Shown: one piece after another, positions 1 to 64,000 of the stretch | How positions within the stretch are numbered: the stretch's first letter is position 1 | Layout of the letters: every line of letters begins with the position of its first letter | Assembly (NCBI GenBank): GCA_002773395.1 | Contig: PFBI01000006.1 | Location: forward strand, 335,860 to 399,859 | From: Candidatus Kaiserbacteria bacterium CG10_big_fil_rev_8_21_14_0_10_47_16 | Lineage (GTDB): Bacteria > Patescibacteriota > Minisyncoccia > Phycocordibacterales > UBA918 | Length of the DNA stretch: 64,000 bases | Direction of reading: 5' to 3' | Made by a program: the position numbers and the translations under genes | The notes under the pieces: generated by a model | Database searches by the model: none | What the model saw: the letters and a program-made list of their open reading frames with translations, nothing else | Told to the model about the DNA's origin: nothing

Positions 1-867
1 CGCGTGAATATTTTGTGCTTCAGTAATCTTTCGTTCGATGTCACCAAGGCGACGCTCGATGTCAGAACGTTCTGCATCACGTACACCGCTCTTGATAGAA
101 CTAAAGAGTGCATACGCCTTCGCCATTTCAGTTCGCACTCGTGCTGAGAGCTTATCGTATGACGGAGTATCGACACTCTTTGTTGCATCTGCTGTTGCTT
201 TCGCGTCGCGCACAACACTTGCAATACCATTTGCTGGTGCACTACGTGCATCTGTTCCCTTGAGTACCGCTGTCTGCACTTCAAGTGCAGTACTAAATGT
301 GATTTCAGCAATCGCTGCTTCATCAGCATCACTCTCTTTAAGTTCAGTAATACCCTTCTGTGCTGCATCTGCATGTTCTTTCACATCAACTGCAATCGCT
401 TCTTCAATATCATTCGTAAGCTTCCCTTCCTTTGCAAGAAGTCGCGCTTCTGCAATACGACGTTCCATGAGTGACGTTTCAAAACTTACCTTCTCGTACG
501 GTGAGTTTGCAAACTGTCCGAGAATTGTTTCATTCACATTTGTCTTCACTGGGTAGAGTACATCCCCTGGCACAGAACGTTCTGCAATAAATGGAATCGT
601 TCCAATGATGAGCAGGAACATAAATACACCAGCGGTTGCGCGGGCATACGTGTGTGTACTCAGTTCACTTATATATTTAAATGCGTAGACGCTTCCCGCC
701 CACGCGCGCTGACCGAGGTCAGGCTGCGCCTGTTCTGTTTGCAGATTCTTCGGAAGCGGGTGGTACTCCATGTACGTCAAAATCCGATCGCGAAGCTCTG
801 CGCGTTCTGCCGCCTTGAGGCGAGTTTTTTCTGCGTATTTTGCTATTTCAGTATCAAAAGATTTCAT
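1..867 (-). CDS. Putative anti-sigma factor-like membrane protein (single TM; partner of the adjacent ECF sigma). 3' end lies beyond the window start.
   Basis: Manual minus-strand translation from ATG at ~865-867 gives MKSFDTEIAKYAEKTRLKAAERAELRDRILTYMEYHPLP... with one hydrophobic helix (VFMFLLIIGTIPFIA). The frame stays open to position 1. It starts 4 nt after the stop of the ECF sigma gene. It is not in the ORF track because it runs off the edge. Confidence 0.5.
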   Translation of the reverse strand, partial: MKSFDTEIAKYAEKTRLKAAERAELRDRILTYMEYHPLPKNLQTEQAQPDLGQRAWAGSVYAFKYISELSTHTYARATAGVFMFLLIIGTIPFIAERSVPGDVLYPVKTNVNETILGQFANSPYEKVSFETSLMERRIAEARLLAKEGKLTNDIEEAIAVDVKEHADAAQKGITELKESDADEAAIAEITFSTALEVQTAVLKGTDARSAPANGIASVVRDAKATADATKSVDTPSYDKLSARVRTEMAKAYALFSSIKSGVRDAERSDIERRLGDIERKITEAQNIHA

Positions 868-871
868 ATCG

Positions 872-1516
872 TTATTTTGCTTCCCCGCCGTAGTAGGGCG
901 AAGTACGTCTGATGCGTGCCATTTCTTCTGCGGTCTCGATTCGTTCTTTCAGAATCTTGATTCCTCGATGGATCCGTACGGAGACGACGTTTTCTGATTC
1001 TTCAACCAGATCACTAATCTCTTTTGGACCAAGGCCGTCCACGAAACGGAGCGTGAGTACTTCCCGATACATGTCCGGAATGTCCCCCATCATTTCGAGC
1101 GCCTGCTTTGCATCGAGTGCAAATGTCATTTCCTCAAGTGAGCCTTCGTGCAACTCGTCAAAATTTCCCTCATCTATCCCTTCTTCACTCATCAACCCAT
1201 CGAGTGACACGCTCTTTCGTTTGCGGTACTCGTCGATAATGAGATTGTTGAGGATTTTATAGAGAAATGGTTTGTACGAATCAACCGTATGCCCACTCCG
1301 AATATAACTCCATACTTTCGTAAATGTGTCATGGACGATTTCAACCGCCCGCTCACGATCCGAAAGTCGGTACGTCGCATGCCGAAACAAAGCGTCGGCA
1401 TATTCATCAAACGCTTTCAAAAAGCGATCTTCCTGATTTCCTCCACCTTTTTCTTCTCCCAAAGACATGTGGAAACCATTATAAGCGATGACGGGCCAAA
1501 AGCCGATATCTTTCAC
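872..1516 (-). CDS. RNA polymerase sigma-70 factor, ECF subfamily
   Basis: The protein shows sigma-70 region 2 and region 4 signatures (ADALFRHATYRL...; RFVDGLGPKEISDL...). The true start may be the internal Met at ~1468. Confidence 0.85.
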   Translation of the reverse strand: MKDIGFWPVIAYNGFHMSLGEEKGGGNQEDRFLKAFDEYADALFRHATYRLSDRERAVEIVHDTFTKVWSYIRSGHTVDSYKPFLYKILNNLIIDEYRKRKSVSLDGLMSEEGIDEGNFDELHEGSLEEMTFALDAKQALEMMGDIPDMYREVLTLRFVDGLGPKEISDLVEESENVVSVRIHRGIKILKERIETAEEMARIRRTSPYYGGEAK

Positions 1517-1536
1517 CGTACAGTGAGGATAGCCAG

Positions 1537-2154
1537 TTATGCCATCTTTTTGAGCAGGTCAAGCAACTCGGGGAATGTTTCCTGGAGGAAGTGGCCACGA
1601 TCTTCAAAAATATGCATGTGGGCTGCGGGGAGCAATTCCTGGAGACGTTCCGCATGAGAAAATGGCACAATATCATCGTCCTTTGAGTGAAAAAGATGTA
1701 TGTCCTTTATAGTATTTGAAATGTCCTTTACAAGATCTGGCTTAAAATGGAAATCCCCGCCGTCTTCCTCACCAAAATCATCTTTATAGGCGGGAGCACC
1801 GACAGTAATAAGGCCTCTTACTGCAACAGGTAACTGATTTTCAGAAAGGTACCTGTAGAGAAATTCGCCGCCCTGTGAGTGACCAATCAAAATCACCCCG
1901 TCATGAAGAAATCCGAAGTAGCGCTCGAACCATATCTTCCATTCCTCATATTTTGCGTTGTTATGACTCGGCATTGAAGGTCGATAGACCTCAAAATCGT
2001 CCCCGAGTACTTCCCCCATGCTTTTGGACCAACCTTTTCGCGGTGATTCAAGCCCAAGCGGGTCACTAATCTCCATTGTACGAAGTCGCTCAAGATACAT
2101 CTCGTAGGTACTAAATGCTTCCCCTCCATGTATATGTACAATTTGCTGTTTCAT
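1537..2154 (-). CDS. Alpha/beta-fold serine hydrolase (RBBP9/YdeN-like)
   Basis: GHSQGG nucleophile-elbow motif, about 200 aa, with an H near the C-terminus. It contains two copies of the TGTCCTTTAY motif inside the CDS. Confidence 0.6.
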   Translation of the reverse strand: MKQQIVHIHGGEAFSTYEMYLERLRTMEISDPLGLESPRKGWSKSMGEVLGDDFEVYRPSMPSHNNAKYEEWKIWFERYFGFLHDGVILIGHSQGGEFLYRYLSENQLPVAVRGLITVGAPAYKDDFGEEDGGDFHFKPDLVKDISNTIKDIHLFHSKDDDIVPFSHAERLQELLPAAHMHIFEDRGHFLQETFPELLDLLKKMA

Positions 2155-2157
2155 ACT

Positions 2158-3081
2158 TTAAAACCAACGTTTCTGGATAAAGAAGTGTGTCACAATCGCC
2201 ATTGTTGTCACAATCAGGATCCCCACAAGCCAAAACGAGTACGGATGATCTGCAAGCGGCAATGGAACATTCATTCCGTAGAGTGAGGAAACAATGGTCG
2301 GGATGGTAAGAATAATAGTGAGCGCCGTGAGCATCTTGATCGTGCTATTGAGCTGCTGTGTGAGAATCGCTTCTGATGCACCGCGAATATTCTGAATGGT
2401 TTTAAGGACTGAGCGTGCAGAATCTGCAAGCTGACTGTTCGCAATCATAAGATCTTCCATAAGCGCAACGTCCTCCGTGTACATCTGAATATGACTTCCG
2501 ACAGTAAGCTGCTGGAGCCACGCATTCGTAGGAACAATCGCTGAGAGCGTGTCATTGAGCTTGTGTTCAAAGGTTACCAAACGTTGAATATCCTGCCCGT
2601 GAATGTCCTGCACGCGGGTACGGTCTCGGTACACCGCCTTTCGCATACGTGTGAGGTCATGATCGAACGACGATGTGAGGGCGGACATAAACTGAATGAA
2701 GAGCTTTGTCTTTTGCGTGGTAACAATTTCCTCTCTTCCATCAAAGAAGGGTTTCAGAAATGGTACGTCACGCTGCGCGACAGTGAGTACAAATGATTCC
2801 CCTACCACAATAAGCAGCGGTGCTGAATCCGTATCTTCTTTCTTCTCATCAAACGGATACCGTGTAAAAAAGTACGAAACACTTCCCGATCGTTCAAAGC
2901 GTGGAACCTCAAAAAAATCCTTACTATCAGCCACAATTTGAGCATCAAGCCCGTACGATTCCACAAGGAGTGCAATCTCTTCTTCGCTTGGCGCGACCGC
3001 ATGCGTCCACATGCCCGTGCGGATATCTTCCGACGTTTTGAGCTCAGTATCTTTTACGGTACGAAAGTAGTGTGTGATCAT
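2158..3081 (-). CDS. corA: Magnesium/cobalt transporter CorA
   Basis: YGMNV (GMN) signature and two C-terminal TM helices. Length and layout are typical of CorA. Confidence 0.85.
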   Translation of the reverse strand: MITHYFRTVKDTELKTSEDIRTGMWTHAVAPSEEEIALLVESYGLDAQIVADSKDFFEVPRFERSGSVSYFFTRYPFDEKKEDTDSAPLLIVVGESFVLTVAQRDVPFLKPFFDGREEIVTTQKTKLFIQFMSALTSSFDHDLTRMRKAVYRDRTRVQDIHGQDIQRLVTFEHKLNDTLSAIVPTNAWLQQLTVGSHIQMYTEDVALMEDLMIANSQLADSARSVLKTIQNIRGASEAILTQQLNSTIKMLTALTIILTIPTIVSSLYGMNVPLPLADHPYSFWLVGILIVTTMAIVTHFFIQKRWF

Positions 3082-3500
3082 AGTGTTTCAAAATATGCTT
3101 CTAACGCTCGACGGTAACTATCAAACAGAGAGATGTTCGGTAATTCTTCTTTGGTAATCCATTGTACTTCTGCCACTTCGTCTTGTGCAATACGTAAGGG
3201 TTCTTCGGGATTTTGCATGGTTGCGGTGTACGCAACTAACAGTCTATAGGCTGCTTCTTTTTTATGAAAATGTTGTTCCACATACACTACCCTCCCAATA
3301 TCACAATGGACACCGAGTTCTTCATACAATTCGCGTGCAAGACCTGATTTTGGATCTTCATTTGTATTTAATCGTCCGCCCGGTATTTCCCACGTGGTCG
3401 CATCATTGACGCCGCGTGTAATAAGAATTTTATTGCCTTGAGAAATGATACCTTTCTGTGCAACTTTTCCAGAGAAATGTTCTTCGTCCCGTTCTTGCAT
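3078..3500 (-). CDS. NUDIX hydrolase
   Basis: Nudix box GGRLNTNEDPKSGLARELYEELGV (Gx5Ex7REuxEExGu). Confidence 0.8.
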   Translation of the reverse strand: MQERDEEHFSGKVAQKGIISQGNKILITRGVNDATTWEIPGGRLNTNEDPKSGLARELYEELGVHCDIGRVVYVEQHFHKKEAAYRLLVAYTATMQNPEEPLRIAQDEVAEVQWITKEELPNISLFDSYRRALEAYFETL

Positions 3501-3777
3501 ACACAGGATTATATCACTCCCTCTACAGAACTCGCATTTTTTGTAGTGTAGTGGTATTATTTCGCGTACGTTTGACTGGGTTTCCTGGTCAGATTTAGGG
3601 CTTACGAGTTGTATCTTCGCCTACCGGCTCGATACCCCTCCTCTTCGCTCGGATATCGAGAGTCGCAAGCAAACGATATAAAGAACGAGTCACAAGAGCA
3701 TCGGGTTGGCTGCATCCGCAGCACCCCTCGCTCGAAAGTCATGAATAAAAACAAGCTTTTATTCACTCTTTCTCACT

Positions 3778-3848
3778 CGGGGTGTAGCATAGTGGTAGTG
3801 TACGCGGTTTGGGACCGTGTGGTCCGGGTTCGATTCCCGGCTCCCCGA
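3778..3848 (+). tRNA. tRNA-Pro (anticodon UGG)
   Basis: Manual fold: acceptor CGGGGTG/CTCCCCG with one U-U at 6:67, D-arm GCAT/GTGT, anticodon stem CGCGG/CCGTG, loop TTTGGGA giving anticodon TGG, T-arm CCGGG-TTCGATT-CCCGG, discriminator A. It closely parallels E. coli tRNA-Pro(UGG). Confidence 0.75.
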
Positions 3849-4051
3849 CAAAGACGAAGTTTTTGTCCATGTAGAATCACAAGACTTCTCCGAGAAACAC
3901 GGCTGACTAGCGTGTTTCGAGCATCCTATAAGTCCAGTGAATTGTTTGTCGATAGTAGTGTCGACAAACTCCAACTGGAAAAATCTGCCGACGAGGCAAT
4001 TTTTCCAGGCAATACTAAAACAAATAAAAGACAGGTTCTGCCTGCCTTTTA

Positions 4052-4079
4052 TTGTAAAAATATATAAATCCTGTAGTAT
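4052..4079 (+). promoter_or_regulatory. Sigma-70-like promoter (TTGTAA-16-TAGTAT) for the small ORF 4108-4398
   Basis: A -35 TTGTAA and -10 TAGTAT with a 16 nt spacer, followed by a GGAGGT Shine-Dalgarno 5 nt before the ATG at 4108. Confidence 0.4.
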
Positions 4080-4107
4080 TCCACCGAACAGCACCTTGGA
4101 GGTCAAA

Positions 4108-4398
4108 ATGCCAAAATACCACGTAATAGCGTGGCGAGCTCCGGGTGAAGCAGCTTGCTTCTTTCGCGGAGACAATCGTTACGCCATATACCTGCCTTTC
4201 ATCTCATCGACAGGTATAACAAAGGGGTGGGTTTCGGACATTTCTGAAGCTCGAGTCTTTGAAGGTTACCCTTGTCTAGACAGAAGAAGTGCTTCGAAGA
4301 GACTCGATCTCTCGAGAATTCGAGTCTTCCCCTACGATGGACCCATCTTATCCAGCCAGATCTTCCGGCCCATAGTTAGGCCGCGCTCCCGCTTCTAA
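4108..4398 (+). CDS. Hypothetical small basic protein (about 96 aa)
   Basis: Internal Met of track ORF 3937-4398 with a strong RBS (GGAGGTcaaaATG). An upstream promoter-like site and a downstream hairpin plus T-rich tract (about 4416-4450) flank it. No recognisable family. Confidence 0.4.
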   Translation: MPKYHVIAWRAPGEAACFFRGDNRYAIYLPFISSTGITKGWVSDISEARVFEGYPCLDRRSASKRLDLSRIRVFPYDGPILSSQIFRPIVRPRSRF

Positions 4399-4482
4399 CA
4401 AGACACCACCACACCCGACGGAATCACCTCCGCTCGGGTGATTTCTGTTTCACATGAAACTTCCTAGCTAAAATATAAAAAC

Positions 4483-4519
4483 CTAAAAGGGCGCGTCCAC
4501 GAGAATGTGAAACGCGCCC
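4483..4519 (-). terminator. Rho-independent terminator of yraN (minus-strand hairpin AGGGCGCG...CGCGCCCT followed by a T-run on the minus strand)
   Basis: Inverted repeat GGGCGCG/CGCGCCC with an A-run on the plus strand, which is a U-run on the minus strand, immediately downstream of the yraN stop. Confidence 0.5.
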
Positions 4520-4578
4520 TCCGTGTTGCTATGAATAAAGATCTTCTGAGTAGAAGAATACGCCTATTTTTTGGAATG

Positions 4579-5007
4579 TCAATACCCCAACTCCACCCCC
4601 TCAACAACCTCCACAACCGCGTACTTTTCACGTGGAACGGTCCTGACCGCTGCTACATCCACCTGAATATCCCCTTTCCAAGCCTTTTCTGATATCCATG
4701 TCTCAATGACGCGCCGTAAACGCTGTCTTTTATGAAAATGCACGTTATCTTCCGGTTTATACGTTCCATGTGAAACATTCCGCTCTAAATCCCCTATTGT
4801 TTCATGTGAAACTGTTTTTACCTCAACAAAGTATACTTTTAGGCCTTTTTTAAGAATAAGATCAATCTCTCCCCACTTCTGGCGATAGTTCCGCTCCAAC
4901 ATCTCAAATCCTCTCTCCATATACCAAAGTGCCGCAATATCTTCACCTATAACACCAACAGATATGTGTGCCGGTGCATTCATGAGGATGCTGTCACTAT
5001 GTTTCAT
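4579..5007 (-). CDS. yraN: YraN family (UPF0102) predicted endonuclease
   Basis: GEIDLI and VEVK motifs characteristic of UPF0102/YraN. It carries two GTTTCA-NN-TGAAAC-type sites inside the CDS and one over its start codon. Confidence 0.75.
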   Translation of the reverse strand: MKHSDSILMNAPAHISVGVIGEDIAALWYMERGFEMLERNYRQKWGEIDLILKKGLKVYFVEVKTVSHETIGDLERNVSHGTYKPEDNVHFHKRQRLRRVIETWISEKAWKGDIQVDVAAVRTVPREKYAVVEVVEGVELGY

Positions 5008-5114
5008 ATGAAACAGTATACCGTGTCTTATACCGCTACCTGCATGGGTTTCATGTGAAACACGTACAATATGGCTTATTTATTGAAACAATATGTTCCA
5101 CGTGGAACATATTG
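5001..5114. promoter_or_regulatory. Cluster of palindromic operator-like sites upstream of yraN: GTTTCATATGAAAC (5001-5014), GTTTCATGTGAAAC (5048-5061) and a 26-nt palindrome CAATATGTTCCACGTGGAACATATTG (5089-5114)
   Basis: Perfect inverted repeats read directly. Related copies are at 4447-4460, 4763-4776 (degenerate) and 4799-4812. Confidence 0.5.
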
Positions 5115-5261
5115 AAATACAGTGTACAACATGTACTTTATGAGAAACCTATATTTTGAGCCCTTTCTATGCAAAAAGTGTCTTTTATAGCGATGTCCTT
5201 TATGCACATATCCCCTCTCTTATGCACAGTTTTCCACTGCCTGAATGAGTAAAAGACGGTG

Positions 5262-5289
5262 TTGACTATATATTGTTATGTGGTATAAA
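5262..5289 (+). promoter_or_regulatory. Sigma-70-like promoter TTGACT-16-TATAAA for the 5351 membrane-protein gene
   Basis: Consensus-like -35 and -10 with a 16 nt spacer, about 60 nt upstream of the ATG with a GGAAAGGG RBS. Confidence 0.45.
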
Positions 5290-5350
5290 TACCAATAGTT
5301 TACGGTCTTGTCCTGATATACATCACAATTTGCTTGGGAAAGGGTACTAA

Positions 5351-5782
5351 ATGACGACCTACAGTGGAAAAAAGGGTAGCGAGAGCCTGAGTATGGCTCC
5401 ATTTACCTTTATCGGCGGTCTTTTCTTCCTAGGGTTTGCGGCACTCGCCGTAACCGTGGGATACGTTCAGGACTTCAAAAACGTCCACTGGGGCGGTGTC
5501 CTTGCTTTCGTGGCAATCGGCGCCACCATGATGTGGTACGGAGCGGCGGGTATGCGGGCCGATCGCAAGAAAGCGCTCAACACAGCCCCTGTGCAAACTC
5601 AGCCGGCTGAGACCAGTCAAAAAACCACGGGCTGGATACTGCTGGCGGGTTCGGCTGCAGTCTGTATTCTGTCAACAGCCCTCAGCTACGGCAACGTTCT
5701 TTCCGACTTCTGGAGCGGCAGCGCATTGGGGATCGCCCTAAGCATTGCCGTCTGGGGTCTGGTAAGGATCTTCCGGAAGTAA
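5351..5782 (+). CDS. Hypothetical membrane protein (4 predicted TM helices)
   Basis: Hydrophobic segments FTFIGGLFFLGFAALAV, GGVLAFVAIGATMMWY, GWILLAGSAAVCIL and ALGIALSIAVWGL. The region appears more GC-rich than its flanks. Confidence 0.6.
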   Translation: MTTYSGKKGSESLSMAPFTFIGGLFFLGFAALAVTVGYVQDFKNVHWGGVLAFVAIGATMMWYGAAGMRADRKKALNTAPVQTQPAETSQKTTGWILLAGSAAVCILSTALSYGNVLSDFWSGSALGIALSIAVWGLVRIFRK

Positions 5783-5800
5783 TCACCGCCACCGGCCGGT

Positions 5801-5852
5801 TCAAGCCTCGGGTTTCAAGGATCGTATGATCTAAGAAACCTGAGGCTTTTCT
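5801..5852 (+). terminator. Hairpin plus T-tract (AAGCCTCGGGTTT...AAACCTGAGGCTTTTC), a putative terminator
   Basis: Imperfect 13-bp inverted repeat followed by TTTTC. Confidence 0.4.
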
Positions 5853-5866
5853 AATACCTAAAAGGT

Positions 5867-5894
5867 TGACGGACTGGCGTATTTCCTGTACATT
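5867..5894 (+). promoter_or_regulatory. Sigma-70-like promoter TTGACG-16-TACATT ahead of a roughly 300 nt leader and rpsN
   Basis: The -35 and -10 with a 16 nt spacer sit about 320 nt upstream of the rpsN ATG. Confidence 0.4.
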
Positions 5895-6216
5895 AGCCCT
5901 CGTAGCGTTTACGCATTCTCTAGTGAGTTACGTAGAAACAACGCACCGATCAAAACGATTTCTCCGGAAATCTGAGACGGAACGCGAATTTTTTCGTACC
6001 TACGAGAATTGCGGGTAGGGGAGGACGGTCACAACATACTATGTGAGACCACTCGTCAAACGTTTGAAAAAGATTTCTGTGGCGAGCTGCCGCGTTATGG
6101 GTCCCGACCGACTCATCACCATATGGGATATATGGCTCTGTCGTCGGTCATCCCATGCCTTGCACTTCATCCACATAAATACTTTTCCAAGAATATTACA
6201 ATTCTAATTTACTTAG

Positions 6217-6402
6217 ATGGCACGAACATCAATCATCGTACGCTCACAACGTGAGCCGAAGTTCAAAAGTCGCGTCGTCCGACGTTGCTTCAAATGTGGT
6301 CGCAAGCGTGGGTACATGCGCGACTTCGACATGTGTCGTATTTGTTTCCGTGAGGCAGCAAACGAAGGGGTATTACCAGGTGTAAAGAAATCATCATGGT
6401 AG
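6217..6402 (+). CDS. rpsN: 30S ribosomal protein S14 type Z (Zn-binding)
   Basis: 61 aa with the CxxC...CxxC motif ([10 protein letters not shown]...CRICFRE). Ordered with the spc operon genes. Confidence 0.9.
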
Positions 6403-6791
6403 GAGATCCAGTAGGGGACTTTATCATCCAGCTTAAGAACGCTGGCATGGTAGGGAAGATGGAAGTAAATCTTCCATACTCAAAGCTCAAAGCAGCAATT
6501 GCTGACAAGCTTGCTGAAGCAGGTTTCGTCGCGAGTGCTGAAAAGCGAGGAAAGAAGGTAAAGAAGACACTCGATGTTGTACTTAAGTACGACGAACGCG
6601 GTGACCACGCAATTCGTGGAGTACAGCGCATTTCAAAACCTGGTCGACGTCTCTACATCGGTGTATCAGACATTCATCCAGTAAAGTTCGGAAAGGGTAA
6701 GCGTATCCTTTCAACTCCTGCAGGTATTCTAACCGGCGAAGAAGCGCGCGAGAAGAATGTTGGTGGTGAGGAACTCTTTATTATTTGGTAA
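6396..6791 (+). CDS. rpsH: 30S ribosomal protein S8
   Basis: N-terminal [13 protein letters not shown] matches the S8 signature. Position after rpsN. Confidence 0.9.
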
Positions 6792-6801
6792 TAGAACGTA
6801 T

Positions 6802-7335
6802 ATGAGTCGACTTGGAAAAATCCCCGTAGTAATCCCGTCAGGTGTCGAAGTGACATTTGTTGGTGGTATGCTCACGGTCAAAGGACCAAAGGGAACACTT
6901 GCACGTCCTGTTACCGATGCGGTGACGGTTACGATTGCTGATGGCGCAGTGACGCTCGCACCAAAAGTTGGCGCTGAAAACGCACCAGCGCTTTGGGGAA
7001 CGTACGCAGCACACCTCCGCAACATGGTTGAGGGTGTTACGAACGGTTTCAAAAAGGAACTTGAGATTGAAGGAGTTGGATACCGTGCGGCAGCGCAAGG
7101 ACGAAAGATCACACTCAGTGTTGGTTTTTCACACCCGGTAGAACTTGAAGCACCAGAAGGTATCGAGATTGCTGTTGAGAAGAACCTCATCACGATTACC
7201 GGAAGTGATAAAGATGCTGTTGGTCAGTTTGCGGCAAACGTACGCGAAGTGAAGAAGCCAGAACCATACAAGGGGAAGGGTATTCACTACGTTGGCGAAT
7301 ACATTATTCGAAAGCAGGGTAAGAAGGCTGTGTAA
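6802..7335 (+). CDS. rplF: 50S ribosomal protein L6
   Basis: MSRLGKIPVVIPSGVEV... L6 signature. The track ORF starts at 6757; the likely true start is the Met at 6802. Confidence 0.9.
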   Translation: MSRLGKIPVVIPSGVEVTFVGGMLTVKGPKGTLARPVTDAVTVTIADGAVTLAPKVGAENAPALWGTYAAHLRNMVEGVTNGFKKELEIEGVGYRAAAQGRKITLSVGFSHPVELEAPEGIEIAVEKNLITITGSDKDAVGQFAANVREVKKPEPYKGKGIHYVGEYIIRKQGKKAV

Positions 7336-7340
7336 GGTAA

Positions 7341-7691
7341 TTGCGTATGAATAACTCGAAAATAACACTCCGAACTCGACGTCACGCACGTATTCGTTCA
7401 CGTATCATTGGTACCGCAGAACGACCACGTCTTGCAGTCTTTCGTAGTAACCGTGCGATTTACGCACAGCTCATCGATGATGCTGCGGGCACAACGATTG
7501 CTGCGGCTGACTCACGAACAATGAAGGAGACAACATCACGCGGACGAGCCGGCGAAGTAGGGAAGGCAATTGCAAAAGCAGCAACAGCAAAAGGAATTAC
7601 TGCGGTCGTATTTGACCGTGGAGGATTCCAATACCAAGGCGTCATCGCAGCAGTTGCTGACGGTGCACGAGAAGGTGGTCTTACATTTTAA
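7341..7691 (+). CDS. rplR: 50S ribosomal protein L18
   Basis: L18 family sequence (RLAVFRSNRAIYAQLIDD...GITAVVFDRGGFQYQG). Confidence 0.9.
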   Translation: MRMNNSKITLRTRRHARIRSRIIGTAERPRLAVFRSNRAIYAQLIDDAAGTTIAAADSRTMKETTSRGRAGEVGKAIAKAATAKGITAVVFDRGGFQYQGVIAAVADGAREGGLTF

Positions 7692-7703
7692 TCACATTAA
7701 GTA

Positions 7704-8324
7704 TTGCGTATGACAGAAAATACAACAAAGGATTCAGTACCAACAACACCTGTTGCGACTGAAGGCCAACCGGAGACAGCTGCCCCACAAACTGCGGGAG
7801 CACCTGCGAGCGAAACGCCAGATGAACGCAAGCGTAACCCACGACGACCACGTCGCGCACGCCGCGGTGGAAATCGTCGAGAGGAACGCGCGCGTCCTGA
7901 GTTTGAACAAAAGATTATCAGTATCCGTCGTGTAACACGTGTGATGGCCGGAGGTCGTCGATTCAGTTTCAGTGTTGCGATGGTTATTGGTGACAAGCGC
8001 GGAAAGGTAGGCGTTGGTATCGGGAAAGCGGGGGACACCCAGCTTGCAATCGAGAAGGCGTACCGAGATGCGAAGAAAAATATCATGACGGTACCAATGA
8101 ACAAGACCCAGCACATCCCACACGACGTTACTATCAAGTACGCGTCGAGTGAGGTGATGATCATGCCTGCACCAGGACGTGGACTCGTTGCCGGTTCATC
8201 AGTACGTACCGTACTTGAACTCGCAGGAGTAAAGGACGTGACCGCAAAGCTGCTCTCACGATCAAAGAACAAACTTAACAATGCACGCGCTGCAATTGCT
8301 GCGCTCGAGCTTCTCAAAGCGTAA
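7704..8324 (+). CDS. rpsE: 30S ribosomal protein S5 (with an N-terminal low-complexity extension)
   Basis: S5 dsRBD and C-terminal domain (ISIRRVTRVMAGGRRFSFSVAMVIGD...). Confidence 0.9.
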   Translation: MRMTENTTKDSVPTTPVATEGQPETAAPQTAGAPASETPDERKRNPRRPRRARRGGNRREERARPEFEQKIISIRRVTRVMAGGRRFSFSVAMVIGDKRGKVGVGIGKAGDTQLAIEKAYRDAKKNIMTVPMNKTQHIPHDVTIKYASSEVMIMPAPGRGLVAGSSVRTVLELAGVKDVTAKLLSRSKNKLNNARAAIAALELLKA

Positions 8325-8334
8325 TGAAATTACT

Positions 8335-8784
8335 ATGCAACTTCACGAACTAAAACCAACGACTGCACGCAAGGTCGCAAAGCGTATTGGTCGCGGCGGC
8401 AAGCGCGGAAAGACCAGTGGCCGTGGTATGAAAGGCCAGAAGGCACGTGCTGGAAACAGTATGCGTCCAGAAATGCGTGACATCATCAAGAAGCTTCCAA
8501 AGCTTCGTGGTCATGGAAAGAATCGCGCGAAGACAGTGAACGCGGAACGACCAATTGCAATGCCGGTAAATATTGCGGCACTTGCACTCGCGTTTCCAAA
8601 GGGTGGTGAAGTATCACCAAAGAGTCTCGTTGGAGCAGGAGTTATCCGATCACAGCGCGGAAAAGCGCCGCTGGTGAAAATCCTCGGTAACGGCGAGATT
8701 ACTCAAAAAATCACGGTGACTGGATGTAGTGTTTCTGCATCAGCACGTGAGAAGATTGAAAAGGCTGGAGGGACTATCGTGTAA
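8335..8784 (+). CDS. rplO: 50S ribosomal protein L15
   Basis: MQLHELKP...KRIGRGGKRGKTSGRG, typical of L15. It directly follows rpsE with no rpmD (L30) ORF between them. Confidence 0.9.
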   Translation: MQLHELKPTTARKVAKRIGRGGKRGKTSGRGMKGQKARAGNSMRPEMRDIIKKLPKLRGHGKNRAKTVNAERPIAMPVNIAALALAFPKGGEVSPKSLVGAGVIRSQRGKAPLVKILGNGEITQKITVTGCSVSASAREKIEKAGGTIV

Positions 8785-8793
8785 ATGGAGAGT

Positions 8794-8814
8794 GCCCGCG
8801 CCTACGGCGCGGGC
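8794..8814 (+). promoter_or_regulatory. Perfect 9-bp stem / 3-nt loop hairpin (GCCCGCGCC-TAC-GGCGCGGGC) between rplO and secY
   Basis: Read directly. It has a weak downstream U-tract and is a possible attenuator or processing structure. Confidence 0.3.
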
Positions 8815-8865
8815 ATACTTCTTTACCATCCTTTTTGCTATACTAGACGAACTATCCGTATTTGA

Positions 8866-10158
8866 TTGGCCACTAACCCTAAAACGATGGACACATTTAT
8901 TCAGAAGATGAAAATCATATTCACCGATTCTGCGATTCGTAATCGTATCTTGTTTGTACTTGGAGCACTCATCGTGTTCCGTGCACTTGCAACCATCCCG
9001 ATTCCAGGCGTTGATGTTGTCGTTCTTGAGCAATTCTTTTCAAACAACGAATTCCTCGGGCTTCTCAACATCTTCTCTGGAGGTGGTCTCTCAAACCTCT
9101 CAATCGTACTCCTCGGTGTAGGACCATTCATTACTGCATCAATCATCATGCAGCTTCTTACGGTGATGTCACCGAAGTTGAAGACGCTCTACACAGAAGA
9201 AGGGGAGAGCGGGCGACAGAAGTTTACACAGATCACACGCACACTCACACTTCCACTTGCGATTCTTCAGGCGTTCGGCTTCCTCTCACTTCTTAAGAGT
9301 CAGGGAGTCCTCCTTGATATTGGAACATTCGGTTTCTTCGCAAACATCGTTGTGGTCGTTGCCGGTTCAATGCTCTTACTCTGGCTCGGTGAACTCATTA
9401 CTGAGTACGGTATCGGAAACGGTGTCTCAATCATTATCTTCGCTGGTATTATTGGTGGTCTTCCTGCAACGTTTGGACAGCTGTTCTTTACCTTCAACGC
9501 GGCACAGATCCCACTCTACATTGGCTTTGGTGCGGCAGCGCTTCTGATCATCTACTTGGTAGTAGTTATGACACAAGCAGAACGACAAGTGCCGATCACG
9601 TACGCAAAGACCGTTCGTGGAGGGAGTGCATACGGAGGCACTACAACCTACCTTCCGCTCCGACTCAATCAAGCGGGAGTTATCCCAATCATCTTTGCGC
9701 TTTCTATCTTGCTGTTTCCGCAAATGATTCTCAACGTGCTCTCTGCGTTCGATATTCCCGGTGTCGGTGTCCTTCTCGCGAAGGTGAGTGCGTTCTACGC
9801 ACATCAGATTTGGTACGCAGTTGCATACTTTGCATTCGTATTCCTCTTCACATTCTTCTACACTGCGGTAACGTTCGACCCTGACGCGGTCTCTAAGAAC
9901 TTGCAGCGACAAGGATCGTTTATCCCCGGTATTCGTCCCGGAAGTCACACCTCTGCATACCTTGGAAGTGTCATCACACGCATCACGTTTGTCGGTGCGC
10001 TCTTCCTCGGAGTGGTTGCGATTCTTCCAGTCGGAATGCAGGCACTAACTGGTGTCACTGCACTCGCAATCGGTGGTACTGCACTCCTCATTGCGGTGTC
10101 GGTAGTCATCGACATCGTACGTCGCGTTGATTCACAAGTGTCCCTTCGCGAATACTAA
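8866..10158 (+). CDS. secY: Preprotein translocase subunit SecY
   Basis: 10-TM SecY with canonical N-terminal and plug regions. Operon position after rplO. Confidence 0.95.
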   Translation: MATNPKTMDTFIQKMKIIFTDSAIRNRILFVLGALIVFRALATIPIPGVDVVVLEQFFSNNEFLGLLNIFSGGGLSNLSIVLLGVGPFITASIIMQLLTVMSPKLKTLYTEEGESGRQKFTQITRTLTLPLAILQAFGFLSLLKSQGVLLDIGTFGFFANIVVVVAGSMLLLWLGELITEYGIGNGVSIIIFAGIIGGLPATFGQLFFTFNAAQIPLYIGFGAAALLIIYLVVVMTQAERQVPITYAKTVRGGSAYGGTTTYLPLRLNQAGVIPIIFALSILLFPQMILNVLSAFDIPGVGVLLAKVSAFYAHQIWYAVAYFAFVFLFTFFYTAVTFDPDAVSKNLQRQGSFIPGIRPGSHTSAYLGSVITRITFVGALFLGVVAILPVGMQALTGVTALAIGGTALLIAVSVVIDIVRRVDSQVSLREY

Positions 10159-10175
10159 TCACTTTGCACTAAATC

Positions 10176-10212
10176 AAAAGGCCGACAGTTTCACTGTCGG
10201 CCTTTTGATTTG
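10176..10212 (+). terminator. Rho-independent terminator after secY (GGCCGACAG-TTTCA-CTGTCGGCC + TTTTGATTT)
   Basis: 9-bp GC-rich stem followed by a U-tract. Confidence 0.7.
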
Positions 10213-10222
10213 AATCTTCCAT

Positions 10223-10372
10223 GTGCGTCAGGTTTCTAATTCACCACAAGGGTACTTCTTGTTTTCTAATTCGTTACCTCATAAGAAAACAAAGTCGCGC
10301 TGCGCTCATAAGAACCTCCTGCCCAGGCTCGCGGTTTCGGCATTAGGGATAGCCGAAACATCGCTCCGCCTC
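10223..10372 (+). repeat. Intergenic repeat family copy A, with core hairpin TTTCGGC-CATTAGGGATAG-GCCGAAA at about 10335-10358
   Basis: Shares its 5' block (GTGCGTCAGGT..CTAATTC.CCACAAGGG), the CTCGCGG block, the hairpin core and ACATCGCTCCGCCTC tail with copies at 16641-16810, 62977-63101 and 63952-64000 (reverse). Confidence 0.5.
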
Positions 10373-10408
10373 TGAAACACGACATAATCTTCCGCAGGGA
10401 AGATTATG

Positions 10409-10984
10409 CTATTCGTCTTTCAGCCACTTCTTGTATCCCGCAACAACCGCATCAGTAATCGCTTCTGGGTCACTCTCTTCAGTATTCACTACAAGGTCAT
10501 ATTGCGATCCATCATACGGATTAAGTCCGTAGTGTTCTTTGTATCTGCTGCGGTGGTTCTCAATACGGGCAAGTGTTCGTTCTTTTGTCGCCTCGAGTGT
10601 TTCCATAATGTCACCACTCTCAACACGAAGCTTCGCCCCCGTGTCATTGAAAATACGTCGCGTCGCTTCATCAAGAGAAATGTCGAAGTAGACTTTAAAT
10701 GAGCTTGGGACAAAATGAAACGCGAGATGCGAGTCAACGATGATATTGTTTTCCTCAGCCTCAATGCGTTCGAGTTCAGCATCGATGCGCATTTCAAGCG
10801 CTTTGTCTTTTGCAACAATTTCATTCATCTCTTGCAGCGTGATACCGCGCTCCTTCGCAAGATGGCGTGTAAAATTTCCTGTTGAAAATGTTTTGTACCC
10901 CAACTGTGTTGCGAGCATTTCTCGAATCGTTGATTTGCCACTTCCGGGCATCCCTCCGAGGGTAATGATTGTTCGTTTCGGCAT
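10409..10984 (-). CDS. P-loop nucleoside-monophosphate kinase, (d)CMP kinase-like
   Basis: Walker A GMPGSGKST and small size, resembling archaeal-type cytidylate kinase. It lies convergent between secY and adk. Confidence 0.6.
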   Translation of the reverse strand: MPKRTIITLGGMPGSGKSTIREMLATQLGYKTFSTGNFTRHLAKERGITLQEMNEIVAKDKALEMRIDAELERIEAEENNIIVDSHLAFHFVPSSFKVYFDISLDEATRRIFNDTGAKLRVESGDIMETLEATKERTLARIENHRSRYKEHYGLNPYDGSQYDLVVNTEESDPEAITDAVVAGYKKWLKDE

Positions 10985-11058
10985 AATGAAGATACGATAC
11001 CATATTTTCCAGCGTCTGCCGAAAAGGTTTATTTTAATGAAGATTCTGGTAGACTGGG

Positions 11059-11670
11059 GTGGTCATGCAAGCACGCACTATCATATTTATCGGGCCGCAA
11101 GGGAGCGGGAAGGGCACCCAGATTGCCCAGCTCAAAGCGATCATTGAAAAGCTTGATCCGCGGCGACGTGTCGTGGATATCCAGACCGGACGACGGTTCC
11201 GCGCTCTCGCAGCAAAGCAGGAGACCTTCGCGGAGAACAAGATTGCGGATACGCTCAATAACGGTCGTTTGCAGCCGGATTTCCTCACCGCTATTCTGTG
11301 GGGGCAGGCAATGGTTGACCAGCTCGACCCAAAGAGCCATCTTCTCATTGATGGATTCCCACGTAACCTCGACCAGGCACACGAGCTTGAGAGCGCACTC
11401 ACATTTTTTGAACGAGAGACACTCGACATTATCAACCTCGATACTCCAGAAGAAGTCGTCCGCACGCGCATGGAAGAACGTGCCCGAGAAGACGACACTC
11501 CGGAGTCTATCGAAGAACGCCTGCGATGGTTTCGCGAAGAAACCCTCCCTGTTGTGGAATATTACCGAGCACGAGAAAACACAACAGTACACGACATCGA
11601 CGGCACCTCGACCATCGATGAAGTGCACCACGCAGTCGTCAAAACACTTTCCCTAGAACAACACTCATAA
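11059..11670 (+). CDS. adk: Adenylate kinase
   Basis: GPQGSGKGTQ P-loop and LID/NMP-binding layout. Confidence 0.9.
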   Translation: MVMQARTIIFIGPQGSGKGTQIAQLKAIIEKLDPRRRVVDIQTGRRFRALAAKQETFAENKIADTLNNGRLQPDFLTAILWGQAMVDQLDPKSHLLIDGFPRNLDQAHELESALTFFERETLDIINLDTPEEVVRTRMEERAREDDTPESIEERLRWFREETLPVVEYYRARENTTVHDIDGTSTIDEVHHAVVKTLSLEQHS

Positions 11671-12443
11671 TGGCAACAAAGAAAACACCTGCAGAAATCA
11701 AACTCCTTACCAAAGGTGGTTCTATTCTTGCACGCATACTTCGTGAACTCGCTGCAACACTAAAGCCCGGAATGAGTACTGAAGATATTAACGACCTCGC
11801 ACTTGAGCTCGCTGAGAAATACGGGGTGGAACCCGTTCTCCTTGGATACCATCCAACATTTGCTGATCATCCATATCCCGGAGCGCTCTGCGTTTCAGTC
11901 AATGATACGGTGCAACACGGTGTTCCACGAGCTGATGAAATTCTTGCCGAAGGAGATATTGTAAACCTCGACATGTCGATTGGTTACGAAGGAATGATTG
12001 TTGACTCAGGTATTACCGTCGGCGTTGGAGCCATTGATGCTGAGTCGCAGAAGCTCATCGATGTCACACGCGAAGCACTCGTACTCGGTATCAAACAAGC
12101 ACAACCGGGAAATCGTATTGGTGACATCTCACACGCGATTCAAACGTATGTGGAAGCACACGGATTTTCAATCGTTGAAGAACTCTGCGGACACGGTGTT
12201 GGGTATGCAGTACACGAAGATCCACAAATTCCAAACTATGGAAAAGCAGGGAAGGGACCGAAGATTGAAGTGGGACACGTGTACGCAATTGAACCAATTG
12301 TAAATATTGGAAAGAAGGATGTTATCTTCGACGATGATGGTGACGGATACAGTGTATTCACCACTGATGGATCTCGCGCGGCACACTTTGAACATACAGT
12401 CGCTATTACGGAGAAGGGGCCTGTGATCATGACCAAGGAGTAA
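11670..12443 (+). CDS. map: Methionine aminopeptidase type I
   Basis: Pita-bread-fold metal ligands (D, D, H, E, E pattern). The conserved secY-adk-map order is kept. Confidence 0.9.
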   Translation: MATKKTPAEIKLLTKGGSILARILRELAATLKPGMSTEDINDLALELAEKYGVEPVLLGYHPTFADHPYPGALCVSVNDTVQHGVPRADEILAEGDIVNLDMSIGYEGMIVDSGITVGVGAIDAESQKLIDVTREALVLGIKQAQPGNRIGDISHAIQTYVEAHGFSIVEELCGHGVGYAVHEDPQIPNYGKAGKGPKIEVGHVYAIEPIVNIGKKDVIFDDDGDGYSVFTTDGSRAAHFEHTVAITEKGPVIMTKE

Positions 12444-12655
12444 CCATCTCTAAAAATTGGTATCTCCATTGTCGTGCTACAAAAAATAAATCTCACCGTA
12501 CCATTACGTACGCCTCGTTTTATTTTTCTCGCACTTCGCGGATATCCTCAATTTTGAGCGATGCTTAGATGAGACCGTTTTTCCTTGTTATTTCAAGCCG
12601 TTCTGCTATACTGCGCGCATAATTTTGGAGGTAATTTATACATTTTTTAGTTATT

Positions 12656-13261
12656 ATGAATCGAAAACCACATCAGGAACGAACGTTCGTCATCCTCAAG
12701 CCCGACACCGTACAACGCGGTCTCGTAGGAGAAGTTATTAAACGTTTTGAACGCACCGGACTCAAGTTCACTGCCATGAAAATGTTTGTGCCCACAGAAG
12801 CACAGCTCCAAATTCACTACAACAAGGACGAGGAGTGGTTCTTGAAAAAGGGTAATCGTATTATTGAAGATCTAACAGCGCACAATCTTCCCGTTGATAA
12901 AGAACCTATCGAGTACGGTCGCGATATCATCCGAACCATTGTTTCATACATGACTGCAGCTCCTGTTATTGGGGTAGTTCTCGAAGGAAATCAAGCAGTT
13001 GGTGTTGTAACAAAGCTTGTAGGAACAACAGAACCGTCGTCATCAGATGTTGGAACGATCCGCGGTGACTACACTGTCGATTCATATGGTCATTCATCAT
13101 TTGAAAACCGTGCAGTGCGAAACCTCATCCATTGTTCAGAGTCTCCAGAGGAAGCAGAGCGCGAAATTGCACTTTGGTTCACTGAGAACGAAGTTATGGA
13201 CTACGTGACAGCGCAAGAACGCATCATGTACGACGTAAACTTTGACGGGAAGCCTGAGTAA
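12656..13261 (+). CDS. ndk: Nucleoside diphosphate kinase (long form with insertions)
   Basis: ERTFVILKPD N-terminus and an NLIHCSES active-site His region. Confidence 0.8.
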   Translation: MNRKPHQERTFVILKPDTVQRGLVGEVIKRFERTGLKFTAMKMFVPTEAQLQIHYNKDEEWFLKKGNRIIEDLTAHNLPVDKEPIEYGRDIIRTIVSYMTAAPVIGVVLEGNQAVGVVTKLVGTTEPSSSDVGTIRGDYTVDSYGHSSFENRAVRNLIHCSESPEEAEREIALWFTENEVMDYVTAQERIMYDVNFDGKPE

Positions 13262-13280
13262 TCAAACGAGCGTGTAAGCC

Positions 13281-13316
13281 AAAAATTGCAGTGTCTTCCG
13301 ACACTGCAATTTTTTG
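13281..13316 (+). terminator. Rho-independent terminator after ndk (TTGCAGTGTC-TTCC-GACACTGCAA + T7)
   Basis: 10-bp stem followed by a U-tract. Confidence 0.65.
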
Positions 13317-13549
13317 ATATACTGTATCTGGAACCGCATATCGTATGTTCCGGTTACATTTGCAACGGGCTGCCTGCAATCGCAAGGAGTAATGAGAATC
13401 AAAGCGATTTTCAGACACGAATTGGAAAGGGTGCCCACCTAGAGCTTACACCTAGGAGCATGCGTTTGTGGTTCCACAATAGGTCGTAGGGTGACGCGTT
13501 GCCCTGCGTTTTTTTGTACCTGAAGAGCGTGGTACACTATTTTCATCAT

Positions 13550-13930
13550 ATGCGCCCACTTACTTTTTTACTTCTCACCAGTGCTTCGATACTGGCTGTA
13601 TCACACTTTTTTGCGCTGCACTTCTATCTGTACTGGATTTATCTTTGGCTTGATATACCAATGCACATACTTGGGGGAGTCACCGTTGCGCTCGTATTTT
13701 TTGTCATTGATGACTATGCTATTCCATACGTTCCACGCGTCCGTCGATTTCTTCCATTTATTCTTGCCGTCTTTGCAGTGGGACTGCTCTGGGAATACTT
13801 TGAGGTATGGGCCGGTGTCGCTACACAGCCTAACTACTGGCAGGACACGATTGGAGACCTCGTCATGGACCTCGTTGGAGGAAGCATCGGATACATCGTC
13901 GCCACCCGCATACGAACATTAGAGGTATAA
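13550..13930 (+). CDS. Hypothetical polytopic membrane protein (possibly VanZ-like)
   Basis: Four hydrophobic helices. The track ORF starts at 13499; the likely start is the internal Met at 13550. Confidence 0.45.
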   Translation: MRPLTFLLLTSASILAVSHFFALHFYLYWIYLWLDIPMHILGGVTVALVFFVIDDYAIPYVPRVRRFLPFILAVFAVGLLWEYFEVWAGVATQPNYWQDTIGDLVMDLVGGSIGYIVATRIRTLEV

Positions 13931-13937
13931 AATTTAT

Positions 13938-15296
13938 ATGGCATCACTTGGTTTTTATGGGGGAGTCGGACAGGTAACGGGGGCAAACTTTCTTCTTAAT
14001 ACTGACGGGGCACAATTTCTTATCGACTGCGGTCTCATACAGGGAAGTCGATTTGCTGCGGCCGAAAATTGCGAGGCATTTGCATACAGTCCAAAAGATA
14101 TTGACGCTCTTTTTATAACGCACGCACACGCCGACCACATTGGTCGCATTCCAAAACTCGTTGCTGATGGATTCACCGGAAAGATTTATACGACTGACGC
14201 AACAAAAGATCTTGCGGCCGTCATGCTTCGTGACGCGTACACGGTGATGACATACGAGGCTGATAGATACGGGTCACCGCGGTGCTACGAGATGAAAGAT
14301 GTCACCGCAGCAATCGCACTCTTTAGTGGCGTTTCGTATAACGAACCGATCGCACTAAAAGATGATGTGACGGCGGTCTTCACGAACGCTGGTCACATCC
14401 TCGGTTCTGCGTTTGTAACGTTCACCCGCAAAGGGCGATCATGCGTATTCTCTGGTGACATTGGGAACGTCCCACAACCTCTCCTCGATGCACCAACGAT
14501 TCCGACCGGATACAATTACCTCGTTATGGAGAGTGTGTATGGAGATCGACTCCACGAACAAGTAGCAGAACGAAACGATCTCTTAAAACACTACATTGTC
14601 GAGACACAGAAGAAAGGCGGCACACTCATCATTCCCGCATTCTCTCTCGAACGTACGCAAGGAATGCTTTTTGAAATTAATAACTTTGTTGAAAAAGGTG
14701 AAATCAAACCGCTTCCGGTATTCCTCGATTCACCACTTGCGATTAATGTCACCGGACTCTACCGAACGCACACCGACTACATGAAAAAGGCGGTGCAGGA
14801 ACAGATCAAAGGCGGAGATGATATCTTTGCATTCGATGGACTCTCATTCACGCACACCGTAAAGGACTCCGAGGAAATCAAACGTGAGAAGGGAGCAAAA
14901 ATTATTATCGCCGGAAGTGGCATGAGTCATGGCGGACGCATTCTTGGACACGAGCGACACTTCCTCGAAGACAAGAAAACAACACTCCTTCTTGTGGGGT
15001 ACCAATCAGTCGGGACACTCGGGCGACTCCTGAATGACGGTGCAAAGCGTGTAAAGATTGATGGGGAAGACGTACGGGTACGGGCGCAGATTGCACGCAT
15101 CTCTGGCTACTCAGGTCATGCTGACCGTGACCAACTGATCGACTTTGTAGCGCAAGGTGGAGAAAACGTCGAGAAAGTATTTGTCACTATGGGAGAAGAA
15201 CGTGCATCACTCTTTCTTGTCCAACGCCTTCGTGAGTACTTAGATGCCCCCGCAGTGATACCGAGTCTGGGGGATGTAGTACCAATTAACTTCTAA
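13938..15296 (+). CDS. MBL-fold metallo-hydrolase with a beta-CASP domain (RNase J/CPSF-like RNA-metabolising nuclease)
   Basis: HAHADH motif and a beta-CASP layout over about 450 aa. Confidence 0.75.
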   Translation: MASLGFYGGVGQVTGANFLLNTDGAQFLIDCGLIQGSRFAAAENCEAFAYSPKDIDALFITHAHADHIGRIPKLVADGFTGKIYTTDATKDLAAVMLRDAYTVMTYEADRYGSPRCYEMKDVTAAIALFSGVSYNEPIALKDDVTAVFTNAGHILGSAFVTFTRKGRSCVFSGDIGNVPQPLLDAPTIPTGYNYLVMESVYGDRLHEQVAERNDLLKHYIVETQKKGGTLIIPAFSLERTQGMLFEINNFVEKGEIKPLPVFLDSPLAINVTGLYRTHTDYMKKAVQEQIKGGDDIFAFDGLSFTHTVKDSEEIKREKGAKIIIAGSGMSHGGRILGHERHFLEDKKTTLLLVGYQSVGTLGRLLNDGAKRVKIDGEDVRVRAQIARISGYSGHADRDQLIDFVAQGGENVEKVFVTMGEERASLFLVQRLREYLDAPAVIPSLGDVVPINF

Positions 15297-15333
15297 TACA
15301 AAAAGCCCGTGACGGAGTCACGGGCTTTTTGTA
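15297..15333. terminator. Bidirectional terminator (AGCCCGTGAC-GGA-GTCACGGGCT flanked by A- and T-runs) between the convergent MBL nuclease gene and rplT
   Basis: Perfect 10-bp stem with AAAA upstream and TTTTT downstream. Confidence 0.65.
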
Positions 15334-15343
15334 TGAGTGTTCT

Positions 15344-15688
15344 TTACTTAACCTTTGCAAGGATGCGTTCGAACGCTTCTGGGCGTTGATCCGCAATTGC
15401 TGCAAGCATCTTTCGATTGAGTGCAACTTCTTGTGCGGCAAGTGTCTTGATGAAAAGACTGTACTTGAGTCCGTGCGCGCGGAGTGCTGCACTGAGGCGA
15501 ACAATCCAAAGCTGACGGAATACGTTCTTTTTATCTTTACGGTGAGCAAACGCATGCGACTGTGCATGGTAGATTGCTTCGCGTGCAGCTCGCTTCTTGG
15601 TAGAGCGTGCGTGACGATATCCTTTTGTTTCTTCGAGGATGTTTTTGCGGCGGCGATTGGCGACCACTCCTCCTTTTACTCGTGACAT
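15344..15688 (-). CDS. rplT: 50S ribosomal protein L20
   Basis: L20 family sequence (RVKGGVVANRRRKNILEETKGYRHARS...). Confidence 0.9.
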   Translation of the reverse strand: MSRVKGGVVANRRRKNILEETKGYRHARSTKKRAAREAIYHAQSHAFAHRKDKKNVFRQLWIVRLSAALRAHGLKYSLFIKTLAAQEVALNRKMLAAIADQRPEAFERILAKVK

Positions 15689-15732
15689 AGTGCGTTATTA
15701 TTCAATCAAATGTGTAACTTCAAATAGTGCTT

Positions 15733-15924
15733 TTACGCGCCACTCTTTGGAAGAAAACGACGAGTAATCCTCTTTGAGAGTGAAATGTTTTGTGTACGCT
15801 TTCGTGCAAGGTGCTTCGAACCTGATTCTTTTGCATTAAAGTGGTTTTGCCCAGCCTTACGTGCAATAATCTTGCCGTTCTTTGTTACCTTGAGACGTTT
15901 GGTATATGACTTGTTTGTTTTCAT
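15733..15924 (-). CDS. rpmI: 50S ribosomal protein L35
   Basis: 63 aa basic protein MKTNKSYTKRLKVTKNGKIIARK..., positioned between infC and rplT. Confidence 0.9.
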   Translation of the reverse strand: MKTNKSYTKRLKVTKNGKIIARKAGQNHFNAKESGSKHLARKRTQNISLSKRITRRFLPKSGA

Positions 15925-15927
15925 AAA

Positions 15928-16488
15928 CTATTCCTTAGAATTTTCTGTTGGTTGTGTTGGTTCTGCTTTTTGTTTACCAACTCTCTCGAGTGTGGTGGTG
16001 AATCCTTTCGGACTTCGTTTGATCTCGTCAGCAATCTTGTACTCAGCGGGGACTAATTTCAAGAATCGCTCGAGTCGTTCTTTAAGGAAGCCTTCTTCCA
16101 TGTACTTGTAGCGTCCCCAGAGGAAGAGGTCGATTTTAACTCGATGTCCTTCTTCGAGCCACGCGGCCACTCGCTTTGCTTTGAGTGTTAAGTCATGGTC
16201 ACCAGTACCGATTTTTACCTGTATCCCCTTGGTTTCGGTAACGTGTGACTTGGCCTTTACTTCCTTCGCTCTTTTCTTCTGTTCGTACTGGTACTTACCG
16301 TAGTCCATTATCTTCGCAACGGGAGGCTTGGCGTTGGGAGAAATTTCGATAAGATCGAGATTTGCTTCTTCAGCCATTGCGAGTGCGTCGGATGTAGAGA
16401 TAACCCCAACATTCTCGCCGGCCGCGCCAATGACGCGCAGCTCCGATGCTCTGATTGCTTTGTTAATACGGATTCGTGTGTCTTTCAA
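15928..16488 (-). CDS. infC: Translation initiation factor IF-3 (non-AUG start: TTG at 16486-16488 or the in-frame ATC just upstream)
   Basis: IF3 N- and C-domains, at the head of the infC-rpmI-rplT operon. There is an in-frame stop 6 codons upstream and no ATG available. Confidence 0.9.
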   Translation of the reverse strand: MKDTRIRINKAIRASELRVIGAAGENVGVISTSDALAMAEEANLDLIEISPNAKPPVAKIMDYGKYQYEQKKRAKEVKAKSHVTETKGIQVKIGTGDHDLTLKAKRVAAWLEEGHRVKIDLFLWGRYKYMEEGFLKERLERFLKLVPAEYKIADEIKRSPKGFTTTLERVGKQKAEPTQPTENSKE

Positions 16489-16599
16489 GATGAAAAGCCT
16501 TATTTAAAGAGAGCCCGAGCGAACTCAAGCTCTCTGGAATACAGCGCAAATATACTATATATGTGGCGGAAAGGCAAGGGTGGGGGGGCTTCGTGCAGG

Positions 16600-16631
16600 C
16601 TCTAGAATTAACTCTAGAGTTAATTCTAGAG
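16600..16631. repeat. Perfect 32-nt palindrome CTCTAGAATTAACTCTAGAGTTAATTCTAGAG about 110 nt upstream of infC, followed by TATTTTT
   Basis: Read directly; it is self-complementary over all 32 nt. Confidence 0.5.
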
Positions 16632-16640
16632 AGTATTTTT

Positions 16641-16810
16641 GTGGCGTCAGGTCACTAATTCGCCACAAGGGACTCGGCGCAACTCACTAACTATTTTGTG
16701 GTCACAAGTTACTAAGCAAAATACGAAGCTACGCTTGTATTTTACTAAGTACTCGCGACCCCGGCTCGCCGTCTCGGCATTAGAAATAGCCGAGACATGG
16801 CTGCGCCTTG
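16641..16810 (+). repeat. Intergenic repeat family copy B, with core hairpin TCTCGGC-CATTAGAAATAG-GCCGAGA at about 16772-16795
   Basis: See copy A. Its stem differs from A by a compensatory pair (T-A to C-G). Confidence 0.5.
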
Positions 16811-16849
16811 CACAGCAGCCGGAAGCAAAGCCTTTTGCTTCCTATACGA

Positions 16850-16890
16850 AAAGCCCTCGGTTTTAAAACCGAGGGCTTTTCGTATGCTGC
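16850..16890. terminator. Bidirectional palindromic terminator (AAAAGCCCTCGGTTTTAAAACCGAGGGCTTTT) next to tRNA-Arg
   Basis: Perfect palindrome with A- and T-runs on both sides. Confidence 0.55.
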
Positions 16891-16892
16891 TG

Positions 16893-16964
16893 TGCACCCG
16901 CCAGGACTCGAACCCAGAATAACTGATCCGAAGTCAGTTGTGATATCCATTTCACTACGGGTGC
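16893..16964 (-). tRNA. tRNA-Arg (anticodon UCG)
   Basis: Reverse complement folds as acceptor GCACCCG/CGGGTGC, anticodon stem ACTGA/TCAGT, loop CTTCGGA giving TCG, T-arm GGGTTCGAGTCCTGG, discriminator A. Confidence 0.75.
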
Positions 16965-17030
16965 GTGTGTCGACTATAATACGCGCCGAATAGCGAAATT
17001 GCAACGAATATCTGCTAGAATGCAGGGACA

Positions 17031-18503
17031 ATGATCGTACGGTCTGATATTCCAAAAGAAGTACAGCTTGTCGCCGACACGCTTGAGAAAGCTGGGTTTG
17101 AAGCCTACCTCGTCGGTGGGTGTGTTCGTGACATGCTTATTGGTCGCACTCCGAAGGATTGGGACATCACAACCAACGCAAAACCTGAGGAAGTAACAGC
17201 TCTTTTTGAGGAAACATACAATAATAATGACTTTGGGACCGTTGGTGTCGTGAATCTAGAAACAGAGGATGAGAGCGTCCGTGTCGTCGAAGTAACGCCG
17301 TATCGCAGTGAATCTGGCTATTCTGACGCACGTCGTCCTGACACCGTCACCTTTGGTGTATCGCTTGAAGAAGACCTCGCGCGACGAGACTTCACCATCA
17401 ACGCCATCGCATTTCGCCTTAAGGATGAGCAAACGGTTGATATATTTGACGGGAGTGCTGATATCGCAGCAAAGCGCCTGACTGCAGTAGGGAACGCAGC
17501 GGAACGCTTTGGGGAAGATGCCCTCCGCATGCTCCGCGCAGTACGACTCAGTGTTGAACTCGATTTTGTTATCGAATCAGAAACAATGACTGCCATTGCC
17601 GAAAAGGGCTCCAACTTGAGCCTTATTTCAAAAGAACGCATCCGCGATGAGTTCTCACGAATCTTAAAGTCTTCGCAGCCAATGCAGGGCCTTATTCTCT
17701 GTGAAAAGCTTGGTTTACTTGCATATATTATGCCGGATCTCCTTCGTGGTATCGGTGTGGAACAAAACCAAGCCCACAGCTTCGACGTCTACGAACACAA
17801 CCTACGCACTATGCAACACGGCGCTGACAAAGAATGGGATTTTGATATCCGCCTCGCGGGACTCCTCCACGATATTTCAAAACCAGAGACACGAAAGTGG
17901 AGTAAGGAGAAGAACGACTGGACCTTCCACGGCCACGAGGTTGTCGGCGCACGAGTCGCAAAAAAGATCATGACGGATCTGAAGTTCCCGAAAGAGAAGA
18001 TCGCGCGTATCACTAAACTCGTCCGCTGGCACATGTTCTTTTCAGACCCTGATTTGATTACCCTTTCTGCGGTACGACGTATGATTCGCAACGTAGGGGA
18101 GGAGAATATCTGGGACCTGCTCAACCTCCGCATTTGTGACCGTATTGGTACTGGGCGGCCAAAGGAGCAGCCATTCCGCTTCCGCAAGTACAAATCAATG
18201 GTTGAAGAGGCGCTTAGAGATCCTATCTCAGTGAAGATGCTCAAGATTGACGGCGCTCGTATTATGGAAATAAGTAGTGAGAAACCAGGACCAAAGCTCG
18301 GAGACACCCTCCACGCACTCCTTGAGGAAGTACTCGACGACCCACAGAAGAACACCGCTGAATACCTAGAGGGACGCGCGCAAGAACTCATGGCGATGGA
18401 TGCAGCAGAACTAAGGAAGCTCGGTGATGCAGGGAAAGATAGACGAGAAGGGGAGGAAGCTGGCGAAATCCAGAAACTCCGCCGAAAACACAAAGTTGTA
18501 TAA
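17031..18503 (+). CDS. cca: CCA-adding tRNA nucleotidyltransferase with HD domain
   Basis: Pol-beta-type NT motif GGCVRD...DxD and an HD motif (LLHDISKP) in the C-terminal half. Confidence 0.85.
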   Translation: MIVRSDIPKEVQLVADTLEKAGFEAYLVGGCVRDMLIGRTPKDWDITTNAKPEEVTALFEETYNNNDFGTVGVVNLETEDESVRVVEVTPYRSESGYSDARRPDTVTFGVSLEEDLARRDFTINAIAFRLKDEQTVDIFDGSADIAAKRLTAVGNAAERFGEDALRMLRAVRLSVELDFVIESETMTAIAEKGSNLSLISKERIRDEFSRILKSSQPMQGLILCEKLGLLAYIMPDLLRGIGVEQNQAHSFDVYEHNLRTMQHGADKEWDFDIRLAGLLHDISKPETRKWSKEKNDWTFHGHEVVGARVAKKIMTDLKFPKEKIARITKLVRWHMFFSDPDLITLSAVRRMIRNVGEENIWDLLNLRICDRIGTGRPKEQPFRFRKYKSMVEEALRDPISVKMLKIDGARIMEISSEKPGPKLGDTLHALLEEVLDDPQKNTAEYLEGRAQELMAMDAAELRKLGDAGKDRREGEEAGEIQKLRRKHKVV

Positions 18504-18536
18504 GAAAAGACCGAGCCTATAGGCTCGGTCTTTTCT
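18503..18536 (+). terminator. Rho-independent terminator after cca (GACCGAGCC-TATA-GGCTCGGTC + T-tract)
   Basis: 9-bp stem followed by TTTTCTT. Confidence 0.65.
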
Positions 18537-18574
18537 TATGTATATAAACCTACGCTTGGCACTGAGATAGAAAA

Positions 18575-18649
18575 AAGCCCGCAGGGTTCGAAGGTCGAAT
18601 GGAATGTCCTTTACATGTCCTTTATTCGATTCCCGAACCCTGCGGGCTT
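18575..18649. repeat. Long perfect 16-bp stem (AAGCCCGCAGGGTTCG / CGAACCCTGCGGGCTT) enclosing a roughly 43-nt loop with tandem TGTCCTTTAC / TGTCCTTTAT copies
   Basis: Read directly; A- and T-runs flank the stem. Confidence 0.5.
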
Positions 18650-19008
18650 ATTTATGGGTGATCTACATAAGTATGTATTACTTATTTTTTGGCACGAGAT
18701 GTGCTGAATGAACTGTGAGTCGACGCGGGACGGAGTCCCTATAGGCCGAAGCGCATTGTGGCTCCGTCCGTGGGGTGGCGACTCATACTTTTTAGATGAT
18801 ACATATGTGAACCATCTAATAGTGGGATGTGAGTTATTTTGGAGGTTAACTCAATATTTTTGAACGAACTGTTTAGGGGGACATCCCCGCCTGCCCTCTC
18901 TGGGCCTGCGTATATAGTATGTCCTTTACAACAACGCGTAAAGGACAATCGTGTGCATAACTGTGTATAACATGTCCTTTATAAAAGACATGTCTTTTTG
19001 TGGCCTAT

Positions 19009-19806
19009 TTACTCGTCGATTGCGAGCTCAATAGATACGGGGCAGTGGTCACTTCCGGTCACTTCCGGGTGGATGTCAGCTTTTTTTATGATTGAGACCA
19101 GTGCTTCGGATGCGAGGATGTAATCAATTCTCCATCCTACGTTTCGCTCGCGTGCACCACCCCAGTGTGACCACCATGTGTAGAAACCATTCCCTTTGTG
19201 AAACAGTCTGAAGGTATCGACAAATCCGCCGTCCACAAATGCATCGAACCCTGCACGTTCTTCATCGGTAAATCCTTTCTTCCCCTTGTTCTCTTTCGGG
19301 CGGGCGAGGTCATCTTCTGTGTGTGCCACGTTGTAGTCACCGCAGTGAATGACTGGTTTCTCAGATTCAAGACGTTTCATGTACTCAAAGAATGCAGGAT
19401 CCCATTGCTGCCGCATTGGAATACGTGACAGATCGTCCTTTGCGTTTGGTGTATATACCGTTACCACGTAGAAATGTTCGAATTCGAGGGCTAATACACG
19501 ACCTTCTTTGATTGTGTCACCATATCCATCAGAGAGTTGATACTTCTCAATAAGATCTTCCGGGAAACCGTGCATTACGTTTTCAGGGGCTTGTTTGGTG
19601 AATATTGCCGTTCCTGAGTATCCTTTACGGTCTGCAGAGTTCCAGTATTCATCGTAATCCGGTAAATCAATCTCTACCTGATCTTGGTTTGCCTTCGTCT
19701 CTTGGAGACAAAGAATGTCTGGCTGATGCTTCTCGATGAAGGGAAGGAGCTCTTCTTTTTTCAAAACTGCACGAATACCGTTTACGTTCCACGAATAGAT
19801 TTTCAT
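19009..19806 (-). CDS. xth: Exodeoxyribonuclease III (AP endonuclease)
   Basis: EEP-fold motifs (WNVNG, LQE, GDxN, SDHxP). The track ORF extends to 19842; the likely start is the Met at 19806. Confidence 0.85.
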   Translation of the reverse strand: MKIYSWNVNGIRAVLKKEELLPFIEKHQPDILCLQETKANQDQVEIDLPDYDEYWNSADRKGYSGTAIFTKQAPENVMHGFPEDLIEKYQLSDGYGDTIKEGRVLALEFEHFYVVTVYTPNAKDDLSRIPMRQQWDPAFFEYMKRLESEKPVIHCGDYNVAHTEDDLARPKENKGKKGFTDEERAGFDAFVDGGFVDTFRLFHKGNGFYTWWSHWGGARERNVGWRIDYILASEALVSIIKKADIHPEVTGSDHCPVSIELAIDE

Positions 19807-19995
19807 CTTGATAGTATACCCGTGAAACGTTGCAGTGAACAAACCCTTGCATTTTTACACACATATGCTTTAATTGTCGCAACAAAGCGGCACTCCTCCT
19901 CTGAGAGTTCTCACAAAGAAGTAGATCAGGTGCGGGTAAGTTTTGTGGCAGATGGTGTTATATCCAATGCTCTTATTCACTAAGAACAAAGAACA

Positions 19996-20199
19996 ATGAC
20001 AGGCAAGATTGCACGTCTTACAGATCGCGGATTCGGATTCATTACTCCGGACGGCGACGATAAGGATGTGTTCTTCCACGCTCGTTCACTTTCTGAAGGT
20101 CTTCTCTACGATGACCTAAAGGAAGGCGAGGCAGTTACGTTTGATCTTGAGAATGGTCCAAAAGGCCCTTCTGCAGCAAACGTAGCTCGACCAGCGTAA
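19996..20199 (+). CDS. cspA: Cold-shock protein (CspA family)
   Basis: RNP1/RNP2 motifs (GFGFI, VFFH). A long 5' UTR follows the TTGCAT promoter-like site. Confidence 0.9.
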   Translation: MTGKIARLTDRGFGFITPDGDDKDVFFHARSLSEGLLYDDLKEGEAVTFDLENGPKGPSAANVARPA

Positions 20200-20218
20200 G
20201 CTCGGTACGGGAGACAAG

Positions 20219-20256
20219 GAAAAGCGCTGTGAGCCTCGGCTCACAGCGCTTTTCCG
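20219..20256 (+). terminator. Rho-independent terminator after cspA
   Basis: AGCGCTGTGAGCC-TC-GGCTCACAGCGCT + TTTT. Confidence 0.65.
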
Positions 20257-20316
20257 TTATTCTTTCATCCCCGCGGTATACTACTGCTATACCCGTAACA
20301 CCGTAATCACACACCT

Positions 20317-20550
20317 ATGAAAGTTGTTTTAATTATTCTTATTCTTATCATCGTCTTTGGGGGAGGGTGGTATCTCATCAATTCTTCGAAGACTGCCATG
20401 GCACCTGAAGAAACCGCGAACGACACTGCATCAACAACAATGTCTGACGAGTCGGCGAGCGCCGCTACCGTGGACAGTAGCGCAGAAGCAAACTTTGGTA
20501 CTGATGCTGGTATGGAACTCCCGATTCCTGACGATGAGTCGAATTTCTAG
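20317..20550 (+). CDS. Hypothetical small membrane-anchored protein (77 aa; N-terminal TM, acidic S/T/A-rich tail)
   Basis: ORF bounded by terminators on both sides. There is no obvious SD, so it is uncertain. Confidence 0.35.
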   Translation: MKVVLIILILIIVFGGGWYLINSSKTAMAPEETANDTASTTMSDESASAATVDSSAEANFGTDAGMELPIPDDESNF

Positions 20551-20560
20551 TGACTACGTA

Positions 20561-20596
20561 AAAAGGCGCGAGGGCGAAAGCCCTCGCGCCTTTTTA
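20561..20596. terminator. Bidirectional terminator (GGCGCGAGGGC-GAAA-GCCCTCGCGCC) between the convergent small ORF and the xer gene
   Basis: 11-bp stem with a GAAA tetraloop and flanking A/T runs. Confidence 0.6.
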
Positions 20597-20599
20597 CTA

Positions 20600-21523
20600 T
20601 TAGTTCGAGTGGAACTTTTTATGCACTTCTCGGAGGTGTTTGTCGGTTACGTGTGTATATATCTGTGTTGTCGCAATATTTGCATGCCCCAACAGCGCTT
20701 GCACAGAGCGCAGGTCGGCGCCGTTTGAGAGGAGGTCTGTCGCAAAACTGTGACGGATAACGTGCGGCGTTACCTTGCGGGTAATTCCTGCAATAGTGGC
20801 GTACCGTTTAATGATGCGCTGTACGCTTCGTGGTGTCAGTCGTAAATCTTTATTGTCTTTTTGTGTCATCTTTGCGTTCTTCCCATACTGAATAAAGAGT
20901 GCGTCATCCATATCCTTTCGTGACTTCACGTATTCACGAATTGACTGTTTTGCTTTGTCAGAGAGAAAGACCACGCGAATTTTATCACCCTTCCCGCGTA
21001 TAGAGAACTCATCACGTGAGAGATCAACATCTTCAATAGAGAGGCCGCAGAGCTCCGAGACGCGGAGCCCGGTTGAAAACAAGAGCTCAAGAATGGCTTT
21101 ATCGCGCAGTCCTTGCTCGGTAGCACGATCGGGCGCATTCATAAGACGGCTGAGTTCTGCAGGAGAAATAAGGTCGAGTGACCGTTCAGGAACCTTCGCC
21201 AACTCAATACGTTCTGGATCGAGCGAGGAAATGTTCCGTTTTCGGAGATATTTCAGAAAGGCGCGGAGCGCAATCAGGTAGTAATTCTGTGTTCGTCGCT
21301 TCAACGTATCGGTTGTTCTTCCCGTTTTTGTCCCCGGCTGACGATTGAGCCACAGGCGGTACTCACGCACCATGCTTTCAGTAACTTTTTTTGGGTCAGT
21401 TACTTTTGCGTAGTCCAAAAAACGGGTGAGGTATCGATCATAGTTTGATACGGTATGAATACTTCGTCCACGCTCAATTTCGAGGTATTCCAAAAATTGT
21501 TGTTTTGCTTCCGCGAGGTTCAT
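20600..21523 (-). CDS. Tyrosine recombinase XerC/XerD family
   Basis: C-terminal catalytic R...HxxR...Y signature (HVIRHSFAT...LGHANIATTQIYTHV). The likely start is the MNLAEAK Met, since the track ORF extends 30 nt further. Confidence 0.85.
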   Translation of the reverse strand: MNLAEAKQQFLEYLEIERGRSIHTVSNYDRYLTRFLDYAKVTDPKKVTESMVREYRLWLNRQPGTKTGRTTDTLKRRTQNYYLIALRAFLKYLRKRNISSLDPERIELAKVPERSLDLISPAELSRLMNAPDRATEQGLRDKAILELLFSTGLRVSELCGLSIEDVDLSRDEFSIRGKGDKIRVVFLSDKAKQSIREYVKSRKDMDDALFIQYGKNAKMTQKDNKDLRLTPRSVQRIIKRYATIAGITRKVTPHVIRHSFATDLLSNGADLRSVQALLGHANIATTQIYTHVTDKHLREVHKKFHSN

Positions 21524-21613
21524 ATATAGCAGTATTGTAGCACTCCATTCCACAGCAACTGCACCGCTGCACTCGCTGTGTAACGTATACTATATATGTA
21601 ACAAACACACGTC

Positions 21614-22492
21614 GTGAGTAGTCGTATTCGTATTGGAGTAGCACTGGTAGTTGGAGTCGTCATCATCGGCGGGGCCTTTTATCTACGCGGACAAACAGAA
21701 GTATTGCCCACAGGAATTCTCTCTGTTTCTGGCAGCCCTACTCGCGGGTCTATTGCCGAGACCGACAAAAACAACAACGGTATCAACGACTGGGAGGAGT
21801 CATTGCAAACTCTCACCATCAACTCTGCATCGAAAACCGGCACCGCGATCGCGGCAGGCGGTGACTACGAGCCTAAAACGTTGACCGATCGTTTTGCTCA
21901 AAAGTTTTTTGAAGAATATACAACCTCAGACGCAAGCGGTTCCTCCGACCCAGCTGCGCAGCAGGCCTTTTTAAATTCTTCTATCGCACAGCTCAGCGGG
22001 GAAGCGTTGGACACACCCTACACACAAAAAGATATTCGTATCGGCGATTCTTCACCACAAGCCCTGCGCGATTACGGAAATAATATTTCAGACATTGTGA
22101 ATCGTTACTCGGGTGCGAGTACAGAAAACGAACTTACCGTATTTGCCCGTGTCATCGACAATGACAATGCGAAAGATTACCAAACACTTACAAACATCAG
22201 TACCGCATATAGCAAGGTTCTTGCTGATACACTGGTACTAGCGGTACCACCCGAACTTGCTTCTTCGCATCTCCTTCTTGTGAATGCGTATCTTGCTGTT
22301 CAGGCCGATGTCGCCGCAATGGCAAATGCAAAAACTGACCCACTCTACGCTCTCGTACGTGTAAAGCGATACGAGGAAGACGCCAAAGCGCTGTACGCCG
22401 TTTTCAATACCATATATTCGTACCTCTACTCAAGTGGCGTACGATACGCGAGCGATGAACCGGGATCAATATTCCAAGTAGCAGGGAACTAG
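21614..22492 (+). CDS. Hypothetical membrane-anchored secreted protein (first gene of the T4SS-like operon)
   Basis: N-terminal TM (IGVALVVGVVIIGGAFYL) followed by a hydrophilic domain. No known family. Confidence 0.55.
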   Translation: MSSRIRIGVALVVGVVIIGGAFYLRGQTEVLPTGILSVSGSPTRGSIAETDKNNNGINDWEESLQTLTINSASKTGTAIAAGGDYEPKTLTDRFAQKFFEEYTTSDASGSSDPAAQQAFLNSSIAQLSGEALDTPYTQKDIRIGDSSPQALRDYGNNISDIVNRYSGASTENELTVFARVIDNDNAKDYQTLTNISTAYSKVLADTLVLAVPPELASSHLLLVNAYLAVQADVAAMANAKTDPLYALVRVKRYEEDAKALYAVFNTIYSYLYSSGVRYASDEPGSIFQVAGN

Positions 22493-22498
22493 CACACT

Positions 22499-23881
22499 AT
22501 GACGGACACAACACCAACACAAAAAAACAGGTGGTCTCTCGCACGATATGCCGTTACCTTGGTTCTTATTTTGTCTTTTGCTGCGGCTCCACTTTCAATA
22601 ACATCCTCGCTCCATATACAAAAACAAGAAGCTGCTGCGCAGTGGTCGGTACTTGATGCCGCCAACCTTGTGAAGAACACGTTCGTTGCCGCAATCCAAA
22701 ATTCACTTCAAGTAAAGGAGTTCTCTCTCGACGCGATTGCATACGCACTTGCGAAGCAGGCAATTCAATCAATGACGACGAGTATTGTGCAGTGGATTAA
22801 CTCCGGCTTTAAGGGGAGTCCTGCCTTCGTCCAAAACCTCGAGTTCCATTTAAACTATCTGGCCGACCGTGTGGCGTCTGAATTCTTCTCTGAGCTCGGA
22901 GGTGGATTTCTCTGTGCGCCATTCCAACTCAATGTGCGTGCTGCAATTTCTTTGCAGTACAACAATAATAAATACTACAAGAACCGCGGACAGTGCAGCC
23001 TCTCAAGCGTCGCTGCAAATATTGAAAACTTTGGTAAGGCGGGCGTCACCTCAAGTTGGGGGAACTTCATGCAAGTGGCAATGTACCCACAAAACAATCC
23101 GTACGGATCAATGGCACTCGCACAACAGGAACTGACCCTCCGTATTGTGAACGCGCGCAATCAGGAAGTTGAACTTCTTAGTTTCGGTGACGGATTCCTT
23201 TCGTACCGCGATACAGAGGACGCATGGTGTATAGGACAACCGGTTGAGAAGTGTCCTGTTATAACACCGGGGAAGGTTATCTCTGAACAGCTCAACAAAT
23301 CGCTTGGCGCAGGTCAGGATGTATTGGTAAGTGCCGACGAAATCAACGAAATAATCGGTGCACTCTTTGCGCAACTCACGACACAAGCTATCACCGGAGT
23401 AAACGGACTCCTCGGGGTTTCTTCAGGCCAGAACGGTAGTCAATCGTATCTCAATCAGGTAAACAGTGACAAAACGAAAGTAGGATACGACGCTTCAAGT
23501 TACACAAACGTGACTCAAACCCTTCAAACCGAACAGACCTTCCTCAGTCTCAACGAACAAATTGTGACCACAATAAATGGCGCTGCGACGCTTTCGTGTT
23601 CACAGTCACTCCCAACAAGTCTTGTGACTGCACGATCAACTGCATCGGCTGCGGTCACCAGCACTCGCACAAACGTTTCTCGCCTTGAAGGGTTCCAGAG
23701 TCAATTAAGCGGAACGTCAAATTCTAAGGAACAAGAAACGATCTTCTCACAGTTCCAAGCATTTGCATCATCTGGAGTACTTCATTCACCAGCTACCGTT
23801 ACAAGTCTCCAGAATACGGTCGATAGTATTACTGCTGCAGTCACCAGTTACGAGGCGTCATACTGTAAAACAACTCCATAA
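22499..23881 (+). CDS. Hypothetical membrane-anchored secreted protein, Cys-containing
   Basis: N-terminal TM and a 430-aa extracytoplasmic domain. It starts 7 nt after the previous gene. Confidence 0.55.
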   Translation: MTDTTPTQKNRWSLARYAVTLVLILSFAAAPLSITSSLHIQKQEAAAQWSVLDAANLVKNTFVAAIQNSLQVKEFSLDAIAYALAKQAIQSMTTSIVQWINSGFKGSPAFVQNLEFHLNYLADRVASEFFSELGGGFLCAPFQLNVRAAISLQYNNNKYYKNRGQCSLSSVAANIENFGKAGVTSSWGNFMQVAMYPQNNPYGSMALAQQELTLRIVNARNQEVELLSFGDGFLSYRDTEDAWCIGQPVEKCPVITPGKVISEQLNKSLGAGQDVLVSADEINEIIGALFAQLTTQAITGVNGLLGVSSGQNGSQSYLNQVNSDKTKVGYDASSYTNVTQTLQTEQTFLSLNEQIVTTINGAATLSCSQSLPTSLVTARSTASAAVTSTRTNVSRLEGFQSQLSGTSNSKEQETIFSQFQAFASSGVLHSPATVTSLQNTVDSITAAVTSYEASYCKTTP

Positions 23882-23883
23882 GT

Positions 23884-25971
23884 ATGTTCTCTTTTGCTCA
23901 CAACAAAAAACATCTCCTCATAGCTGCTCTTTTTGTGTGTTCACTTGCATTCACGGCGTTGAGCGCCCCCCAATACGCACATGCACAAACACCTGCCGCA
24001 CAACCCGCGGCAACCACTGGAACTGCCGCAACTCCAACAGCAACTGCACCCGCTGCAGCTACCACTGAGAGCCCAAAAGAGACAGGGGGAGGGGTAGGGA
24101 GTTTCCTTGGGAACCTCGTACTCAGTCTCGGTGGTGCTATCGCCGGTCTTGGCGGATGGCTTCTTGATGGAGCGATTGATAAGTTTGTCATCCACATTGC
24201 CGACGGCCTTCATGCAAACGAACCTCTCGGCAAGGCGATCTCAACACTCTGGACCGTCGTGCGCGACATAGTGAACCTCGTATTCATTTTCGGGTTTGTG
24301 TACATTGGTATTCGCACCATCATCGATCCGAGTCGAGCACAAACAAAGTCCTTCCTCTCGCAACTCGTTGTTGCTGCACTCCTCGTCAACTTTAGTCTCT
24401 TCTTTGTAAAGTTTGTGATCGATATCGCAAATGTCACCTCGCTCGAAATTTATAATCTTATTGGGGGTGGGCAGGGGAATATCGCGGCGCAGTTTGCGGC
24501 GCATGTTGGCGTGCCCGACTGGTTTACAGCAAAAGACCCTGAGCAACTTGCACAACTTTCTGGCGAAACCGCCCTTGTCTACTACATTATGGCAGCCCTC
24601 TTCCTCATCATTGCCGGATTCACCTTTGCTGCTGGTGCATTCCTCCTCGTCTCCCGCTACATCGTGCTCATTCTCCTCATGATTTTTTCACCGCTTATCT
24701 TTGCGGCAATGGTGTTCCCACAACTCGGAAAAATCGGAGGCGGCCTCATGGGAAGACTCATCAACTATGCCTTCATGGCGCCCGCCTATCTTTTCTTACT
24801 CTATCTCTCACTCTCAGTGGTTGTCGCAGCGAGCCCTAGTAAGGCAACAAGTATTCGTGATGTCTTCGCAGGAGGTATCAATGGCTCGAGTACCAATGGT
24901 GATATTTCAATCATTCTCGTCTTCTTTATTGGTATTGGACTGCTCATCGCTTCACTCCAAGCCGCAAAGGCGCTTGGGGTCGCCGGATCCCAACAAACAC
25001 TTAAGTTTGGGAATTATCTTCGTGGACAAGCCCAAAGCTTTGTTGGTAGAAACACTGTAGGTCGTGCCGGCGACATGGCTTTGAAAGCGTATGAAAAGGT
25101 GGACGCAAAAGCGACGAGTTCGAAGACTGGGCGATTCCTTCGCGGAGCCGTTTCTGTTGCATCTGTTGGTGTCCTGAGTGACCGAAGTGTCCGCACAGGT
25201 CTGCAAAAAACTTCTGGCGCGAAATTCGGTGGGACAACTTCGTTTACTGACGCTAAAAAGTATGATGAGGATCTCAGTAAACGACGCTCTGGTCTGCGCG
25301 CTGAGATGCAACGCGAAAAAGATATTGAAAAAGGTATTGGTCTTGCGAATACTGATCTTAGTAAACTTTCTGAAGATGAGAAGAAAGTCCATTCAGAGGA
25401 CATGCAAAAGATGGTTGATGCCATTGAGGATCTTACTGCAGACCAAATGAAAGACCTCGAGCTCAACATTCTTACAAATGAGGATGTGGCTGTGCACCTT
25501 TCAATGAAACAAATTGAAGGTCTTGAAAAGACTGGTAAGTACTCTGACGCTCAAATTGAAAGTATTAAGGACGCCAAGAAAGCTGGTACACGTGCCATTG
25601 CGCTCAACACAAACGGTCGCGGTGAAATGAAGGTTGGTGGCCGAACGCAGCAAGAGCGACTGGTAAAGCAAAATGTAAACGACGTTGGCGCTCTCCATGT
25701 TTCAATCTTCAAAGCTCGCGATATGGCAAGATACCTTACTCCGGCAATGGTTGAGGCTCGCATGCAGCGTGGCATCACTGAACAAGATCTCTTTGATCCG
25801 AATGAGAAGGACCCTGACCAAGTGGGTATCCGGCAAAGTCTTAATACGTACCTCAATGATACCGACACCCCACAGAGTGTTATTCAGCAGTGGGCTAAGT
25901 GGAAAGAGAAGTCACCGGTATACGCAGCGCGCCTTAATCTCGACATTCCTGACTCCTCAACGAATAATTAG
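23884..25971 (+). CDS. VirB6/TrbL-like polytopic membrane protein with a signal peptide, Thr/Ala/Pro-rich linker and a C-terminal coiled-coil cytoplasmic domain
   Basis: Signal peptide, at least 6 hydrophobic helices, 695 aa, and a position next to PrgI/VirB4 genes. The assignment rests on topology and context, not motif identity. Confidence 0.45.
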   Translation: MFSFAHNKKHLLIAALFVCSLAFTALSAPQYAHAQTPAAQPAATTGTAATPTATAPAAATTESPKETGGGVGSFLGNLVLSLGGAIAGLGGWLLDGAIDKFVIHIADGLHANEPLGKAISTLWTVVRDIVNLVFIFGFVYIGIRTIIDPSRAQTKSFLSQLVVAALLVNFSLFFVKFVIDIANVTSLEIYNLIGGGQGNIAAQFAAHVGVPDWFTAKDPEQLAQLSGETALVYYIMAALFLIIAGFTFAAGAFLLVSRYIVLILLMIFSPLIFAAMVFPQLGKIGGGLMGRLINYAFMAPAYLFLLYLSLSVVVAASPSKATSIRDVFAGGINGSSTNGDISIILVFFIGIGLLIASLQAAKALGVAGSQQTLKFGNYLRGQAQSFVGRNTVGRAGDMALKAYEKVDAKATSSKTGRFLRGAVSVASVGVLSDRSVRTGLQKTSGAKFGGTTSFTDAKKYDEDLSKRRSGLRAEMQREKDIEKGIGLANTDLSKLSEDEKKVHSEDMQKMVDAIEDLTADQMKDLELNILTNEDVAVHLSMKQIEGLEKTGKYSDAQIESIKDAKKAGTRAIALNTNGRGEMKVGGRTQQERLVKQNVNDVGALHVSIFKARDMARYLTPAMVEARMQRGITEQDLFDPNEKDPDQVGIRQSLNTYLNDTDTPQSVIQQWAKWKEKSPVYAARLNLDIPDSSTNN

Positions 25972-25980
25972 TATCGGCAT

Positions 25981-26451
25981 ATGAATTCAAATTGGGATAC
26001 CTTTCAAGAAAAATATAGAGCGGCTCCACCGCACATTCAGAATATTATAGATTCTGATGTGATCTTACTTTTCGTGAGAAAAATTAAATCCGCATGCGAT
26101 TTGCCTGTTCTAAAAACAGACGACCTAATAATTCTAGTCAGTGACTGTGTACTTGGAATACAAAAACCTGAAGAGCTTTTTAACTCGGAGATTTTTGCAG
26201 CCGTCTCGGCAGAGAAGCGGGGGAAGGTGATTGATATGATTAACGATTTTGTAAAAAATCCTCCAAGTGTGCCTACCTCCGCTGCAGATCCTGTGGAAAT
26301 TGCACCTGTTGCAGCACTGGATCAAGATTCTGCGAATGTCACTCAAAGTGAACCTCCAAAGACTCCTTCGCCTGGACCTACTCAGCTGCCGCAGCGGTAC
26401 ATGAAGCCGCTCACTGAGATGCCGCGATATGACGATAAGGGTCGGCGGTAG
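25981..26451 (+). CDS. Hypothetical cytoplasmic protein
   Basis: ORF in the operon with no TM segments and a Pro-rich C-terminus. Confidence 0.5.
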   Translation: MNSNWDTFQEKYRAAPPHIQNIIDSDVILLFVRKIKSACDLPVLKTDDLIILVSDCVLGIQKPEELFNSEIFAAVSAEKRGKVIDMINDFVKNPPSVPTSAADPVEIAPVAALDQDSANVTQSEPPKTPSPGPTQLPQRYMKPLTEMPRYDDKGRR

Positions 26452-26515
26452 TCTCTCGAGAATCTTTCAACGTCGTCACTTCAGATTTCTGGTTCGACTG
26501 TTGTACAATGGATGA

Positions 26516-26947
26516 ATGCGCTTTGAGGTACCACAGTTTATTGAAATCGAAGACAAGATCATTGGCCCATTCACGTGGAAGCAATTCATTTATATTGCTG
26601 GCGGTGGGGGAGCGGTACTTGTGTTGTATTTCACCCTTCCGTTTATACTCTTCGCCATACTTGGTGTTCCGATTGCGGCACTTGCGGGCTTCCTCGCATT
26701 CCACAAAATAAACAATCGGCCCTTCTCAGTCTTCCTTGAATCAATGGTAAGCTATTTTATGGGGAACAAGCTGTACCTATGGAAGAAAAAACAAGGTCAA
26801 ATCATTACCGCAGAGAAGACGCTCTATAAAAGTCCTGTTGCAGAAGCTCCAACATCATCACCTGTTCCAGGGAATGACAATATTTCTTCACTTGCGCGCA
26901 AGCTTGAGATGAATGCACTTGAGAACCCTACCCCTGACCAACAATAA
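26516..26947 (+). CDS. PrgI-family (VirB3-like) small membrane protein of Gram-positive-type T4SS
   Basis: The N-terminal DKIIGPFTWKQFIYIAGG motif resembles the PrgI family signature (KIFGPLTLRQFIYL). Two TM helices, and it lies directly upstream of VirB4. Confidence 0.6.
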   Translation: MRFEVPQFIEIEDKIIGPFTWKQFIYIAGGGGAVLVLYFTLPFILFAILGVPIAALAGFLAFHKINNRPFSVFLESMVSYFMGNKLYLWKKKQGQIITAEKTLYKSPVAEAPTSSPVPGNDNISSLARKLEMNALENPTPDQQ

Positions 26948-26952
26948 CTACT

Positions 26953-27594
26953 ATGCCTTCTTCAACGAAACAAACCTCAGCACAAGACTTTGTACCGATC
27001 GCCGACATTAGAGACGGTGTCGTTATTTTAAAAGATGGCCAGATGTGCAGTGTTCTCCTTGCCTCATCAATCAACTTCGCGCTCAAATCGACCGACGAAC
27101 AAACTGCCATCTTGGCGCAGTTCCAAGCATTCCTCAACACCCTCGATTTTTCAATACAAATGCACGTCGAGTCGAGACGTCTCGATATTCGACCGTATCT
27201 TGAGATGCTCGCGACCCGCGAGAGTACCCAATACAACGATCTCATGCGCACACAGCTTCGCGAATACATGGAGTTTATTCGTTCATTTACTGAAGAGGTG
27301 GATATCATGGCGAAGCGCTTTTTCCTTGTCATTCCGTACAGCCCGACGACAACCAACGTGCGGAGCAACATCACAAGCTTCCTTGGGCGTCGGTCTACGG
27401 CACCCTTTGATGCAAACCGCTTCCGTGAGCATCAAACCCAACTCGAGCAACGCGTTGATGTGGTCACACAAGGGCTCGCACGTATTGGTGTGAAGACACT
27501 TCCACTCGGAACCGACGAGCTCACCGAACTCTATTACCACATCTTTAATCCGGGGGAGCAGTCGGCTGCACCACGCCCAACAAATGCTATATGA
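26953..27594 (+). CDS. VirB4/TraC-family N-terminal domain encoded as a separate ORF
   Basis: The IADIRDGVVILKDGQMCSVLLASSINFALKSTDEQTAIL...SIQMHVESRRLDI pattern is typical of the VirB4/TrbE N-terminal domain. Its stop overlaps the next start (ATATGA). Confidence 0.6.
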   Translation: MPSSTKQTSAQDFVPIADIRDGVVILKDGQMCSVLLASSINFALKSTDEQTAILAQFQAFLNTLDFSIQMHVESRRLDIRPYLEMLATRESTQYNDLMRTQLREYMEFIRSFTEEVDIMAKRFFLVIPYSPTTTNVRSNITSFLGRRSTAPFDANRFREHQTQLEQRVDVVTQGLARIGVKTLPLGTDELTELYYHIFNPGEQSAAPRPTNAI

Positions 27595-29411
27595 GTGTTT
27601 TTGATTTTCTAAAAAAGAAGCCCGCAGCGCCGCAACCACCTTCTGATGGTACGCCAACAGATATTTCCGCAGGCACCGGTATGAATATCCCTGATATTAT
27701 TGCGCCTGCTGCAATCAGTATCAACCCGCAAAGTCTCAATGTGAGCGGACGTCTTTCGCGCGTCTTCTTTGCAGTGTCATACCCACGATATCTCAATGAC
27801 GGCTGGCTCGAACCAATCCTCAACCTCTCACGCGAGATGGATATTTCTATTGTGGTACACCCGATCAACACAGCAGATACGCTGAAGAAATTCCAAAAGA
27901 AAGTTGCCGAGGTACAGAGCCAAATTGCTGACCGTGAAGGACGTGGGCAAGTGCGTGATCCACAACTTGAGGCGGCATACCGAAACCTCGAAGACCTCCG
28001 TGACAAGCTCCAACAAGCAGAAGAGAAGCTCTTTGACGTTGGTTTCTATATTGCAATTTACGGCGACACTGAGGCAGAGCTCAGCAAAACGGAAACGGAA
28101 ATTAAAAGTATTCTTGACGCCCGTCTCGTCTACATTAAGCCGGCAGTATTCCAGCAGGAACAAGGGTTCCGAAGTATTTTGCCAACTGCGCGCGATGAGC
28201 TTTTGGTACACAACAAGTTTAATTCGTCACCGCTCTCAAGCTTTTTCCCATTCACCTCATTCGACCTCACGTCTGACACGGGGATTCTCTACGGCATCAA
28301 CCGCCACAACTCATCACTCGTTCTCTTTGATCGATTCTCACTTGCCAACTACAACTCAGTGACCTTTGCAACCTCTGGTGCAGGGAAGTCATACGCAGTA
28401 AAGCTCGAGATTCTTCGGTCAATGATGTTTGGGACGGAGGTGATTGTCATCGACCCTGAACACGAGTACGAGTACCTCGCAGAAGCAACCGGCGGACGGT
28501 TCTTTAATATTTCACTTTCTTCAGACCACCATATCAATCCGTTCGATCTTCCGATGCCACAGGCAGATGAGAACCCTGAAGATGTTCTCCGTTCACATAT
28601 CATCGAGCTCGTTGGCCTCTTTAAACTCATGCTTGGTGGACTTACGCCTGAAGAAGACGCCTTGATCGATCAAGCGCTTCGCGAAACGTACGCCCTCAAA
28701 GACATTACCGGAGCCTCTGATTTCTCGAGCCTTGAACCACCACTTCTGTCTGACTTCGAAATGGTACTCGCGGGAATGGAGGGGAGTAGTTCACTCCTCA
28801 GTCGTCTCTCAAAGTACACCACGGGTACATGGGCAGGTTTCATGAATAAGCCCACAAACGTAGATATCAACCAGAAGTTTATTGTGTTCTCTCTCCGCGA
28901 CATGGAAGAGGAACTCAAGAGTATTGCGATGTATATTGTGACAAACCACATTTGGGGAGCTATCCGCCGAGAACTTAAAAAGAGACTCCTCGTTATTGAC
29001 GAGGCATGGTGGATGCTCAAACAAGAGAGCACTGCAGAATTCCTTCACGGCATTGCAAAGCGCGGTCGCAAGTACTACCTCGGTCTCGCAACAATTACAC
29101 AGGACGTGGACGATTTCTTGCGCTCACCATACGGTGTCCCAATGATCACCAACTCCTCGATGCAGCTTTTGATGAAGCAGTCGCCGACGGCGATCGATAC
29201 CCTCCAGCAAGTGTTCAATCTCACCGACGAGGAGAAGTATTTGCTCCTTGAGTCAGGAGTGGGGGAGGGGATATTCTTTGCAGGACTCAAGCATGTGGCT
29301 ATTAAGGTGATCGCTTCTTACACTGAAGACCAGATCATCACCTCCGATCCATCGCAGCTGCTCCAAATAAAGGCAGCCCGACAAGAGTTTCAGAATGCGG
29401 CAGGACACTAG
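27591..29411 (+). CDS. VirB4-like type IV secretion ATPase (C-terminal ATPase portion)
   Basis: Walker A ATSGAGKS and the VirB4-specific DEAW Walker B (VIDEAWWML). Length 606 aa; together with the upstream ORF it totals about 819 aa. Confidence 0.75.
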   Translation: MSVFDFLKKKPAAPQPPSDGTPTDISAGTGMNIPDIIAPAAISINPQSLNVSGRLSRVFFAVSYPRYLNDGWLEPILNLSREMDISIVVHPINTADTLKKFQKKVAEVQSQIADREGRGQVRDPQLEAAYRNLEDLRDKLQQAEEKLFDVGFYIAIYGDTEAELSKTETEIKSILDARLVYIKPAVFQQEQGFRSILPTARDELLVHNKFNSSPLSSFFPFTSFDLTSDTGILYGINRHNSSLVLFDRFSLANYNSVTFATSGAGKSYAVKLEILRSMMFGTEVIVIDPEHEYEYLAEATGGRFFNISLSSDHHINPFDLPMPQADENPEDVLRSHIIELVGLFKLMLGGLTPEEDALIDQALRETYALKDITGASDFSSLEPPLLSDFEMVLAGMEGSSSLLSRLSKYTTGTWAGFMNKPTNVDINQKFIVFSLRDMEEELKSIAMYIVTNHIWGAIRRELKKRLLVIDEAWWMLKQESTAEFLHGIAKRGRKYYLGLATITQDVDDFLRSPYGVPMITNSSMQLLMKQSPTAIDTLQQVFNLTDEEKYLLLESGVGEGIFFAGLKHVAIKVIASYTEDQIITSDPSQLLQIKAARQEFQNAAGH

Positions 29412-29455
29412 GTGTCCTGTTTTGCTTTTTTATTTGGTCTCTTTCCCTTTATACT

Positions 29456-30235
29456 GTGTCTATGGCTCGTGAATCAGCAGAACGTATTGAAGCAAATGAT
29501 TCATTTCCTTCTACGCGGGTACAAAATGCCCAAGCAGTTTCTTCGAGCCGCCAGACTGTCCACTCTGACTTCGCACAAAGCAAGAGCTTGCAGGCGAAGG
29601 TCCACGAGCAACGTTTCAATAAACCAAAGGCAGCGAATGATAACTTCTCGCAAGCTGCAAATGACAACAGTCCATCACTGACGCAACGTGTACTGCGTCG
29701 TGATGCAAAAGAGGACATTGAGGAACAATCGCTTGCCGGCACCATTCTCTCTACTGGGAAAGCTGCGAAGGGAACGGCTATCGCAGCCGAACGTGTTGCT
29801 GCAACCGCTGTGCTTCTTTACTCCATCGCTGCAATCACATACGTGTTTATATTTATATTTGGCGTTATTGCGCTTGGTCTGATCTACGCAGGAACGTCAT
29901 CAGTTCTTGGAGTCAGTCTTGACGGTGTCGTAAAAGGGGCGACGACCGTGCTCTCGTGGTTTGGTTTGGGTGATGGCGGTGTTGGGGTTAGTGATATTGG
30001 GGGCGTACTGTGGGCCTTCGCTGTGCTTTTTGCTTTTATTGGGTATCTCGTTATTGGAGTTATAGCCACCTTTACACTCCGCACCAACTTCCTTGATTCC
30101 TCTGAGTTCTTTCTTGTGACCGTAGTGACACTTGGAGCAAGTATGGCGCCCGTTTCACAGCTCTTTCCATGGATTGCCGTATGGGTGTTCTATATCCAAG
30201 CAACCACTATTACGAAAGCACTGAAAAAGAGGTAG
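29456..30235 (+). CDS. Hypothetical membrane protein (cytoplasmic N-terminus, 4 C-terminal TM helices)
   Basis: ORF in the operon with its hydrophobic C-terminal half. Confidence 0.5.
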   Translation: MSMARESAERIEANDSFPSTRVQNAQAVSSSRQTVHSDFAQSKSLQAKVHEQRFNKPKAANDNFSQAANDNSPSLTQRVLRRDAKEDIEEQSLAGTILSTGKAAKGTAIAAERVAATAVLLYSIAAITYVFIFIFGVIALGLIYAGTSSVLGVSLDGVVKGATTVLSWFGLGDGGVGVSDIGGVLWAFAVLFAFIGYLVIGVIATFTLRTNFLDSSEFFLVTVVTLGASMAPVSQLFPWIAVWVFYIQATTITKALKKR

Positions 30236-30269
30236 GGCTTTCCTCACATGCCAGCGTATCGCGCGCATA

Positions 30270-31274
30270 GTGCATGGTAAGCTATATGATATGAAGAGTG
30301 TATCGATTACCTCCACACTTATTGCTGTCTTTTTTGTATGTGTATGCAGTTTCTTCCTTGTTTTTGCAGGATATGTACACGCGCAGTCTTTTGCTGACGA
30401 AGCATCACTTGAAGTGTCCCCACGCACCCCCGCTCCATTTAGTACAGTGACAGTTTCTCTTAATGCGTACACCCTCGATACCGTTGGCGCTTCTATACGG
30501 TGGTATATAGATGGCACTGAATCTACGAATGTGCGCAATGAGCGTGCAATCACGCTCATTGCGAAGGATCTTGGAGAGGCAACCGTTGTACGCGCCACAC
30601 TCACACTCGCAAGTGGAGTACCGCTTACCGTCTCAACGACCATCGTACCGACATCCATTGATCTTATTATTGAAGCAGATACATTGGTGCCGAGTTTCTA
30701 TAAAGGACGTGCTCTTCCTGTGAGCGGTGCGCCGCTTACATTAATAGCTATCCCACACGATGGTAGTAATAAAGGACCAGGGTCTTATTCATACTCATGG
30801 AAGTTAGGAGAAGATATACTCTTTGGTGGTTCTGTTATGGGGAAATATCGCATCACCACTACAATGCCGCAATACTCACGACCACTCGTTGTTACTGTTT
30901 ATGATTCAACAGGGAAGACAGTTGGGAGTGCTGCGGTCAATCTTGAGCCTGTGAGTCCAGAGCTATACTTCTACGAAACAAATCCTCTCCGCGGACTTTC
31001 AGAGCGTGCGGTAAATGGTTCGTACACACTCATTGGTGACGAAGTCACCATGCGCGCTGAGCCATACTTCATGACTGCAAATATCTTTTCGCAAAGTCCG
31101 CTTATCGCGTGGACGATTGACGGTCGCGAAGTAGCGACCAACGAGACCGACTCCGGCTCAATCACGCTGCGACGAGAGGGTGGAAGCGGTTCTGCTAATA
31201 TCGGTTTCCGTCTTTCGAACCAAGCACAATTCTTACAGCATGTGACCGGTTCATTTAATTTGAGTTTTCAATAA
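30270..31274 (+). CDS. Hypothetical secreted protein with three roughly 100-aa beta-rich repeats
   Basis: Signal/TM anchor followed by an internally repeated domain (...TVSLNAYT... / ...LTLIAIPHDG... / ...EVTMRAEPYF...). Confidence 0.5.
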   Translation: MHGKLYDMKSVSITSTLIAVFFVCVCSFFLVFAGYVHAQSFADEASLEVSPRTPAPFSTVTVSLNAYTLDTVGASIRWYIDGTESTNVRNERAITLIAKDLGEATVVRATLTLASGVPLTVSTTIVPTSIDLIIEADTLVPSFYKGRALPVSGAPLTLIAIPHDGSNKGPGSYSYSWKLGEDILFGGSVMGKYRITTTMPQYSRPLVVTVYDSTGKTVGSAAVNLEPVSPELYFYETNPLRGLSERAVNGSYTLIGDEVTMRAEPYFMTANIFSQSPLIAWTIDGREVATNETDSGSITLRREGGSGSANIGFRLSNQAQFLQHVTGSFNLSFQ

Positions 31275-31277
31275 TAT

Positions 31278-32240
31278 ATGACGTACGCTACTCGTAACAT
31301 TCTGTACATAACACTCTCTGCACTCTTCACATTCTTTGTCTGTGCATCGTATGCCCTTGCTGCAGCAGATCCGTACGTACCACTCGTAGGAATCCCAGGG
31401 GTTGAGACCACGGGTAAAGCAGGTCTCACTACGTACCTCAATCAGCTCTTTATTCTCACCATTATTGGAGGGGCGCTCATCGCAGTGGTGAAGATATCAA
31501 TCGCTGGCTTTAAGTGGATGATGACTGATAGTATGTCAACCAAAGGTGACGCACGTGCAGATATTACCGGAGCGCTTCTTGGACTTGGTATTCTTCTCGC
31601 AACCTACGTGGTACTCAACACCATCAACCCTGACCTCACACGTTTGGACGTCCTTAGAAACGCTCCCGCGACATCGTATATCACACCGCAGAATTCAAAT
31701 GGCGGCACTGGCGCTGCCGCAAGCGCGGGTGTTCCACAAACAATAGACTCCGTGACCGTAAGTAGTGACAAGTCTCAAGCGGAAGCTTTGGCAGAGGCCC
31801 AAACCGCTGCCACCTCTGGTGATGCTGCAGCAGAATGCCGAGCAAAGGGGGCGACACCTCGAATTAAACCAGTGTTGGGGGATAATTACCAAGTAACTGC
31901 CAATGATATTATCTGCCCAACAGCAGCCTCCGACAGCGGGAGCAAGGGATATTCCGGACCGAATGCAAAAGCTGACGCAGACGCTTCCGTTGCTGCCTGT
32001 AACGAGGCTAATGGGAAAGGTTCCTCTGCTCAACAGCTGTGGGGAAATGAGGCCTCATACGTAGTGACGTGCGATTGGGATGTAATCGCACAAAACTTCT
32101 CAACCAAAACCACCGCTGAAGCCGCGGTCAAAACATGTACAACTGCAGGAAGGGCCGCAGAAGTTAAAACAGCTGGATTCTTTTCTTCTGGATACACGGC
32201 AAACTGTTCGAGTTTGACCGGCGAGTGGCCACCAAAATAA
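31278..32240 (+). CDS. Secreted protein whose N-terminal roughly 120 aa resemble a VirB2/TrbC-type pilin (signal peptide plus two hydrophobic helices), with a roughly 200-aa Cys-containing C-terminal extension
   Basis: Topology only: a signal peptide ending ALAAA, then hydrophobic segments LFILTIIGGALIAVV and ALLGLGILLATYVVL separated by a short polar loop. Confidence 0.3.
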   Translation: MTYATRNILYITLSALFTFFVCASYALAAADPYVPLVGIPGVETTGKAGLTTYLNQLFILTIIGGALIAVVKISIAGFKWMMTDSMSTKGDARADITGALLGLGILLATYVVLNTINPDLTRLDVLRNAPATSYITPQNSNGGTGAAASAGVPQTIDSVTVSSDKSQAEALAEAQTAATSGDAAAECRAKGATPRIKPVLGDNYQVTANDIICPTAASDSGSKGYSGPNAKADADASVAACNEANGKGSSAQQLWGNEASYVVTCDWDVIAQNFSTKTTAEAAVKTCTTAGRAAEVKTAGFFSSGYTANCSSLTGEWPPK

Positions 32241-32243
32241 TTT

Positions 32244-33473
32244 ATGAAAAAAACTCTCATCATCACTATTGGCGTTCTCATCCTCATTCTTGTCGTGGGG
32301 GTATGGGCTTACCTCTTTATGTTTGGAACACCAAAGAGCACCGGTGAAGTATTTGCAAACTTTGGACTCGGGAACAATGATGCAGTAACCACTCCAACGA
32401 CAACCAATGACGGCACCTCGCTCCCGATAAGTGATTCGGTATTTAACAATGTTATCGAAGCGCGAACATTCCAACAACTCACCACGAAGCCAGTGGCAGG
32501 AATGACCTTTGTCGGAAGTACGACTATTCGGTACATGGAGCAGGGGACAGGGTACATATTTGATATTGATACAGAAACAGGCACCGAGCGACAAGTTGTC
32601 GGCAACACCTTCACAAAGGTGCGTAGTGCGGTCTTCTCGCTCGATGGTACATCAGTTGCACTCACACGCGATGAAGGACGTGCATCACGTATCACAGTAG
32701 GAACCATTGTGGAGGGCGAGGGAAGGGACACACTCCGAAGCGTTAATCTCCCGCTTGGATCATCCGAGCCCCACTTTAGTACCACTGCCACAAGCACCTT
32801 CAACTATCTCTACACCACAGCTGCTGGTGGGACGGGCCACGCGTACAACGTACTGACAGGGAACGACAGTGTCCTCTTCACCATTCCGTTTACGTCTGCA
32901 CACATCCTTTGGGGTACCCACACCTATGTGTACACAAAACCAACCGCTGAGCTTGCGGGGTATGTGTACGAAATAAAGAACGGGTCACTTGGTTTCGTAA
33001 CGAACGGTGGTACCGGGCTTATGGCGACAGCATATGCTGGCGGAGTGATCACAACGCTCTCAAACAGTCCAACAATGTTTTCTAGCGTCAACCCACAAAG
33101 TGGTGGTGATTCTTCCACACTTCCTGTTTCAGTTATCCCTGAGAAATGTACGTTCTTGGACCGTATACCCAATGAGCTTGTCTGCGCTGTACCCGCAACT
33201 CTCCCGGATGATGCCACCTACCCGGATGATTGGTATAAGGGGGTGATTTCATTTGCTGACCGGTTTTGGTTAATTGATACAGCGAACGGAAGTGCCCGGT
33301 TAGTTGCTGATCCGACCGCTGACGCTGGTCGAGACGTTGACGTTCTCAAACTTGAGGTAAACGGTGAGGGAACACAGTTCCTCTTCATTAACAAAAATGA
33401 CAACACGCTTTGGCTTCTCAATTTGACTGACACCAGTTTTGTCCCCGAAGACACCGCTACTACTGAAAACTAA
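32244..33473 (+). CDS. Hypothetical membrane-anchored secreted protein (last gene of the operon)
   Basis: N-terminal TM and a 380-aa extracytoplasmic domain. It is followed by the hairpin AACCGGTGCCCATGGGCACCGGTT + T-run. Confidence 0.5.
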   Translation: MKKTLIITIGVLILILVVGVWAYLFMFGTPKSTGEVFANFGLGNNDAVTTPTTTNDGTSLPISDSVFNNVIEARTFQQLTTKPVAGMTFVGSTTIRYMEQGTGYIFDIDTETGTERQVVGNTFTKVRSAVFSLDGTSVALTRDEGRASRITVGTIVEGEGRDTLRSVNLPLGSSEPHFSTTATSTFNYLYTTAAGGTGHAYNVLTGNDSVLFTIPFTSAHILWGTHTYVYTKPTAELAGYVYEIKNGSLGFVTNGGTGLMATAYAGGVITTLSNSPTMFSSVNPQSGGDSSTLPVSVIPEKCTFLDRIPNELVCAVPATLPDDATYPDDWYKGVISFADRFWLIDTANGSARLVADPTADAGRDVDVLKLEVNGEGTQFLFINKNDNTLWLLNLTDTSFVPEDTATTEN

Positions 33474-33518
33474 TTGGCTACTATAAAAATAACCGGTGCC
33501 CATGGGCACCGGTTATTT

Positions 33519-34283
33519 TTATATTTGTTTTTCAAGTTCTTCTGGGAGCACATGTGGATGCCGTTTCCGAACGACGTACTCTTGTGCAATACCGAAGATG
33601 TTACTAACTGCGAAGTAGAGAGCTATAGCTGCTGAGATTGTATACCCAATCACAAAGATAATGATTGGCATACCGTACTTCATTTGTATCTGCATACTGC
33701 GACTGAAATCATCTTTGAAGTTTGGTGTCGCATCTTTTTCGCGAGGTTTCAGTGGTGGGAGTGACATCTTCATAAGGACGTACTGTGAGAGACCTGCGAT
33801 GAGCGCGATCGGGAAACTCTTTGCAGCCATATCAACAGCACCGAGAAAGAGCATCGATGCTGTTTCTGGGTTTGGAATAAAACTATAAAGGATTGCGGTG
33901 TTGATTTCAGGCAAGTGTACGCCTCCACCACGTGCTACTGAGAAGTAGAGCGCAATAATGATTGGGATTTGGATAAACAGAAGGAGAATACTTGAGAAAG
34001 GATTTACGCCCGCTTTCTTGTAAAGCTCCATCATGTGCTTCGCCAGTTCTTCGCGCTTATCTTTGTACTTCTCTTGTATCCGTTTGAGTTCCGGTTCAAT
34101 AAGTCTCATTGCACGCTGTGTATGCGCAGCCTTCATTGAGAGAGGGAGGAGTACCGTCTTTACCACAATAGTGGTGAAGACAATCGCAAGTCCTATATCT
34201 CCTCCGGGTACGACGTCAATAAAAAAGACAAGGATGTTATATACAGGATCAAAGAATATGGTGTGCCAAAGATTTAAAAACAT
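33519..34283 (-). CDS. yidC: Membrane protein insertase YidC (short form)
   Basis: YidC/Oxa1 core with 5 TM helices, downstream of rnpA as in most bacteria. Confidence 0.85.
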   Translation of the reverse strand: MFLNLWHTIFFDPVYNILVFFIDVVPGGDIGLAIVFTTIVVKTVLLPLSMKAAHTQRAMRLIEPELKRIQEKYKDKREELAKHMMELYKKAGVNPFSSILLLFIQIPIIIALYFSVARGGGVHLPEINTAILYSFIPNPETASMLFLGAVDMAAKSFPIALIAGLSQYVLMKMSLPPLKPREKDATPNFKDDFSRSMQIQMKYGMPIIIFVIGYTISAAIALYFAVSNIFGIAQEYVVRKRHPHVLPEELEKQI

Positions 34284-34295
34284 AAGGTCTACAGT

Positions 34296-34628
34296 CTATC
34301 GTGTATTCTGTATTCTTCCAACCGCAGCAGACACCGCATGACTGAGATCCTCATACGAAGCGCCAACTGCATCCTTCTTTAAAAGAATAATGCAGACACC
34401 GGTGCGTGCCTGTGCTCGCGCGAGGCGACGCAAGATGTCATACACCTGCCGCCTGATTTTGTTCCGCTTTACCGCAGACTTAAGTATCTTCTTTGGTACT
34501 ACAACTGCACCATGGAATGCATTGTGCGGGGCACACACAAGGGTAAAGAGGGGAGTGTGGAGGCGTTTCCCCGACGCAAAAAAGCGATCAAAATCGCTTT
34601 TTGTGAGACGTTCAGTCTTCGCGAGCAT
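34296..34628 (-). CDS. rnpA: Ribonuclease P protein component
   Basis: A 110-aa basic protein with the RNR motif region (KRNKIRRQ), located between rpmH and yidC. Confidence 0.8.
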   Translation of the reverse strand: MLAKTERLTKSDFDRFFASGKRLHTPLFTLVCAPHNAFHGAVVVPKKILKSAVKRNKIRRQVYDILRRLARAQARTGVCIILLKKDAVGASYEDLSHAVSAAVGRIQNTR

Positions 34629-34636
34629 GTGTATTA

Positions 34637-34774
34637 TTATACACTGAGTTTTGCTCGTCCTTTTCGTCTACGTGACTGGAGGATTTTTGACCCTGACTTC
34701 GTGCCGCTTCGCACAAGGAAACCGTGCGTTGTTGCGCGTTTTCGTTTCTTTGGCTGATACGTTCGTTTTGGCAT
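34637..34774 (-). CDS. rpmH: 50S ribosomal protein L34
   Basis: Manual translation gives [45 protein letters not shown] (45 aa), a canonical L34. It is not in the ORF track because it is under 60 aa. Confidence 0.8.
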
Positions 34775-35012
34775 ACTGGTTCGTTATGTGAGAGTGCACT
34801 GTACACCATATAATAAACAAAATCAAGATACTCACCAGCCCTCCACTCTTTGACTTTTTAAGTCATTGACAGTTACCGCAATTTAGAGCTCTCCACAGGT
34901 TGTACACAGGTAGACAAACAATATCCCCACAAACACTGCGTATTTGTGGAAAACGTTTACACATCTTGAGAGACCGGTATAATGCTTTCTATCGCTTGAA
35001 TGTTCTATCTCT

Positions 35013-36395
35013 ATGGATTCACTTACACAATCATCTCGCAGTATCGTTCAGACACAGCAAATTGATGTTAAGCAGCTCTGGGACGACACTCTCGTCCAGA
35101 TTGAGCTTTCCATTACCGCTGCCAACTTCAAAACATGGTTTCGTGACACACATATTGTGTCTCTCGAGGACGGAACAGTGACCCTTGGCGTCCCCAGTGT
35201 CTTTGTGCGCGACTGGCTTGCTGATAAGTTCCAATCGCTCATCTTGAAAACCCTCCGTGACCTCACTCCACACGTTCGAAGTATCGAATACGCGGTGGTG
35301 CAACGCTCAAGTAAGAAGTTTGAGTCAAGTAAGAAGCAAACAGTAAACGCAACCCTGCCCCTTGAGGAGTACTACATCAACAAGAACGACAACCTCAACC
35401 CGAAGTATCTTTTCGAAACGTTTGTTGTCGGCCCATTCAACGAACTTGCGCATGCTGCTGCAAAAGCCGTGTGTGAAAAGCCGGGGATTGTGTACAACCC
35501 ACTCTTTATTTATGGAAAAACAGGCCACGGGAAGACACACCTTATCCAAGCGGTAGGGAACCAACTAAAACGAAATGGCCGAAGTGTGTTCTATGTCACC
35601 AGTGAGCGGTTTGCGGTGGATTATATGAACTCTCTCCAGAGTGGTACCGCAAATAACTTCAAAAATAAGTACCGCCAGTACGATGTGCTTATCATGGACG
35701 ACGTGCAGTTCCTCTCAAGTAAGGAAAAGACGCAGGAAGAACTCTTCCACCTCTTCAACGCAATGCACGACAACAACAAACAGATTGTGTTCTCAAGTGA
35801 TACGCACCCAGCACTACTCTCAGGGCTCCAGGAACGTCTCCAGTCACGTTTTGCACAAGGAATGATTGTAGACATCCCGCAGCCTGACAGTGAGTCTCGT
35901 GCGTCGATTATTCAATCAAAGACTGCACGCAGTAATATCACGCTTGAGAATGACGTTATCACCTTCCTTGCGACGACTATTGAGGGGAACATCCGGGAGC
36001 TTGAGGGTGCGCTCAACATTGTAATGTGCCAAACACAGGTGACTGGACGAACACTTTCACTCGATGAGGTTGTCGCGCTCATGAAAAACAGCGCGCGCCC
36101 ACGACGATCACTCGCGGTATCTGATGTTGTTGATAAAGTCGCACGATACTTTGATGTCGAACCATCTAGTATCTACGAAAAAACGCGGCGAAAGGAGATT
36201 GTGAAGCCTCGACAGCTCATTATGTACATTCTCCGAGAAGATTTTGCGGTCTCATACCCATCTATCGGCCAAAAGCTTGGTGGGCGTGACCACACAACCG
36301 TCATCCACTCATGTGAAAAGATTAAGCGTGAGGTGTTGGAAGGGAATGATGATTTGGTAGAAGAAATTGCTCAAATTCGAGCGCTTCTCCAATAA
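35013..36395 (+). CDS. dnaA: Chromosomal replication initiator protein DnaA
   Basis: AAA+ Walker A GKTGHGKTHL, sensor motifs and a C-terminal DnaA-box-binding HTH. Confidence 0.95.
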   Translation: MDSLTQSSRSIVQTQQIDVKQLWDDTLVQIELSITAANFKTWFRDTHIVSLEDGTVTLGVPSVFVRDWLADKFQSLILKTLRDLTPHVRSIEYAVVQRSSKKFESSKKQTVNATLPLEEYYINKNDNLNPKYLFETFVVGPFNELAHAAAKAVCEKPGIVYNPLFIYGKTGHGKTHLIQAVGNQLKRNGRSVFYVTSERFAVDYMNSLQSGTANNFKNKYRQYDVLIMDDVQFLSSKEKTQEELFHLFNAMHDNNKQIVFSSDTHPALLSGLQERLQSRFAQGMIVDIPQPDSESRASIIQSKTARSNITLENDVITFLATTIEGNIRELEGALNIVMCQTQVTGRTLSLDEVVALMKNSARPRRSLAVSDVVDKVARYFDVEPSSIYEKTRRKEIVKPRQLIMYILREDFAVSYPSIGQKLGGRDHTTVIHSCEKIKREVLEGNDDLVEEIAQIRALLQ

Positions 36396-36422
36396 AAACA
36401 GCGTGTCTACGCTGTTTTTATA

Positions 36423-36714
36423 AGCCCTCGAAACCCCTGTGTACTACCTGTGAATATCGATGGTAAAATCACTGTGGAAGACTCGGTATGAATGTGTGTA
36501 TAAACGACAAATAATTTACACTTATGCACACATATACACCGACAGCCCAAATAGGTAGAGTATATGCACACCAATGTGAGGGTGAGTACACAGTTTTTCT
36601 TTCAGAGTGTTGATGAGATAAAGGTGAAGGTATACGGTAAAATTGGTTTATACACCTATCCACACTCCTAATAGGGAATAGTGGTTTTAGAAAAAATAAA
36701 TAATAAGAACAGTT
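36423..36714. other. Putative oriC segment with DnaA-box-like 9-mers and an AT-rich unwinding element between dnaA and dnaN
   Basis: TTATNCACA-like sites are visible (TGTGTATAA, TTATGCACA, TTATACACC, TATCCACAC, TTATGCACA at the dnaN start), along with an AT-rich run TTTTAGAAAAAATAAATAATAAGAA. More boxes (TATCCCCACA, TTTTCCACAAA) lie between rpmH and dnaA. Confidence 0.5.
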
Positions 36715-37803
36715 ATGCACATCACGGTCGACCATATAAAACTCCAAAATCTTCTCGAAAGAGTTGCACGAGTGAGTACAAAACACCTCACACTCCCTGC
36801 GCTCCAATGTGTACTTCTTGATGTAAAAGAAAACACCCTCACTATTCGCGCAACAAATCTAGAGATAGGTATTGAAGGCACTATTGCAGTTGATGTAAAA
36901 GAAGAGGGAACAGTGAGTGTTATTGCGCAAACGTTTTTACAAATTGTTTCACTTATTTCACAAAAAGACGTAACACTTCACACAGAAGGTGATGTGCTTA
37001 TTGTGGAGACAAAAACATCACGCACAACAATCCATACAATTACTGCACAAGATTTCCCTCATATCCCAAAAGTGGAAGGGAAAGGACAGGTTATTAAAGG
37101 AACTATTTTTGCAAATGCAGTAAAGACGGCAGCGTTTGCTGCGTCACAGTCGTCTATTAAGCCAGAACTCGGCTCAGTGTATGTATTTCAAAAGAAGGAA
37201 CACACACTTACCTGTGTTGCGACAGACTCCTTCCGATTGGTAGAAAAAACAGTTTCCCAACAAAATGTTGTTCTTGAAGAGGGAATACTTATTCCCGCGA
37301 AGAATGCACTTGAACTCGCGCGACTCTGTGATTCCCAAGATGACGACCCAATGTTGTACATAACAGAGAATCAATGTGCGTTGCAGTTTGAGAACATCTA
37401 TATCACATCACGGCTTACGTCAGGAACCTTCCCTGACTACGCTCAGATCATTCCTAAGGAGTTTGTGAGCCATAGTACACTCCTTACCCAAGACCTGCAG
37501 AATGCGCTCAAGAAGACGAGTATATTCCTTAATAAGTTCATGCAGCTTACGATCGCGGCGTCAGCGCAAAATCTCACCCTTACCTCAAAAGGTGATGTAG
37601 GGACAACAACTGAGAAAACACCCGCAAGTCTTGAGGGGGATGAAATCTCCTTAAACTTCAACCAACGATATATCGCAGATATTTTAGGGTACATCACCGA
37701 CGAAAGTATAACGATTCACTTTGCAGGGACGGGGCGACCGATCATTATTGAAAGTGTGCACGATAAGTCACTCCGGTATTTGGTAATGCCAATGAATAAG
37801 TAG
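36715..37803 (+). CDS. dnaN: DNA polymerase III beta sliding clamp
   Basis: Three-domain beta-clamp length and sequence. Position after dnaA. Confidence 0.9.
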   Translation: MHITVDHIKLQNLLERVARVSTKHLTLPALQCVLLDVKENTLTIRATNLEIGIEGTIAVDVKEEGTVSVIAQTFLQIVSLISQKDVTLHTEGDVLIVETKTSRTTIHTITAQDFPHIPKVEGKGQVIKGTIFANAVKTAAFAASQSSIKPELGSVYVFQKKEHTLTCVATDSFRLVEKTVSQQNVVLEEGILIPAKNALELARLCDSQDDDPMLYITENQCALQFENIYITSRLTSGTFPDYAQIIPKEFVSHSTLLTQDLQNALKKTSIFLNKFMQLTIAASAQNLTLTSKGDVGTTTEKTPASLEGDEISLNFNQRYIADILGYITDESITIHFAGTGRPIIIESVHDKSLRYLVMPMNK

Positions 37804-37817
37804 TAGCTTCAGGTTAT

Positions 37818-38102
37818 ATGCGAGGAGGTGGAATCAAAAAAGTAGCCGATCTCTTTGAGACGTATCGGACACGGCTTAAAGCGCCGCAGAAAACTGTCAT
37901 AAACACCTTTACAGAGGTTGTGAGTGACGTGTGCGGCTTTTCTCTGCGTACGAGTGACGTTTCCTACACACCGTCCTCAAAAACACTCTCGCTTAAAGCA
38001 GCGGGGCCTCTCAAAACAGAGATTCTACTGCGCAAACAAGAACTCCTTATTCATATGAAGGGACGCCTTGGTGCATCGAGTGCACCAAATGAGATTATTT
38101 AG
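37818..38102 (+). CDS. Small DUF721/DciA-like protein (tentative)
   Basis: A 94 aa ORF immediately downstream of dnaN. Its C-terminal LSLKAAGPLKTEILLRKQELL pattern resembles DUF721. Context and weak similarity only. Confidence 0.35.
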   Translation: MRGGGIKKVADLFETYRTRLKAPQKTVINTFTEVVSDVCGFSLRTSDVSYTPSSKTLSLKAAGPLKTEILLRKQELLIHMKGRLGASSAPNEII

Positions 38103-40305
38103 TTTGAGGTGGATGATGCAGACGAAGGAACTGTTTTTCCAAGAAGGCTCGCTTTCCAAAGACTCACAGGGTACTCCCAGAGACGGAACTGTGAGTCTTG
38201 TTCAGGGCGTGATGGTTCAGGACCGGCAGGATCATTCTTATTAACATAGAAAAGGATAGAGTGTGCGTCATTAATGGCATCGTTTATGTCGTTACTCATT
38301 GTGCCATCGCTGTTTGTTGTCACTGAAGACGGGTTGAACCACATGCCGTTGAGAACAGGTTTATTTGATGGGGTTCGGTCAGGCTCTGGGAAACTCTCAG
38401 CATCACGCTTTGTGAGCGCGTAGTCCATGAAGTCTCGCCACATTGGAGTAACAATGAGACCTGAAATCTTTTTGTCCATAGAACTATTGTCGTTATTGCC
38501 TGCCCATGTACCCACAACGATCGTTGGTGTGTACCCAAGAATCCACGCATCTCGGTAATCGTTGGTGGTACCTGTTTTTGCCGCTACGTCACGTCCGCCG
38601 AAGTAGAGTTGTGAGTTTGCGCCATAGAGTGGTGTGCGGGCAGCGTTGTCGGAAAGTATGTCAGAAATTTGTAGGGCAACATTTCGATTAAGTACAGTTG
38701 ATGCACGTTCTTCTGCAGAGTCAGCCTCTTCCAAGACTTGACCACGACTGTCTTCGATGCGGAGGATACTGATGGGGTCATGCTTCACACCCTCATCAGC
38801 AAAGACGCTGTAGGCGTTCACCATATCAAGAAGTTTTACCTCACCACCTCCAAGTACGAGTGTAAGACCATACGCGTTTGCGTTGGTGAGTGTTGAAATA
38901 CCCATGTCACGTGCAAGTTTGATGGAGTCTTTAATACCCGCAAGGTAGAGCGTTTTTACTGCAGGCACATTTCGAGACTGCGCGAGTGCATTACGAAGAG
39001 AGATTGGCCCAACAAATACATTATCGTAGTTTTCTGGGGAGTAGCACCCTTCGTCAGGTTGGAAGTTGTCTGGTGCACACGATGTTGAAAACTGTGTTTC
39101 GAGGTCGAACACAACGGTCTCTGGGGTGAATCCCTTTGAAAATGCTTCTGCGTACACAAATGGTTTGAATGAAGAACCTGGCTGTCGGTCGGCGAGCGCA
39201 ACGTTATAGCTCCCATCGATATCTTTATCGAAGTAGTTGCGAGAGCCAACCATAACGAGAAGCTCACCTGTCTTTGGGTCTGCCGCAACCATTGAAGCGT
39301 TACTCGCATTGAAGGCATCTTGGTTGTAGATCGCATATTTATTCACAATAGTCTCCGCCTCTTTCTGGAGATCGTAGTCGAGCGTGGTAATTACCTTAAA
39401 GCCACGCTCAGCGAGTGATTCTTCACCGTATTTCTCCGCAAGGTATTCACGAATGTAGAACACAAAGTGTGGTGCGCGGATACCCCCGATCGGGGCAAGG
39501 CCAAAGTCAACTTCTTCAATTTTTGCAGCATCATGTTCCTCTTGAGTAATAAACCCGTTCTGAAGCATACGCTCCAACACAAGATTCTTTCGCTTCTCAA
39601 GCTCGTCCATGTGGTTACCATACGGTGAGTAGTACGTCGGTGCTTGCGGGAGGGCAGAGAGATACGCCGCTTCAGCAAGATCAAGGTCAGATGCGCGTTT
39701 TCCAAAGAAGGCGAGACTCGCTTCCTCGACCCCATAAATGGTCCCGCCGTATGGAGACTCATTGAGGTAGTGATTCAAAATCTCATCCTTTGTGAGCACC
39801 TGCTCAAGACGGATGGCGAGGATAGCTTCTTTTATCTTACGGACGAGGGTCTTGTCTTGATCAAGGAGTGCGTTCTTGATTACCTGCTGGGTAATCGTAG
39901 AACCACCACCGCCACTAAAGGGACTCCCATTCGAGAGGACGTTCGTCACCATGGAACGAATGATAGCGAGTGGTCGAACACCGTTGTGTTGGTAGAAGGT
40001 GTCATCTTCGATTGCTACGGTCGCGTTTTTTATATTGCGAGAGATATCTTCAAAGGGAACGACGGTACGCCGAACGTCTTGGTGGAAGTCGTAGAGGAGT
40101 ATTTCACCGGTACGGTCGTAGATTTTTGTAGACTGGAGTACACGGCGTTGCTCAAAAGATGAGAGATCAGGAATATCAAGGGTAGAGACCCAAAGAAAAA
40201 TGATGCCAGACAGCACGAGCCCAACCACGGTCATAAGAATAAGCCCATCAATTGAGAGCTGCTTCCAGTGCTTTTTAATCCAAGCTTTTGTTGTATTCCG
40301 CATAG
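38099..40305 (-). CDS. Class A penicillin-binding protein (PBP1A; glycosyltransferase plus transpeptidase)
   Basis: GT51 motifs (EDxxFxxHxG, GGSTITQQ) and transpeptidase SxxK, SxN and KTG motifs. The track ORF extends to 40546 through a TTG. The likely start is the Met at ~40305, just before the signal-anchor helix. Confidence 0.8.
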
Positions 40306-40571
40306 TCCCTATGTCCGCTATAGTGCCAATAGTAACACCACTTTGGCAAAAACTCACCCAGAAAATATCACCAGACCAAAGGCGCCTGGATTTCGAGACA
40401 AAATAGGTGAAGGCGACCGAGGCATAGAAATCTCTGGTGAGGAAGCCTGAGGCCATTTTGGCCGAAATCCAGAGGCCGACGACGGTGAAACAAAAGACAG
40501 GTAGTCGCTTTTGTGTTCTTTTATGGGTGGGTTCTATACACACCAAAAGTGTGTGGTAGAGTTAAAGCACT

Positions 40572-41750
40572 ATGAAGATTGATACTGATCCGATAAAAAT
40601 AAACGAACTCCTTACTCGTGGAGTTGCGGAGATCATTCATGAAGAGAGTCTCCGAAAAAAGCTCGAAAGTGGAAAACAGCTTCGTATTAAACTCGGTATT
40701 GATCCAACGAGCCCTAACATTCACATCGGGAGAGCGATACCGCTCCTCAAACTCCGAGACTTTCAGGAACTTGGGCATCAAGTGGTTTTTATTGTAGGGG
40801 ACTTCACCAGTGTGATCGGCGACACCTCTGACAAAGACAGTGAACGACCAATGCTTGACCGTGACGTCATTGAGGCAAACAAAAAAACGTACTTTGCGCA
40901 GGTTGGGAAGATTCTTGACCTTGAGAAAGCAGAACTCCGGTACAACTCTGAATGGCTTGAGGAACTCACCTACCGTGAGATTGGGGAGCATGCAGATGTA
41001 TTTTCTGTCGCAGACTTTATTGCGCGAGATAACATCAAGCGAAGACTCGATAGCGGCAAGCGTGTTTCGCTTCGTGAGGTACTCTACCCGCTCATGCAGG
41101 GGTATGACAGTGTTGCGGTGGAAGCTGATGTTGAGATTGGGGGAACCGATCAACGGTTTAATCTTCTTGCAGGACGGACACTCCAACCACGTTTTGACCA
41201 AAAGCCGCAAGATATTCTTATGAGCCCACTGATTAATGGGACTGATGGGAGGAAGATGAGTTCGAGTTGGGGGAACACTATTAATCTGGTTGCAGAACCA
41301 GAAGATATGTACGGAAGTGTGATGAGTATGGCGGATGCGGAGATTGTTGGGTACTTCACGACCTGTACCCGAGTACCACTTAGTGAAGTCAAAGAAATAG
41401 AGGAAGCGATGCAGTCGGGGACAAACCCTCGTGATCTTAAGATGCGACTCGCTCGAGAAATTGTAACGATGTACCACGGAGAGAAGGAGGCGAAAGAAGC
41501 GGAGCAAGCCTTTGTTGAAACGTTTCAGAAGGGAGGTGTACCGGAAGAGGTTGAAGAAATTTCAGGAGATTACACCGCAGCACTCCTTGAGAAAAATATG
41601 GTCGCGTCAAAGACAGAACTTCGTCGTCTCTTTGAAGCAGGGGGAGTACGAAATGCAGAAACAGGAGAAAAGTATGATGAATTCCCGACCGTTACCGAGC
41701 CAACGGTACTGAAAATCGGGAAGCGAAGATTTGTAAAACTTCTTCCGTAG
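40572..41750 (+). CDS. tyrS: Tyrosyl-tRNA synthetase
   Basis: Class I HIGH-like (HIGR) and KMSKS-like (KMSSS) motifs, GGTDQ, and a C-terminal region resembling the bacterial TyrRS anticodon-binding/S4 part. Confidence 0.7.
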   Translation: MKIDTDPIKINELLTRGVAEIIHEESLRKKLESGKQLRIKLGIDPTSPNIHIGRAIPLLKLRDFQELGHQVVFIVGDFTSVIGDTSDKDSERPMLDRDVIEANKKTYFAQVGKILDLEKAELRYNSEWLEELTYREIGEHADVFSVADFIARDNIKRRLDSGKRVSLREVLYPLMQGYDSVAVEADVEIGGTDQRFNLLAGRTLQPRFDQKPQDILMSPLINGTDGRKMSSSWGNTINLVAEPEDMYGSVMSMADAEIVGYFTTCTRVPLSEVKEIEEAMQSGTNPRDLKMRLAREIVTMYHGEKEAKEAEQAFVETFQKGGVPEEVEEISGDYTAALLEKNMVASKTELRRLFEAGGVRNAETGEKYDEFPTVTEPTVLKIGKRRFVKLLP

Positions 41751-41754
41751 GTAA

Positions 41755-41797
41755 AAGAAAAGGCCCGGCACCAGAGGTGCCGGGCCTTTTCTTTTTT
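41755..41797. terminator. Bidirectional terminator (GGCCCGGCACC-AGA-GGTGCCGGGCC)
   Basis: 11-bp stem flanked by A- and T-runs, between the convergent tyrS and the acidic ORF. Confidence 0.65.
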
Positions 41798-42089
41798 AGA
41801 GGTGATCCTCGTCGTCAAATGAATCAAATTCAACATCCTCAGCATCTGCTTCGAAGAGATCCTCTTCGTCATCATCGTCATCATCGTCATCGTCTTCATC
41901 ATCGTCATCTTCGGGGTCCTCAGTATCTTTTTCAGAAAGGAGAGACTCGGGTTCCACTGGCACACCGCCCTCGAGGTCGTCATCGTCGTCCTCGAGTTCG
42001 TCTTCATCATCGAGACCGTCTCCGAGCATAGCCTCTTCGACGTCGTTCTCGTCCTCATTGATGTCATCTGTGTCAGCGAATGCGTTCAT
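41796..42089 (-). CDS. Hypothetical highly acidic (D/E-rich) low-complexity protein
   Basis: A 97 aa ORF with more than 50 percent D and E, located downstream of ruvC on the same strand. The overlapping plus-strand ORF is an H/R-rich mirror image, so coding status is uncertain. Confidence 0.35.
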   Translation of the reverse strand: MNAFADTDDINEDENDVEEAMLGDGLDDEDELEDDDDDLEGGVPVEPESLLSEKDTEDPEDDDDEDDDDDDDDDEEDLFEADAEDVEFDSFDDEDHL

Positions 42090-42163
42090 ACAAAATTATG
42101 AAAAATTATTTTTTATCTCGTATGTTTTATCAGATGTCGTTTCTAAGTGCAAGAGCTGAGAAT

Positions 42164-42646
42164 TCATATTCCGCCGCGGGTATGTGCGAGGGTGGTTATG
42201 CCGACAGCGATTGCGTCGTATTCGTCGTCGAGCGCGGCTGCGGGGACGTTTGGAACGAGGCGTTTTACCATATCCATAACCGCATGTTTGTCGCTGTTCC
42301 CGTAGCCGGTCACCGCAACTTTTATTTCTTGTGGGCCGTACTCATGAACGGTGCACCCATGCACCTGTGCAAGATAGAGAATGATGCCACGAGCTTCGGC
42401 GACCGCGATGCCGGTCTTTTGGTTCTTGTTAAAGAAGATTGTTTCAATACCAACAGCATTCGGAGCATACTCGGTAAGGAGATTGTCGATTGCAACGCCG
42501 AGTGAGTGAAGACGGCTGGGGAGAGGACTATTTTTATCACTCGATATACACGTAGAGAAGATAAGCACTTCTTTACCGCTCTCACCACGTTCCATAATGG
42601 CGACACCGAGCCGATCGTATCCAGGGTCAATAGCGAGTACACGCAT
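42164..42646 (-). CDS. ruvC: Holliday junction resolvase RuvC
   Basis: MRVLAIDPG...GIET... carries the RuvC catalytic acidic residues. The track ORF runs to 42895 through the terminator and yebC tail. The true start is the Met at ~42646. Confidence 0.8.
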   Translation of the reverse strand: MRVLAIDPGYDRLGVAIMERGESGKEVLIFSTCISSDKNSPLPSRLHSLGVAIDNLLTEYAPNAVGIETIFFNKNQKTGIAVAEARGIILYLAQVHGCTVHEYGPQEIKVAVTGYGNSDKHAVMDMVKRLVPNVPAAALDDEYDAIAVGITTLAHTRGGI

Positions 42647-42663
42647 ACGCGTACAGAGTACCA

Positions 42664-42709
42664 TGAAAAAAGCCGACCATGACACACCGGTGTCATGGTC
42701 GGCTTTTTT
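42664..42709. terminator. Bidirectional terminator between yebC and ruvC (AGCCGACCATGACAC-ACCG-GTGTCATGGTCGGCT)
   Basis: 15-bp stem with A6 before and T6 after. Confidence 0.6.
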
Positions 42710-42713
42710 CAAG

Positions 42714-43259
42714 CTAGTCCCCCTCGGGAGTGTCGGCAGTTGTATATATTTCCTGCACGTCGTCTTGTTCTTCCAGTTTTTCAATAAGCTCAGCAAGCTT
42801 CTCGCCGTCGTTGTCCGAGAGTTCGATAGGCATGTTCGGAACGTATCGTTCAGACGTTTTTGTGAACGCCCAGAGCGATGACCCTGGTGCGCCAAGCTCG
42901 TACCCAGCCTTTGAAAAGATATGTTTAATTTCAGGAGCAGTGCGGTTGTTGTTGTCAGTCACGGCAGTAATGATCAGTGCAGTTCCGCCAGGGCCAAATG
43001 CTTCAAAGGTCACTTCCTCAAGTGCGGCACCGCCGGCACCTCCACCTTTTGCGACCGCGCGATCGATATTATCTTTTGGCATTGAATCCTTCTTCGCACG
43101 CTCGATTGCAGCGATGAGTCCTGGAGCCGACGTGTCGCCACCTGCTTTCCGTGATTCCATCGCAATGAGGGCAGCATGTTTTGAAAACACCTTACTCTTT
43201 ACCGCATCAGTTGCCGCTTTCTTGTGCTTAATTTTTGACCATTTATTATGTCCTGACAT
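42714..43259 (-). CDS. yebC: YebC/PmpR family DNA-binding transcriptional regulator
   Basis: N-terminal MSGHNKWSKIKHKK... signature of the YebC family. Conserved neighbourhood with ruv genes. Confidence 0.85.
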   Translation of the reverse strand: MSGHNKWSKIKHKKAATDAVKSKVFSKHAALIAMESRKAGGDTSAPGLIAAIERAKKDSMPKDNIDRAVAKGGGAGGAALEEVTFEAFGPGGTALIITAVTDNNNRTAPEIKHIFSKAGYELGAPGSSLWAFTKTSERYVPNMPIELSDNDGEKLAELIEKLEEQDDVQEIYTTADTPEGD

Positions 43260-43314
43260 AGTGTTGAATATTTATGTATATAAAGTGTATGAAACGAAAC
43301 GTAGGAACGCAAGT

Positions 43315-44301
43315 TTAAAGATTCTGGATGTGACTGTATGCGATCGGAGTTGCAACACGACCGCGAGGCGTACGCTCGAGGAGTCCTTGGCGAATGAGGT
43401 ATGGTTCGAGAACGTCCTCGATTGTCGCCTGCTCCTCGCCGGTTGCGGCAGCGATGGTGTTGAGTCCGACAGGACCACCGTTGAACTTGGTGATAATTGC
43501 GTCGAGTACTGCACGGTCGGGACCAGAGAGACCGAGTGTGTCTATCTCGAGAAGACCAAACGTTCGGCTGACGGTGTCGGCAGTAATAGCCCCACCTTCA
43601 AGCTGTGCTAAGTCGCGGCATCGCTTGAGGAGATAGTTTGCAGTACGTGGTGTTGCGCGACAACGTGCAGCGATGCCACTAAATATTTGATCAGGGGTAT
43701 CGACACCAAGGAGTGCCGCTGAGCGCCTTAGGATTGTTGCGATTTCATCTTCAGAATAAAACTCCAATCGGAATGTACCGCCAGAAAAGCGTGATCGAAG
43801 CGGTGAGGAGAGGAGCGAAATGCGCGTTGTTGCGGCAACGAGTGTAAAGGGAGGAAGTTCAAGTTGTACCGTGCGTGCAGACGGACCTTTTCCAATAATG
43901 ATATCGAGAACTCCCGATTCCATAGCAGGGTAGAGAACTTCTTCAATGCTTTTACTGAGTCGGTGGATCTCATCAATAAAGAGGACGTCACCGGGAGAGA
44001 GGTTGGTGAGGATTGCCGCAAGATCGCCAACACGTTCAATGGCGGGCCCTGATGTTGAGCGCATGTTGGTCCCTAAGGTTTTTGAAATCAGGTGTGCGAG
44101 AGTCGTCTTCCCGAGTCCGGGCGGTCCATAGAGAAGAATATGTTCTGCAGCGTGTCCACGTTCGCGTGCGGCCGTGAGTAAAATACGCAGGTTTTCCTTT
44201 ATTTTTTCTTGACCCACATACTCGTCCCAACTTTGTGGGCGAAGGGTCTGGTCAAGGTTGCTCGCAAAATCACGAGAAATTTCTTTGGAGTCAGTATCCA
44301 T
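43315..44301 (-). CDS. ruvB: Holliday junction branch-migration helicase RuvB
   Basis: AAA+ Walker [12 protein letters not shown], Walker B and the RuvB winged-helix C-terminus. Confidence 0.9.
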
Positions 44302-44359
44302 TGGGACATTTTACCAAAGAAGCACCCAAAAGGGCAGGAGTAACAAAAAGGGGTAAGGG

Positions 44360-44387
44360 TTGACAAAAATAATCAGTATGCTAGAAT
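44360..44387 (+). promoter_or_regulatory. Near-consensus sigma-70 promoter TTGACA-16-TAGAAT facing a roughly 290-nt ORF-less region
   Basis: Perfect -35 hexamer, 16-nt spacer and a 5/6 -10 hexamer, read directly. Confidence 0.5.
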
Positions 44388-44393
44388 ACTGGT

Positions 44394-44690
44394 GTTCGTT
44401 CTTCATCTGCCGCTTTTGCGACAGGTGTTTTCTTTTTAATTTTAGAGTGGAGAAAGAAGGGTTATCCAGCCGATAACCCTCTAAACAACAAAAGGTTGCT
44501 TTACGAGGACACTGTGGTGCTCACCTTCGAGTGAGATCTCTGTGGTGTTCCTTAGTTCTGTAACCACTTCTTCCGGGAAGTTTTGCTTAGAGGGTTATAT
44601 TCTGGATTCTCAGTGAACACCACCGATGTAACTAGGGAATACTCTAGCACATGAAAAAGCATCTGCGTATTGACCAGATGCTTTTTGTAT
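44394..44690 (+). ncRNA. Candidate structured non-coding RNA of unknown family, from promoter to terminator with no ORF
   Basis: Bounded by the consensus promoter and the hairpin AAAAAGCATCTG-CGTATTGAC-CAGATGCTTTTT. Several internal stems are visible, such as GGGTTATC-CAGCCG-GATAACCC nested in TTTAGAG/CTCTAAA, CTCAC-CTTCGA-GTGAG, ACTTC-TTCCGGG-GAAGT, and a long-range TGGTGTTC / GAACACCA pairing. Confidence 0.35.
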
Positions 44691-44704
44691 TTCGGGGGCA
44701 TTTA

Positions 44705-46411
44705 TCAGACTGTGTCCTCAGAATCTTGGTCTGTATCAAGATCAGGCGCCTCTTCAGTGGTGCGAGTGTTGTGAAGATCGATCACACGTTCGAGCTCATC
44801 GAGGGAGGTGATGCCGGCGAGAACTTTTTCAATACCGTCTTGCGCCATACTCGGAATATCTTGTTTCTTCGCTGCGGCAAGAATGTGTATTTCACGAGGA
44901 TCACGAATGACCGCTTCCTCGACGGCGGTGTCAACGCGAATTGCTTCAAAGACACCTTTGCGTCCCTTGTATCCACTTCCACCACATGCGGGGCAACCCT
45001 TTGGTTCGTAGATGGTGTGCTGCGCAACTGGTTCGTCCATGATTTGTGCAATGAGTGTTTGTTCTTGTGTAGTTGCGTCACGCTGTACTTTGCATTCATT
45101 ACAGAGAAGACGAACCAAGCGTTGTCCGAGGATGAGATTGACGGAACTGCCGATTGTACGGGCATCAACACCGAGGTCGAGTAGACGAGGGAAGGCAGCT
45201 GCTGCGCTGTTTGTGTGGAGTGTGGAGAAGACGAGGTGACCGGTGAGCGCCGCGTTCATGGCGGTTTCCGCTACCTCGCGGTCACGGATCTCACCGACCA
45301 TAATAATGTCGGGGTCTTGCCGGAGAATTGCACGAAGACCTTGCGCGAAGGTGTAATCTTCTTCAATTTGGGTCTGTACGATTCCAGGGAGCTTATATTC
45401 AACAGGATCTTCAATGGTCACAATCTTTGTTTCGGGCGTATGGACTTTTTGCATGAATGCGTAGAGTGCGGTTGTTTTTCCTGAACCGGTTGGACCGGTA
45501 GTAATGATGGCGCCATTTGGTCGTACGAGCTCTTCAAGAACGACGGCTTTGAGTTTGTCATTGAGACCTAGACCTTCAAGGGTAAACCCAGATGCGTCAG
45601 GGTCGAGGAGACGCATTACGACAGACTCACCGTATGCACCAGGAATGACTGATGTACGCACTTCGATCTTGCGTGTACCCACGTCGAAGGTGAAGCGCCC
45701 GTCTTGTGCTTCGTTGTGAATATTGAGGATAAGGCCAGAGAGAAGTTTTATACGAGACGTAATGAGTGTGTAGATTGTTTTGTCGGCATTGGTAATATCC
45801 CACAACACACCATCGAGACGGTATCGAAAACGCACGGTGTTTTGTTCTGGTTCAATGTGGATGTCAGATGCACCGAGCGCGAGTGCGCCCGCGAACAGTA
45901 CCTCGATAGTACTTGTTGCACGCTCTGTTTTATTTGTTTGCTGTACTTCAAGGATTTTGGTTGCAACGTCGAGGTGCGTTTTAATTTCTGCAGCGAATGC
46001 GGTAATGGCGGCAGGACTGATGTCGAGGACACCCTGCTTCTCAGCTGTTGCAGAGAGAACGTCTTTGTAGCGAAGCCACGCATGGTCGAGACTTGCGAGC
46101 GTAACGAGGTATCCGGTAATGGTGTAGCCGCGTGACTCAAGAGATTGGAGCACCTCTTCGGTCTTCGGATTTTCAGGATTTTGAATAGCGACAGAAAGCT
46201 GTTTGTTTTGTTCGAGGAATGCAGCAACCTGAGCTTCGCGAGCAACCTTTTCAGGAATGAGCGCAAGCGCATCGGTATCGATGGTAATACCGTGGAGATT
46301 GGTATATCCGAGGTTGTAGTTTGGGGCCAGCATGCGGGCAGCGTTCTCCTCCGCGCTGTGTCCAAGCGATTCGAGCTTTTGATTGATACGCGTGTCATCA
46401 AACTGTGGCAT
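44705..46411 (-). CDS. pilB: Type IV pilus / type II secretion family assembly ATPase (PilB/GspE)
   Basis: Walker A GPTGSGKTT, Asp and His boxes and a tetracysteine Zn motif (CNEC...CPACGGSG). Confidence 0.85.
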   Translation of the reverse strand: MPQFDDTRINQKLESLGHSAEENAARMLAPNYNLGYTNLHGITIDTDALALIPEKVAREAQVAAFLEQNKQLSVAIQNPENPKTEEVLQSLESRGYTITGYLVTLASLDHAWLRYKDVLSATAEKQGVLDISPAAITAFAAEIKTHLDVATKILEVQQTNKTERATSTIEVLFAGALALGASDIHIEPEQNTVRFRYRLDGVLWDITNADKTIYTLITSRIKLLSGLILNIHNEAQDGRFTFDVGTRKIEVRTSVIPGAYGESVVMRLLDPDASGFTLEGLGLNDKLKAVVLEELVRPNGAIITTGPTGSGKTTALYAFMQKVHTPETKIVTIEDPVEYKLPGIVQTQIEEDYTFAQGLRAILRQDPDIIMVGEIRDREVAETAMNAALTGHLVFSTLHTNSAAAAFPRLLDLGVDARTIGSSVNLILGQRLVRLLCNECKVQRDATTQEQTLIAQIMDEPVAQHTIYEPKGCPACGGSGYKGRKGVFEAIRVDTAVEEAVIRDPREIHILAAAKKQDIPSMAQDGIEKVLAGITSLDELERVIDLHNTRTTEEAPDLDTDQDSEDTV

Positions 46412-46459
46412 ATATAGGAGTATTATGACATACCTCTACGCACTTGCGCGTGAAATATT

Positions 46460-46915
46460 TTGATACAATGGGGCAACATGGAAACTCGCACCATACAAAG
46501 TCTTGTAGAGCTCGACTCATTTGCCGATGAGATTATTTCGATTCTTCCACAACGGGAAGGGGCGAATGTACTTCTTCTCAAAGGGGATCTCGGCGCAGGG
46601 AAGACAACATTCACTCAAATTCTTGCAAAGAAGCTTGGTGTTGCAGAACATGTGGTGAGCCCAACATTCATGATTATGCGAACATATGAAGGGCACCACG
46701 ATTTGTGCAAAAAGTTCGTACACATTGATGCCTACCGCATCGAGGATATTTCTGAAGTCGAAGTATTGCGCATCCCGGAATTATTTACAGAGACAGGGAC
46801 CGTCGTGTGTATTGAGTGGCCAGAGCGTATTCCTGAAGTACTCCCGCAAAACGCGCTGACCATTTCTTTTGCGATCGCAGAGGGTGAGTCACGCACCGTC
46901 ACCTATGGCAGCTAA
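46460..46915 (+). CDS. tsaE: tRNA t6A37 threonylcarbamoyladenosine biosynthesis protein TsaE
   Basis: P-loop GDLGAGKTTF and a length of about 150 aa, typical of YjeE/TsaE. Confidence 0.8.
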   Translation: MIQWGNMETRTIQSLVELDSFADEIISILPQREGANVLLLKGDLGAGKTTFTQILAKKLGVAEHVVSPTFMIMRTYEGHHDLCKKFVHIDAYRIEDISEVEVLRIPELFTETGTVVCIEWPERIPEVLPQNALTISFAIAEGESRTVTYGS

Positions 46916-49322
46916 AAAACCAACGAAAACAAAAAAGGTCGCAAAGGAAAAACCACCAACACTGGTACTCCTTGATGCGCATGCAATTTTGCACCGCGCG
47001 TATCATGCACTTCCGGACTTCGCGTCCCCGACAGGTGAGCCGACGGGAGCACTCTATGGTGTTGTTTCAATGCTTCTTAAAATAGTCGAAGATGTGAAGC
47101 CGGATTATATTGTTGCGTGTTACGACCTCCCAGAACCAACCTATCGCCACGAAGCCTTTGAAGGCTATAAGGCAGGACGAGTGAAAATGGATGATGCGCT
47201 CGCGCGACAGATTGATCGTTCGCGCGATGTATTTGAAGCGTTTGGTATTCGTATTTATGAAGCGGCAGGGTTTGAGGCGGACGATATTCTCGGCACCATT
47301 GCAGAACAGTCAAAAGATTTTAAAGACCTTCACGTCATTATTGCGTCAGGCGATATGGACACGCTGCAACTCATCGAGAAGAAGCGGGTGCAGGTGTATA
47401 CCTTGCGAAAAGGTATTAAGGACACGATTCTTTATGACGAGAAAGGTGTGAAAGACCGCTTTGGATTTGGACCATTGCTCATTCCAGATTTCAAAGGACT
47501 CCGCGGTGACCCGTCGGACAATATCCCCGGCATTGTTGGCATCGGAGAAAAAACGGCAACCGAGCTCATCACGCAATTCGGCGGCATCGATGATTTGTAT
47601 AAAAAATTAAAAAAGGATCCGAATGCGTTTGAGAAAGCGGGCATTAAAGCGCGCATGATTAACCTTCTTACCGAAGGGGAAGAGGAGGCGCAGTTTTCAA
47701 AAATGCTCGCAACGATTCGAAGGGACGCGCCAATTGAGTTTGAACTTCCCGAAGGGACATGGCGGGACAAACTTGATGTGGAAGTAATTCTCCAACTTTT
47801 TGCGGAGCTCGGATTCCGTACGCTTGGCGGCCGCGTGAAAGCGCTCTTTGGCGGCAAGGATGTTATGAATCTCACTGATGAGGGAGAAGTTGTTCCGGAA
47901 GACGACTTACAAAAGACCGCAATTGCACTCTGGATTCTTGAATCAGACACAACGAATCCAACACTTGATGATATTTTGTCGTACGCACGTGGTCGCGGTC
48001 AGGAAGCAACGTATGCCGTTGCGAAGAAACTCATTTTCGATGAACTTAAAGAACAGAAGCTCAATAAACTCTACGAGGAGATGGAACTCCCGCTCATTGA
48101 GGTAGTTGATCGTATGCATGAAGTGGGTATTAAGCTTGATACTGCCTATCTCGCAAAGATTTCAAAGAAATTCCACACCGAGCTCGCGGGACTTGAAAAG
48201 CGCATTTATAAACTTGCGACCGTTGAATTCAATATAAACTCGCCGAAGCAACTCGGCGACGTGCTCTATGATACGCTCGGACTCAAAGCGAAGAATCAAA
48301 AGAAAACGGCAACAGGGCAACGTTCAACACGTGAATCAGAACTCGAGAAGCTTCGTGAGGTGCACGATATTATTCCTGAGATACTTCGCTACCGAGAATT
48401 ACAAAAGCTCGTCTCAACATACGTGGACACACTTCCGACGACAGTGGGGAAGGATGGTCGTGTACACACAACATTCCTGCAAGCGGGAACGGTAACGGGA
48501 CGTATGGGTTCAAAAGACCCAAATATGCAGAACATCCCAATGCGTACCGACGAAGGTCGGGCGATACGCCGCGCGTTTGTTGCTGAAAAGGGCTACAAAC
48601 TTGTTGCGATAGACTACTCGCAGATTGAATTGCGCATCGCTGCATTCCTCTCAAAGGATGCAAAGATGATGGAGATTTTTAAACGAGGTGAAGATGTTCA
48701 TACGGGAGTTGCGGTACGAGTGTTTGGGGTACATGCAGATGATGTGACGCCCGATATGCGTCGACGCGCAAAGGTCATTAACTTCGGGATTCTCTACGGA
48801 ATGGGCGTCAATGCGCTCAGGCAGAATCTTGGTGGGGAAACATCTCGTGAAGAAGCGCAGGAGTTTCTCAATGCATACTTCAATACCTTCACACGCCTCG
48901 CTGAGTATCTGGAAGAGGTGAAGGTGAATGCGCGGAAGACGCGCTACACCGAAACACTCTTTGGTCGCCGCCGTCACTTTCCAGGGATTGCATCGAGTTT
49001 GCCGTTTATCCGTGCGCAGGCAGAACGCATGGCGATCAACGCGCCGATTCAGGGAACAGAAGGAGATATTGTTCGTATTGCCATGAACGAGGTGCACTAC
49101 TACTTCAAAGAAAAGAAGATGCTTGATGATGTACGACTCCTGCTTCAGGTGCATGACGAACTCGTATTTGAAATCAAAGAGGAATTGGTAGAGAAAGTCC
49201 TCCCTGAAATCACCAGTCGCATGACGAGTGTCGTGTCCGAGAAGGATAGTCACGGCGTGCCGATTGATGTGGAGACGAAGATTGGCAACAACTGGGAAGA
49301 GATGGCGAAAGTTTTGAAATAA
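46905..49322 (+). CDS. polA: DNA polymerase I (5'-3' exonuclease plus polymerase domains; short form)
   Basis: N-terminal FEN-like domain, and PolA motifs A (DYSQIELR), B (RRxxKxxNFGxxYG) and C (VHDE). The likely start is the internal Met at 46905, overlapping the tsaE end. Confidence 0.9.
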   Translation: MAAKKPTKTKKVAKEKPPTLVLLDAHAILHRAYHALPDFASPTGEPTGALYGVVSMLLKIVEDVKPDYIVACYDLPEPTYRHEAFEGYKAGRVKMDDALARQIDRSRDVFEAFGIRIYEAAGFEADDILGTIAEQSKDFKDLHVIIASGDMDTLQLIEKKRVQVYTLRKGIKDTILYDEKGVKDRFGFGPLLIPDFKGLRGDPSDNIPGIVGIGEKTATELITQFGGIDDLYKKLKKDPNAFEKAGIKARMINLLTEGEEEAQFSKMLATIRRDAPIEFELPEGTWRDKLDVEVILQLFAELGFRTLGGRVKALFGGKDVMNLTDEGEVVPEDDLQKTAIALWILESDTTNPTLDDILSYARGRGQEATYAVAKKLIFDELKEQKLNKLYEEMELPLIEVVDRMHEVGIKLDTAYLAKISKKFHTELAGLEKRIYKLATVEFNINSPKQLGDVLYDTLGLKAKNQKKTATGQRSTRESELEKLREVHDIIPEILRYRELQKLVSTYVDTLPTTVGKDGRVHTTFLQAGTVTGRMGSKDPNMQNIPMRTDEGRAIRRAFVAEKGYKLVAIDYSQIELRIAAFLSKDAKMMEIFKRGEDVHTGVAVRVFGVHADDVTPDMRRRAKVINFGILYGMGVNALRQNLGGETSREEAQEFLNAYFNTFTRLAEYLEEVKVNARKTRYTETLFGRRRHFPGIASSLPFIRAQAERMAINAPIQGTEGDIVRIAMNEVHYYFKEKKMLDDVRLLLQVHDELVFEIKEELVEKVLPEITSRMTSVVSEKDSHGVPIDVETKIGNNWEEMAKVLK

Positions 49323-49455
49323 GCCAATGTGCTTTGTCGTGACTACGATCTTGTCAGCACGGTACGTCTCTGTACCGCTTTCTCCAAGATCTTGTCGCTT
49401 CGCGCCCCTCGGCCCATTTCAAAACTTTCGCAAACAAGGGTAATATTACGACAAC

Positions 49456-50157
49456 ATGCTTTATAGCTTTTTTGGTACAGATGTTGTGGGAGTTCGAGAA
49501 AAAGCACATGCGTTTATGCATGGGCGAGAAGAGCAGGGGGTAAGTTCGGTGCGCATCACTCCTGAGAACTGGAGTACTTCTGGCGTTGAGGATGCAGCGG
49601 GCAGTCTGTCGCTCTTTGGCGGCGAACAGCTCTACATCGTTGATACTCCGTCGGGAGATAAGGAGATGCTCGAGTACATATTTGAAAATCTTGACATGCT
49701 CGCGGAGTCACCAAACACATTTGTACTTATTGAAGAAGGACTTCTCGCAGCGCCGAAGAAGAAGCTCCAAAAATATTCGGCAGAAGCGGTTGAAGTAACT
49801 GCAGGGAAGGTTGAACGTTTCAATGTATTTGCGCTCACGGATGCCCTCTCTCGGCGTGATAAGAAATCACTCTGGATATTATTGCAGCAAGCAAAACAGA
49901 ATGGTCTTTCCGAAGAAGAAATTATCGGGACACTCTTCTGGCAATTAAAGACGATGCGACTGGTGGCACACTCGAGAAGTGCTGAAGAGGCAGAGCTGAA
50001 ACCATTTGTATACAGTAAGACAAAGAGTGCAAACGCGAAGTTTAAAGAAGAGGAGGTGGATTTGGTTACACGAGAACTCGTTCGAGTCTATCACGATGGA
50101 CATTTAGGGAAACGCGATATCGCCATCTCACTGGAGAAGTGGGTACTCGCGCTCTAG
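49456..50157 (+). CDS. holA: DNA polymerase III delta subunit-like (short HolA)
   Basis: Motif parallels with E. coli HolA: SLSLFGGEQLYIVD vs AMSLFASRQTLLLLL, NTFVLIEEG vs DLLLIVRGN, and ILLQQAKQNGLSEEEIIGTLFWQLKTMRL vs ILQQLRLEGSEPVILLRTLQRELLLL. Confidence 0.5.
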   Translation: MLYSFFGTDVVGVREKAHAFMHGREEQGVSSVRITPENWSTSGVEDAAGSLSLFGGEQLYIVDTPSGDKEMLEYIFENLDMLAESPNTFVLIEEGLLAAPKKKLQKYSAEAVEVTAGKVERFNVFALTDALSRRDKKSLWILLQQAKQNGLSEEEIIGTLFWQLKTMRLVAHSRSAEEAELKPFVYSKTKSANAKFKEEEVDLVTRELVRVYHDGHLGKRDIAISLEKWVLAL

Positions 50158-50215
50158 TTGACGCAGTTGTTTGAAAAACGTAAGCTTCAATTCAGCACAG
50201 TAACGGAGAGGAAAT

Positions 50216-50701
50216 ATGCCTAGTAAGAAATGTGACAACACAAGCGTCGGAATCATCACGTTCGTTGACGGGGCACTGCTCCTGATTGATCGGGCGAAAC
50301 CGCCATTCGGGCTTGCGGCACCGGCAGGGCACGTTGACGACCACGGAAATCCGGATGATAGCCAGGAGCGCCGGTTTGGAGCTGCTGCTCGGGAAGAGTT
50401 GCAAGAAGAGACAGGTCTCATTGTGACGAAACTAATGCTGATCGGGAAAGGTGTCAAAGAAAACCCGTGTCGGCGTGAAGGAGGAAGCTGGCACTATTGG
50501 CAAATCTATCTTGCAGAAACGGAAGGCGAGATACGTCCCAGTGAAGAAGAGACGAAAGGCTATCGTCTGTTCACGAAAGAAGAGACGAAGCAGCTTCTTG
50601 CCGGAGGCACCTTTGAAATGGCGCACGGTGAAGTCTCTCTTGAACCAGTATGGCAAGACTGGTTCATGGAGCTGAAGATTCTCAACTGGTTCCGTCCATA
50701 A
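50216..50701 (+). CDS. NUDIX hydrolase
   Basis: Nudix box GHVDDHGNPDDSQERRFGAAAREELQEETGL. Local GC appears elevated. Confidence 0.75.
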   Translation: MPSKKCDNTSVGIITFVDGALLLIDRAKPPFGLAAPAGHVDDHGNPDDSQERRFGAAAREELQEETGLIVTKLMLIGKGVKENPCRREGGSWHYWQIYLAETEGEIRPSEEETKGYRLFTKEETKQLLAGGTFEMAHGEVSLEPVWQDWFMELKILNWFRP

Positions 50702-50756
50702 CAGGTAAGGGCCGTCGCTCCGCGACGGCCCTTTTGTTTTTTGGTACTATATTTAT

Positions 50757-51221
50757 ATGAAACTCACACTTTGTGGCAGCATAGCCTTTTATCCTGAATT
50801 TGAGCACGCGCGCGACGAACTTGTAAAACTTGGGCACGAAGTACAGATTCCCGAACTTACAAAAGAAGCCCCCGAAGAATTTGGAGGCGGGAAGAAAGTA
50901 TATTTAGCCAAATATATCGAAGAAAATGGAGGTATTGATATGTTTCCCGCAGATCACCACATGTGGGGTGTAAAGACAGAGGCAATTAGAGACCATTTTG
51001 ACAAAATTGATTGGTGTGAGGGGATAGTAGTTATTAACCCCGAAAAGCGGGGAGTTCAAGGATATGTTGGAGGGAATACACTTATTGAAATTGGCGTTGC
51101 CTTTTATCTTAAAAAGAAAATTTATATTCTCAATGATGTTTCTTCCGAACTCTCATACAAACAAGAAGTGAGGGCTATGCAACCGGTGATGCTTGAGGGC
51201 GATATATCGAAAGTGAAGTAG
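50757..51221 (+). CDS. Hypothetical protein
   Basis: A 154 aa ORF with no confident family. There is a faint resemblance to nucleoside 2-deoxyribosyltransferase-like folds. Confidence 0.45.
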   Translation: MKLTLCGSIAFYPEFEHARDELVKLGHEVQIPELTKEAPEEFGGGKKVYLAKYIEENGGIDMFPADHHMWGVKTEAIRDHFDKIDWCEGIVVINPEKRGVQGYVGGNTLIEIGVAFYLKKKIYILNDVSSELSYKQEVRAMQPVMLEGDISKVK

Positions 51222-51263
51222 TTCGACAAGAGCGCTCACTATGTTATAGTTTTCGACACATTC

Positions 51264-51336
51264 CCGCCCATAGCTCAGTTGGTAGAGCAGCTCCCTTTTA
51301 AGGAGAAGGTCCTAGGTTCGAGCCCTAGTGGGCGGA
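51264..51336 (+). tRNA. tRNA-Lys (anticodon UUU)
   Basis: Acceptor CCGCCCA/TGGGCGG, D-arm GCTC-AGTTGGTA-GAGC, anticodon loop CTTTTAA giving TTT, T-arm CTAGG-TTCGAGC-CCTAG, discriminator A. Confidence 0.8.
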
Positions 51337-51342
51337 CTCGAG

Positions 51343-51383
51343 TAAAAGAAAACATCAGTCTTAAAGGCTGATGTTTTCTTTTA
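51343..51383. terminator. Bidirectional terminator after tRNA-Lys (GAAAACATCAG-TCTTAAAGG-CTGATGTTTTC)
   Basis: 11-bp stem with flanking A and T runs. Confidence 0.6.
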
Positions 51384-51534
51384 GTACACAAACTGCTTTG
51401 TGTACGACCCGAGTCCGAACCGGAATCATGCCGGAGGCAGATGAGGTGGGGTCGCAGGCCTGACGAAGGAAGGACCTGTGACGACAAAGTTATTCGTGAA
51501 CTAGATTTGGAAGCCAATCCTGTGACGACAAACA

Positions 51535-51774
51535 TCACTGTCCAATAATTTGAAATAGTGCAGCCAAGGCAATTATTGCCCATATAATATTAAGTACGCC
51601 TGGCTGGTATGCTTTTTTATAAAAAGAGAGAACAACAATACCAAGGGCGCCAGTTCCGTTGAGAAATTGATACCAAAACGCAGTGGGTTCAAGTATGGAG
51701 AAGCTTACTAAAAAATATGCCAAAACAATTGCGGCTGTTCCATACCACCCAAAAAGTTCAATGAAAAGTTTCAT
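51535..51774 (-). CDS. Hypothetical small membrane protein (79 aa, 2-3 TM)
   Basis: ORF with hydrophobic helices. Confidence 0.45.
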   Translation of the reverse strand: MKLFIELFGWYGTAAIVLAYFLVSFSILEPTAFWYQFLNGTGALGIVVLSFYKKAYQPGVLNIIWAIIALAALFQIIGQ

Positions 51775-51783
51775 GGTAAGAAA

Positions 51784-52155
51784 TTATATCGGTAAATCAA
51801 AGGCGAAGACTCCTCCGCCGGTGATAAAGAGTGAAAGTGCGGTAGCGAGGAGGAGTGTATAGAAAAGGGCGTTCTGTATGTACGCTGATCGGAGACGTTT
51901 CGCAAAGATAATTCCAAGAAGTGAGAGGAGCATGACGGCGAGCGCAGCAATCTGTGTGTAAAAACCAAGTACGAGCATTGCGCCACTTACGAGCTCAACT
52001 GCAGCAAGAGCTACACCAACCTTCGCAGGGAAGGGGAGTTCATGTTTGCGCACGAGGTGGGTGTAGCCAAAGTACACGAGTATTGTTCCTACGAAAAAGC
52101 GAAGGATGAGATAGGCAAAGAGTGCGAGGAATTGTATTGGAAATGGATTAAGCAT
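51784..52155 (-). CDS. DoxX family membrane protein
   Basis: Four TM helices with DoxX-like spacing. The likely start is the Met at 52155 (MLNPFPIQFLALFAY...); the track ORF is longer. Confidence 0.6.
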   Translation of the reverse strand: MLNPFPIQFLALFAYLILRFFVGTILVYFGYTHLVRKHELPFPAKVGVALAAVELVSGAMLVLGFYTQIAALAVMLLSLLGIIFAKRLRSAYIQNALFYTLLLATALSLFITGGGVFAFDLPI

Positions 52156-52635
52156 ATGATTTCTGATAGTGTAGCATGCATGAATACATACGTAATTCTC
52201 CATAATGTGCGTAGCGCACACAACGTCGGTTCGGCCTTTCGGACTGCGGATGGCGCCGGTGTGAGTAAGATATTTTTAACGGGGTATACACCGGCGCCCA
52301 TTGATCGCTTTGGGAGGGTTGTTCCAGAAATTTTAAAAACATCGCTCGGTGCTACAAAGAGTGTTGAGTGGGAGGCGAGTGAAAATATCGAAGACATTTT
52401 CACTCGTCTTAAAGCAGAAGGAGTCACTCTCGTCGCGGTTGAGCAAACAGAGCACTCAATTGATTATAAAACGTTTACACCAAACGGTGACGTTGCGTAT
52501 ATTTTTGGAAATGAGATCGACGGAGTGCCAAAAGACGTCTGCAGTGCGGCGGACGTGGTTATTGATATTCCTATGAACGGAGTGAAGGAGTCGCTCAACG
52601 TCTCGGTAACGGTTGGGATTATTCTGTTTCGTTAG
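52156..52635 (+). CDS. SpoU/TrmH-family RNA 2'-O-methyltransferase
   Basis: SPOUT motifs (VILHNVRSAHNVGSAFRTADGAG, IFGNEIDGV, ESLNVSVTVGIILF). The start is the Met at 52156 or 52180; the track ORF begins at 52042. Confidence 0.75.
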   Translation: MISDSVACMNTYVILHNVRSAHNVGSAFRTADGAGVSKIFLTGYTPAPIDRFGRVVPEILKTSLGATKSVEWEASENIEDIFTRLKAEGVTLVAVEQTEHSIDYKTFTPNGDVAYIFGNEIDGVPKDVCSAADVVIDIPMNGVKESLNVSVTVGIILFR

Positions 52636-53905
52636 CGAGAGCGCCCATTTCTTGCTGGACTACCTTCGCATCACTCCATGGCATCTTTGTATTGTGTGGG
52701 CCCATGATATACGGGTCTGTTCCTTTGCCGCTAATTAAGACAACACCGCCGTCAGGAGCACCTTGCAGTGCAGCGCGAATTGCTTCACGTCTATCCATAA
52801 TAATTTCAAGCTTTGATTCGTCTTCAACACCGCGAACCATATCGTTGATAATCTTTCGCGGGTCCTCATCGTATGGATCTTCGTTGGTGAGAATAATCTT
52901 CTCACAGTATTCAGATGCGATACGTCCCATTTCAGGACGCTTCCACGTGTCGCGGCCACCGCCCGTATTTCCAAGGACACAGACCTTTACATCTTTCGGA
53001 AACGCTTGGTAGAGCTTTTCGAGTGAGTCGGGTGTGTGGGCGTAATCAACAACAGCCGTTACCTTTTTCTTCGAACCGGCAGGCATTTTAAATCGCTCTA
53101 CGCGGCCTTTAACAGGAGAGAGTTCCGCCAACGCTTTTGCGATGGTTGGAAGTGGAATACAGAATGCACGCGCGACGGTGATCGCAGCAAGTGCATTGTA
53201 TACATTGAAGAGTCCTACAAGTGGTACGCGAATGGTGGTTCCTTCAAGAACGAGACTCACATCCTCTCGGTTGAGCGTGTGGAGTTCCAAATCCTCGAGT
53301 GAGTAGGGGAGAGAATGCTCAACATGCGCCTTGAGGAAGTCAGACCCGTGGTCGTCATCTGCATTTGCTACCATAAAGCGTGGGCGTTTTTTTGATACTT
53401 CAAGAGCTTCAGCGAGTTTGAGTTTCGCTGCAATGTATTTTTCGTATGATCCATGCGACTCAATGTGTTCTGGCGATAGGTTTGTGAACACGAGCGCGTC
53501 GAGATGGATGAAACTGTGTCGAAACTGTTTTACACCTTCGGATGTCATTTCAATAATGGCAACTTCACAGCCCGCGTCCACTGCATCACGGAGAAATTTT
53601 TGTACAAAGAAACGACCCGGCATCGTCATCTTGTACATATTGCGTTCGCTCTTTTCTCCGATCTTAAATCTGATCGTTCCGGCAACTGCGGTCCGATGTC
53701 CGTCAGCTTCAAAGATTGCATTGATAAGCTCAACGGTCGTTGATTTACCTTTCGTACCGGTTACACCAATAACAGTGATTTCTTTTGACGGAATGCGATA
53801 GATGACCGCGCCGAGTACGGCAAAACAATAATGGTATGCGGGCTGCAGGAGTCTAAATAACGGTGTCGGTATGAGTCGTTTGATGTAGTACAGTAGTGTT
53901 CCCAT
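52619..53905 (-). CDS. Mur ligase family protein (MurE-like UDP-MurNAc-tripeptide synthetase lacking the N-terminal domain)
   Basis: P-loop GVTGTKGKSTT, Mur ligase central and C-terminal domains, and a DNPR-like region. Confidence 0.75.
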   Translation of the reverse strand: MGTLLYYIKRLIPTPLFRLLQPAYHYCFAVLGAVIYRIPSKEITVIGVTGTKGKSTTVELINAIFEADGHRTAVAGTIRFKIGEKSERNMYKMTMPGRFFVQKFLRDAVDAGCEVAIIEMTSEGVKQFRHSFIHLDALVFTNLSPEHIESHGSYEKYIAAKLKLAEALEVSKKRPRFMVANADDDHGSDFLKAHVEHSLPYSLEDLELHTLNREDVSLVLEGTTIRVPLVGLFNVYNALAAITVARAFCIPLPTIAKALAELSPVKGRVERFKMPAGSKKKVTAVVDYAHTPDSLEKLYQAFPKDVKVCVLGNTGGGRDTWKRPEMGRIASEYCEKIILTNEDPYDEDPRKIINDMVRGVEDESKLEIIMDRREAIRAALQGAPDGGVVLISGKGTDPYIMGPHNTKMPWSDAKVVQQEMGALANETE

Positions 53906-53969
53906 AATAAATAGATTGGCACTAAACTCCAGTATAAAGGTTTATTGGTATCGACAGAAGGGAAAAGTG

Positions 53970-54542
53970 TTATTTCCCAAGAATCTGAAGCGCAGCTTTA
54001 ATGCGGGCATTCGTTTCCGTGATGTCCTCAGCAATGACGGCGAGGACGTCTCGCGCATCGCGCTGAGTATACCCAAGCGCAATGAGCGCATCAAGAACAT
54101 CGCTGTCACCGCTGTGTATATGTGGTGCAGGAGAATCGTCCCGTGTGAAGGCGTGCATTTTATCTTTGAGCTCAAGGATTATTTTTTCGGCAGTCTTTTT
54201 CCCGATGCCGGACATCTTTGCGAGATACGAGGCGTCTTGTTTTGCGATTGCAGTATGGAGCAGTTTTATATCGGCCTGCGAAAGAATTTGGAGTGCTGAT
54301 TTCGGACCAATCTTAGGCAAGGTAAGAAGGAGCTCAAACATCGCGAGTTCATCGTCGGTAATAAACCCATAGAGGTCGAGCGCGTTCTCGCGCACCGCAA
54401 GGTGTGTGTAGAGGCGAACAGATTCACCGAGTGCAGGGTGCGTGTGCGCAGGCATTGCCACCTTGTAGCCGATACCGCCTATCTCAATAACGACAAATTC
54501 AGCGCAACTTTCAATAATAGTGCCAGAAAGACTTCGAATCAT
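53970..54542 (-). CDS. ruvA: Holliday junction DNA helicase RuvA
   Basis: OB-fold N-terminus, two HhH motifs (LLTLPKIGPKSA..., MSGIGKKTAEKI) and a C-terminal domain III. Confidence 0.85.
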   Translation of the reverse strand: MIRSLSGTIIESCAEFVVIEIGGIGYKVAMPAHTHPALGESVRLYTHLAVRENALDLYGFITDDELAMFELLLTLPKIGPKSALQILSQADIKLLHTAIAKQDASYLAKMSGIGKKTAEKIILELKDKMHAFTRDDSPAPHIHSGDSDVLDALIALGYTQRDARDVLAVIAEDITETNARIKAALQILGK

Positions 54543-54608
54543 ATTCTCAGTATACGCGATTGGAGAAGACTATTGTACCCATCACCGTGGTGGTACAATG
54601 TTTTCCAT

Positions 54609-55949
54609 ATGAAAGCCATCATTCGAAATATCGTTATTGTGCCAGTTCTTGCACTCAGTCTTATAACGCCAGCGCTCGCTCAAACCACTACGCCGACAGA
54701 AAATGCACCCGAAGCGCCGAAAGGATTGCCGGCATGCGGTGCGTGGTATCAGTCTAATAAAACCCCAATCGCACTTACTGCGAGCGCAGAATCGGTGGCT
54801 GCGGGCGAGACGGTTTCATTTTCAGGAACCCTCACCAATGAAGCGCCATATGCAATTGCAGATATGAATGTGTACGTAAAGGTATTTCGCGACCGCACAC
54901 CAGGAGCGCGTGATGTAAATGGACCTGACGTTGTCGATTGGTTCCATGCGGTGTCAGACATTTCTCTGAAAGCGGGGGAGTCACGGTGGGTAACTATTTC
55001 ATGGAAGGTGCCGACAGGAGCACAACCGGGGCGATATACACTCGGTACCTATGTGACCGGTTCGGATCAGTTCGATCTCCAAGGCCTCACTTTTTCTGAT
55101 GACGCTGTGGGGAACATTACGAACTTCACTGTTACCGGTGACGATAATGGTGCGCTCGTTTTTGATAAAACATCAGTAACCGTAGCGGGGCAACCCTTCT
55201 ACTTTGCAACCTTCCCGCCCGTTGTGCTCGCGACGAGTTCGGTGGTCATTACTGCCGATATTGCAAACAGTATGGAAGATACGGTCAGAGGGACAGTTAC
55301 GTGGAAGTTGTACTCATGGGACGGCATTAGTGAAGATCGGCTCATTGAAGAATCGCACGATGACATTACACTCCCAACAAAATCAAAAGCAGCGCTGACG
55401 TATACCGTGACGGACACTGCGCACAGCGTGTACTACCTTGTGGGTGACGTTGTTGCAGAAAATGGAACGCGTTCCGTCATTGGCGCACGCTTCCTCCGTA
55501 ATGGTGTTGATGAACCGCGCTTCTCTGCAGCAGGCTCAGATTATCCGCTCGTTGGAGGAGAGAGTAAGCTCTTTGTCTGCGCGCAGAATGCAGGAAACCG
55601 TATTGCGAAAGACGTTGTCTTCAGTGTACTCGTTGTGCCACATGGGGTACGCAGCCTTTTCGGCCCTGTTGCGGAAGCGACATACGAAGGAGGATTTCCT
55701 CCGAGCGCACTCGCGTTGCCACTGCAAGCACAAAAGTCAGCAACATCATTTGATGTTATTGCACGCCTCACACAGAATGGCACGGTCATTGATTCGATCA
55801 CCATTCCATATAGTTGTAGTGCCCTTGGAACACCCTGCAATATTCTTGATACATGGTATTTACTCTACGTGGCACTAATTCTCGTTCTTCTCATTGCGCT
55901 CGCGCTCTATATACGTACACGTCGCCGTAAAAAAAGAATGTACACGTAG
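54609..55949 (+). CDS. Hypothetical cell-surface protein (signal peptide, beta-rich ectodomain, C-terminal TM anchor with a basic tail)
   Basis: N-terminal MKAIIRNIVIVPVLALSLITPALA and C-terminal LLYVALILVLLIALALYIRTRRRKKR. The track ORF begins at 54402, overlapping ruvA. Confidence 0.55.
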   Translation: MKAIIRNIVIVPVLALSLITPALAQTTTPTENAPEAPKGLPACGAWYQSNKTPIALTASAESVAAGETVSFSGTLTNEAPYAIADMNVYVKVFRDRTPGARDVNGPDVVDWFHAVSDISLKAGESRWVTISWKVPTGAQPGRYTLGTYVTGSDQFDLQGLTFSDDAVGNITNFTVTGDDNGALVFDKTSVTVAGQPFYFATFPPVVLATSSVVITADIANSMEDTVRGTVTWKLYSWDGISEDRLIEESHDDITLPTKSKAALTYTVTDTAHSVYYLVGDVVAENGTRSVIGARFLRNGVDEPRFSAAGSDYPLVGGESKLFVCAQNAGNRIAKDVVFSVLVVPHGVRSLFGPVAEATYEGGFPPSALALPLQAQKSATSFDVIARLTQNGTVIDSITIPYSCSALGTPCNILDTWYLLYVALILVLLIALALYIRTRRRKKRMYT

Positions 55950-56040
55950 TGTGTAGACGTGTGCTTGTCCCCAAAATAACGATACGTATGTGTATCGGCA
56001 AAGTGCTACACTAAGTAAAACGTGCTCGCACGTGTATTGT

Positions 56041-57072
56041 ATGGACACTGCTTCGCAACAACTGACGTCAAATTATACTTTGCTAAAAAGAGAGCGAAGA
56101 GGCATCCCACATGCGTTTGTTGTCATTACTATTATTGTTGGAAGTGTGTGGCATTTGTGGCAAGTTCAATACGCACACGTAACTCCACAACGTACAGGGG
56201 GAGAACTCGCTGCACTTTCGGGAGATCTTATTTTTCATACCGGGACACCAATTGAGCAGGCAAACGGGGCTGAGCTTTTGGGTATTGTGGTCTATTCTTC
56301 TGACACACCTGAACTCAGCACCGTACTTTCATCTGATGAAAACCTTTTTATATCAGGAGCAGCGCTCTCACCTGATCGAAGTCGCGCTGCCGTTGCTTCA
56401 AATATTTTTGGCGGGGAGACTGCAACCGTACAGGTTGTAACATTGAGTACCGGAGAACGAACGGTGATTGATGAAGGCGTCAGTGTCCTTTTTGGAACGC
56501 CGATTTGGTCAGCTGATGGAAGTACTTTTGTGTATACACGCGCAACACTCGACCCGAATGCAGACGGAGACGATGCACTCACCGCCATTACAGAAGAACA
56601 TATGGTGAAAGTGTCAGCCGTAAGTGGCAGTCGTGTGGATAGAGGCGAGGGGACACCCGTGGCGCTTTCACCAGATGGAAAGGCAATTCTCTCTCGTACT
56701 ATAAACGGCACGCTCGTATTTCAAGATCAAGAAGGTGTGATCACCGACCTTGAAGGAACAGATACAACAGAAATTCTTATGTGCGCCCAATCACTCGATG
56801 GGTCGCGCCTTATTTTGATACAGGGTGGCAAGGCGGCACTCTATACTATTGATTGGGGCACCCTCACACTCGGAGAAGGGGTTAGTATGGGTGACGGATA
56901 CACGAGTGCAACGTTCGATCAGTCAGATGCAATGGCACTCCTCCGTACTGATGGATCTGTTGATGTATTTCATATAGAAAACGAAACACCGGTCTTCGCT
57001 TCAACGTATCGCCTGACGATGGATGTGACTGCACAGACAACAACACTCCTTGATTGGATTAATCCGCAATAA
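56041..57072 (+). CDS. Membrane-anchored beta-propeller-like protein (TolB/PD40-like repeats), copy 1
   Basis: N-terminal TM (AFVVITIIVGSVW) and repeated LSPDGK / WSADGS motifs. Paralogous to 58557-59606. The track ORF starts at 55990. Confidence 0.5.
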   Translation: MDTASQQLTSNYTLLKRERRGIPHAFVVITIIVGSVWHLWQVQYAHVTPQRTGGELAALSGDLIFHTGTPIEQANGAELLGIVVYSSDTPELSTVLSSDENLFISGAALSPDRSRAAVASNIFGGETATVQVVTLSTGERTVIDEGVSVLFGTPIWSADGSTFVYTRATLDPNADGDDALTAITEEHMVKVSAVSGSRVDRGEGTPVALSPDGKAILSRTINGTLVFQDQEGVITDLEGTDTTEILMCAQSLDGSRLILIQGGKAALYTIDWGTLTLGEGVSMGDGYTSATFDQSDAMALLRTDGSVDVFHIENETPVFASTYRLTMDVTAQTTTLLDWINPQ

Positions 57073-57076
57073 CGGT

Positions 57077-58474
57077 ATGCAACATTTACGCACAAAAGTA
57101 TCGCTGCGACACCTACTCATATATATAGGAGTAGCACTTGTACTCGTGGGCTCACTCGCGTCATTTACCGATGCGAGTAGCACCACATTTCGTGCAGGAC
57201 TCCAAGCAGCTGATTCCAGCGGATGCGGAAATCGTGTCGGCACGGCGCAGTACACACCAGACAGTAGTAGTGCAGGATGGTCATCCTATGCATACGATGG
57301 AGGAGGTACGGATGTGACATGCTTTAAAGTGTATTCAGATCCAGGACCAGCGAGTATGGATGTTCGTGTGTGTGTTCAGGCGTATAACAATGGTGTGGTG
57401 TACGCAGAACGATGTACGAATTGGGCCTCTGCAGGTGGTGGATGGTCATCGTATTCTTCAGATAAAGATCTCGATGCAGCGCGCATTAAGGTGGAAAATA
57501 GAGCAATGCCGGCCAACCAAACACTTGCCAGTACATACCTTGGTATACAGCTCGCAAAGGGAACAAATGGCGCGTGTAACCAACCGGGTGCAGCGCGATA
57601 CACGTCAACAAGTGGTGGGTGGTCGAGTTGGGCACTCGACGGATCAGCAGGGGATGCAGATTGCATCCGAGTATTTCTCGGTGCAACCGTTGATACTGCA
57701 ATTTATCCAACAGTGAGTTTCTCTGCAAATCCATCAGTCATCGTGTCGGGCAACTCATCGACGCTCACATGGAGCGCAAGTAACGCGACGAGTTGTACGG
57801 GGTCTGGATTTTCTACCGGAAATGCAACGAGCGGAAATAGAAGCGTCTCGCCAGTCGTTACGACGCAATATAGCGTGCGCTGCTATTCTTCAACAGGACA
57901 CTCAACAATTAAATATGCGACCGTTACCGTAAACAGTCCGACGCCAACAGCGACACTCGAGGTTCGCAATGATACAACAGGGGGTACATATACAGGAAGC
58001 AACATCACGATTAATCAAGGAGAACAAATTAGTCTCAAGTGGAGCTCGAGTAACGCCACCAGTTGTGCAGGAAGTAATTTCTCAACGGGTGGAGCAACGA
58101 GCGGTACACAAAGTTCAATAAATGAACCGGCAGTAGGGAGTAGCGTAACGTACACCCTTATTTGTACTGGCTCAGGAGGCTCAGGAAACGACGCGCTCGT
58201 GGTGACGACAGTAGCACTTCTTCCGCCAACACTCACGTCGCCGCAAGAAGGGGAGCCGGTGCGTCGAAGTGATTCCGCAACGCTTAATTGGAACCTCAAT
58301 GGAAACAATCCTGCGCAGTGTTCATTTACGGGGACAGGAGTCCCGAGCAGTATTAGTGCGCAGACAGGGTCATTCAATATTACGGTAGAGGGAGAATCGA
58401 CAATAACACTCACGTGCCCAGGAGGGAGTGATGATGTTACGATCACCATCGTTCCACAAGTTTTCGAACAGTAA
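57077..58474 (+). CDS. Secreted protein with an N-terminal duplicated Cys/Trp-rich domain and three Ig-like repeats (LTWSASNATSC...TYTLxC), copy 1
   Basis: Signal anchor, and internal repeats read directly. Paralogous to 59603-62290. The track ORF begins at 57050. Confidence 0.55.
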   Translation: MQHLRTKVSLRHLLIYIGVALVLVGSLASFTDASSTTFRAGLQAADSSGCGNRVGTAQYTPDSSSAGWSSYAYDGGGTDVTCFKVYSDPGPASMDVRVCVQAYNNGVVYAERCTNWASAGGGWSSYSSDKDLDAARIKVENRAMPANQTLASTYLGIQLAKGTNGACNQPGAARYTSTSGGWSSWALDGSAGDADCIRVFLGATVDTAIYPTVSFSANPSVIVSGNSSTLTWSASNATSCTGSGFSTGNATSGNRSVSPVVTTQYSVRCYSSTGHSTIKYATVTVNSPTPTATLEVRNDTTGGTYTGSNITINQGEQISLKWSSSNATSCAGSNFSTGGATSGTQSSINEPAVGSSVTYTLICTGSGGSGNDALVVTTVALLPPTLTSPQEGEPVRRSDSATLNWNLNGNNPAQCSFTGTGVPSSISAQTGSFNITVEGESTITLTCPGGSDDVTITIVPQVFEQ

Positions 58475-58556
58475 TTTTTCTTGTCCACAAAAGAAGCGCA
58501 ACGGCGAAGCCGTTTTGTGTACTCATGAGTGATACACTTATTCTATATAGTCATAT

Positions 58557-59606
58557 ATGGATACCACTCTTTATACACAACCAGAGGGATATGGTGCATC
58601 AAAAAGTACCAAAGCATCAATCCCGACAGCGTTTGTTATTATTACCGTTATCGTGGGGGCAGTGTGGCACGTCTACCAACAAGGAGGACTTCAGTTTCTG
58701 CCGCTAGACCGCAATACGGCACATATTGAAAGTGAAGGGAACCTTCTTCCGGGAGATATTATGTTTTTTACAAAAACACCTCTCGAGTATCCTGATGGCA
58801 CACAAACATACGGTGTCGCGCTCCACTCGAGTGACGGTGTCGTCTCAGATGTAGTTCCTATTACACCGGAGTTACCGATGACGGATGTGAGCAGCTCGCC
58901 GAGAGGAGATATGTTGGCAGTGGTGTATAACGGCTTTGGTAGGGAACCATCACGAATTGAAATTATTACGATTGATGGTCGTGATCGACAGGTTGTTGCA
59001 GAAGCAGACGATGTATTTTTCTCTACACCGGTTTGGTCGGGTGATGGCGAGAGTATTCTGTATGCGCGTAACACTCTCGATCATTCGTTGCCGAGAGAGG
59101 ATGTGGTTGCTCACCCAAGTAAGCGAGAGCTCGTGCGTCTTTCTCTAAGGGACTCCGCTACTGCGACAATCGGAGAAGGTATTCCGATTGGGCTCTCTTA
59201 TGATGGTACACAGTCACTTCTAGTTAACTCGTCGGACGAGCTTGTTATGACAAATGCAGACGGTACACAGAAAGTACTCGCGCCGCTCGGTTCATTTGAA
59301 TATTTTGAAAGTAGTCTGTCACAAGATGGTCGTACGGTAGTGGTAGTAGTCGATGATCGCGTCCAGATCATGACACTCAATTGGAAACTGAACACGGTTG
59401 AATTCCAAACAGCGTTCAATGATGTTGTAATGAGTTCCGTGTTTGATCAAGGGGGAACTCCTCTGCTTCTTTTCCCGAACGGTACCCTCAGAACATATGC
59501 GCTCACCGATCTGGGGTGGATACCGGTTGAGAAATATACTGTGCGAGCACAGTTTCAGGATGGTGCGGTAAAGTTACTTCGTTGGAATAATACAATGTCA
59601 CTATGA
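58557..59606 (+). CDS. Membrane-anchored beta-propeller-like protein, copy 2
   Basis: Same architecture as 56041-57072 (TM AFVIITVIVGAVW; SSPRGDMLAV and WSGDGESILY repeats). Confidence 0.5.
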   Translation: MDTTLYTQPEGYGASKSTKASIPTAFVIITVIVGAVWHVYQQGGLQFLPLDRNTAHIESEGNLLPGDIMFFTKTPLEYPDGTQTYGVALHSSDGVVSDVVPITPELPMTDVSSSPRGDMLAVVYNGFGREPSRIEIITIDGRDRQVVAEADDVFFSTPVWSGDGESILYARNTLDHSLPREDVVAHPSKRELVRLSLRDSATATIGEGIPIGLSYDGTQSLLVNSSDELVMTNADGTQKVLAPLGSFEYFESSLSQDGRTVVVVVDDRVQIMTLNWKLNTVEFQTAFNDVVMSSVFDQGGTPLLLFPNGTLRTYALTDLGWIPVEKYTVRAQFQDGAVKLLRWNNTMSL

Positions 59607-62290
59607 TGTCTATGCAGCACATACAACATATTCTGAAGATAGTGTCTCTAACTCTGTTCATTTTCGGCGGATTTGTCATGCTCCCATCTCAAGTAGAGGC
59701 GAGTGGGACAACACTTGTTGCGGGACTTCGGGCAATGGACGTCAATAGCCAGTACTGTTCCCAGCGTGAAGGTTCACCAGGATATACGCCAGATACAACA
59801 AGCGCTGGCTGGTCGTCTCTCGTGCGAGACACAGGAGGGGCCGACATCAGTTGTGTAAAAGTATATGCAGACCCTGGGCCATCAACGAAAGATGTTCGAA
59901 TTTGTATACAATTAGAAAACAACGGAACGTATTTTTCTTCAGTCTGCACGAGCTGGGCCTCAGAAGGTACAAACGGTGATAGTGTGTCCTCATGGTCTGC
60001 AGGGAAAGACAATGACGGCATTCGCATTTCGGTTGAGAACAGAGATATGCCGTCAGGGCAGACGATAAGCGATGTTCAGCTTGGCATCCAGCTTTCAAAA
60101 AAGAATAGTGGTATATGTAATCAGCCTGGTACTACTCAGTACACGCCGATTGGTGGAGGGTGGTCATCTTATGCTGTTGATGGGGGCAACGGGGGATACG
60201 GAGGAGACTTTGACTGCACGAAGGTATATCTGAACTCAACCATCACCACAGCACCGAGCCCAATATATCCAACGGTTACATTGACCGCAGATCAAAACCC
60301 AATCACTACAGGGGGATCCACCACACTCCGTTGGACTTCAAGTAATGCGTCATCATGTAGCGCAATTGCAGGAAGTGGATTCTCAGTGAGTTCTACAAAC
60401 GGAAGTGACGGAATTTCACCAACCTCTTCCCAAACATATACAATTCGCTGCTATTCATCGACGGGGCACAGCTCCTCAAAGTCAGTGAATATGGTGGTGA
60501 ACGCTGCGACAGCCCCCACAGCATCACTTTCTGCGAGCAGTAACTCGGTGTCATCAGGAAGTACGGTGACACTCACGTGGTCTTCAACAAACGCAACGAG
60601 TTGTTCAGGTACGGGGAGTGGCTTCGCAACAGGCAACGCAACCAGTGGAACAGACACCGTAAACCCAACTGTCGACACTACTTACACACTCACGTGTACT
60701 GGCACTGGTGGCACAGGTACTGATTCAGAAACAATTACTATTATTGTCACAGGTCCGCCGACCGTAACACTTACCGCAACCCCTTCCACGTTTGCGTCAG
60801 GTAGCTCGTCGACACTTACGTGGTCATCGTCTGGCGCAGACACTTGTAGCTCTTACGGATCACCTAGTTTTTCAACCGGAAATGCAACGAGTGGTTCTGT
60901 TTCTATTTCTCCAACAACAAATACTACGTACACCATCCGGTGTTATAACGCCTATGGATATACCAATGCGACCGCAACAGTTACCGTAACTGCGAGCGGG
61001 GGTACAGATCTTATTTCAGCAACACCGACACTTTACTCGGGTTCACTCACTGCAGGAAGTTCGCTCAGGTTTTCAAGTGTAGTTACAAATCAAGGCACTG
61101 TGGATACGTCAACATATTTCTACACTCTCTTTCAAATTGATGTTGATAATAACGGCAGTTATGACTGGACGTACGATTCCTACAATGGAACATTAGCAGC
61201 AGCAAACTCGGCTACGCAAGTAGCAACAAGTTGGACAGCGCTAGGTGGCACGCATTCGGTACGAGCATGTGCGGATACGCATTCATCAGGAGGTTCGAGC
61301 AATAATCGTATTACTGAGAGTGATGAGACCAACAACTGTAGTGCAGCGTATACGTTTACGGTCAGTGCAGCAGACCTCGTGACTGCAACACCAACCATTT
61401 CCCCTACTTCACCTATTGCAGGGAATACGATAACGTTCTCTGCAGTGGTTACAAACCAAGGAAGTGTGGACGCAGGAAGTTCGCCAACGCTCTTCGAGCT
61501 CGATATAAATAACGACGGTAGCTACGATTGGACAGGGAACAGTGGTGTAGGTTCGATTAACGCAGGGAGTACTCGAACCTACACACCAAACGGTGCAAAC
61601 AGTACACAAACAACGTGGACCGCAACTGCGGGGACACACACCATTCGCGCCTGTGCGGATAATTATTATCCTGATGGAAATTTCTGGGATAATCGTGTGA
61701 CAGAAAGTGATGAAAATAACAACTGCGCAACGTACACGTTTACGGTTGTAAACCCTGTACCGACCGCAACGCTTGAAGTACAAAATACGACAACCGGCGG
61801 TGCGTACACAACCAATGACATCAGCATTAGTAATGATGATCAGATCGCGCTTCGGTGGTCTTCAACGAATGCAACTTCATGCTCGGGATCAAACTTCTCT
61901 GCAGGAGGAACAACGAGTGGAACGCAGAGTTCTATTACTGAGCCGAGTCCTGGAAGTAGTACAACGTACACGCTTGTGTGTACAGGTGCTGGAGGGACAG
62001 GGAGCGACCCGCTTACGGTAACAACTGCAGCACTCTCGCCACCGACACTTACCTCAACACAGTCGGCCGAACCAGTTCTCTTAGGAAGCTCCGCAACGTT
62101 CAATTGGAACCTTAACGGAAATACCCCAGCCCAGTGTTCATTTGTTGGTAGTGGCGCCCCAGGGTCTATCAGTGCCCAAACAGGCTCATTCAACACAACG
62201 GTGCAAGGAGAAACCCGAGTGACGCTGTCGTGTCCGGGAGGTAATGTGTCGGTAACCGTCCGTGTGATTCCGAAGGTGTACGAGGAATAA
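59603..62290 (+). CDS. Large secreted protein (895 aa) with the same N-terminal domain and at least six Ig-like repeats plus two internally repeated insert domains, copy 2
   Basis: Motif blocks (GWSS...DG...DC.KVY, L.W(S/T)SSNA(T/S)SC, TYT(L/I).C) are shared with 57077-58474, and the C-terminal 90 aa are nearly collinear. Confidence 0.55.
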   Translation: MMSMQHIQHILKIVSLTLFIFGGFVMLPSQVEASGTTLVAGLRAMDVNSQYCSQREGSPGYTPDTTSAGWSSLVRDTGGADISCVKVYADPGPSTKDVRICIQLENNGTYFSSVCTSWASEGTNGDSVSSWSAGKDNDGIRISVENRDMPSGQTISDVQLGIQLSKKNSGICNQPGTTQYTPIGGGWSSYAVDGGNGGYGGDFDCTKVYLNSTITTAPSPIYPTVTLTADQNPITTGGSTTLRWTSSNASSCSAIAGSGFSVSSTNGSDGISPTSSQTYTIRCYSSTGHSSSKSVNMVVNAATAPTASLSASSNSVSSGSTVTLTWSSTNATSCSGTGSGFATGNATSGTDTVNPTVDTTYTLTCTGTGGTGTDSETITIIVTGPPTVTLTATPSTFASGSSSTLTWSSSGADTCSSYGSPSFSTGNATSGSVSISPTTNTTYTIRCYNAYGYTNATATVTVTASGGTDLISATPTLYSGSLTAGSSLRFSSVVTNQGTVDTSTYFYTLFQIDVDNNGSYDWTYDSYNGTLAAANSATQVATSWTALGGTHSVRACADTHSSGGSSNNRITESDETNNCSAAYTFTVSAADLVTATPTISPTSPIAGNTITFSAVVTNQGSVDAGSSPTLFELDINNDGSYDWTGNSGVGSINAGSTRTYTPNGANSTQTTWTATAGTHTIRACADNYYPDGNFWDNRVTESDENNNCATYTFTVVNPVPTATLEVQNTTTGGAYTTNDISISNDDQIALRWSSTNATSCSGSNFSAGGTTSGTQSSITEPSPGSSTTYTLVCTGAGGTGSDPLTVTTAALSPPTLTSTQSAEPVLLGSSATFNWNLNGNTPAQCSFVGSGAPGSISAQTGSFNTTVQGETRVTLSCPGGNVSVTVRVIPKVYEE

Positions 62291-62362
62291 CATTGAGCGA
62301 GCGTATTGCACGGGCTATGGAAATGGGGTATAGTGTGGCCCACTAACGATTTATATTTTACG

Positions 62363-62626
62363 ATGGCAATTACAAAAGGAGCACAAAAAGCACACCGATC
62401 ATCGCTTAAGAAGCGTGTATTCAACACACGTCGCAAAAATGCAATGAACGATGTGGTAAAGAAAATCCGTAAGGCAGCGCTCGGCGGCGAAGCGAAGGAA
62501 GCACAAAGTATGCTTCCGGCAGCGTACAAAGCCATCGATAAGGCAGCGAAAGGTGGTTTGATTAAGCCAAACACTGCAGCACGAAAGAAGTCTCGTCTCG
62601 TTGCGGCTATCAAGCGCGCGAAGTAA
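62363..62626 (+). CDS. rpsT: 30S ribosomal protein S20
   Basis: MAITKGAQKAHRSSLKKRVFNTRRKN... is typical of S20. The track ORF begins at 62306. Confidence 0.85.
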   Translation: MAITKGAQKAHRSSLKKRVFNTRRKNAMNDVVKKIRKAALGGEAKEAQSMLPAAYKAIDKAAKGGLIKPNTAARKKSRLVAAIKRAK

Positions 62627-62642
62627 TCTTTCTGGATTTTAG

Positions 62643-62669
62643 AAAAGGGCCCCTTGGGGCCCTTTTTGT
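62643..62669 (+). terminator. Rho-independent terminator after rpsT (GGGCCCC-TTG-GGGGCCC + T5)
   Basis: GC-rich stem followed by a U-tract. Confidence 0.65.
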
Positions 62670-62976
62670 TGTGGAATTCTGCCACGTTAGTGTGCGGCAC
62701 TTGTTTCGTTGGTTCGGGGATCGACCCCCTTTCGAAGCGCTTCCGCTACACGGATTCTCTCTTCGCATGCGGCACATCCTTCGGCCTTGGCTTTGACGCG
62801 AGCTCCGCGGTCGAGCCCATTATACGAGGTAGAGATTTCTTTGTCTGTGATGCAGACGTGTGGGGCAGTGTTCCTGTCCATGAGGACACCTTTCTTTTGT
62901 GCAGGTCTCTTGTTTATAACTTTGAGTAGAGAGAGAAAGTAACAAAACCGGCGCATATGCACCGGATTTGATTGTT

Positions 62977-63101
62977 GCGGAGGGAGTGAGATTCGGCGTC
63001 CAACTCTAACTCACTACGTTCGTAAGAGTTACCTGCCCGGACTCGCGGGCTCGCGACATTAGGAATAGTCGCTCGCATCGCTCGTCTTTCGAATCTCACT
63101 C
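62977..63101 (+). repeat. Intergenic repeat family copy C, bounded by 12-nt inverted repeats GAGTGAGATTCG / CGAATCTCACTC that copy the tRNA-Ser T-arm and 3' end. The left boundary reproduces 19 nt of the tRNA-Ser 3' end.
   Basis: GCGGAGGGAGTGAGATTCG at 62977-62995 is identical to the plus-strand sequence of the tRNA-Ser 3' end at 63147-63165. TTCGAATCTCACTC at 63088-63101 is its inverse. The core hairpin GCGAC-CATTAGGAATAG-GTCGC is at about 63053-63072. Confidence 0.5.
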
Positions 63102-63107
63102 TCAATA

Positions 63108-63142
63108 AATAAAAACATCTGAAAGAATTCAGATGTTTTTAT
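63108..63142. terminator. Bidirectional terminator (AAAAACATCTGAA-AGAA-TTCAGATGTTTTT) downstream of tRNA-Ser
   Basis: Near-perfect palindrome flanked by A and T runs. Confidence 0.55.
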
Positions 63143-63147
63143 TCAAG

Positions 63148-63234
63148 CGGAGGGAGTGAGATTCGAACTCACGGTCCGGTTTCCCAGACTCCTGTTTTCA
63201 AGACAGGTGCAATCGACCACTCTGCCATCCCTCC
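63148..63234 (-). tRNA. tRNA-Ser (anticodon UGA), class II with a long variable arm
   Basis: Reverse complement GGAGGGATGGCAGAGTGGTCGATTGCACCTGTCTTGAAAACAGG...GTGAGTTCGAATCTCACTCCCTCCG. The anticodon loop CTTGAAA gives TGA. Confidence 0.8.
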
Positions 63235-63353
63235 AAGGTATGGACTTCTTGATATATTTTGTTCGTCCGTTCTTGTGCTCACTGCGTTTTGCAGTGAGAG
63301 GATAGTAACAAATTAGACCACGGTTGTACATATTCGCATGCTAGAATATACGC

Positions 63354-63824
63354 ATGGCAGAAGCAGTACAAGCAGTGACGTGGGAGGCTACACAGCACCA
63401 TCATATTGAAAAAGGACAGGACTGGTTCTGGATCCTCGGTCTTATTGCGGTCGCAGGAGCGGTAGCCGCATTCATCTTCGGCGACGTACTCTTCGGCGTC
63501 GTTATTCTACTTGGCGCGATTGTGATGGCAGTGTTTGCGCTTCACGAACCAGAGATGAAATTTTTCGCTATTACCACTCGCGGACTTCGTATTGAAGATC
63601 AACTCTATCCATACGCAACCTTGGAATCATATTATATTGATGAAGATCACCCACAGGGAGCACAGCTCCTCATTAAATCAGAACGCATGTTTATGCCACT
63701 TCTGATTATTCCTATTCCGGATGAGTACACTGAAGAAATCGATGAAATCCTCCGTGTACGACTCCTTGAGGAACATTTAGAAGAACCGCTCGCACACCGA
63801 CTACTGGAATTTTTCGGTTTTTGA
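63354..63824 (+). CDS. Hypothetical membrane protein (two TM helices; acidic C-terminus)
   Basis: ORF with an extended -10 promoter (TGcTAGAAT at 63339-63347) upstream. Confidence 0.5.
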   Translation: MAEAVQAVTWEATQHHHIEKGQDWFWILGLIAVAGAVAAFIFGDVLFGVVILLGAIVMAVFALHEPEMKFFAITTRGLRIEDQLYPYATLESYYIDEDHPQGAQLLIKSERMFMPLLIIPIPDEYTEEIDEILRVRLLEEHLEEPLAHRLLEFFGF

Positions 63825-63840
63825 TGTATTCTGTTGCCAC

Positions 63841-63912
63841 GCCTTCATAGTTTAATGGATAGAACGCAGGTTTGCGGTATCTGTAATCCAGGTTCGATTC
63901 CTGGTGAGGGCA
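63841..63912 (+). tRNA. tRNA, probably Arg (anticodon read as GCG; assignment tentative)
   Basis: Acceptor GCCTTCA/TGAGGGC with one G-U, D-arm GTTT-AATGGATA-GAAC, anticodon stem CAGGT/ATCTG with loop TTGCGGT, T-arm CCAGG-TTCGATT-CCTGG, discriminator A. The GCG anticodon is unusual, so stem registration should be checked. Confidence 0.55.
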
Positions 63913-63922
63913 CAAACGCGCG

Positions 63923-63951
63923 AAAAAGACCTCCCCTGCGGGAGGTCTTTA
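63923..63951 (+). terminator. Rho-independent terminator after the tRNA (GACCTCCC-CTGC-GGGAGGTC + TTT)
   Basis: 8-bp GC-rich stem and a U-run. Confidence 0.6.
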
Positions 63952-64000
63952 GCGTTTGTGAGCCGGAGCGATGTTTCGGCTATTCCTAATGCCGAAACCG
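63952..64000 (-). repeat. Intergenic repeat family copy D (reverse orientation), truncated by the window end. Core hairpin TTTCGGC-CATTAGGAATAG-GCCGAAA at about 63975-63998.
   Basis: The reverse complement CGGTTTCGGCATTAGGAATAGCCGAAACATCGCTCCGGCTCAC matches copy A almost exactly. Confidence 0.5.

What the first reader, a model, noticed from the sequence alone, without database searches (positions are those of the whole stretch)
55990..62290. Tandemly duplicated two-gene surface module: TM-anchored beta-propeller-like protein plus large secreted Ig-repeat protein (two diverged copies)
Genes 56041-57072 / 57077-58474 and 58557-59606 / 59603-62290 are clear paralogous pairs. Both propeller-like proteins share the N-terminal TM and PD40-like repeats. 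Both secreted proteins share an internally duplicated N-terminal Cys/Trp domain, repeated Ig-like units with a strict L-W-SS-NA(T/S)-SC ... TYT-C signature, and an almost collinear C-terminal 90 aa. Copy 2 has expanded to at least six Ig repeats plus two extra insert domains (...CAD(T/N)...ESDE(T/N)NNC..YTFTV). Each pair overlaps by 4-20 nt, suggesting co-translation. This looks like a duplicated and diversifying adhesin or S-layer-like cassette, plausibly under host- or phage-driven selection. The propeller partner may be a dedicated anchor or chaperone.
Basis: seen in the sequence. Interest (0 to 1): 0.65.

Follow-up and report, generated by a model that had tools for sequence, protein, structure and literature searches.

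The report
Duplicated membrane-propeller plus secreted-protein surface module
An uncultivated groundwater bacterium (Candidatus Kaiserbacteria) carries two old tandem copies of a gene pair, a membrane-tethered beta-propeller followed by a secreted chain of disulfide-bonded beta-sandwich domains. The same pairing recurs in related genomes, so it is probably a real, so far unnamed, cell-surface display or adhesion unit and not a chance arrangement.

Summary
A1 (56041-57072) and A2 (58557-59606) are full-length paralogs (29% identity, E 3e-43). B1 (57077-58474) and B2 (59603-62290) are collinear at both ends (46% and 66% identity, E 5e-84 and 9e-77). A is an N-terminal TM helix plus a roughly 6-bladed propeller (AF2 pLDDT 83). 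B has a signal peptide, a triplicated Cys/Trp N-domain with no Pfam, PDB or BFVD relative, Ig-like repeats (two CARDB inserts in B2) and a conserved C-terminal domain.

Corrections: B2 has 4 canonical repeats plus one terminal variant, not six or more. Only A2/B2 overlap (ATGA). The N-domain is triplicated, not duplicated.

New context: an A-like gene followed within 26 nt by a protein carrying the C-terminal domain recurs in about 9 other Parcubacteria loci, four times as a double pair. The upstream gene U0 (54609-55949) often travels with it. The C-terminal domain always ends the protein, with a conserved tail (consensus NV[IV]PxFxEF-COOH; here VPQVFEQ and IPKVYEE).

Diversifying selection is unsupported: synonymous sites are saturated and three assemblies are identical. 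Best reading (inferred): Sec-exported, fibrillar-adhesin-like proteins held at the membrane by a co-expressed partner. This is a new variant of a known kind.

The parts
54609..55949 (+). U0: signal peptide, about 390-aa beta-rich ectodomain, C-terminal TM helix and RRRKKR tail (type I membrane protein). A third gene that co-occurs with the module.
   Evidence: ORF. Only weak beta-sandwich Pfam hits (Mannosidase_ig, NEW3, DUF11, CARDB), all below cut-off. Homologs lie next to A and/or tail-bearing proteins in L008 (54.5% identity), L011 (36%), L023 and L027. Eight further Patescibacteria loci were found. No PDB sequence relative.
56041..57072 (+). A1: N-terminal TM anchor plus a roughly 6-bladed beta-propeller (343 aa).
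   Evidence: PD40 22.6 bits. AF2 model pLDDT 83, pTM 0.77, helix 22-44, about 25 strands. Foldseek against PDB gives 1355 propeller hits at E<1e-3. The conserved MDT start is shared with A2 and L008.
57077..58474 (+). B1: secreted 465-aa protein. Signal peptide 57077-57175, triplicated N-domain 57176-57706, Ig-like repeat 1 57707-57940, repeat 2 57941-58210, C-terminal domain 58211-58471 ending VPQVFEQ.
   Evidence: N-domain AF2 model pLDDT 88, pTM 0.85.
58500..58514 (.). Hairpin AACGGC-GAA-GCCGTT in the 82-nt B1-A2 spacer, followed on the + strand by TTTGTGT. Possibly a terminator separating the two pairs.
   Evidence: Sequence. The scan reported it only on the - strand, so it is a weak call.
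58557..59606 (+). A2: paralog of A1 (349 aa), TM anchor plus propeller.
59603..62290 (+). B2: secreted 895-aa protein. Signal peptide 59603-59701, N-domain 59702-60256, Ig-like repeats 1-3 60257-60982, CARDB 1 60983-61357, CARDB 2 61358-61747, Ig-like repeat 4 61748-62026, C-terminal domain 62027-62287 ending IPKVYEE.
   Evidence: (CARDB 49 bits).

Best explanation
This is a chromosomal cell-envelope module of a Parcubacteria-type (Candidatus Kaiserbacteria) genome.

Shown or read from sequence:
- B1 and B2 are exported by Sec (cleavable signal peptides, read from the sequence).
- Outside the cell they would form a string of beta-sandwich domains, each with one Cys pair (three pairs in the N-domain).
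- The domain order is a three-fold repeated N-terminal domain, then a stalk of Ig-like repeats (plus CARDB in B2), then a constant C-terminal Ig-like domain. That last domain always ends the protein and carries a conserved free-carboxyl tail.

Inferred:
- B has no membrane or wall anchor of its own. It is therefore retained at the surface non-covalently by membrane-tethered proteins made from the same transcript.
- The candidates are the type II propeller A encoded immediately upstream (translationally coupled, one A per B) and possibly the type I protein U0 at the head of the cluster.
- The constant C-terminal module would be the membrane-proximal docking end. The N-domain would be the distal ligand-binding tip, perhaps binding glycan.
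- The two pairs would then give a short (3 beta-sandwich domains after the tip) and a long (7 domains) version of the same device. For an episymbiotic CPR cell the likely use is attachment to a host or substrate surface.

The duplication is ancient and both copies are under purifying selection.
For: - Topology and domain order.
- No known anchor in B: no Pfam or NCBIfam hit to LPXTG, SLH, LysM or Por_Secre_tail at E<=1, and the C-terminus is not hydrophobic.
- Tight coupling of A to B in every locus, from -4 to +26 nt: window, L008, L013, L022, L023 and the P0134 contig, L026 and L027.
- The gene downstream of A carries the C-terminal domain in 6 of 6 complete cases. The 317-337-aa upstream partners in L026 and L027 are remote A homologs (hhalign 95.6%, E 1.3e-8).
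- Membership is kept while gene order and genomic position change: U0-A-B-A-B (window, L008), B-U0-B-A (L011), A-B-U0 (L023), U0-B-A-B-A-B (L027).
- In other lineages a non-homologous small TM protein of 136-165 aa sits in the same upstream slot of proteins with the N-domain, in 4 of 4 cases. hhalign against A gives 0.3% probability. This suggests the requirement is a membrane-tethered partner, not a particular fold.
- The C-terminal domain is terminal in 44 of 120 homologs, with tail consensus NV[IV]PxFxEF. It is the most constrained part of B (66% identity against 46-54%).
- In L011 two paralogs share 990 identical nt at the 3' end but differ upstream, giving a constant anchor part and a variable passenger.
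Against: - No interaction was tested, and no complex prediction was possible.
- A1 and A2 are only 29% identical while the C-terminal domains of B1 and B2 are 64% identical. A therefore does not co-diverge with the domain it is proposed to bind.
- The tail also occurs in loci with no A (L001, L006, L015). A cannot be its universal receptor.
- U0 similarity does not track tail type. The U0 of L014 is 43% identical to the window's U0, yet its neighbours end in FNWKEVAP.
- The Ig-like fold of the repeats is inferred, not modelled. The best PDB profile hit is an 'Immunoglobulin-like domain protein' at E 0.54.
- The ligand-binding role of the N-domain rests only on its position and on conserved Trp/Asp residues. 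Foldseek finds nothing significant; the best hit is CBM6 at E 0.059, TM 0.2.
Confidence: 0.45

Rival explanations
1. Two-component S-layer or envelope lattice. B proteins tile the cell surface as a canopy, and A (and/or U0) is the membrane stalk. The analogy is with SlaA/SlaB of Sulfolobales or the propeller-plus-PKD S-layer proteins of Methanosarcina.
For: - The second-best Foldseek hit of A is the tandem YVTN propeller plus PKD from an archaeal surface-layer protein (1l0q, E 1e-9).
- B is very rich in Ser/Thr/Gly (38-43%), acidic and poor in Lys, as many S-layer proteins are (my own knowledge).
- The cluster sits among housekeeping and ribosomal genes in several lineages.
- S-layer appears in CPR groundwater papers found by full-text term search. 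I did not read them for this point.
Against: - There are two or more paralogs per genome with different lengths and variable N-terminal passengers (L008_356 lacks the N-domain). S-layers are usually built from one dominant protein.
- No SLH or other S-layer family hit.
- The Cys-pair-per-domain design and the tip-stalk-base order fit adhesins better.
- No expression data are available.
Confidence: 0.2
2. A is not an anchor. It is a membrane-tethered, extracytoplasmic folding, quality-control or maturation factor dedicated to its downstream B, acting as a scaffold while the disulfide-bonded domains fold. B is then released or held by something else, such as U0, the wall, or a general receptor for the tail.
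For: - There is one A per B, tightly coupled.
- A diverges fast (24-38% identity) while the C-terminal domain is conserved. That fits a partner adapted to the variable part of B.
- The tail occurs without A in other lineages.
- The non-homologous small-TM proteins associate with the N-domain (4 of 4), including L004, where B lacks the C-terminal domain.
Against: - The propeller has no catalytic or known chaperone domain. The protein ends after the propeller. Peptidase_S9_N matches are below cut-off and there is no hydrolase domain.
- In L011 two B genes share one A.
- Nothing here distinguishes transient from stable binding.
Confidence: 0.2
3. Extracellular substrate-capture proteins. The N-domain is a carbohydrate-binding module and the proteins serve nutrient scavenging, not cell-cell adhesion.
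For: - The same Ig-like repeat is attached to glycoside hydrolases, lactonase-type propellers and LamG domains in homologs (Pfam columns; P0070 has Laminin_G_3).
- The best, though non-significant, fold hit of the N-domain is CBM6.
- The N-domain repeats contain conserved Trp and Asp.
Against: - B1 and B2 contain no enzyme domain.
- The fold match is not significant (TM 0.2).
- This rival differs from the best explanation only in the ligand, not in the architecture.
Confidence: 0.1

Closest known systems
Fibrillar adhesins (tip adhesive domain, repeated stalk domains, cell anchor; Monzon et al. 2021, PMC8286594)
   Same: B has a signal peptide, an N-terminal non-repeat domain, tandem Ig-like and CARDB stalk domains and a constant C-terminal module. 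That paper notes that nearly half of fibrillar-adhesin-like proteins have no recognised anchor.
   Different: B has no known adhesive domain and no known anchor (LPXTG, SLH, LysM, CHU_C, Por_Secre_tail). Retention is proposed to go through a separately encoded membrane partner. The proteins are short (465 and 895 aa) compared with typical fibrillar adhesins.
TolB / PD40 and DPP-IV-N-type beta-propellers (PF07676, PF02897, TIGR02800)
   Same: A has PD40-type blades and a propeller fold. TolB structures (2w8b, 9a2l) are among the Foldseek hits. UniRef names A 'Dipeptidylpeptidase IV N-terminal domain-containing protein'.
   Different: A has no TolB N-terminal domain and scores 13.7-17.5 bits against a TIGR02800 cut-off of 343. 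It has no peptidase domain. It is anchored by an N-terminal TM helix, the host is assumed to lack an outer membrane, and it is always followed by a secreted protein carrying the C-terminal domain.
Type IX secretion C-terminal domain (CTD) of Bacteroidota cargo (PMC4804311)
   Same: A conserved beta-sandwich domain of about 85 aa lies at the extreme C-terminus of secreted proteins with varied passengers, and it is the constant part of the family.
   Different: There is no sequence match to the T9SS CTD models. No T9SS or outer membrane is expected in Patescibacteria (my own knowledge). Nothing here indicates cleavage.
Sulfolobales SlaA/SlaB and Methanosarcina YVTN-PKD surface-layer proteins (1l0q)
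   Same: A membrane-anchored partner and a large beta-sandwich-rich secreted protein are encoded side by side. Propeller plus Ig/PKD-like domains appear in a surface structure (for 1l0q; the SlaAB gene arrangement is from my own knowledge).
   Different: No sequence homology was shown. Here the propeller and the Ig chain are separate polypeptides, there are several paralogs per genome, and lattice formation is unknown.
CARDB (PF07705) domain proteins
   Same: The two B2 inserts are bona fide CARDB domains (49 bits). CARDB recurs in the B-like proteins of L001, L008, L011 and L023.
   Different: CARDB is only one interchangeable stalk element. The N-domain and the C-terminal domain that define the family have no model.

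Membership tests
PD40 / WD40-like beta-propeller repeat (PF07676) | HMM score above Pfam's gathering threshold | tested here: inconclusive
   A1 scores 22.6 bits against 20.9, so it passes. A2 scores 14.0 bits and fails. The exhaustive profile search of A1+A2 gives 1197 hits at E<1e-3, mostly multi-blade proteins with several matched stretches.
PD40 / WD40-like beta-propeller repeat (PF07676) | Beta-propeller fold | tested here: met
   AF2 model pLDDT 83, about 25 strands after the TM helix. Foldseek against PDB returns propellers throughout the 50 best listed hits (WD40, YVTN, TolB, lactonases), TM about 0.5; 1355 hits at E<1e-3 in all.
TolB (TIGR02800) | Full-length equivalog score (cut-off 343 bits) including the N-terminal domain | tested here: not met
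   13.7 and 17.5 bits, covering only one or two blades.
Prolyl oligopeptidase / DPP-IV (S9) | Catalytic alpha/beta-hydrolase domain after the propeller | tested here: not met
   A ends right after the last blade (343 and 349 aa, all-beta). Only Peptidase_S9_N matches appear, below cut-off (21 and 16.6 bits against 24).
CARDB (PF07705) | HMM score above gathering threshold | tested here: met
   B2 scores 49 bits against 22.7, E 7.4e-13, in two stretches. B1 has none.
Fibrillar adhesin (PMC8286594) | Tandem stalk domains | tested here: met
   B1 has 2+1 and B2 has 4+1 Ig-like repeats, plus 2 CARDB in B2. Repeat-to-repeat HMM E-values run from 1e-3 to 2e-10 and BLAST reaches 5e-10.
Fibrillar adhesin (PMC8286594) | Recognised adhesive domain | tested here: not met
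   The N-domain has no Pfam, NCBIfam or PDB sequence hit and no Foldseek match in PDB or BFVD.
Fibrillar adhesin (PMC8286594) | Recognised cell anchor (LPXTG, SLH, LysM, CHU_C, Por_Secre_tail and others) | tested here: not met
   No such Pfam or NCBIfam hit at E<=1 in B1 or B2.
Fibrillar adhesin (PMC8286594) | Demonstrated binding to a host or surface ligand | not testable with these tools
   The organism is uncultivated and no experimental data were found.
Sortase substrates (LPXTG anchor, TIGR01167) | LPXTG motif, hydrophobic segment and basic tail at the C-terminus | tested here: not met
   B ends in ...VPQVFEQ and ...IPKVYEE with no hydrophobic segment. U0 has a TM segment and a basic tail but no LPXTG motif, and scores 13 bits against 15.9.
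T9SS C-terminal sorting domain | Match to Por_Secre_tail / TIGR04183 | tested here: not met
   No hit in Pfam or NCBIfam.
T9SS C-terminal sorting domain | Conserved beta-sandwich at the extreme C-terminus of diverse cargo | tested here: inconclusive
   The position is met: 44 of 120 homologs have the domain reaching the last residue. The fold was not modelled. Passenger diversity is limited mostly to Ig, CARDB and PKD-type domains.
S-layer protein with membrane stalk (SlaA/SlaB type) | Lattice formation and high abundance | not testable with these tools
   No imaging or expression data are available.

The most novel reading that the evidence does not exclude
The constant C-terminal beta-sandwich, with its invariant position at the very end of the protein and its conserved free-carboxyl tail (NV[IV]PxFxEF-COOH), may be a Patescibacteria-specific surface-retention or sorting signal. 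A second tail type, FNWKEVAP-COOH, occurs in Moraniibacteriota and Staskawiczbacteria. The signal would be read by dedicated membrane-tethered receptors encoded next to the cargo: U0, the A propeller, or the small TM protein. That would be a non-covalent protein-anchoring system without sortase or outer membrane, playing the role that LPXTG/sortase or the T9SS CTD plays elsewhere, for the host-contact proteins of episymbiotic ultra-small bacteria.
Probability: 0.25. Interest if true: 0.75.

Novelty: new variant of a known kind. Interest (0 to 1): 0.5.

Why it matters
Parcubacteria and other CPR bacteria are thought to live attached to other cells. The proteins that make that contact are almost entirely unannotated. 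All five genes here are 'hypothetical protein' in both NCBI records.

This locus offers a recurring, recognisable unit: a membrane partner, a secreted multi-domain protein with a constant C-terminal module, and often U0. It also offers three sequence families without a Pfam or NCBIfam model (the triplicated N-domain, the terminal domain with its tail, and U0). These could be turned into profiles to catalogue candidate host-contact proteins across the radiation.

If the terminal domain and tail prove to be a retention signal, that would add a new way of displaying proteins on a bacterial surface. It would also help explain why so many fibrillar-adhesin-like proteins lack a known anchor.

If instead the proteins are simply secreted Ig-repeat proteins with a neighbouring propeller, the finding is an ordinary lineage-specific surface gene cluster.

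Tried and rejected
1. Recent gene conversion as the reason for the higher C-terminal identity of B1 and B2. Rejected: pS is 0.79-0.80 there, as saturated as elsewhere. DNA repeats between the pairs reach only 157 nt at 71% identity.
2. Not estimable because dS is saturated. The nearest relative (L008) is only about 55% identical, and the only other assembly of this population is 100% identical.
3. A word-based homolog search for A found only A1 and A2 themselves. The exhaustive profile search was needed to find relatives.
4. A genome-contig scan with the A alignment failed for lack of a conserved stretch, then found nothing. The metagenome scan with the C-terminal domain gave one irrelevant locus (L025).
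5. Homology between the small TM partner and A. Rejected: hhalign probability 0.3%.
7. Enrichment of N-glycosylation sequons in B. Rejected: counts equal the composition-shuffled expectation.
8. Mobile-element or island origin. Rejected: GC is flat, the flanks are housekeeping genes, and the ruvA...rpsT position is syntenic in L001 and L008.
9. Co-variation of U0 with tail type. Not seen.
10. Five literature searches found no description of this module.


Full report
**1. What is in the window**

Region 54.4-62.3 kb carries five + strand genes between ruvA (53970-54542, minus strand) and rpsT (62306-62626):
- U0, 54609-55949
- A1, 56041-57072
- B1, 57077-58474
- A2, 58557-59606
- B2, 59603-62290

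GC content is the same as the surroundings. The sequence belongs to a Candidatus Kaiserbacteria / Parcubacteria MAG. Locus tags are COU16_03640-03655 and GW943_02970-02990, the longest contig is 624 kb, and all five products are 'hypothetical protein' at NCBI. An independent JGI assembly is 100% identical over 19.4 kb.

**2.

A1 and A2 align end to end (29% identity, E 3e-43). B1 and B2 are collinear at the N-terminus (364 aa, 46%, E 5e-84) and at the C-terminus (184 aa, 66%, E 9e-77), with extra domains in the middle of B2.

Start codons are supported by homology. A1, A2 and the L008 ortholog all begin MDT..., and MQH... of B1 aligns with MMSMQH... of B2. With these starts, the A1 stop and the B1 start are 4 nt apart, and A2/B2 overlap by ATGA. 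An 82-nt spacer with a hairpin separates the two pairs.

**3. Anatomy of A**

A has a basic stretch, one TM helix (residues 22-44 in the model) and then an all-beta domain of about 25 strands. The AF2 model has pLDDT 83 and pTM 0.77. Foldseek against PDB returns only beta-propellers: WD40, an archaeal S-layer YVTN propeller, TolB and lactonases, with TM about 0.5.

Pfam PD40 is just above threshold for A1 and below it for A2. TolB and S9-peptidase models are far below cut-off, and no catalytic domain follows the propeller.

An exhaustive profile search found 1197 proteins at E<1e-3. Only about ten are full-length relatives of 317-372 aa, and all complete ones have an N-terminal TM helix.

**4. 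Anatomy of B**

Signal peptides are read from the sequence (...SFTDA|SS and ...QVEA|SG). The domains are as follows.

- *N-domain* (about 180 aa, three Cys pairs). It is a triplication of a 55-60-aa unit: strand, C, G..YTP, GWSS, D..D.C.R[IV]Y. hhalign gives r1-r3 98.7%, r2-r3 92.7% and r1-r2 81%. AF2 gives a compact all-beta model (pLDDT 88, pTM 0.85). It has no significant Foldseek match in PDB or BFVD and no Pfam, NCBIfam or PDB sequence hit. It is rare: among 120 homologs it occurs only in P0003, P0004 and P0070, and weakly in P0009. It always follows the signal peptide directly.
- *Ig-like repeats* (80-90 aa, one Trp and one Cys pair each). B1 has two and B2 has four. The repeat is promiscuous: it occurs in 116 of 121 hits, joined to glycoside hydrolases, lactonase propellers, FN3, PKD and CARDB domains.
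- *CARDB*. B2 has two CARDB domains.
- *C-terminal domain* (about 87 aa). It is a divergent copy of the repeat with the same Cys pair.

B is 38-43% Ser+Thr+Gly and about 1% Lys.

**5. The C-terminal domain is the most informative part**

In 44 of the 120 homologs a full-length match to this domain reaches the last residue of the protein. The final residues are conserved, with consensus NV[IV]PxFxEF-COOH. The window has TIVPQVFEQ and RVIPKVYEE.

No Pfam or NCBIfam model covers the domain, even in canonical members.

It is the most constrained part of B1 and B2. That constraint is not recent gene conversion, because synonymous sites are saturated in every segment (pS 0.68-0.80) and DNA-level repeats are weak. 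In L011, by contrast, two paralogs share 990 identical nucleotides (330 aa) at the 3' end and differ upstream. The family therefore behaves as a constant C-terminal module plus a variable passenger.

**6. Conserved neighbourhood**

| Locus | Arrangement |
|---|---|
| L008 (nearest relative, same ruvA...rpsT position) | U0(451)-A(348)-B(356)-A(358)-B(883). The short B has another N-terminus but the same last two domains. |
| L013 | A(350)-B(854+), 4-nt overlap |
| L023 | A(349)-B(1163, ...NVIPDFQEF)-U0 |
| L011 | B-U0-B-A |
| L022 and the P0134 contig | A followed within 1-12 nt by a gene cut off by the contig end |
| L026 | Two pairs of a 319/337-aa TM protein followed by a ...NVIPKFIEF protein |
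| L027 | U0-B-(326)-B-(317)-B |

The 317-337-aa partners in L026 and L027 are remote A homologs (hhalign 95.6%, E 1.3e-8 over 197 columns).

So the A-to-B pair, often doubled and often with U0, keeps its membership while order and genomic position change. That is the classical signature of functional linkage.

In L001 (the same ruvA...rpsT slot), L004 and L006, the gene upstream of each N-domain protein is instead a 136-165-aa TM protein unrelated to A. L001 again has two tandem pairs.

**7. U0 and tails beyond this family**

U0 homologs occur in Moraniibacteriota, Staskawiczbacteria, bins labelled Saccharibacteria and other Parcubacteria. In all 12 loci examined before L027, a large protein with a conserved extreme C-terminal tail lies beside U0 or is fused to it. 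The tail is either the PxFxEF type or, in Moraniibacteriota and Staskawiczbacteria, FNWKEVAP-COOH. L027, examined afterwards, shows the same thing. This pattern was noticed post hoc and has no formal statistics. U0 similarity does not track tail type.

**8. Mechanism**

*Shown:* topology, domain order, tight coupling, conserved adjacency, absence of a known anchor in B, and strong constraint on the terminal module.

*Inferred:* B is retained at the cell surface through a membrane-tethered partner (A and/or U0). The constant C-terminal module is at the base and the triplicated N-domain is the distal ligand-binding tip. The two pairs give a short and a long version.

*Points against a simple 'A binds the tail' model:* A diverges much faster than the terminal domain, and the tail occurs without A.

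*Rivals:* an S-layer-type lattice with a stalk, A as a dedicated folding or maturation scaffold, and substrate capture instead of cell adhesion.

**9. Selection**

The 'diversifying' reading has no support. dN/dS cannot be estimated between the paralogs or against L008, pN is well below pS throughout, and all available assemblies of this population are identical.

**10. Comparison and novelty**

The parts belong to known kinds: a PD40-like propeller, CARDB and Ig-like repeats. The overall layout is that of a fibrillar adhesin. That class is known to often lack a recognised anchor (PMC8286594).

What I could not find described, in Pfam-A, NCBIfam r20, PDB, or five full-text literature searches, are the following:
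- the triplicated N-domain;
- the terminal domain with its conserved tail;
- U0;
- the recurring partner-plus-cargo gene pairing.

I therefore rate it a new variant of a known kind, of moderate interest. The more novel possibility is that the terminal domain and tail form a Patescibacteria-specific retention signal (probability about 0.25).

Noticed in passing
window 54609-55949 (U0); L008, L011, L014-L021, L023, L027: The gene just upstream of the finding encodes a signal peptide, a beta-rich ectodomain and a C-terminal TM helix. It has homologs across several Patescibacteria classes. In the 13 U0-containing loci examined (window, L008, L011, L014-L021, L023, L027), a large protein with a conserved extreme C-terminal tail lies beside it or is fused to it.
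   Followed up: partly
L014 5492-18543, L016 3767-6391, L018 13310-16501, L019 7865-9769: A second conserved tail type...FNWKEVAP-COOH, ends the large proteins next to U0 homologs in Moraniibacteriota and Staskawiczbacteria (variants YNYKEVSP, TNYREVAP, WKEISPFQ, NWKEVNPN). P0078 also ends in DYNWKEVAP.
   Followed up: partly
L001 4760-5257 and 7216-7668; L004 544-954; L006 7514-7990: In relatives, each protein with the Cys/Trp N-domain is preceded by a 136-165-aa N-terminally TM-anchored beta-rich protein instead of a propeller. It has no Pfam or NCBIfam family and is not homologous to A.
   Followed up: partly
L011 1098-2087 and 4994-5983: Two paralogous tail-bearing genes share a 990-nt, 100% identical 3' part (330 aa) but differ upstream. 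This indicates recent duplication or conversion of the constant C-terminal half.
   Followed up: yes
window 57077-57355 and 59603 onward: Public gene calls disagree. JGI calls B1 from Met94 (372 aa) and calls B2 as a 396-aa fragment. The GW943 record calls A1 as 330 aa and B2 as 870 aa. The COU16 record matches the homology-supported starts.
   Followed up: yes
window 58500-58514: A GC-rich hairpin (AACGGC GAA GCCGTT) followed by TTTGTGT lies in the B1-A2 spacer. It may terminate the first pair's transcript. The scan listed it only for the minus strand.
   Followed up: no
window 61840-62700 (- strand): A 286-aa antisense ORF overlaps the 3' end of B2 and all of rpsT. It is probably spurious, since both sense genes are conserved.
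   Followed up: no
L006 5341-7041; L023 3531-4166; L001 14565-15075; L008 14174-14982; window about 44705-46411 (L024 133-1839): Type IV pilus genes (T2SSE/PilB ATPase, an N_methyl pilin, PilM) lie within a few kb of the module in several loci. This could be chance in these small genomes and was not tested.
   Followed up: no

Follow-up and report, generated by a model that had tools for sequence, protein, structure and literature searches.

A structured element with flanks matching the upstream gene behind tRNA-Ser(UGA) and other gene 3' ends in Patescibacteria

Why should the 3' end of a tRNA gene recur, once directly and once in inverted form, at the two sides of a small repeat element? The question is raised by the tRNA-Ser(UGA) gene of Candidatus Kaiserbacteria bacterium CG10_big_fil_rev_8_21_14_0_10_47_16, which lies near one end of the 64-kb stretch of contig PFBI01000006.1 that we analyzed (64,000 nucleotides, hereafter the window). 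An earlier note, made from the sequence of this stretch, had seen in these repeats a possible integration or duplication scar, and had named an excised island and a tRNA-targeting miniature element among the possible sources. We re-examined the repeats, searched for relatives of the enclosed element, here termed copy C, and compared the flanks of all copies found.

The repeats and modules of the window

The 19-nt sequence GCGGAGGGAGTGAGATTCG had exactly two plus-strand matches in the window, one of which (X in Table 1) spans the tRNA-Ser(UGA) gene from T-loop position C56 to one base past the discriminator, while the other (X2) abuts copy C. The identity on which the earlier note was built is exact, and the sequence was absent from 100 dinucleotide-preserving shuffles of the window, even at three mismatches. 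The inverted 14-mer TTCGAATCTCACTC was likewise present at 63088-63101 as described there; beyond it, a 2-nt mismatch is followed by two further pairs, which extend the inverted copy to 63103. Neither the direct 19-mer pair nor the inverted 14-mer is expected by chance.

Read in the sense of the tRNA, the locus shows the order tRNA-Ser/X, T1, X', core, X2, T2, with the terminator-like T1 between the tRNA gene and the element. The segment bounded by the repeats measures 151 nt and contains no ORF of at least 40 aa. Longer ORFs running across this segment had no support. No promoter-like site was detected between T1 and the core, and transcription of copy C, if any, is probably due to read-through from the upstream gene. 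When the element was folded as a single sequence without the tRNA, X' and X2 formed a closing stem around the helices P1–P3 (–50.5 kcal/mol, z = –4.0); when the tRNA was included, X' paired with X across T1, and the T1 hairpin formed. In these predicted folds, X' has two mutually exclusive partners, X or X2. Eight contigs of the same species, obtained from different samples, were 100% identical over 62300-64000 and displayed no presence/absence polymorphism.

That copy C belongs to a repeat family, as the earlier note had recognized, was substantiated by a covariance model, which placed a 94-nt core at this locus and found copies A, B and D in the window as well (Table 1). The 64 kb contain four core copies and one variant module, and four of the five tRNA genes have a module behind them. 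A tRNA gene of the same orientation is found shortly upstream of copies B, C and D, namely tRNA-Arg(TCG), at a distance of 82 nt, tRNA-Ser(UGA) and tRNA-Arg(GCG), respectively. Complementarity between the bases immediately 5' of the core and those that immediately precede the intervening hairpin was seen in all four copies. The variant module, situated behind tRNA-Lys(UUU), carries a divergent cargo that was missed by the covariance model. Within the stack of core fragments that follows copy B, 6-7 nt are left over from the T-loop/T-stem of tRNA-Arg (plus-strand GGACTCG, 16670-16676).

Table 1. Features of the tRNA-Ser(UGA) locus and of the other modules, in window coordinates
Feature	Position	Strand	Basis or remark
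tRNA-Ser(UGA), intact	63147-63234	-	ARAGORN; Rfam RF00005, 61.3 bits (63148-63234)
X, own 3' end of tRNA-Ser, first copy of the 19-nt direct repeat	63147-63165	-	exact match
T1, A-tract/hairpin/T-tract, bidirectional terminator-like	63111-63140	none assigned	sequence, inverted repeat, predicted folds
X', antisense of tRNA T-loop, T-stem 3' strand and start of acceptor strand	63088-63103	-	GAGAGTGAGATTCGAA on the minus strand
Core of copy C, 94 nt	62995-63088	-	covariance model R1, 75 bits, E about 1e-15
X2, second copy of the 19-nt tRNA 3' end	62977-62995	-	begins exactly at the core 3' edge
T2, intrinsic-terminator-like hairpin plus TTTTGTT, in tRNA sense, closes the unit	62948-62965	-	
Copy A, core with internal P3 duplication	10224-10372	-	covariance model
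Copy A, upstream cytidylate-kinase-like ORF	10409-10984	-	
Copy A, X	10415-10424		
Copy A, CUGC-loop hairpin	10383-10408		
Copy A, X'	10372-10381		
Copy B, core, long form	16700-16809	-	covariance model
Copy B, upstream tRNA-Arg(TCG)	16892-16964	-	
Copy B, X	16886-16896		
Copy B, T1	16844-16885		
Copy B, conserved branch hairpin	16821-16842		
Copy B, X'	16809-16819		
Stacked 3'-terminal core fragments following copy B	16640-16699	-	read from sequence
Copy D, 5' part of core (window ends inside)	63960-64000+	+	full copy in L071
Copy D, upstream tRNA-Arg(GCG)	63841-63913	+	
Copy D, X	63911-63919		
Copy D, CUGC-loop hairpin	63928-63947		
Copy D, X'	63952-63960		
Variant module behind tRNA-Lys(UUU)	51333-51530	+	read from sequence
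tRNA-Lys variant, X, followed by terminator	51333-51343		
tRNA-Lys variant, CUGC-loop hairpin	51384-51405		
tRNA-Lys variant, X'	51406-51417		

Structure and distribution of the core

Scanning one genome per species for the exact pattern gave 21 loci, 20 of which belonged to Patescibacteria MAGs labelled Kaiserbacteria, Paceibacteria, Parcubacteria or 'Saccharibacteria'. The remaining one, from a Dehalococcoidia genome, was located inside a coding sequence and was discarded as a chance match. A metagenome scan contributed 49 further loci. With the covariance model R1, built from 19 cores, we obtained 80 copies from the window, Patescibacteria MAGs and metagenomes.

The core consists of two domains and comprises about 95 nt. 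P1 contains a GGA/GA (or GA/GA) internal loop with tandem G.A and leads into the hairpin P2, which carries the invariant loop CUAUUCCUAAUG; P3, a long hairpin of irregular shape, has an AGGA/UGA internal loop and ends in the tip GAGC-GNNA-GCGA. Across 71 distinct cores, compensatory changes were found at 18 of the 19 pairs, and standard pairs filled 95.3% of pair cells, as compared with 68% in column shuffles and 25-40% when the partners were slid. G-U/U-G pairs (31) were more frequent than A-C/C-A pairs (10). Because of this G-U excess and the same-sense terminator downstream, the folded strand is probably the gene-sense one. Most likely, it is an RNA with the sense of the upstream gene that adopts the fold. 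A pseudoknot between the P2 loop (CUAAU) and AAUUAG was considered and rejected: AAUUAG belongs to the P3 stem, and the pairing fails in L003, L004 and L016. Assignments of the core to group II intron domain V or to a k-turn were not supported either.

A search of Rfam 15 yielded no relevant family for the core, neither at gathering thresholds nor at E ≤ 10, where tRNAs and noise were returned, and none of its omega-RNA, HEARO or IS605-orfB models matched. Viral contigs scanned with a relaxed core pattern gave no matches, so there is no sign of a phage origin. In the literature searched, no description of this structured element was found, and the approximately 95-nt element is apparently undescribed so far.

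Flanks, placement and turnover across the family

The architecture seen at tRNA-Ser(UGA) is recurrent. A gene 3' end (X) is followed by a hairpin or terminator, an antisense copy (X'), the core and a direct copy (X2), and this layout was found with at least 14 different tRNAs (anticodon species) and with protein-gene ends. The sense/antisense/body/sense order of X, hairpin, X', core and X2 was observed for copy C and for at least 20 other loci, and direct repeats equivalent to that of copy C at no fewer than 14 other tRNA loci. Among the 69 non-redundant copies with at least 200 nt of upstream flank, a same-sense tRNA was located upstream in 30 and a same-sense ORF end within 130 nt upstream in 31; of the other eight, three lie behind a 3' end that resembles a tRNA, probably tmRNA. 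The protein genes, judged from their C-terminal peptides, included GroEL and FtsZ-, EF-G-, DnaJ-, GreA- and L7/L12-like. Without exception, the core was co-oriented with the upstream gene.

Pairing of X' with X, calculated for the 24 nt before the core against the upstream sequence, had a median of –23.8 kcal/mol and reached z ≤ –2 in 47 of the 69 copies. As to the direct copy, an exact repeat of at least 8 nt starting no more than 4 nt from the core end was present in 24 of 71 copies, compared with 2% of shuffles, and measured at least 11 nt in 19 copies. With mismatches allowed, X2 was supported at p ≤ 0.01 in 25 of 70 copies. In about one third of the copies, X2 sets in exactly at the 3' edge of the core, and about two thirds show no X2. 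Where present, the direct repeat varies in length from 9 to 22 nt and sometimes covers a whole hairpin. Its junction with the 3' end of the core is precise, while the 5' junction of the core is heterogeneous. At tRNA-type targets, the repeat is preceded by ..GTTC, the T-loop junction falls between positions 55 and 57, and the repeat ends 0-2 nt past the discriminator. Similar duplications exist at other targets. For instance, the repeat at the GroEL locus is GGGAGGCATGATGTGAC, stop codon included, that at the non-tRNA target of L062 is TAACCGTTAAGAAAA, and in L028 and L041 a whole small terminator hairpin is duplicated on either side of the core. Since X2 contains bases of X that are missing from X' (L045, L062), it is a duplicate of X, and X' is rejected as its template. 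An origin of X2 by reverse transcription of the mature tRNA was likewise rejected, as no CCA follows X2 where the gene lacks CCA.

In many tRNA cases, X' is split exactly between its anti-acceptor and anti-T-stem parts by a conserved branch hairpin of the form AG-stem-CUGC-stem-CGU, the stem of which covaries. We rejected an H/ACA-like pocket composed of X'b, hairpin and X'a, as the target pairs contiguously and leaves no unpaired dinucleotide. The hairpins between X and X' are not conserved among related copies. Across loci, the paired segment shares no sequence except for the T-loop at tRNA targets; the inverted flanks X' and X2 differ from locus to locus and match the local gene, so that only the internal core is shared.

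These observations bear directly on the tRNA-centered reading. The att-like duplication envisaged in the earlier note is real in so far as the direct repeat extends from the T-loop as far as the end of the gene, but no integrase is linked to the element and protein-gene ends show the same layout. The note had regarded flanks of this kind around copies unrelated to any tRNA as an argument against its reading. Such flanks, the same in kind if not in sequence, do occur at GroEL and at the FtsZ-, EF-G-, DnaJ- and L7/L12-like genes, although the 19-nt identity itself holds. The layout is therefore not a tRNA-specific integrase signature. A small tRNA-associated element was the closest of the options originally offered, but the fixed terminal inverted repeats that were supposed to mimic the T-arm have to be given up: the flanks copy each upstream gene, and L044, whose core is identical to that of copy C at 87 of 94 positions (93%), is located behind tRNA-Tyr, not tRNA-Ser, and carries an X' (GGGAAGATTCGA) and an X2 (CGAATCTTCCCCG) that match tRNA-Tyr. 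Likewise, the cores of L003 and L008 from a single MAG differ at one base, and their flanks derive from tRNA-Arg and tRNA-Val, respectively, with unrelated hairpins.

Orthologous sites showed turnover. The comparison of occupied and empty sites that had been proposed for tRNA-Ser(UGA) was uninformative within the species, the locus being identical in the eight contigs, but an empty site was found at tRNA-Arg(GCG) in L069, in which a palindromic terminator separates the tRNA from the next gene. At the same tRNA, the core directly follows the hairpin in the window (copy D), L003 and L030 have the full X'/X2 layout, and L016 and L037 contain arrays of a second cargo family that obeys the same X'/X2 logic. 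The tRNA-Ser(UGA) site carries C-like cores in the window, in L016 (two tandem units) and in L046/L069, and the second cargo family in L003. Tandem units occur in L012, too. After B, D, L018 and L040, stacked pieces resembling core 3' ends, sometimes interleaved with short T-loop remnants, were read qualitatively from the sequence; a regular expression for such core fragments recovered just 11 of the 80 full copies, and an nhmmer profile of the 3' part, being too short, gave no matches.

Many placements are conserved. Modules occupy orthologous positions in diverged genomes behind the FtsZ-like ORF (five loci), GroEL, tRNA-Ser(UGA), tRNA-Leu(GAG) and tRNA-Phe(GAA). At the GroEL loci, core identity was 82% versus 55-62% in the adjacent coding sequence, and at the FtsZ-like loci 75-85% versus 53-69%. 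At the FtsZ-like loci, synonymous changes in X are accompanied by matching changes in X' (L019, L036, L042, L006). A functional RNA passed on by vertical inheritance would account for orthologous placement and core constraint at least as well as a selfish element.

Possible origins and implications

We favour, with moderate confidence, the interpretation of copy C as an insertional, structure-constrained module with target-derived flanks that is a member of a Patescibacteria-wide family; as part of this same interpretation, the 19-nt repeat of tRNA-Ser would be its target duplication and the inverted 14-mer the antisense partner. On this view, tRNA genes and highly expressed protein genes have the modules added closely behind them, always in their own orientation. 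Where a copy is fresh, the last 9-22 bp of the upstream gene are found twice, the tRNA segment running from T-loop C56 to the gene end, and the gene stays intact, with X inside it and X2 abutting the 3' edge of the core. X', placed directly 5' of the core, could then form either a long hairpin with X around T1 or, with X2, the closing stem around the core. In L039, the natural stop codon and terminator are kept at the distal copy, which suggests that this copy is the original gene end, whereas L016 and L069 suggest that the proximal tRNA-plus-terminator unit is the native one.

The unit may have moved as DNA or as cDNA. By the route that we prefer, improbable as it is, a folded single-stranded intermediate would present the target as an X:X' duplex and recombine with the chromosomal copy. 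CTX-phi offers a parallel: its single-stranded circle with a hairpin att mimic of the target integrates to give a sense/antisense/body/sense order. Target-primed insertion with fold-back copying of the target would be about equally possible. Neither mechanism accounts for the re-specification of X' at each target or for hairpins that are not co-inherited with the core, and none of the standard transposition or integrase mechanisms explains where X' comes from. It is tempting, but doubtful, to regard the modules as programmable, with X' and X2 written from, or directing the element to, the last ~19 nt of the transcription unit.

Genes that could supply such activities were sought around the copies. 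When 728 ORFs of the window and of 77 loci were clustered all against all, the only recurrent families were housekeeping ones; no integrase, transposase or reverse-transcriptase family recurs near the cores, no candidate effector gene adjoins any copy, and no RAYT-type gene was seen. Among the 20 ORFs of the window that were scanned, the nucleic-acid enzymes were a Xer-type recombinase, an ExoIII-like nuclease, a CCA-adding enzyme and an RNase J-like protein, all of which are ordinary host genes. The Xer-type protein (20600-21553) is the sole tyrosine recombinase in the window and is encoded about 42 kb from copy C.

The absence of a linked mobility gene would also agree with a non-mobile origin, which we regard as possible though on balance not probable. 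According to this alternative, the modules are cis-acting RNAs, that is, conserved structured 3' trailer or 3' UTR elements of tRNAs and highly expressed genes, in which complementarity of X' to the 3' terminus of the upstream transcript is maintained and the repeats result from local duplication plus selection. As a fail-safe, the module might fold read-through transcripts into an extended duplex for RNase III or RNase J; alternatively, it might serve in stabilisation or processing. X2 would act as an alternative partner that prevents X' from unfolding the tRNA. The strict co-orientation with the upstream gene, the same-sense terminator downstream and the favorable folding of both alternative pairings are in line with this idea, as are the constraint on the core relative to adjacent coding sequence at orthologous loci and the way in which X' tracks synonymous changes behind the FtsZ-like ORF. 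However, selection does not produce exact direct repeats of 16-22 nt or a sharp boundary at the core edge, and the repeat tracts look too short for homologous gene conversion. The unrelated flanks of near-identical cores at different genes, the orthologous sites that are empty or filled with different cargo families, the tandem units and the truncated fragments speak against it as well.

An improbable explanation is that the core serves as the protein-binding scaffold of a guide RNA, with X' and X2 directing a hypothetical RNA-guided enzyme to both strands of the neighbouring gene end. Transposon-end omega RNAs, whose guides derive from the flank, IS110 bridge RNAs and the tandem-spacer guides of TIGR would be distant analogues. 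The interleaving of conserved scaffold parts with copy-specific, target-matching segments (X'b, hairpin, X'a, core, X2) would suit such a role, and the tandem G.A motifs of the core are typical of protein-binding RNA. The length of X2 (16-22 nt) falls within the range reported for guide RNAs. Yet no effector gene adjoins any copy, the omega-RNA, HEARO and IS605-orfB models of Rfam did not match, and X' and X2, in contrast to known dual guides, are mutually complementary; arrays and box C/D-like CCA/UG anchors are missing, too. CPR bacteria possess Nop-domain RNA-guided systems, and TIGR-Tas, the nearest topic in the literature, differs in architecture from the present element (PMC12045711).

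There is similarly little chance that the family represents a SINE-like retroelement, in which the core RNA would be converted into DNA by target-primed reverse transcription supplied in trans. This scenario predicts a precise 3' junction, a variable target duplication and a variable 5' junction with fold-back copies. Indeed, the contrast between the precise 3' and the heterogeneous 5' junction, target duplications of 9-22 nt, the retention of the 3' end in the stacked fragments after B, D, L018 and L040 (a qualitative reading) and the bias toward abundant transcripts are all compatible with it. The 5' hairpin modules with their conserved CUGC loops are left unexplained, however, and no reverse transcriptase was found among the scanned ORFs of the window or near any copy.

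Finally, a classic att scar, left as attL/attR by a tyrosine-integrase element that entered the T-loop of tRNA-Ser and was almost entirely lost, is very improbable: the textbook identity block of T-loop-integrating elements, a direct repeat that covers the tRNA from its T-loop to its 3' end, is present, but the supposed remnant is an intact, deeply conserved 94-nt structure common to 80 copies, protein-gene ends share its layout, an antisense X' is unexpected in such a scar, one core subfamily is found at different tRNAs with matching flanks, and integrase fragments are absent, the Xer-type recombinase being 42 kb away. The excised island suggested in the earlier note fails on the same grounds, the intact, highly conserved structured core having neither an ORF nor a linked integrase.

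The insertional module preferred here resembles each of the known systems that we compared in one respect and fails a defining feature of each. As at tRNA att sites, the tRNA is kept intact, and repeated use of one tRNA leads to arrays with partial tRNA 3' ends; but the unit measures only ~170 nt, lacks an ORF and an integrase, uses protein-gene ends as well, has the additional antisense X', and combines one conserved cargo with many locally matching repeats. CTX-phi/IMEX and integron attC, whose recombination sites arise when single-stranded DNA folds, share the sense/loop/antisense/body/sense order and the conservation of structure over sequence. Those systems employ one fixed site (dif, attI) and known recombinases (XerCD, IntI), whereas the paired segment is locus-specific here and no recombinase is implicated. 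REP/BIME/REPIN and MITE-type repeats are also short, ORF-less, multi-copy sequences with a fixed orientation in gene 3' regions, and may be mobile and useful to the host at once; unlike them, the present family has a ~95-nt two-domain core with invariant loops that is conserved across classes of the phylum, and in place of fixed terminal inverted repeats it has flanks copied from the target. In TnpB/IscB omega RNA, IS110 bridge RNA and TIGR tigRNA, too, a structured scaffold is abutted by 16-22 nt that match the neighbouring sequence, but the modules differ from transposon-end guide RNAs in that they have no adjacent effector, their target-matching segments are mutually complementary, and they reside at gene 3' ends instead of transposon ends. 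The element is best filed as a variant of the structured extragenic or insertional kind with an unusual target-copying architecture. We know of no exact precedent for a core flanked by sense and antisense copies of its target.

If this reading is correct, a previously undescribed structured element is present at high density in Patescibacteria, where the 3' ends of tRNAs and of the genes with the highest expression are marked by it. One of two things is then implied: target sequence is copied into insertions by a route not described so far, or an RNA-based logic acting in cis reads how the upstream transcript ends at its 3' side. Specialists in mobile elements or bacterial non-coding RNA should find either of interest. 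Should the modules prove programmable, they would constitute a new target-templated insertion or guide-RNA-like system in CPR bacteria, with a ~95-nt scaffold that can be retargeted to any tRNA or gene end without an enzyme of its own. Either outcome, target copying or a cis-acting RNA logic, would add a new RNA family to the annotation of CPR genomes, would explain the partial tRNA 3' ends encountered there, and could reveal a new retargetable insertion or guide principle.

Gene content of the window

Among the 20 window ORFs scanned, the only recombinase- or nuclease-type enzymes were a Xer-type tyrosine recombinase and an ExoIII-like EEP endonuclease, both of which are probably ordinary host genes. 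The two genes lie side by side. None of the window's five tRNA genes encodes CCA. The window probably also contains the chromosomal replication origin region, near 34.3-35.0 kb. The orientation of the core copies (the ~95-nt structured modules A to D) relative to this region was not consistent, with A, B and D being co-directional and C opposed.

Large secreted-type proteins are encoded at 57050-62290 (+), and diverged internal repeats (repeat families D2, D3, D5 and D7) are common to 57.7-58.4 kb and 60.4-62.2 kb. A 9-nt-period repeat (CATCATCGT...) at 41800-42080 lies within an ORF and codes, on the minus strand, for a long Asp/Glu-rich tract. Four ORFs of 292-409 aa at 21614-22492 and 30270-33473 (+), three of them consecutive (30270-33473), had no Pfam match at E ≤ 0.001.

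Coordinates of features in the window and in related loci from Patescibacteria MAGs and metagenomes (L numbers)
Feature	Position	Strand	Remarks
RNase J-like beta-CASP gene	13938-15296		
Stacked core-end pieces	16640-16699	-	downstream of full copy (B)
Long palindromic terminators	16844-16885, 33482-33523, 42656-42719		bidirectional
CCA-adding enzyme gene	17031-18503	+	divergent; adjoins tRNA-Arg(TCG), the tRNA with copy B
ExoIII-like EEP endonuclease	19009-19842	-	
Xer-type tyrosine recombinase	20600-21553	-	Phage_integrase and N-terminal SAM-like domains
yidC	33519-34283	-	
dnaA	35013-36395	+	
dnaN	36715-37803	+	
Divergent module	51333-51530	+	behind tRNA-Lys(UUU), 51264-51337
CUGC-loop hairpin of this module	51384-51405		
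Antisense segment of this module	51406-51417		
895-aa ORF	59603-62290	+	CARDB domain
Stacked core-end pieces	L071 3700-3760		past window end, after copy D
Second cargo family	L003 5552-5736; L016 5560-5860; L037 2376-2520		
Second cargo family, further loci	L012, L039, L067, L068, L070		

Core fragments and palindromic terminators

Downstream of full copies lie stacks of short fragments similar to the core's final 15-30 nt. Some are set apart by 5-8-nt remnants of the tRNA T-loop, and the fragments may be what remains of elements that previously occupied the site. The window also holds very long terminators that form perfect or near-perfect palindromes with arms of 21-30 nt. The stem of such terminators often takes in the 3′-terminal bases of the gene in front, which makes it harder to decide which stems between a gene's 3′ end (X) and its antisense copy 5′ of the core (X′) are native.

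Modules with other cargos

The divergent module behind tRNA-Lys(UUU) was not matched by the core covariance model, R1. It follows the same flank logic as the main core family. Its order is X (tRNA end and trailer), terminator, CUGC-loop hairpin, antisense segment and a P3-like cargo, the end of which (...CCTGTGACGAC) is present twice.

A second cargo family is built from GTTGCC-hairpin-GACAAC, after which come GGTGTACTGAAC and a small UGUAA-loop hairpin; it forms arrays. It is flanked by the same X′ and X2 (the second sense copy, at the 3′ edge) as the core family, at tRNA T-loops and at the end of an EF-G-like gene, which suggests that one flank logic is common to several structured cargos.
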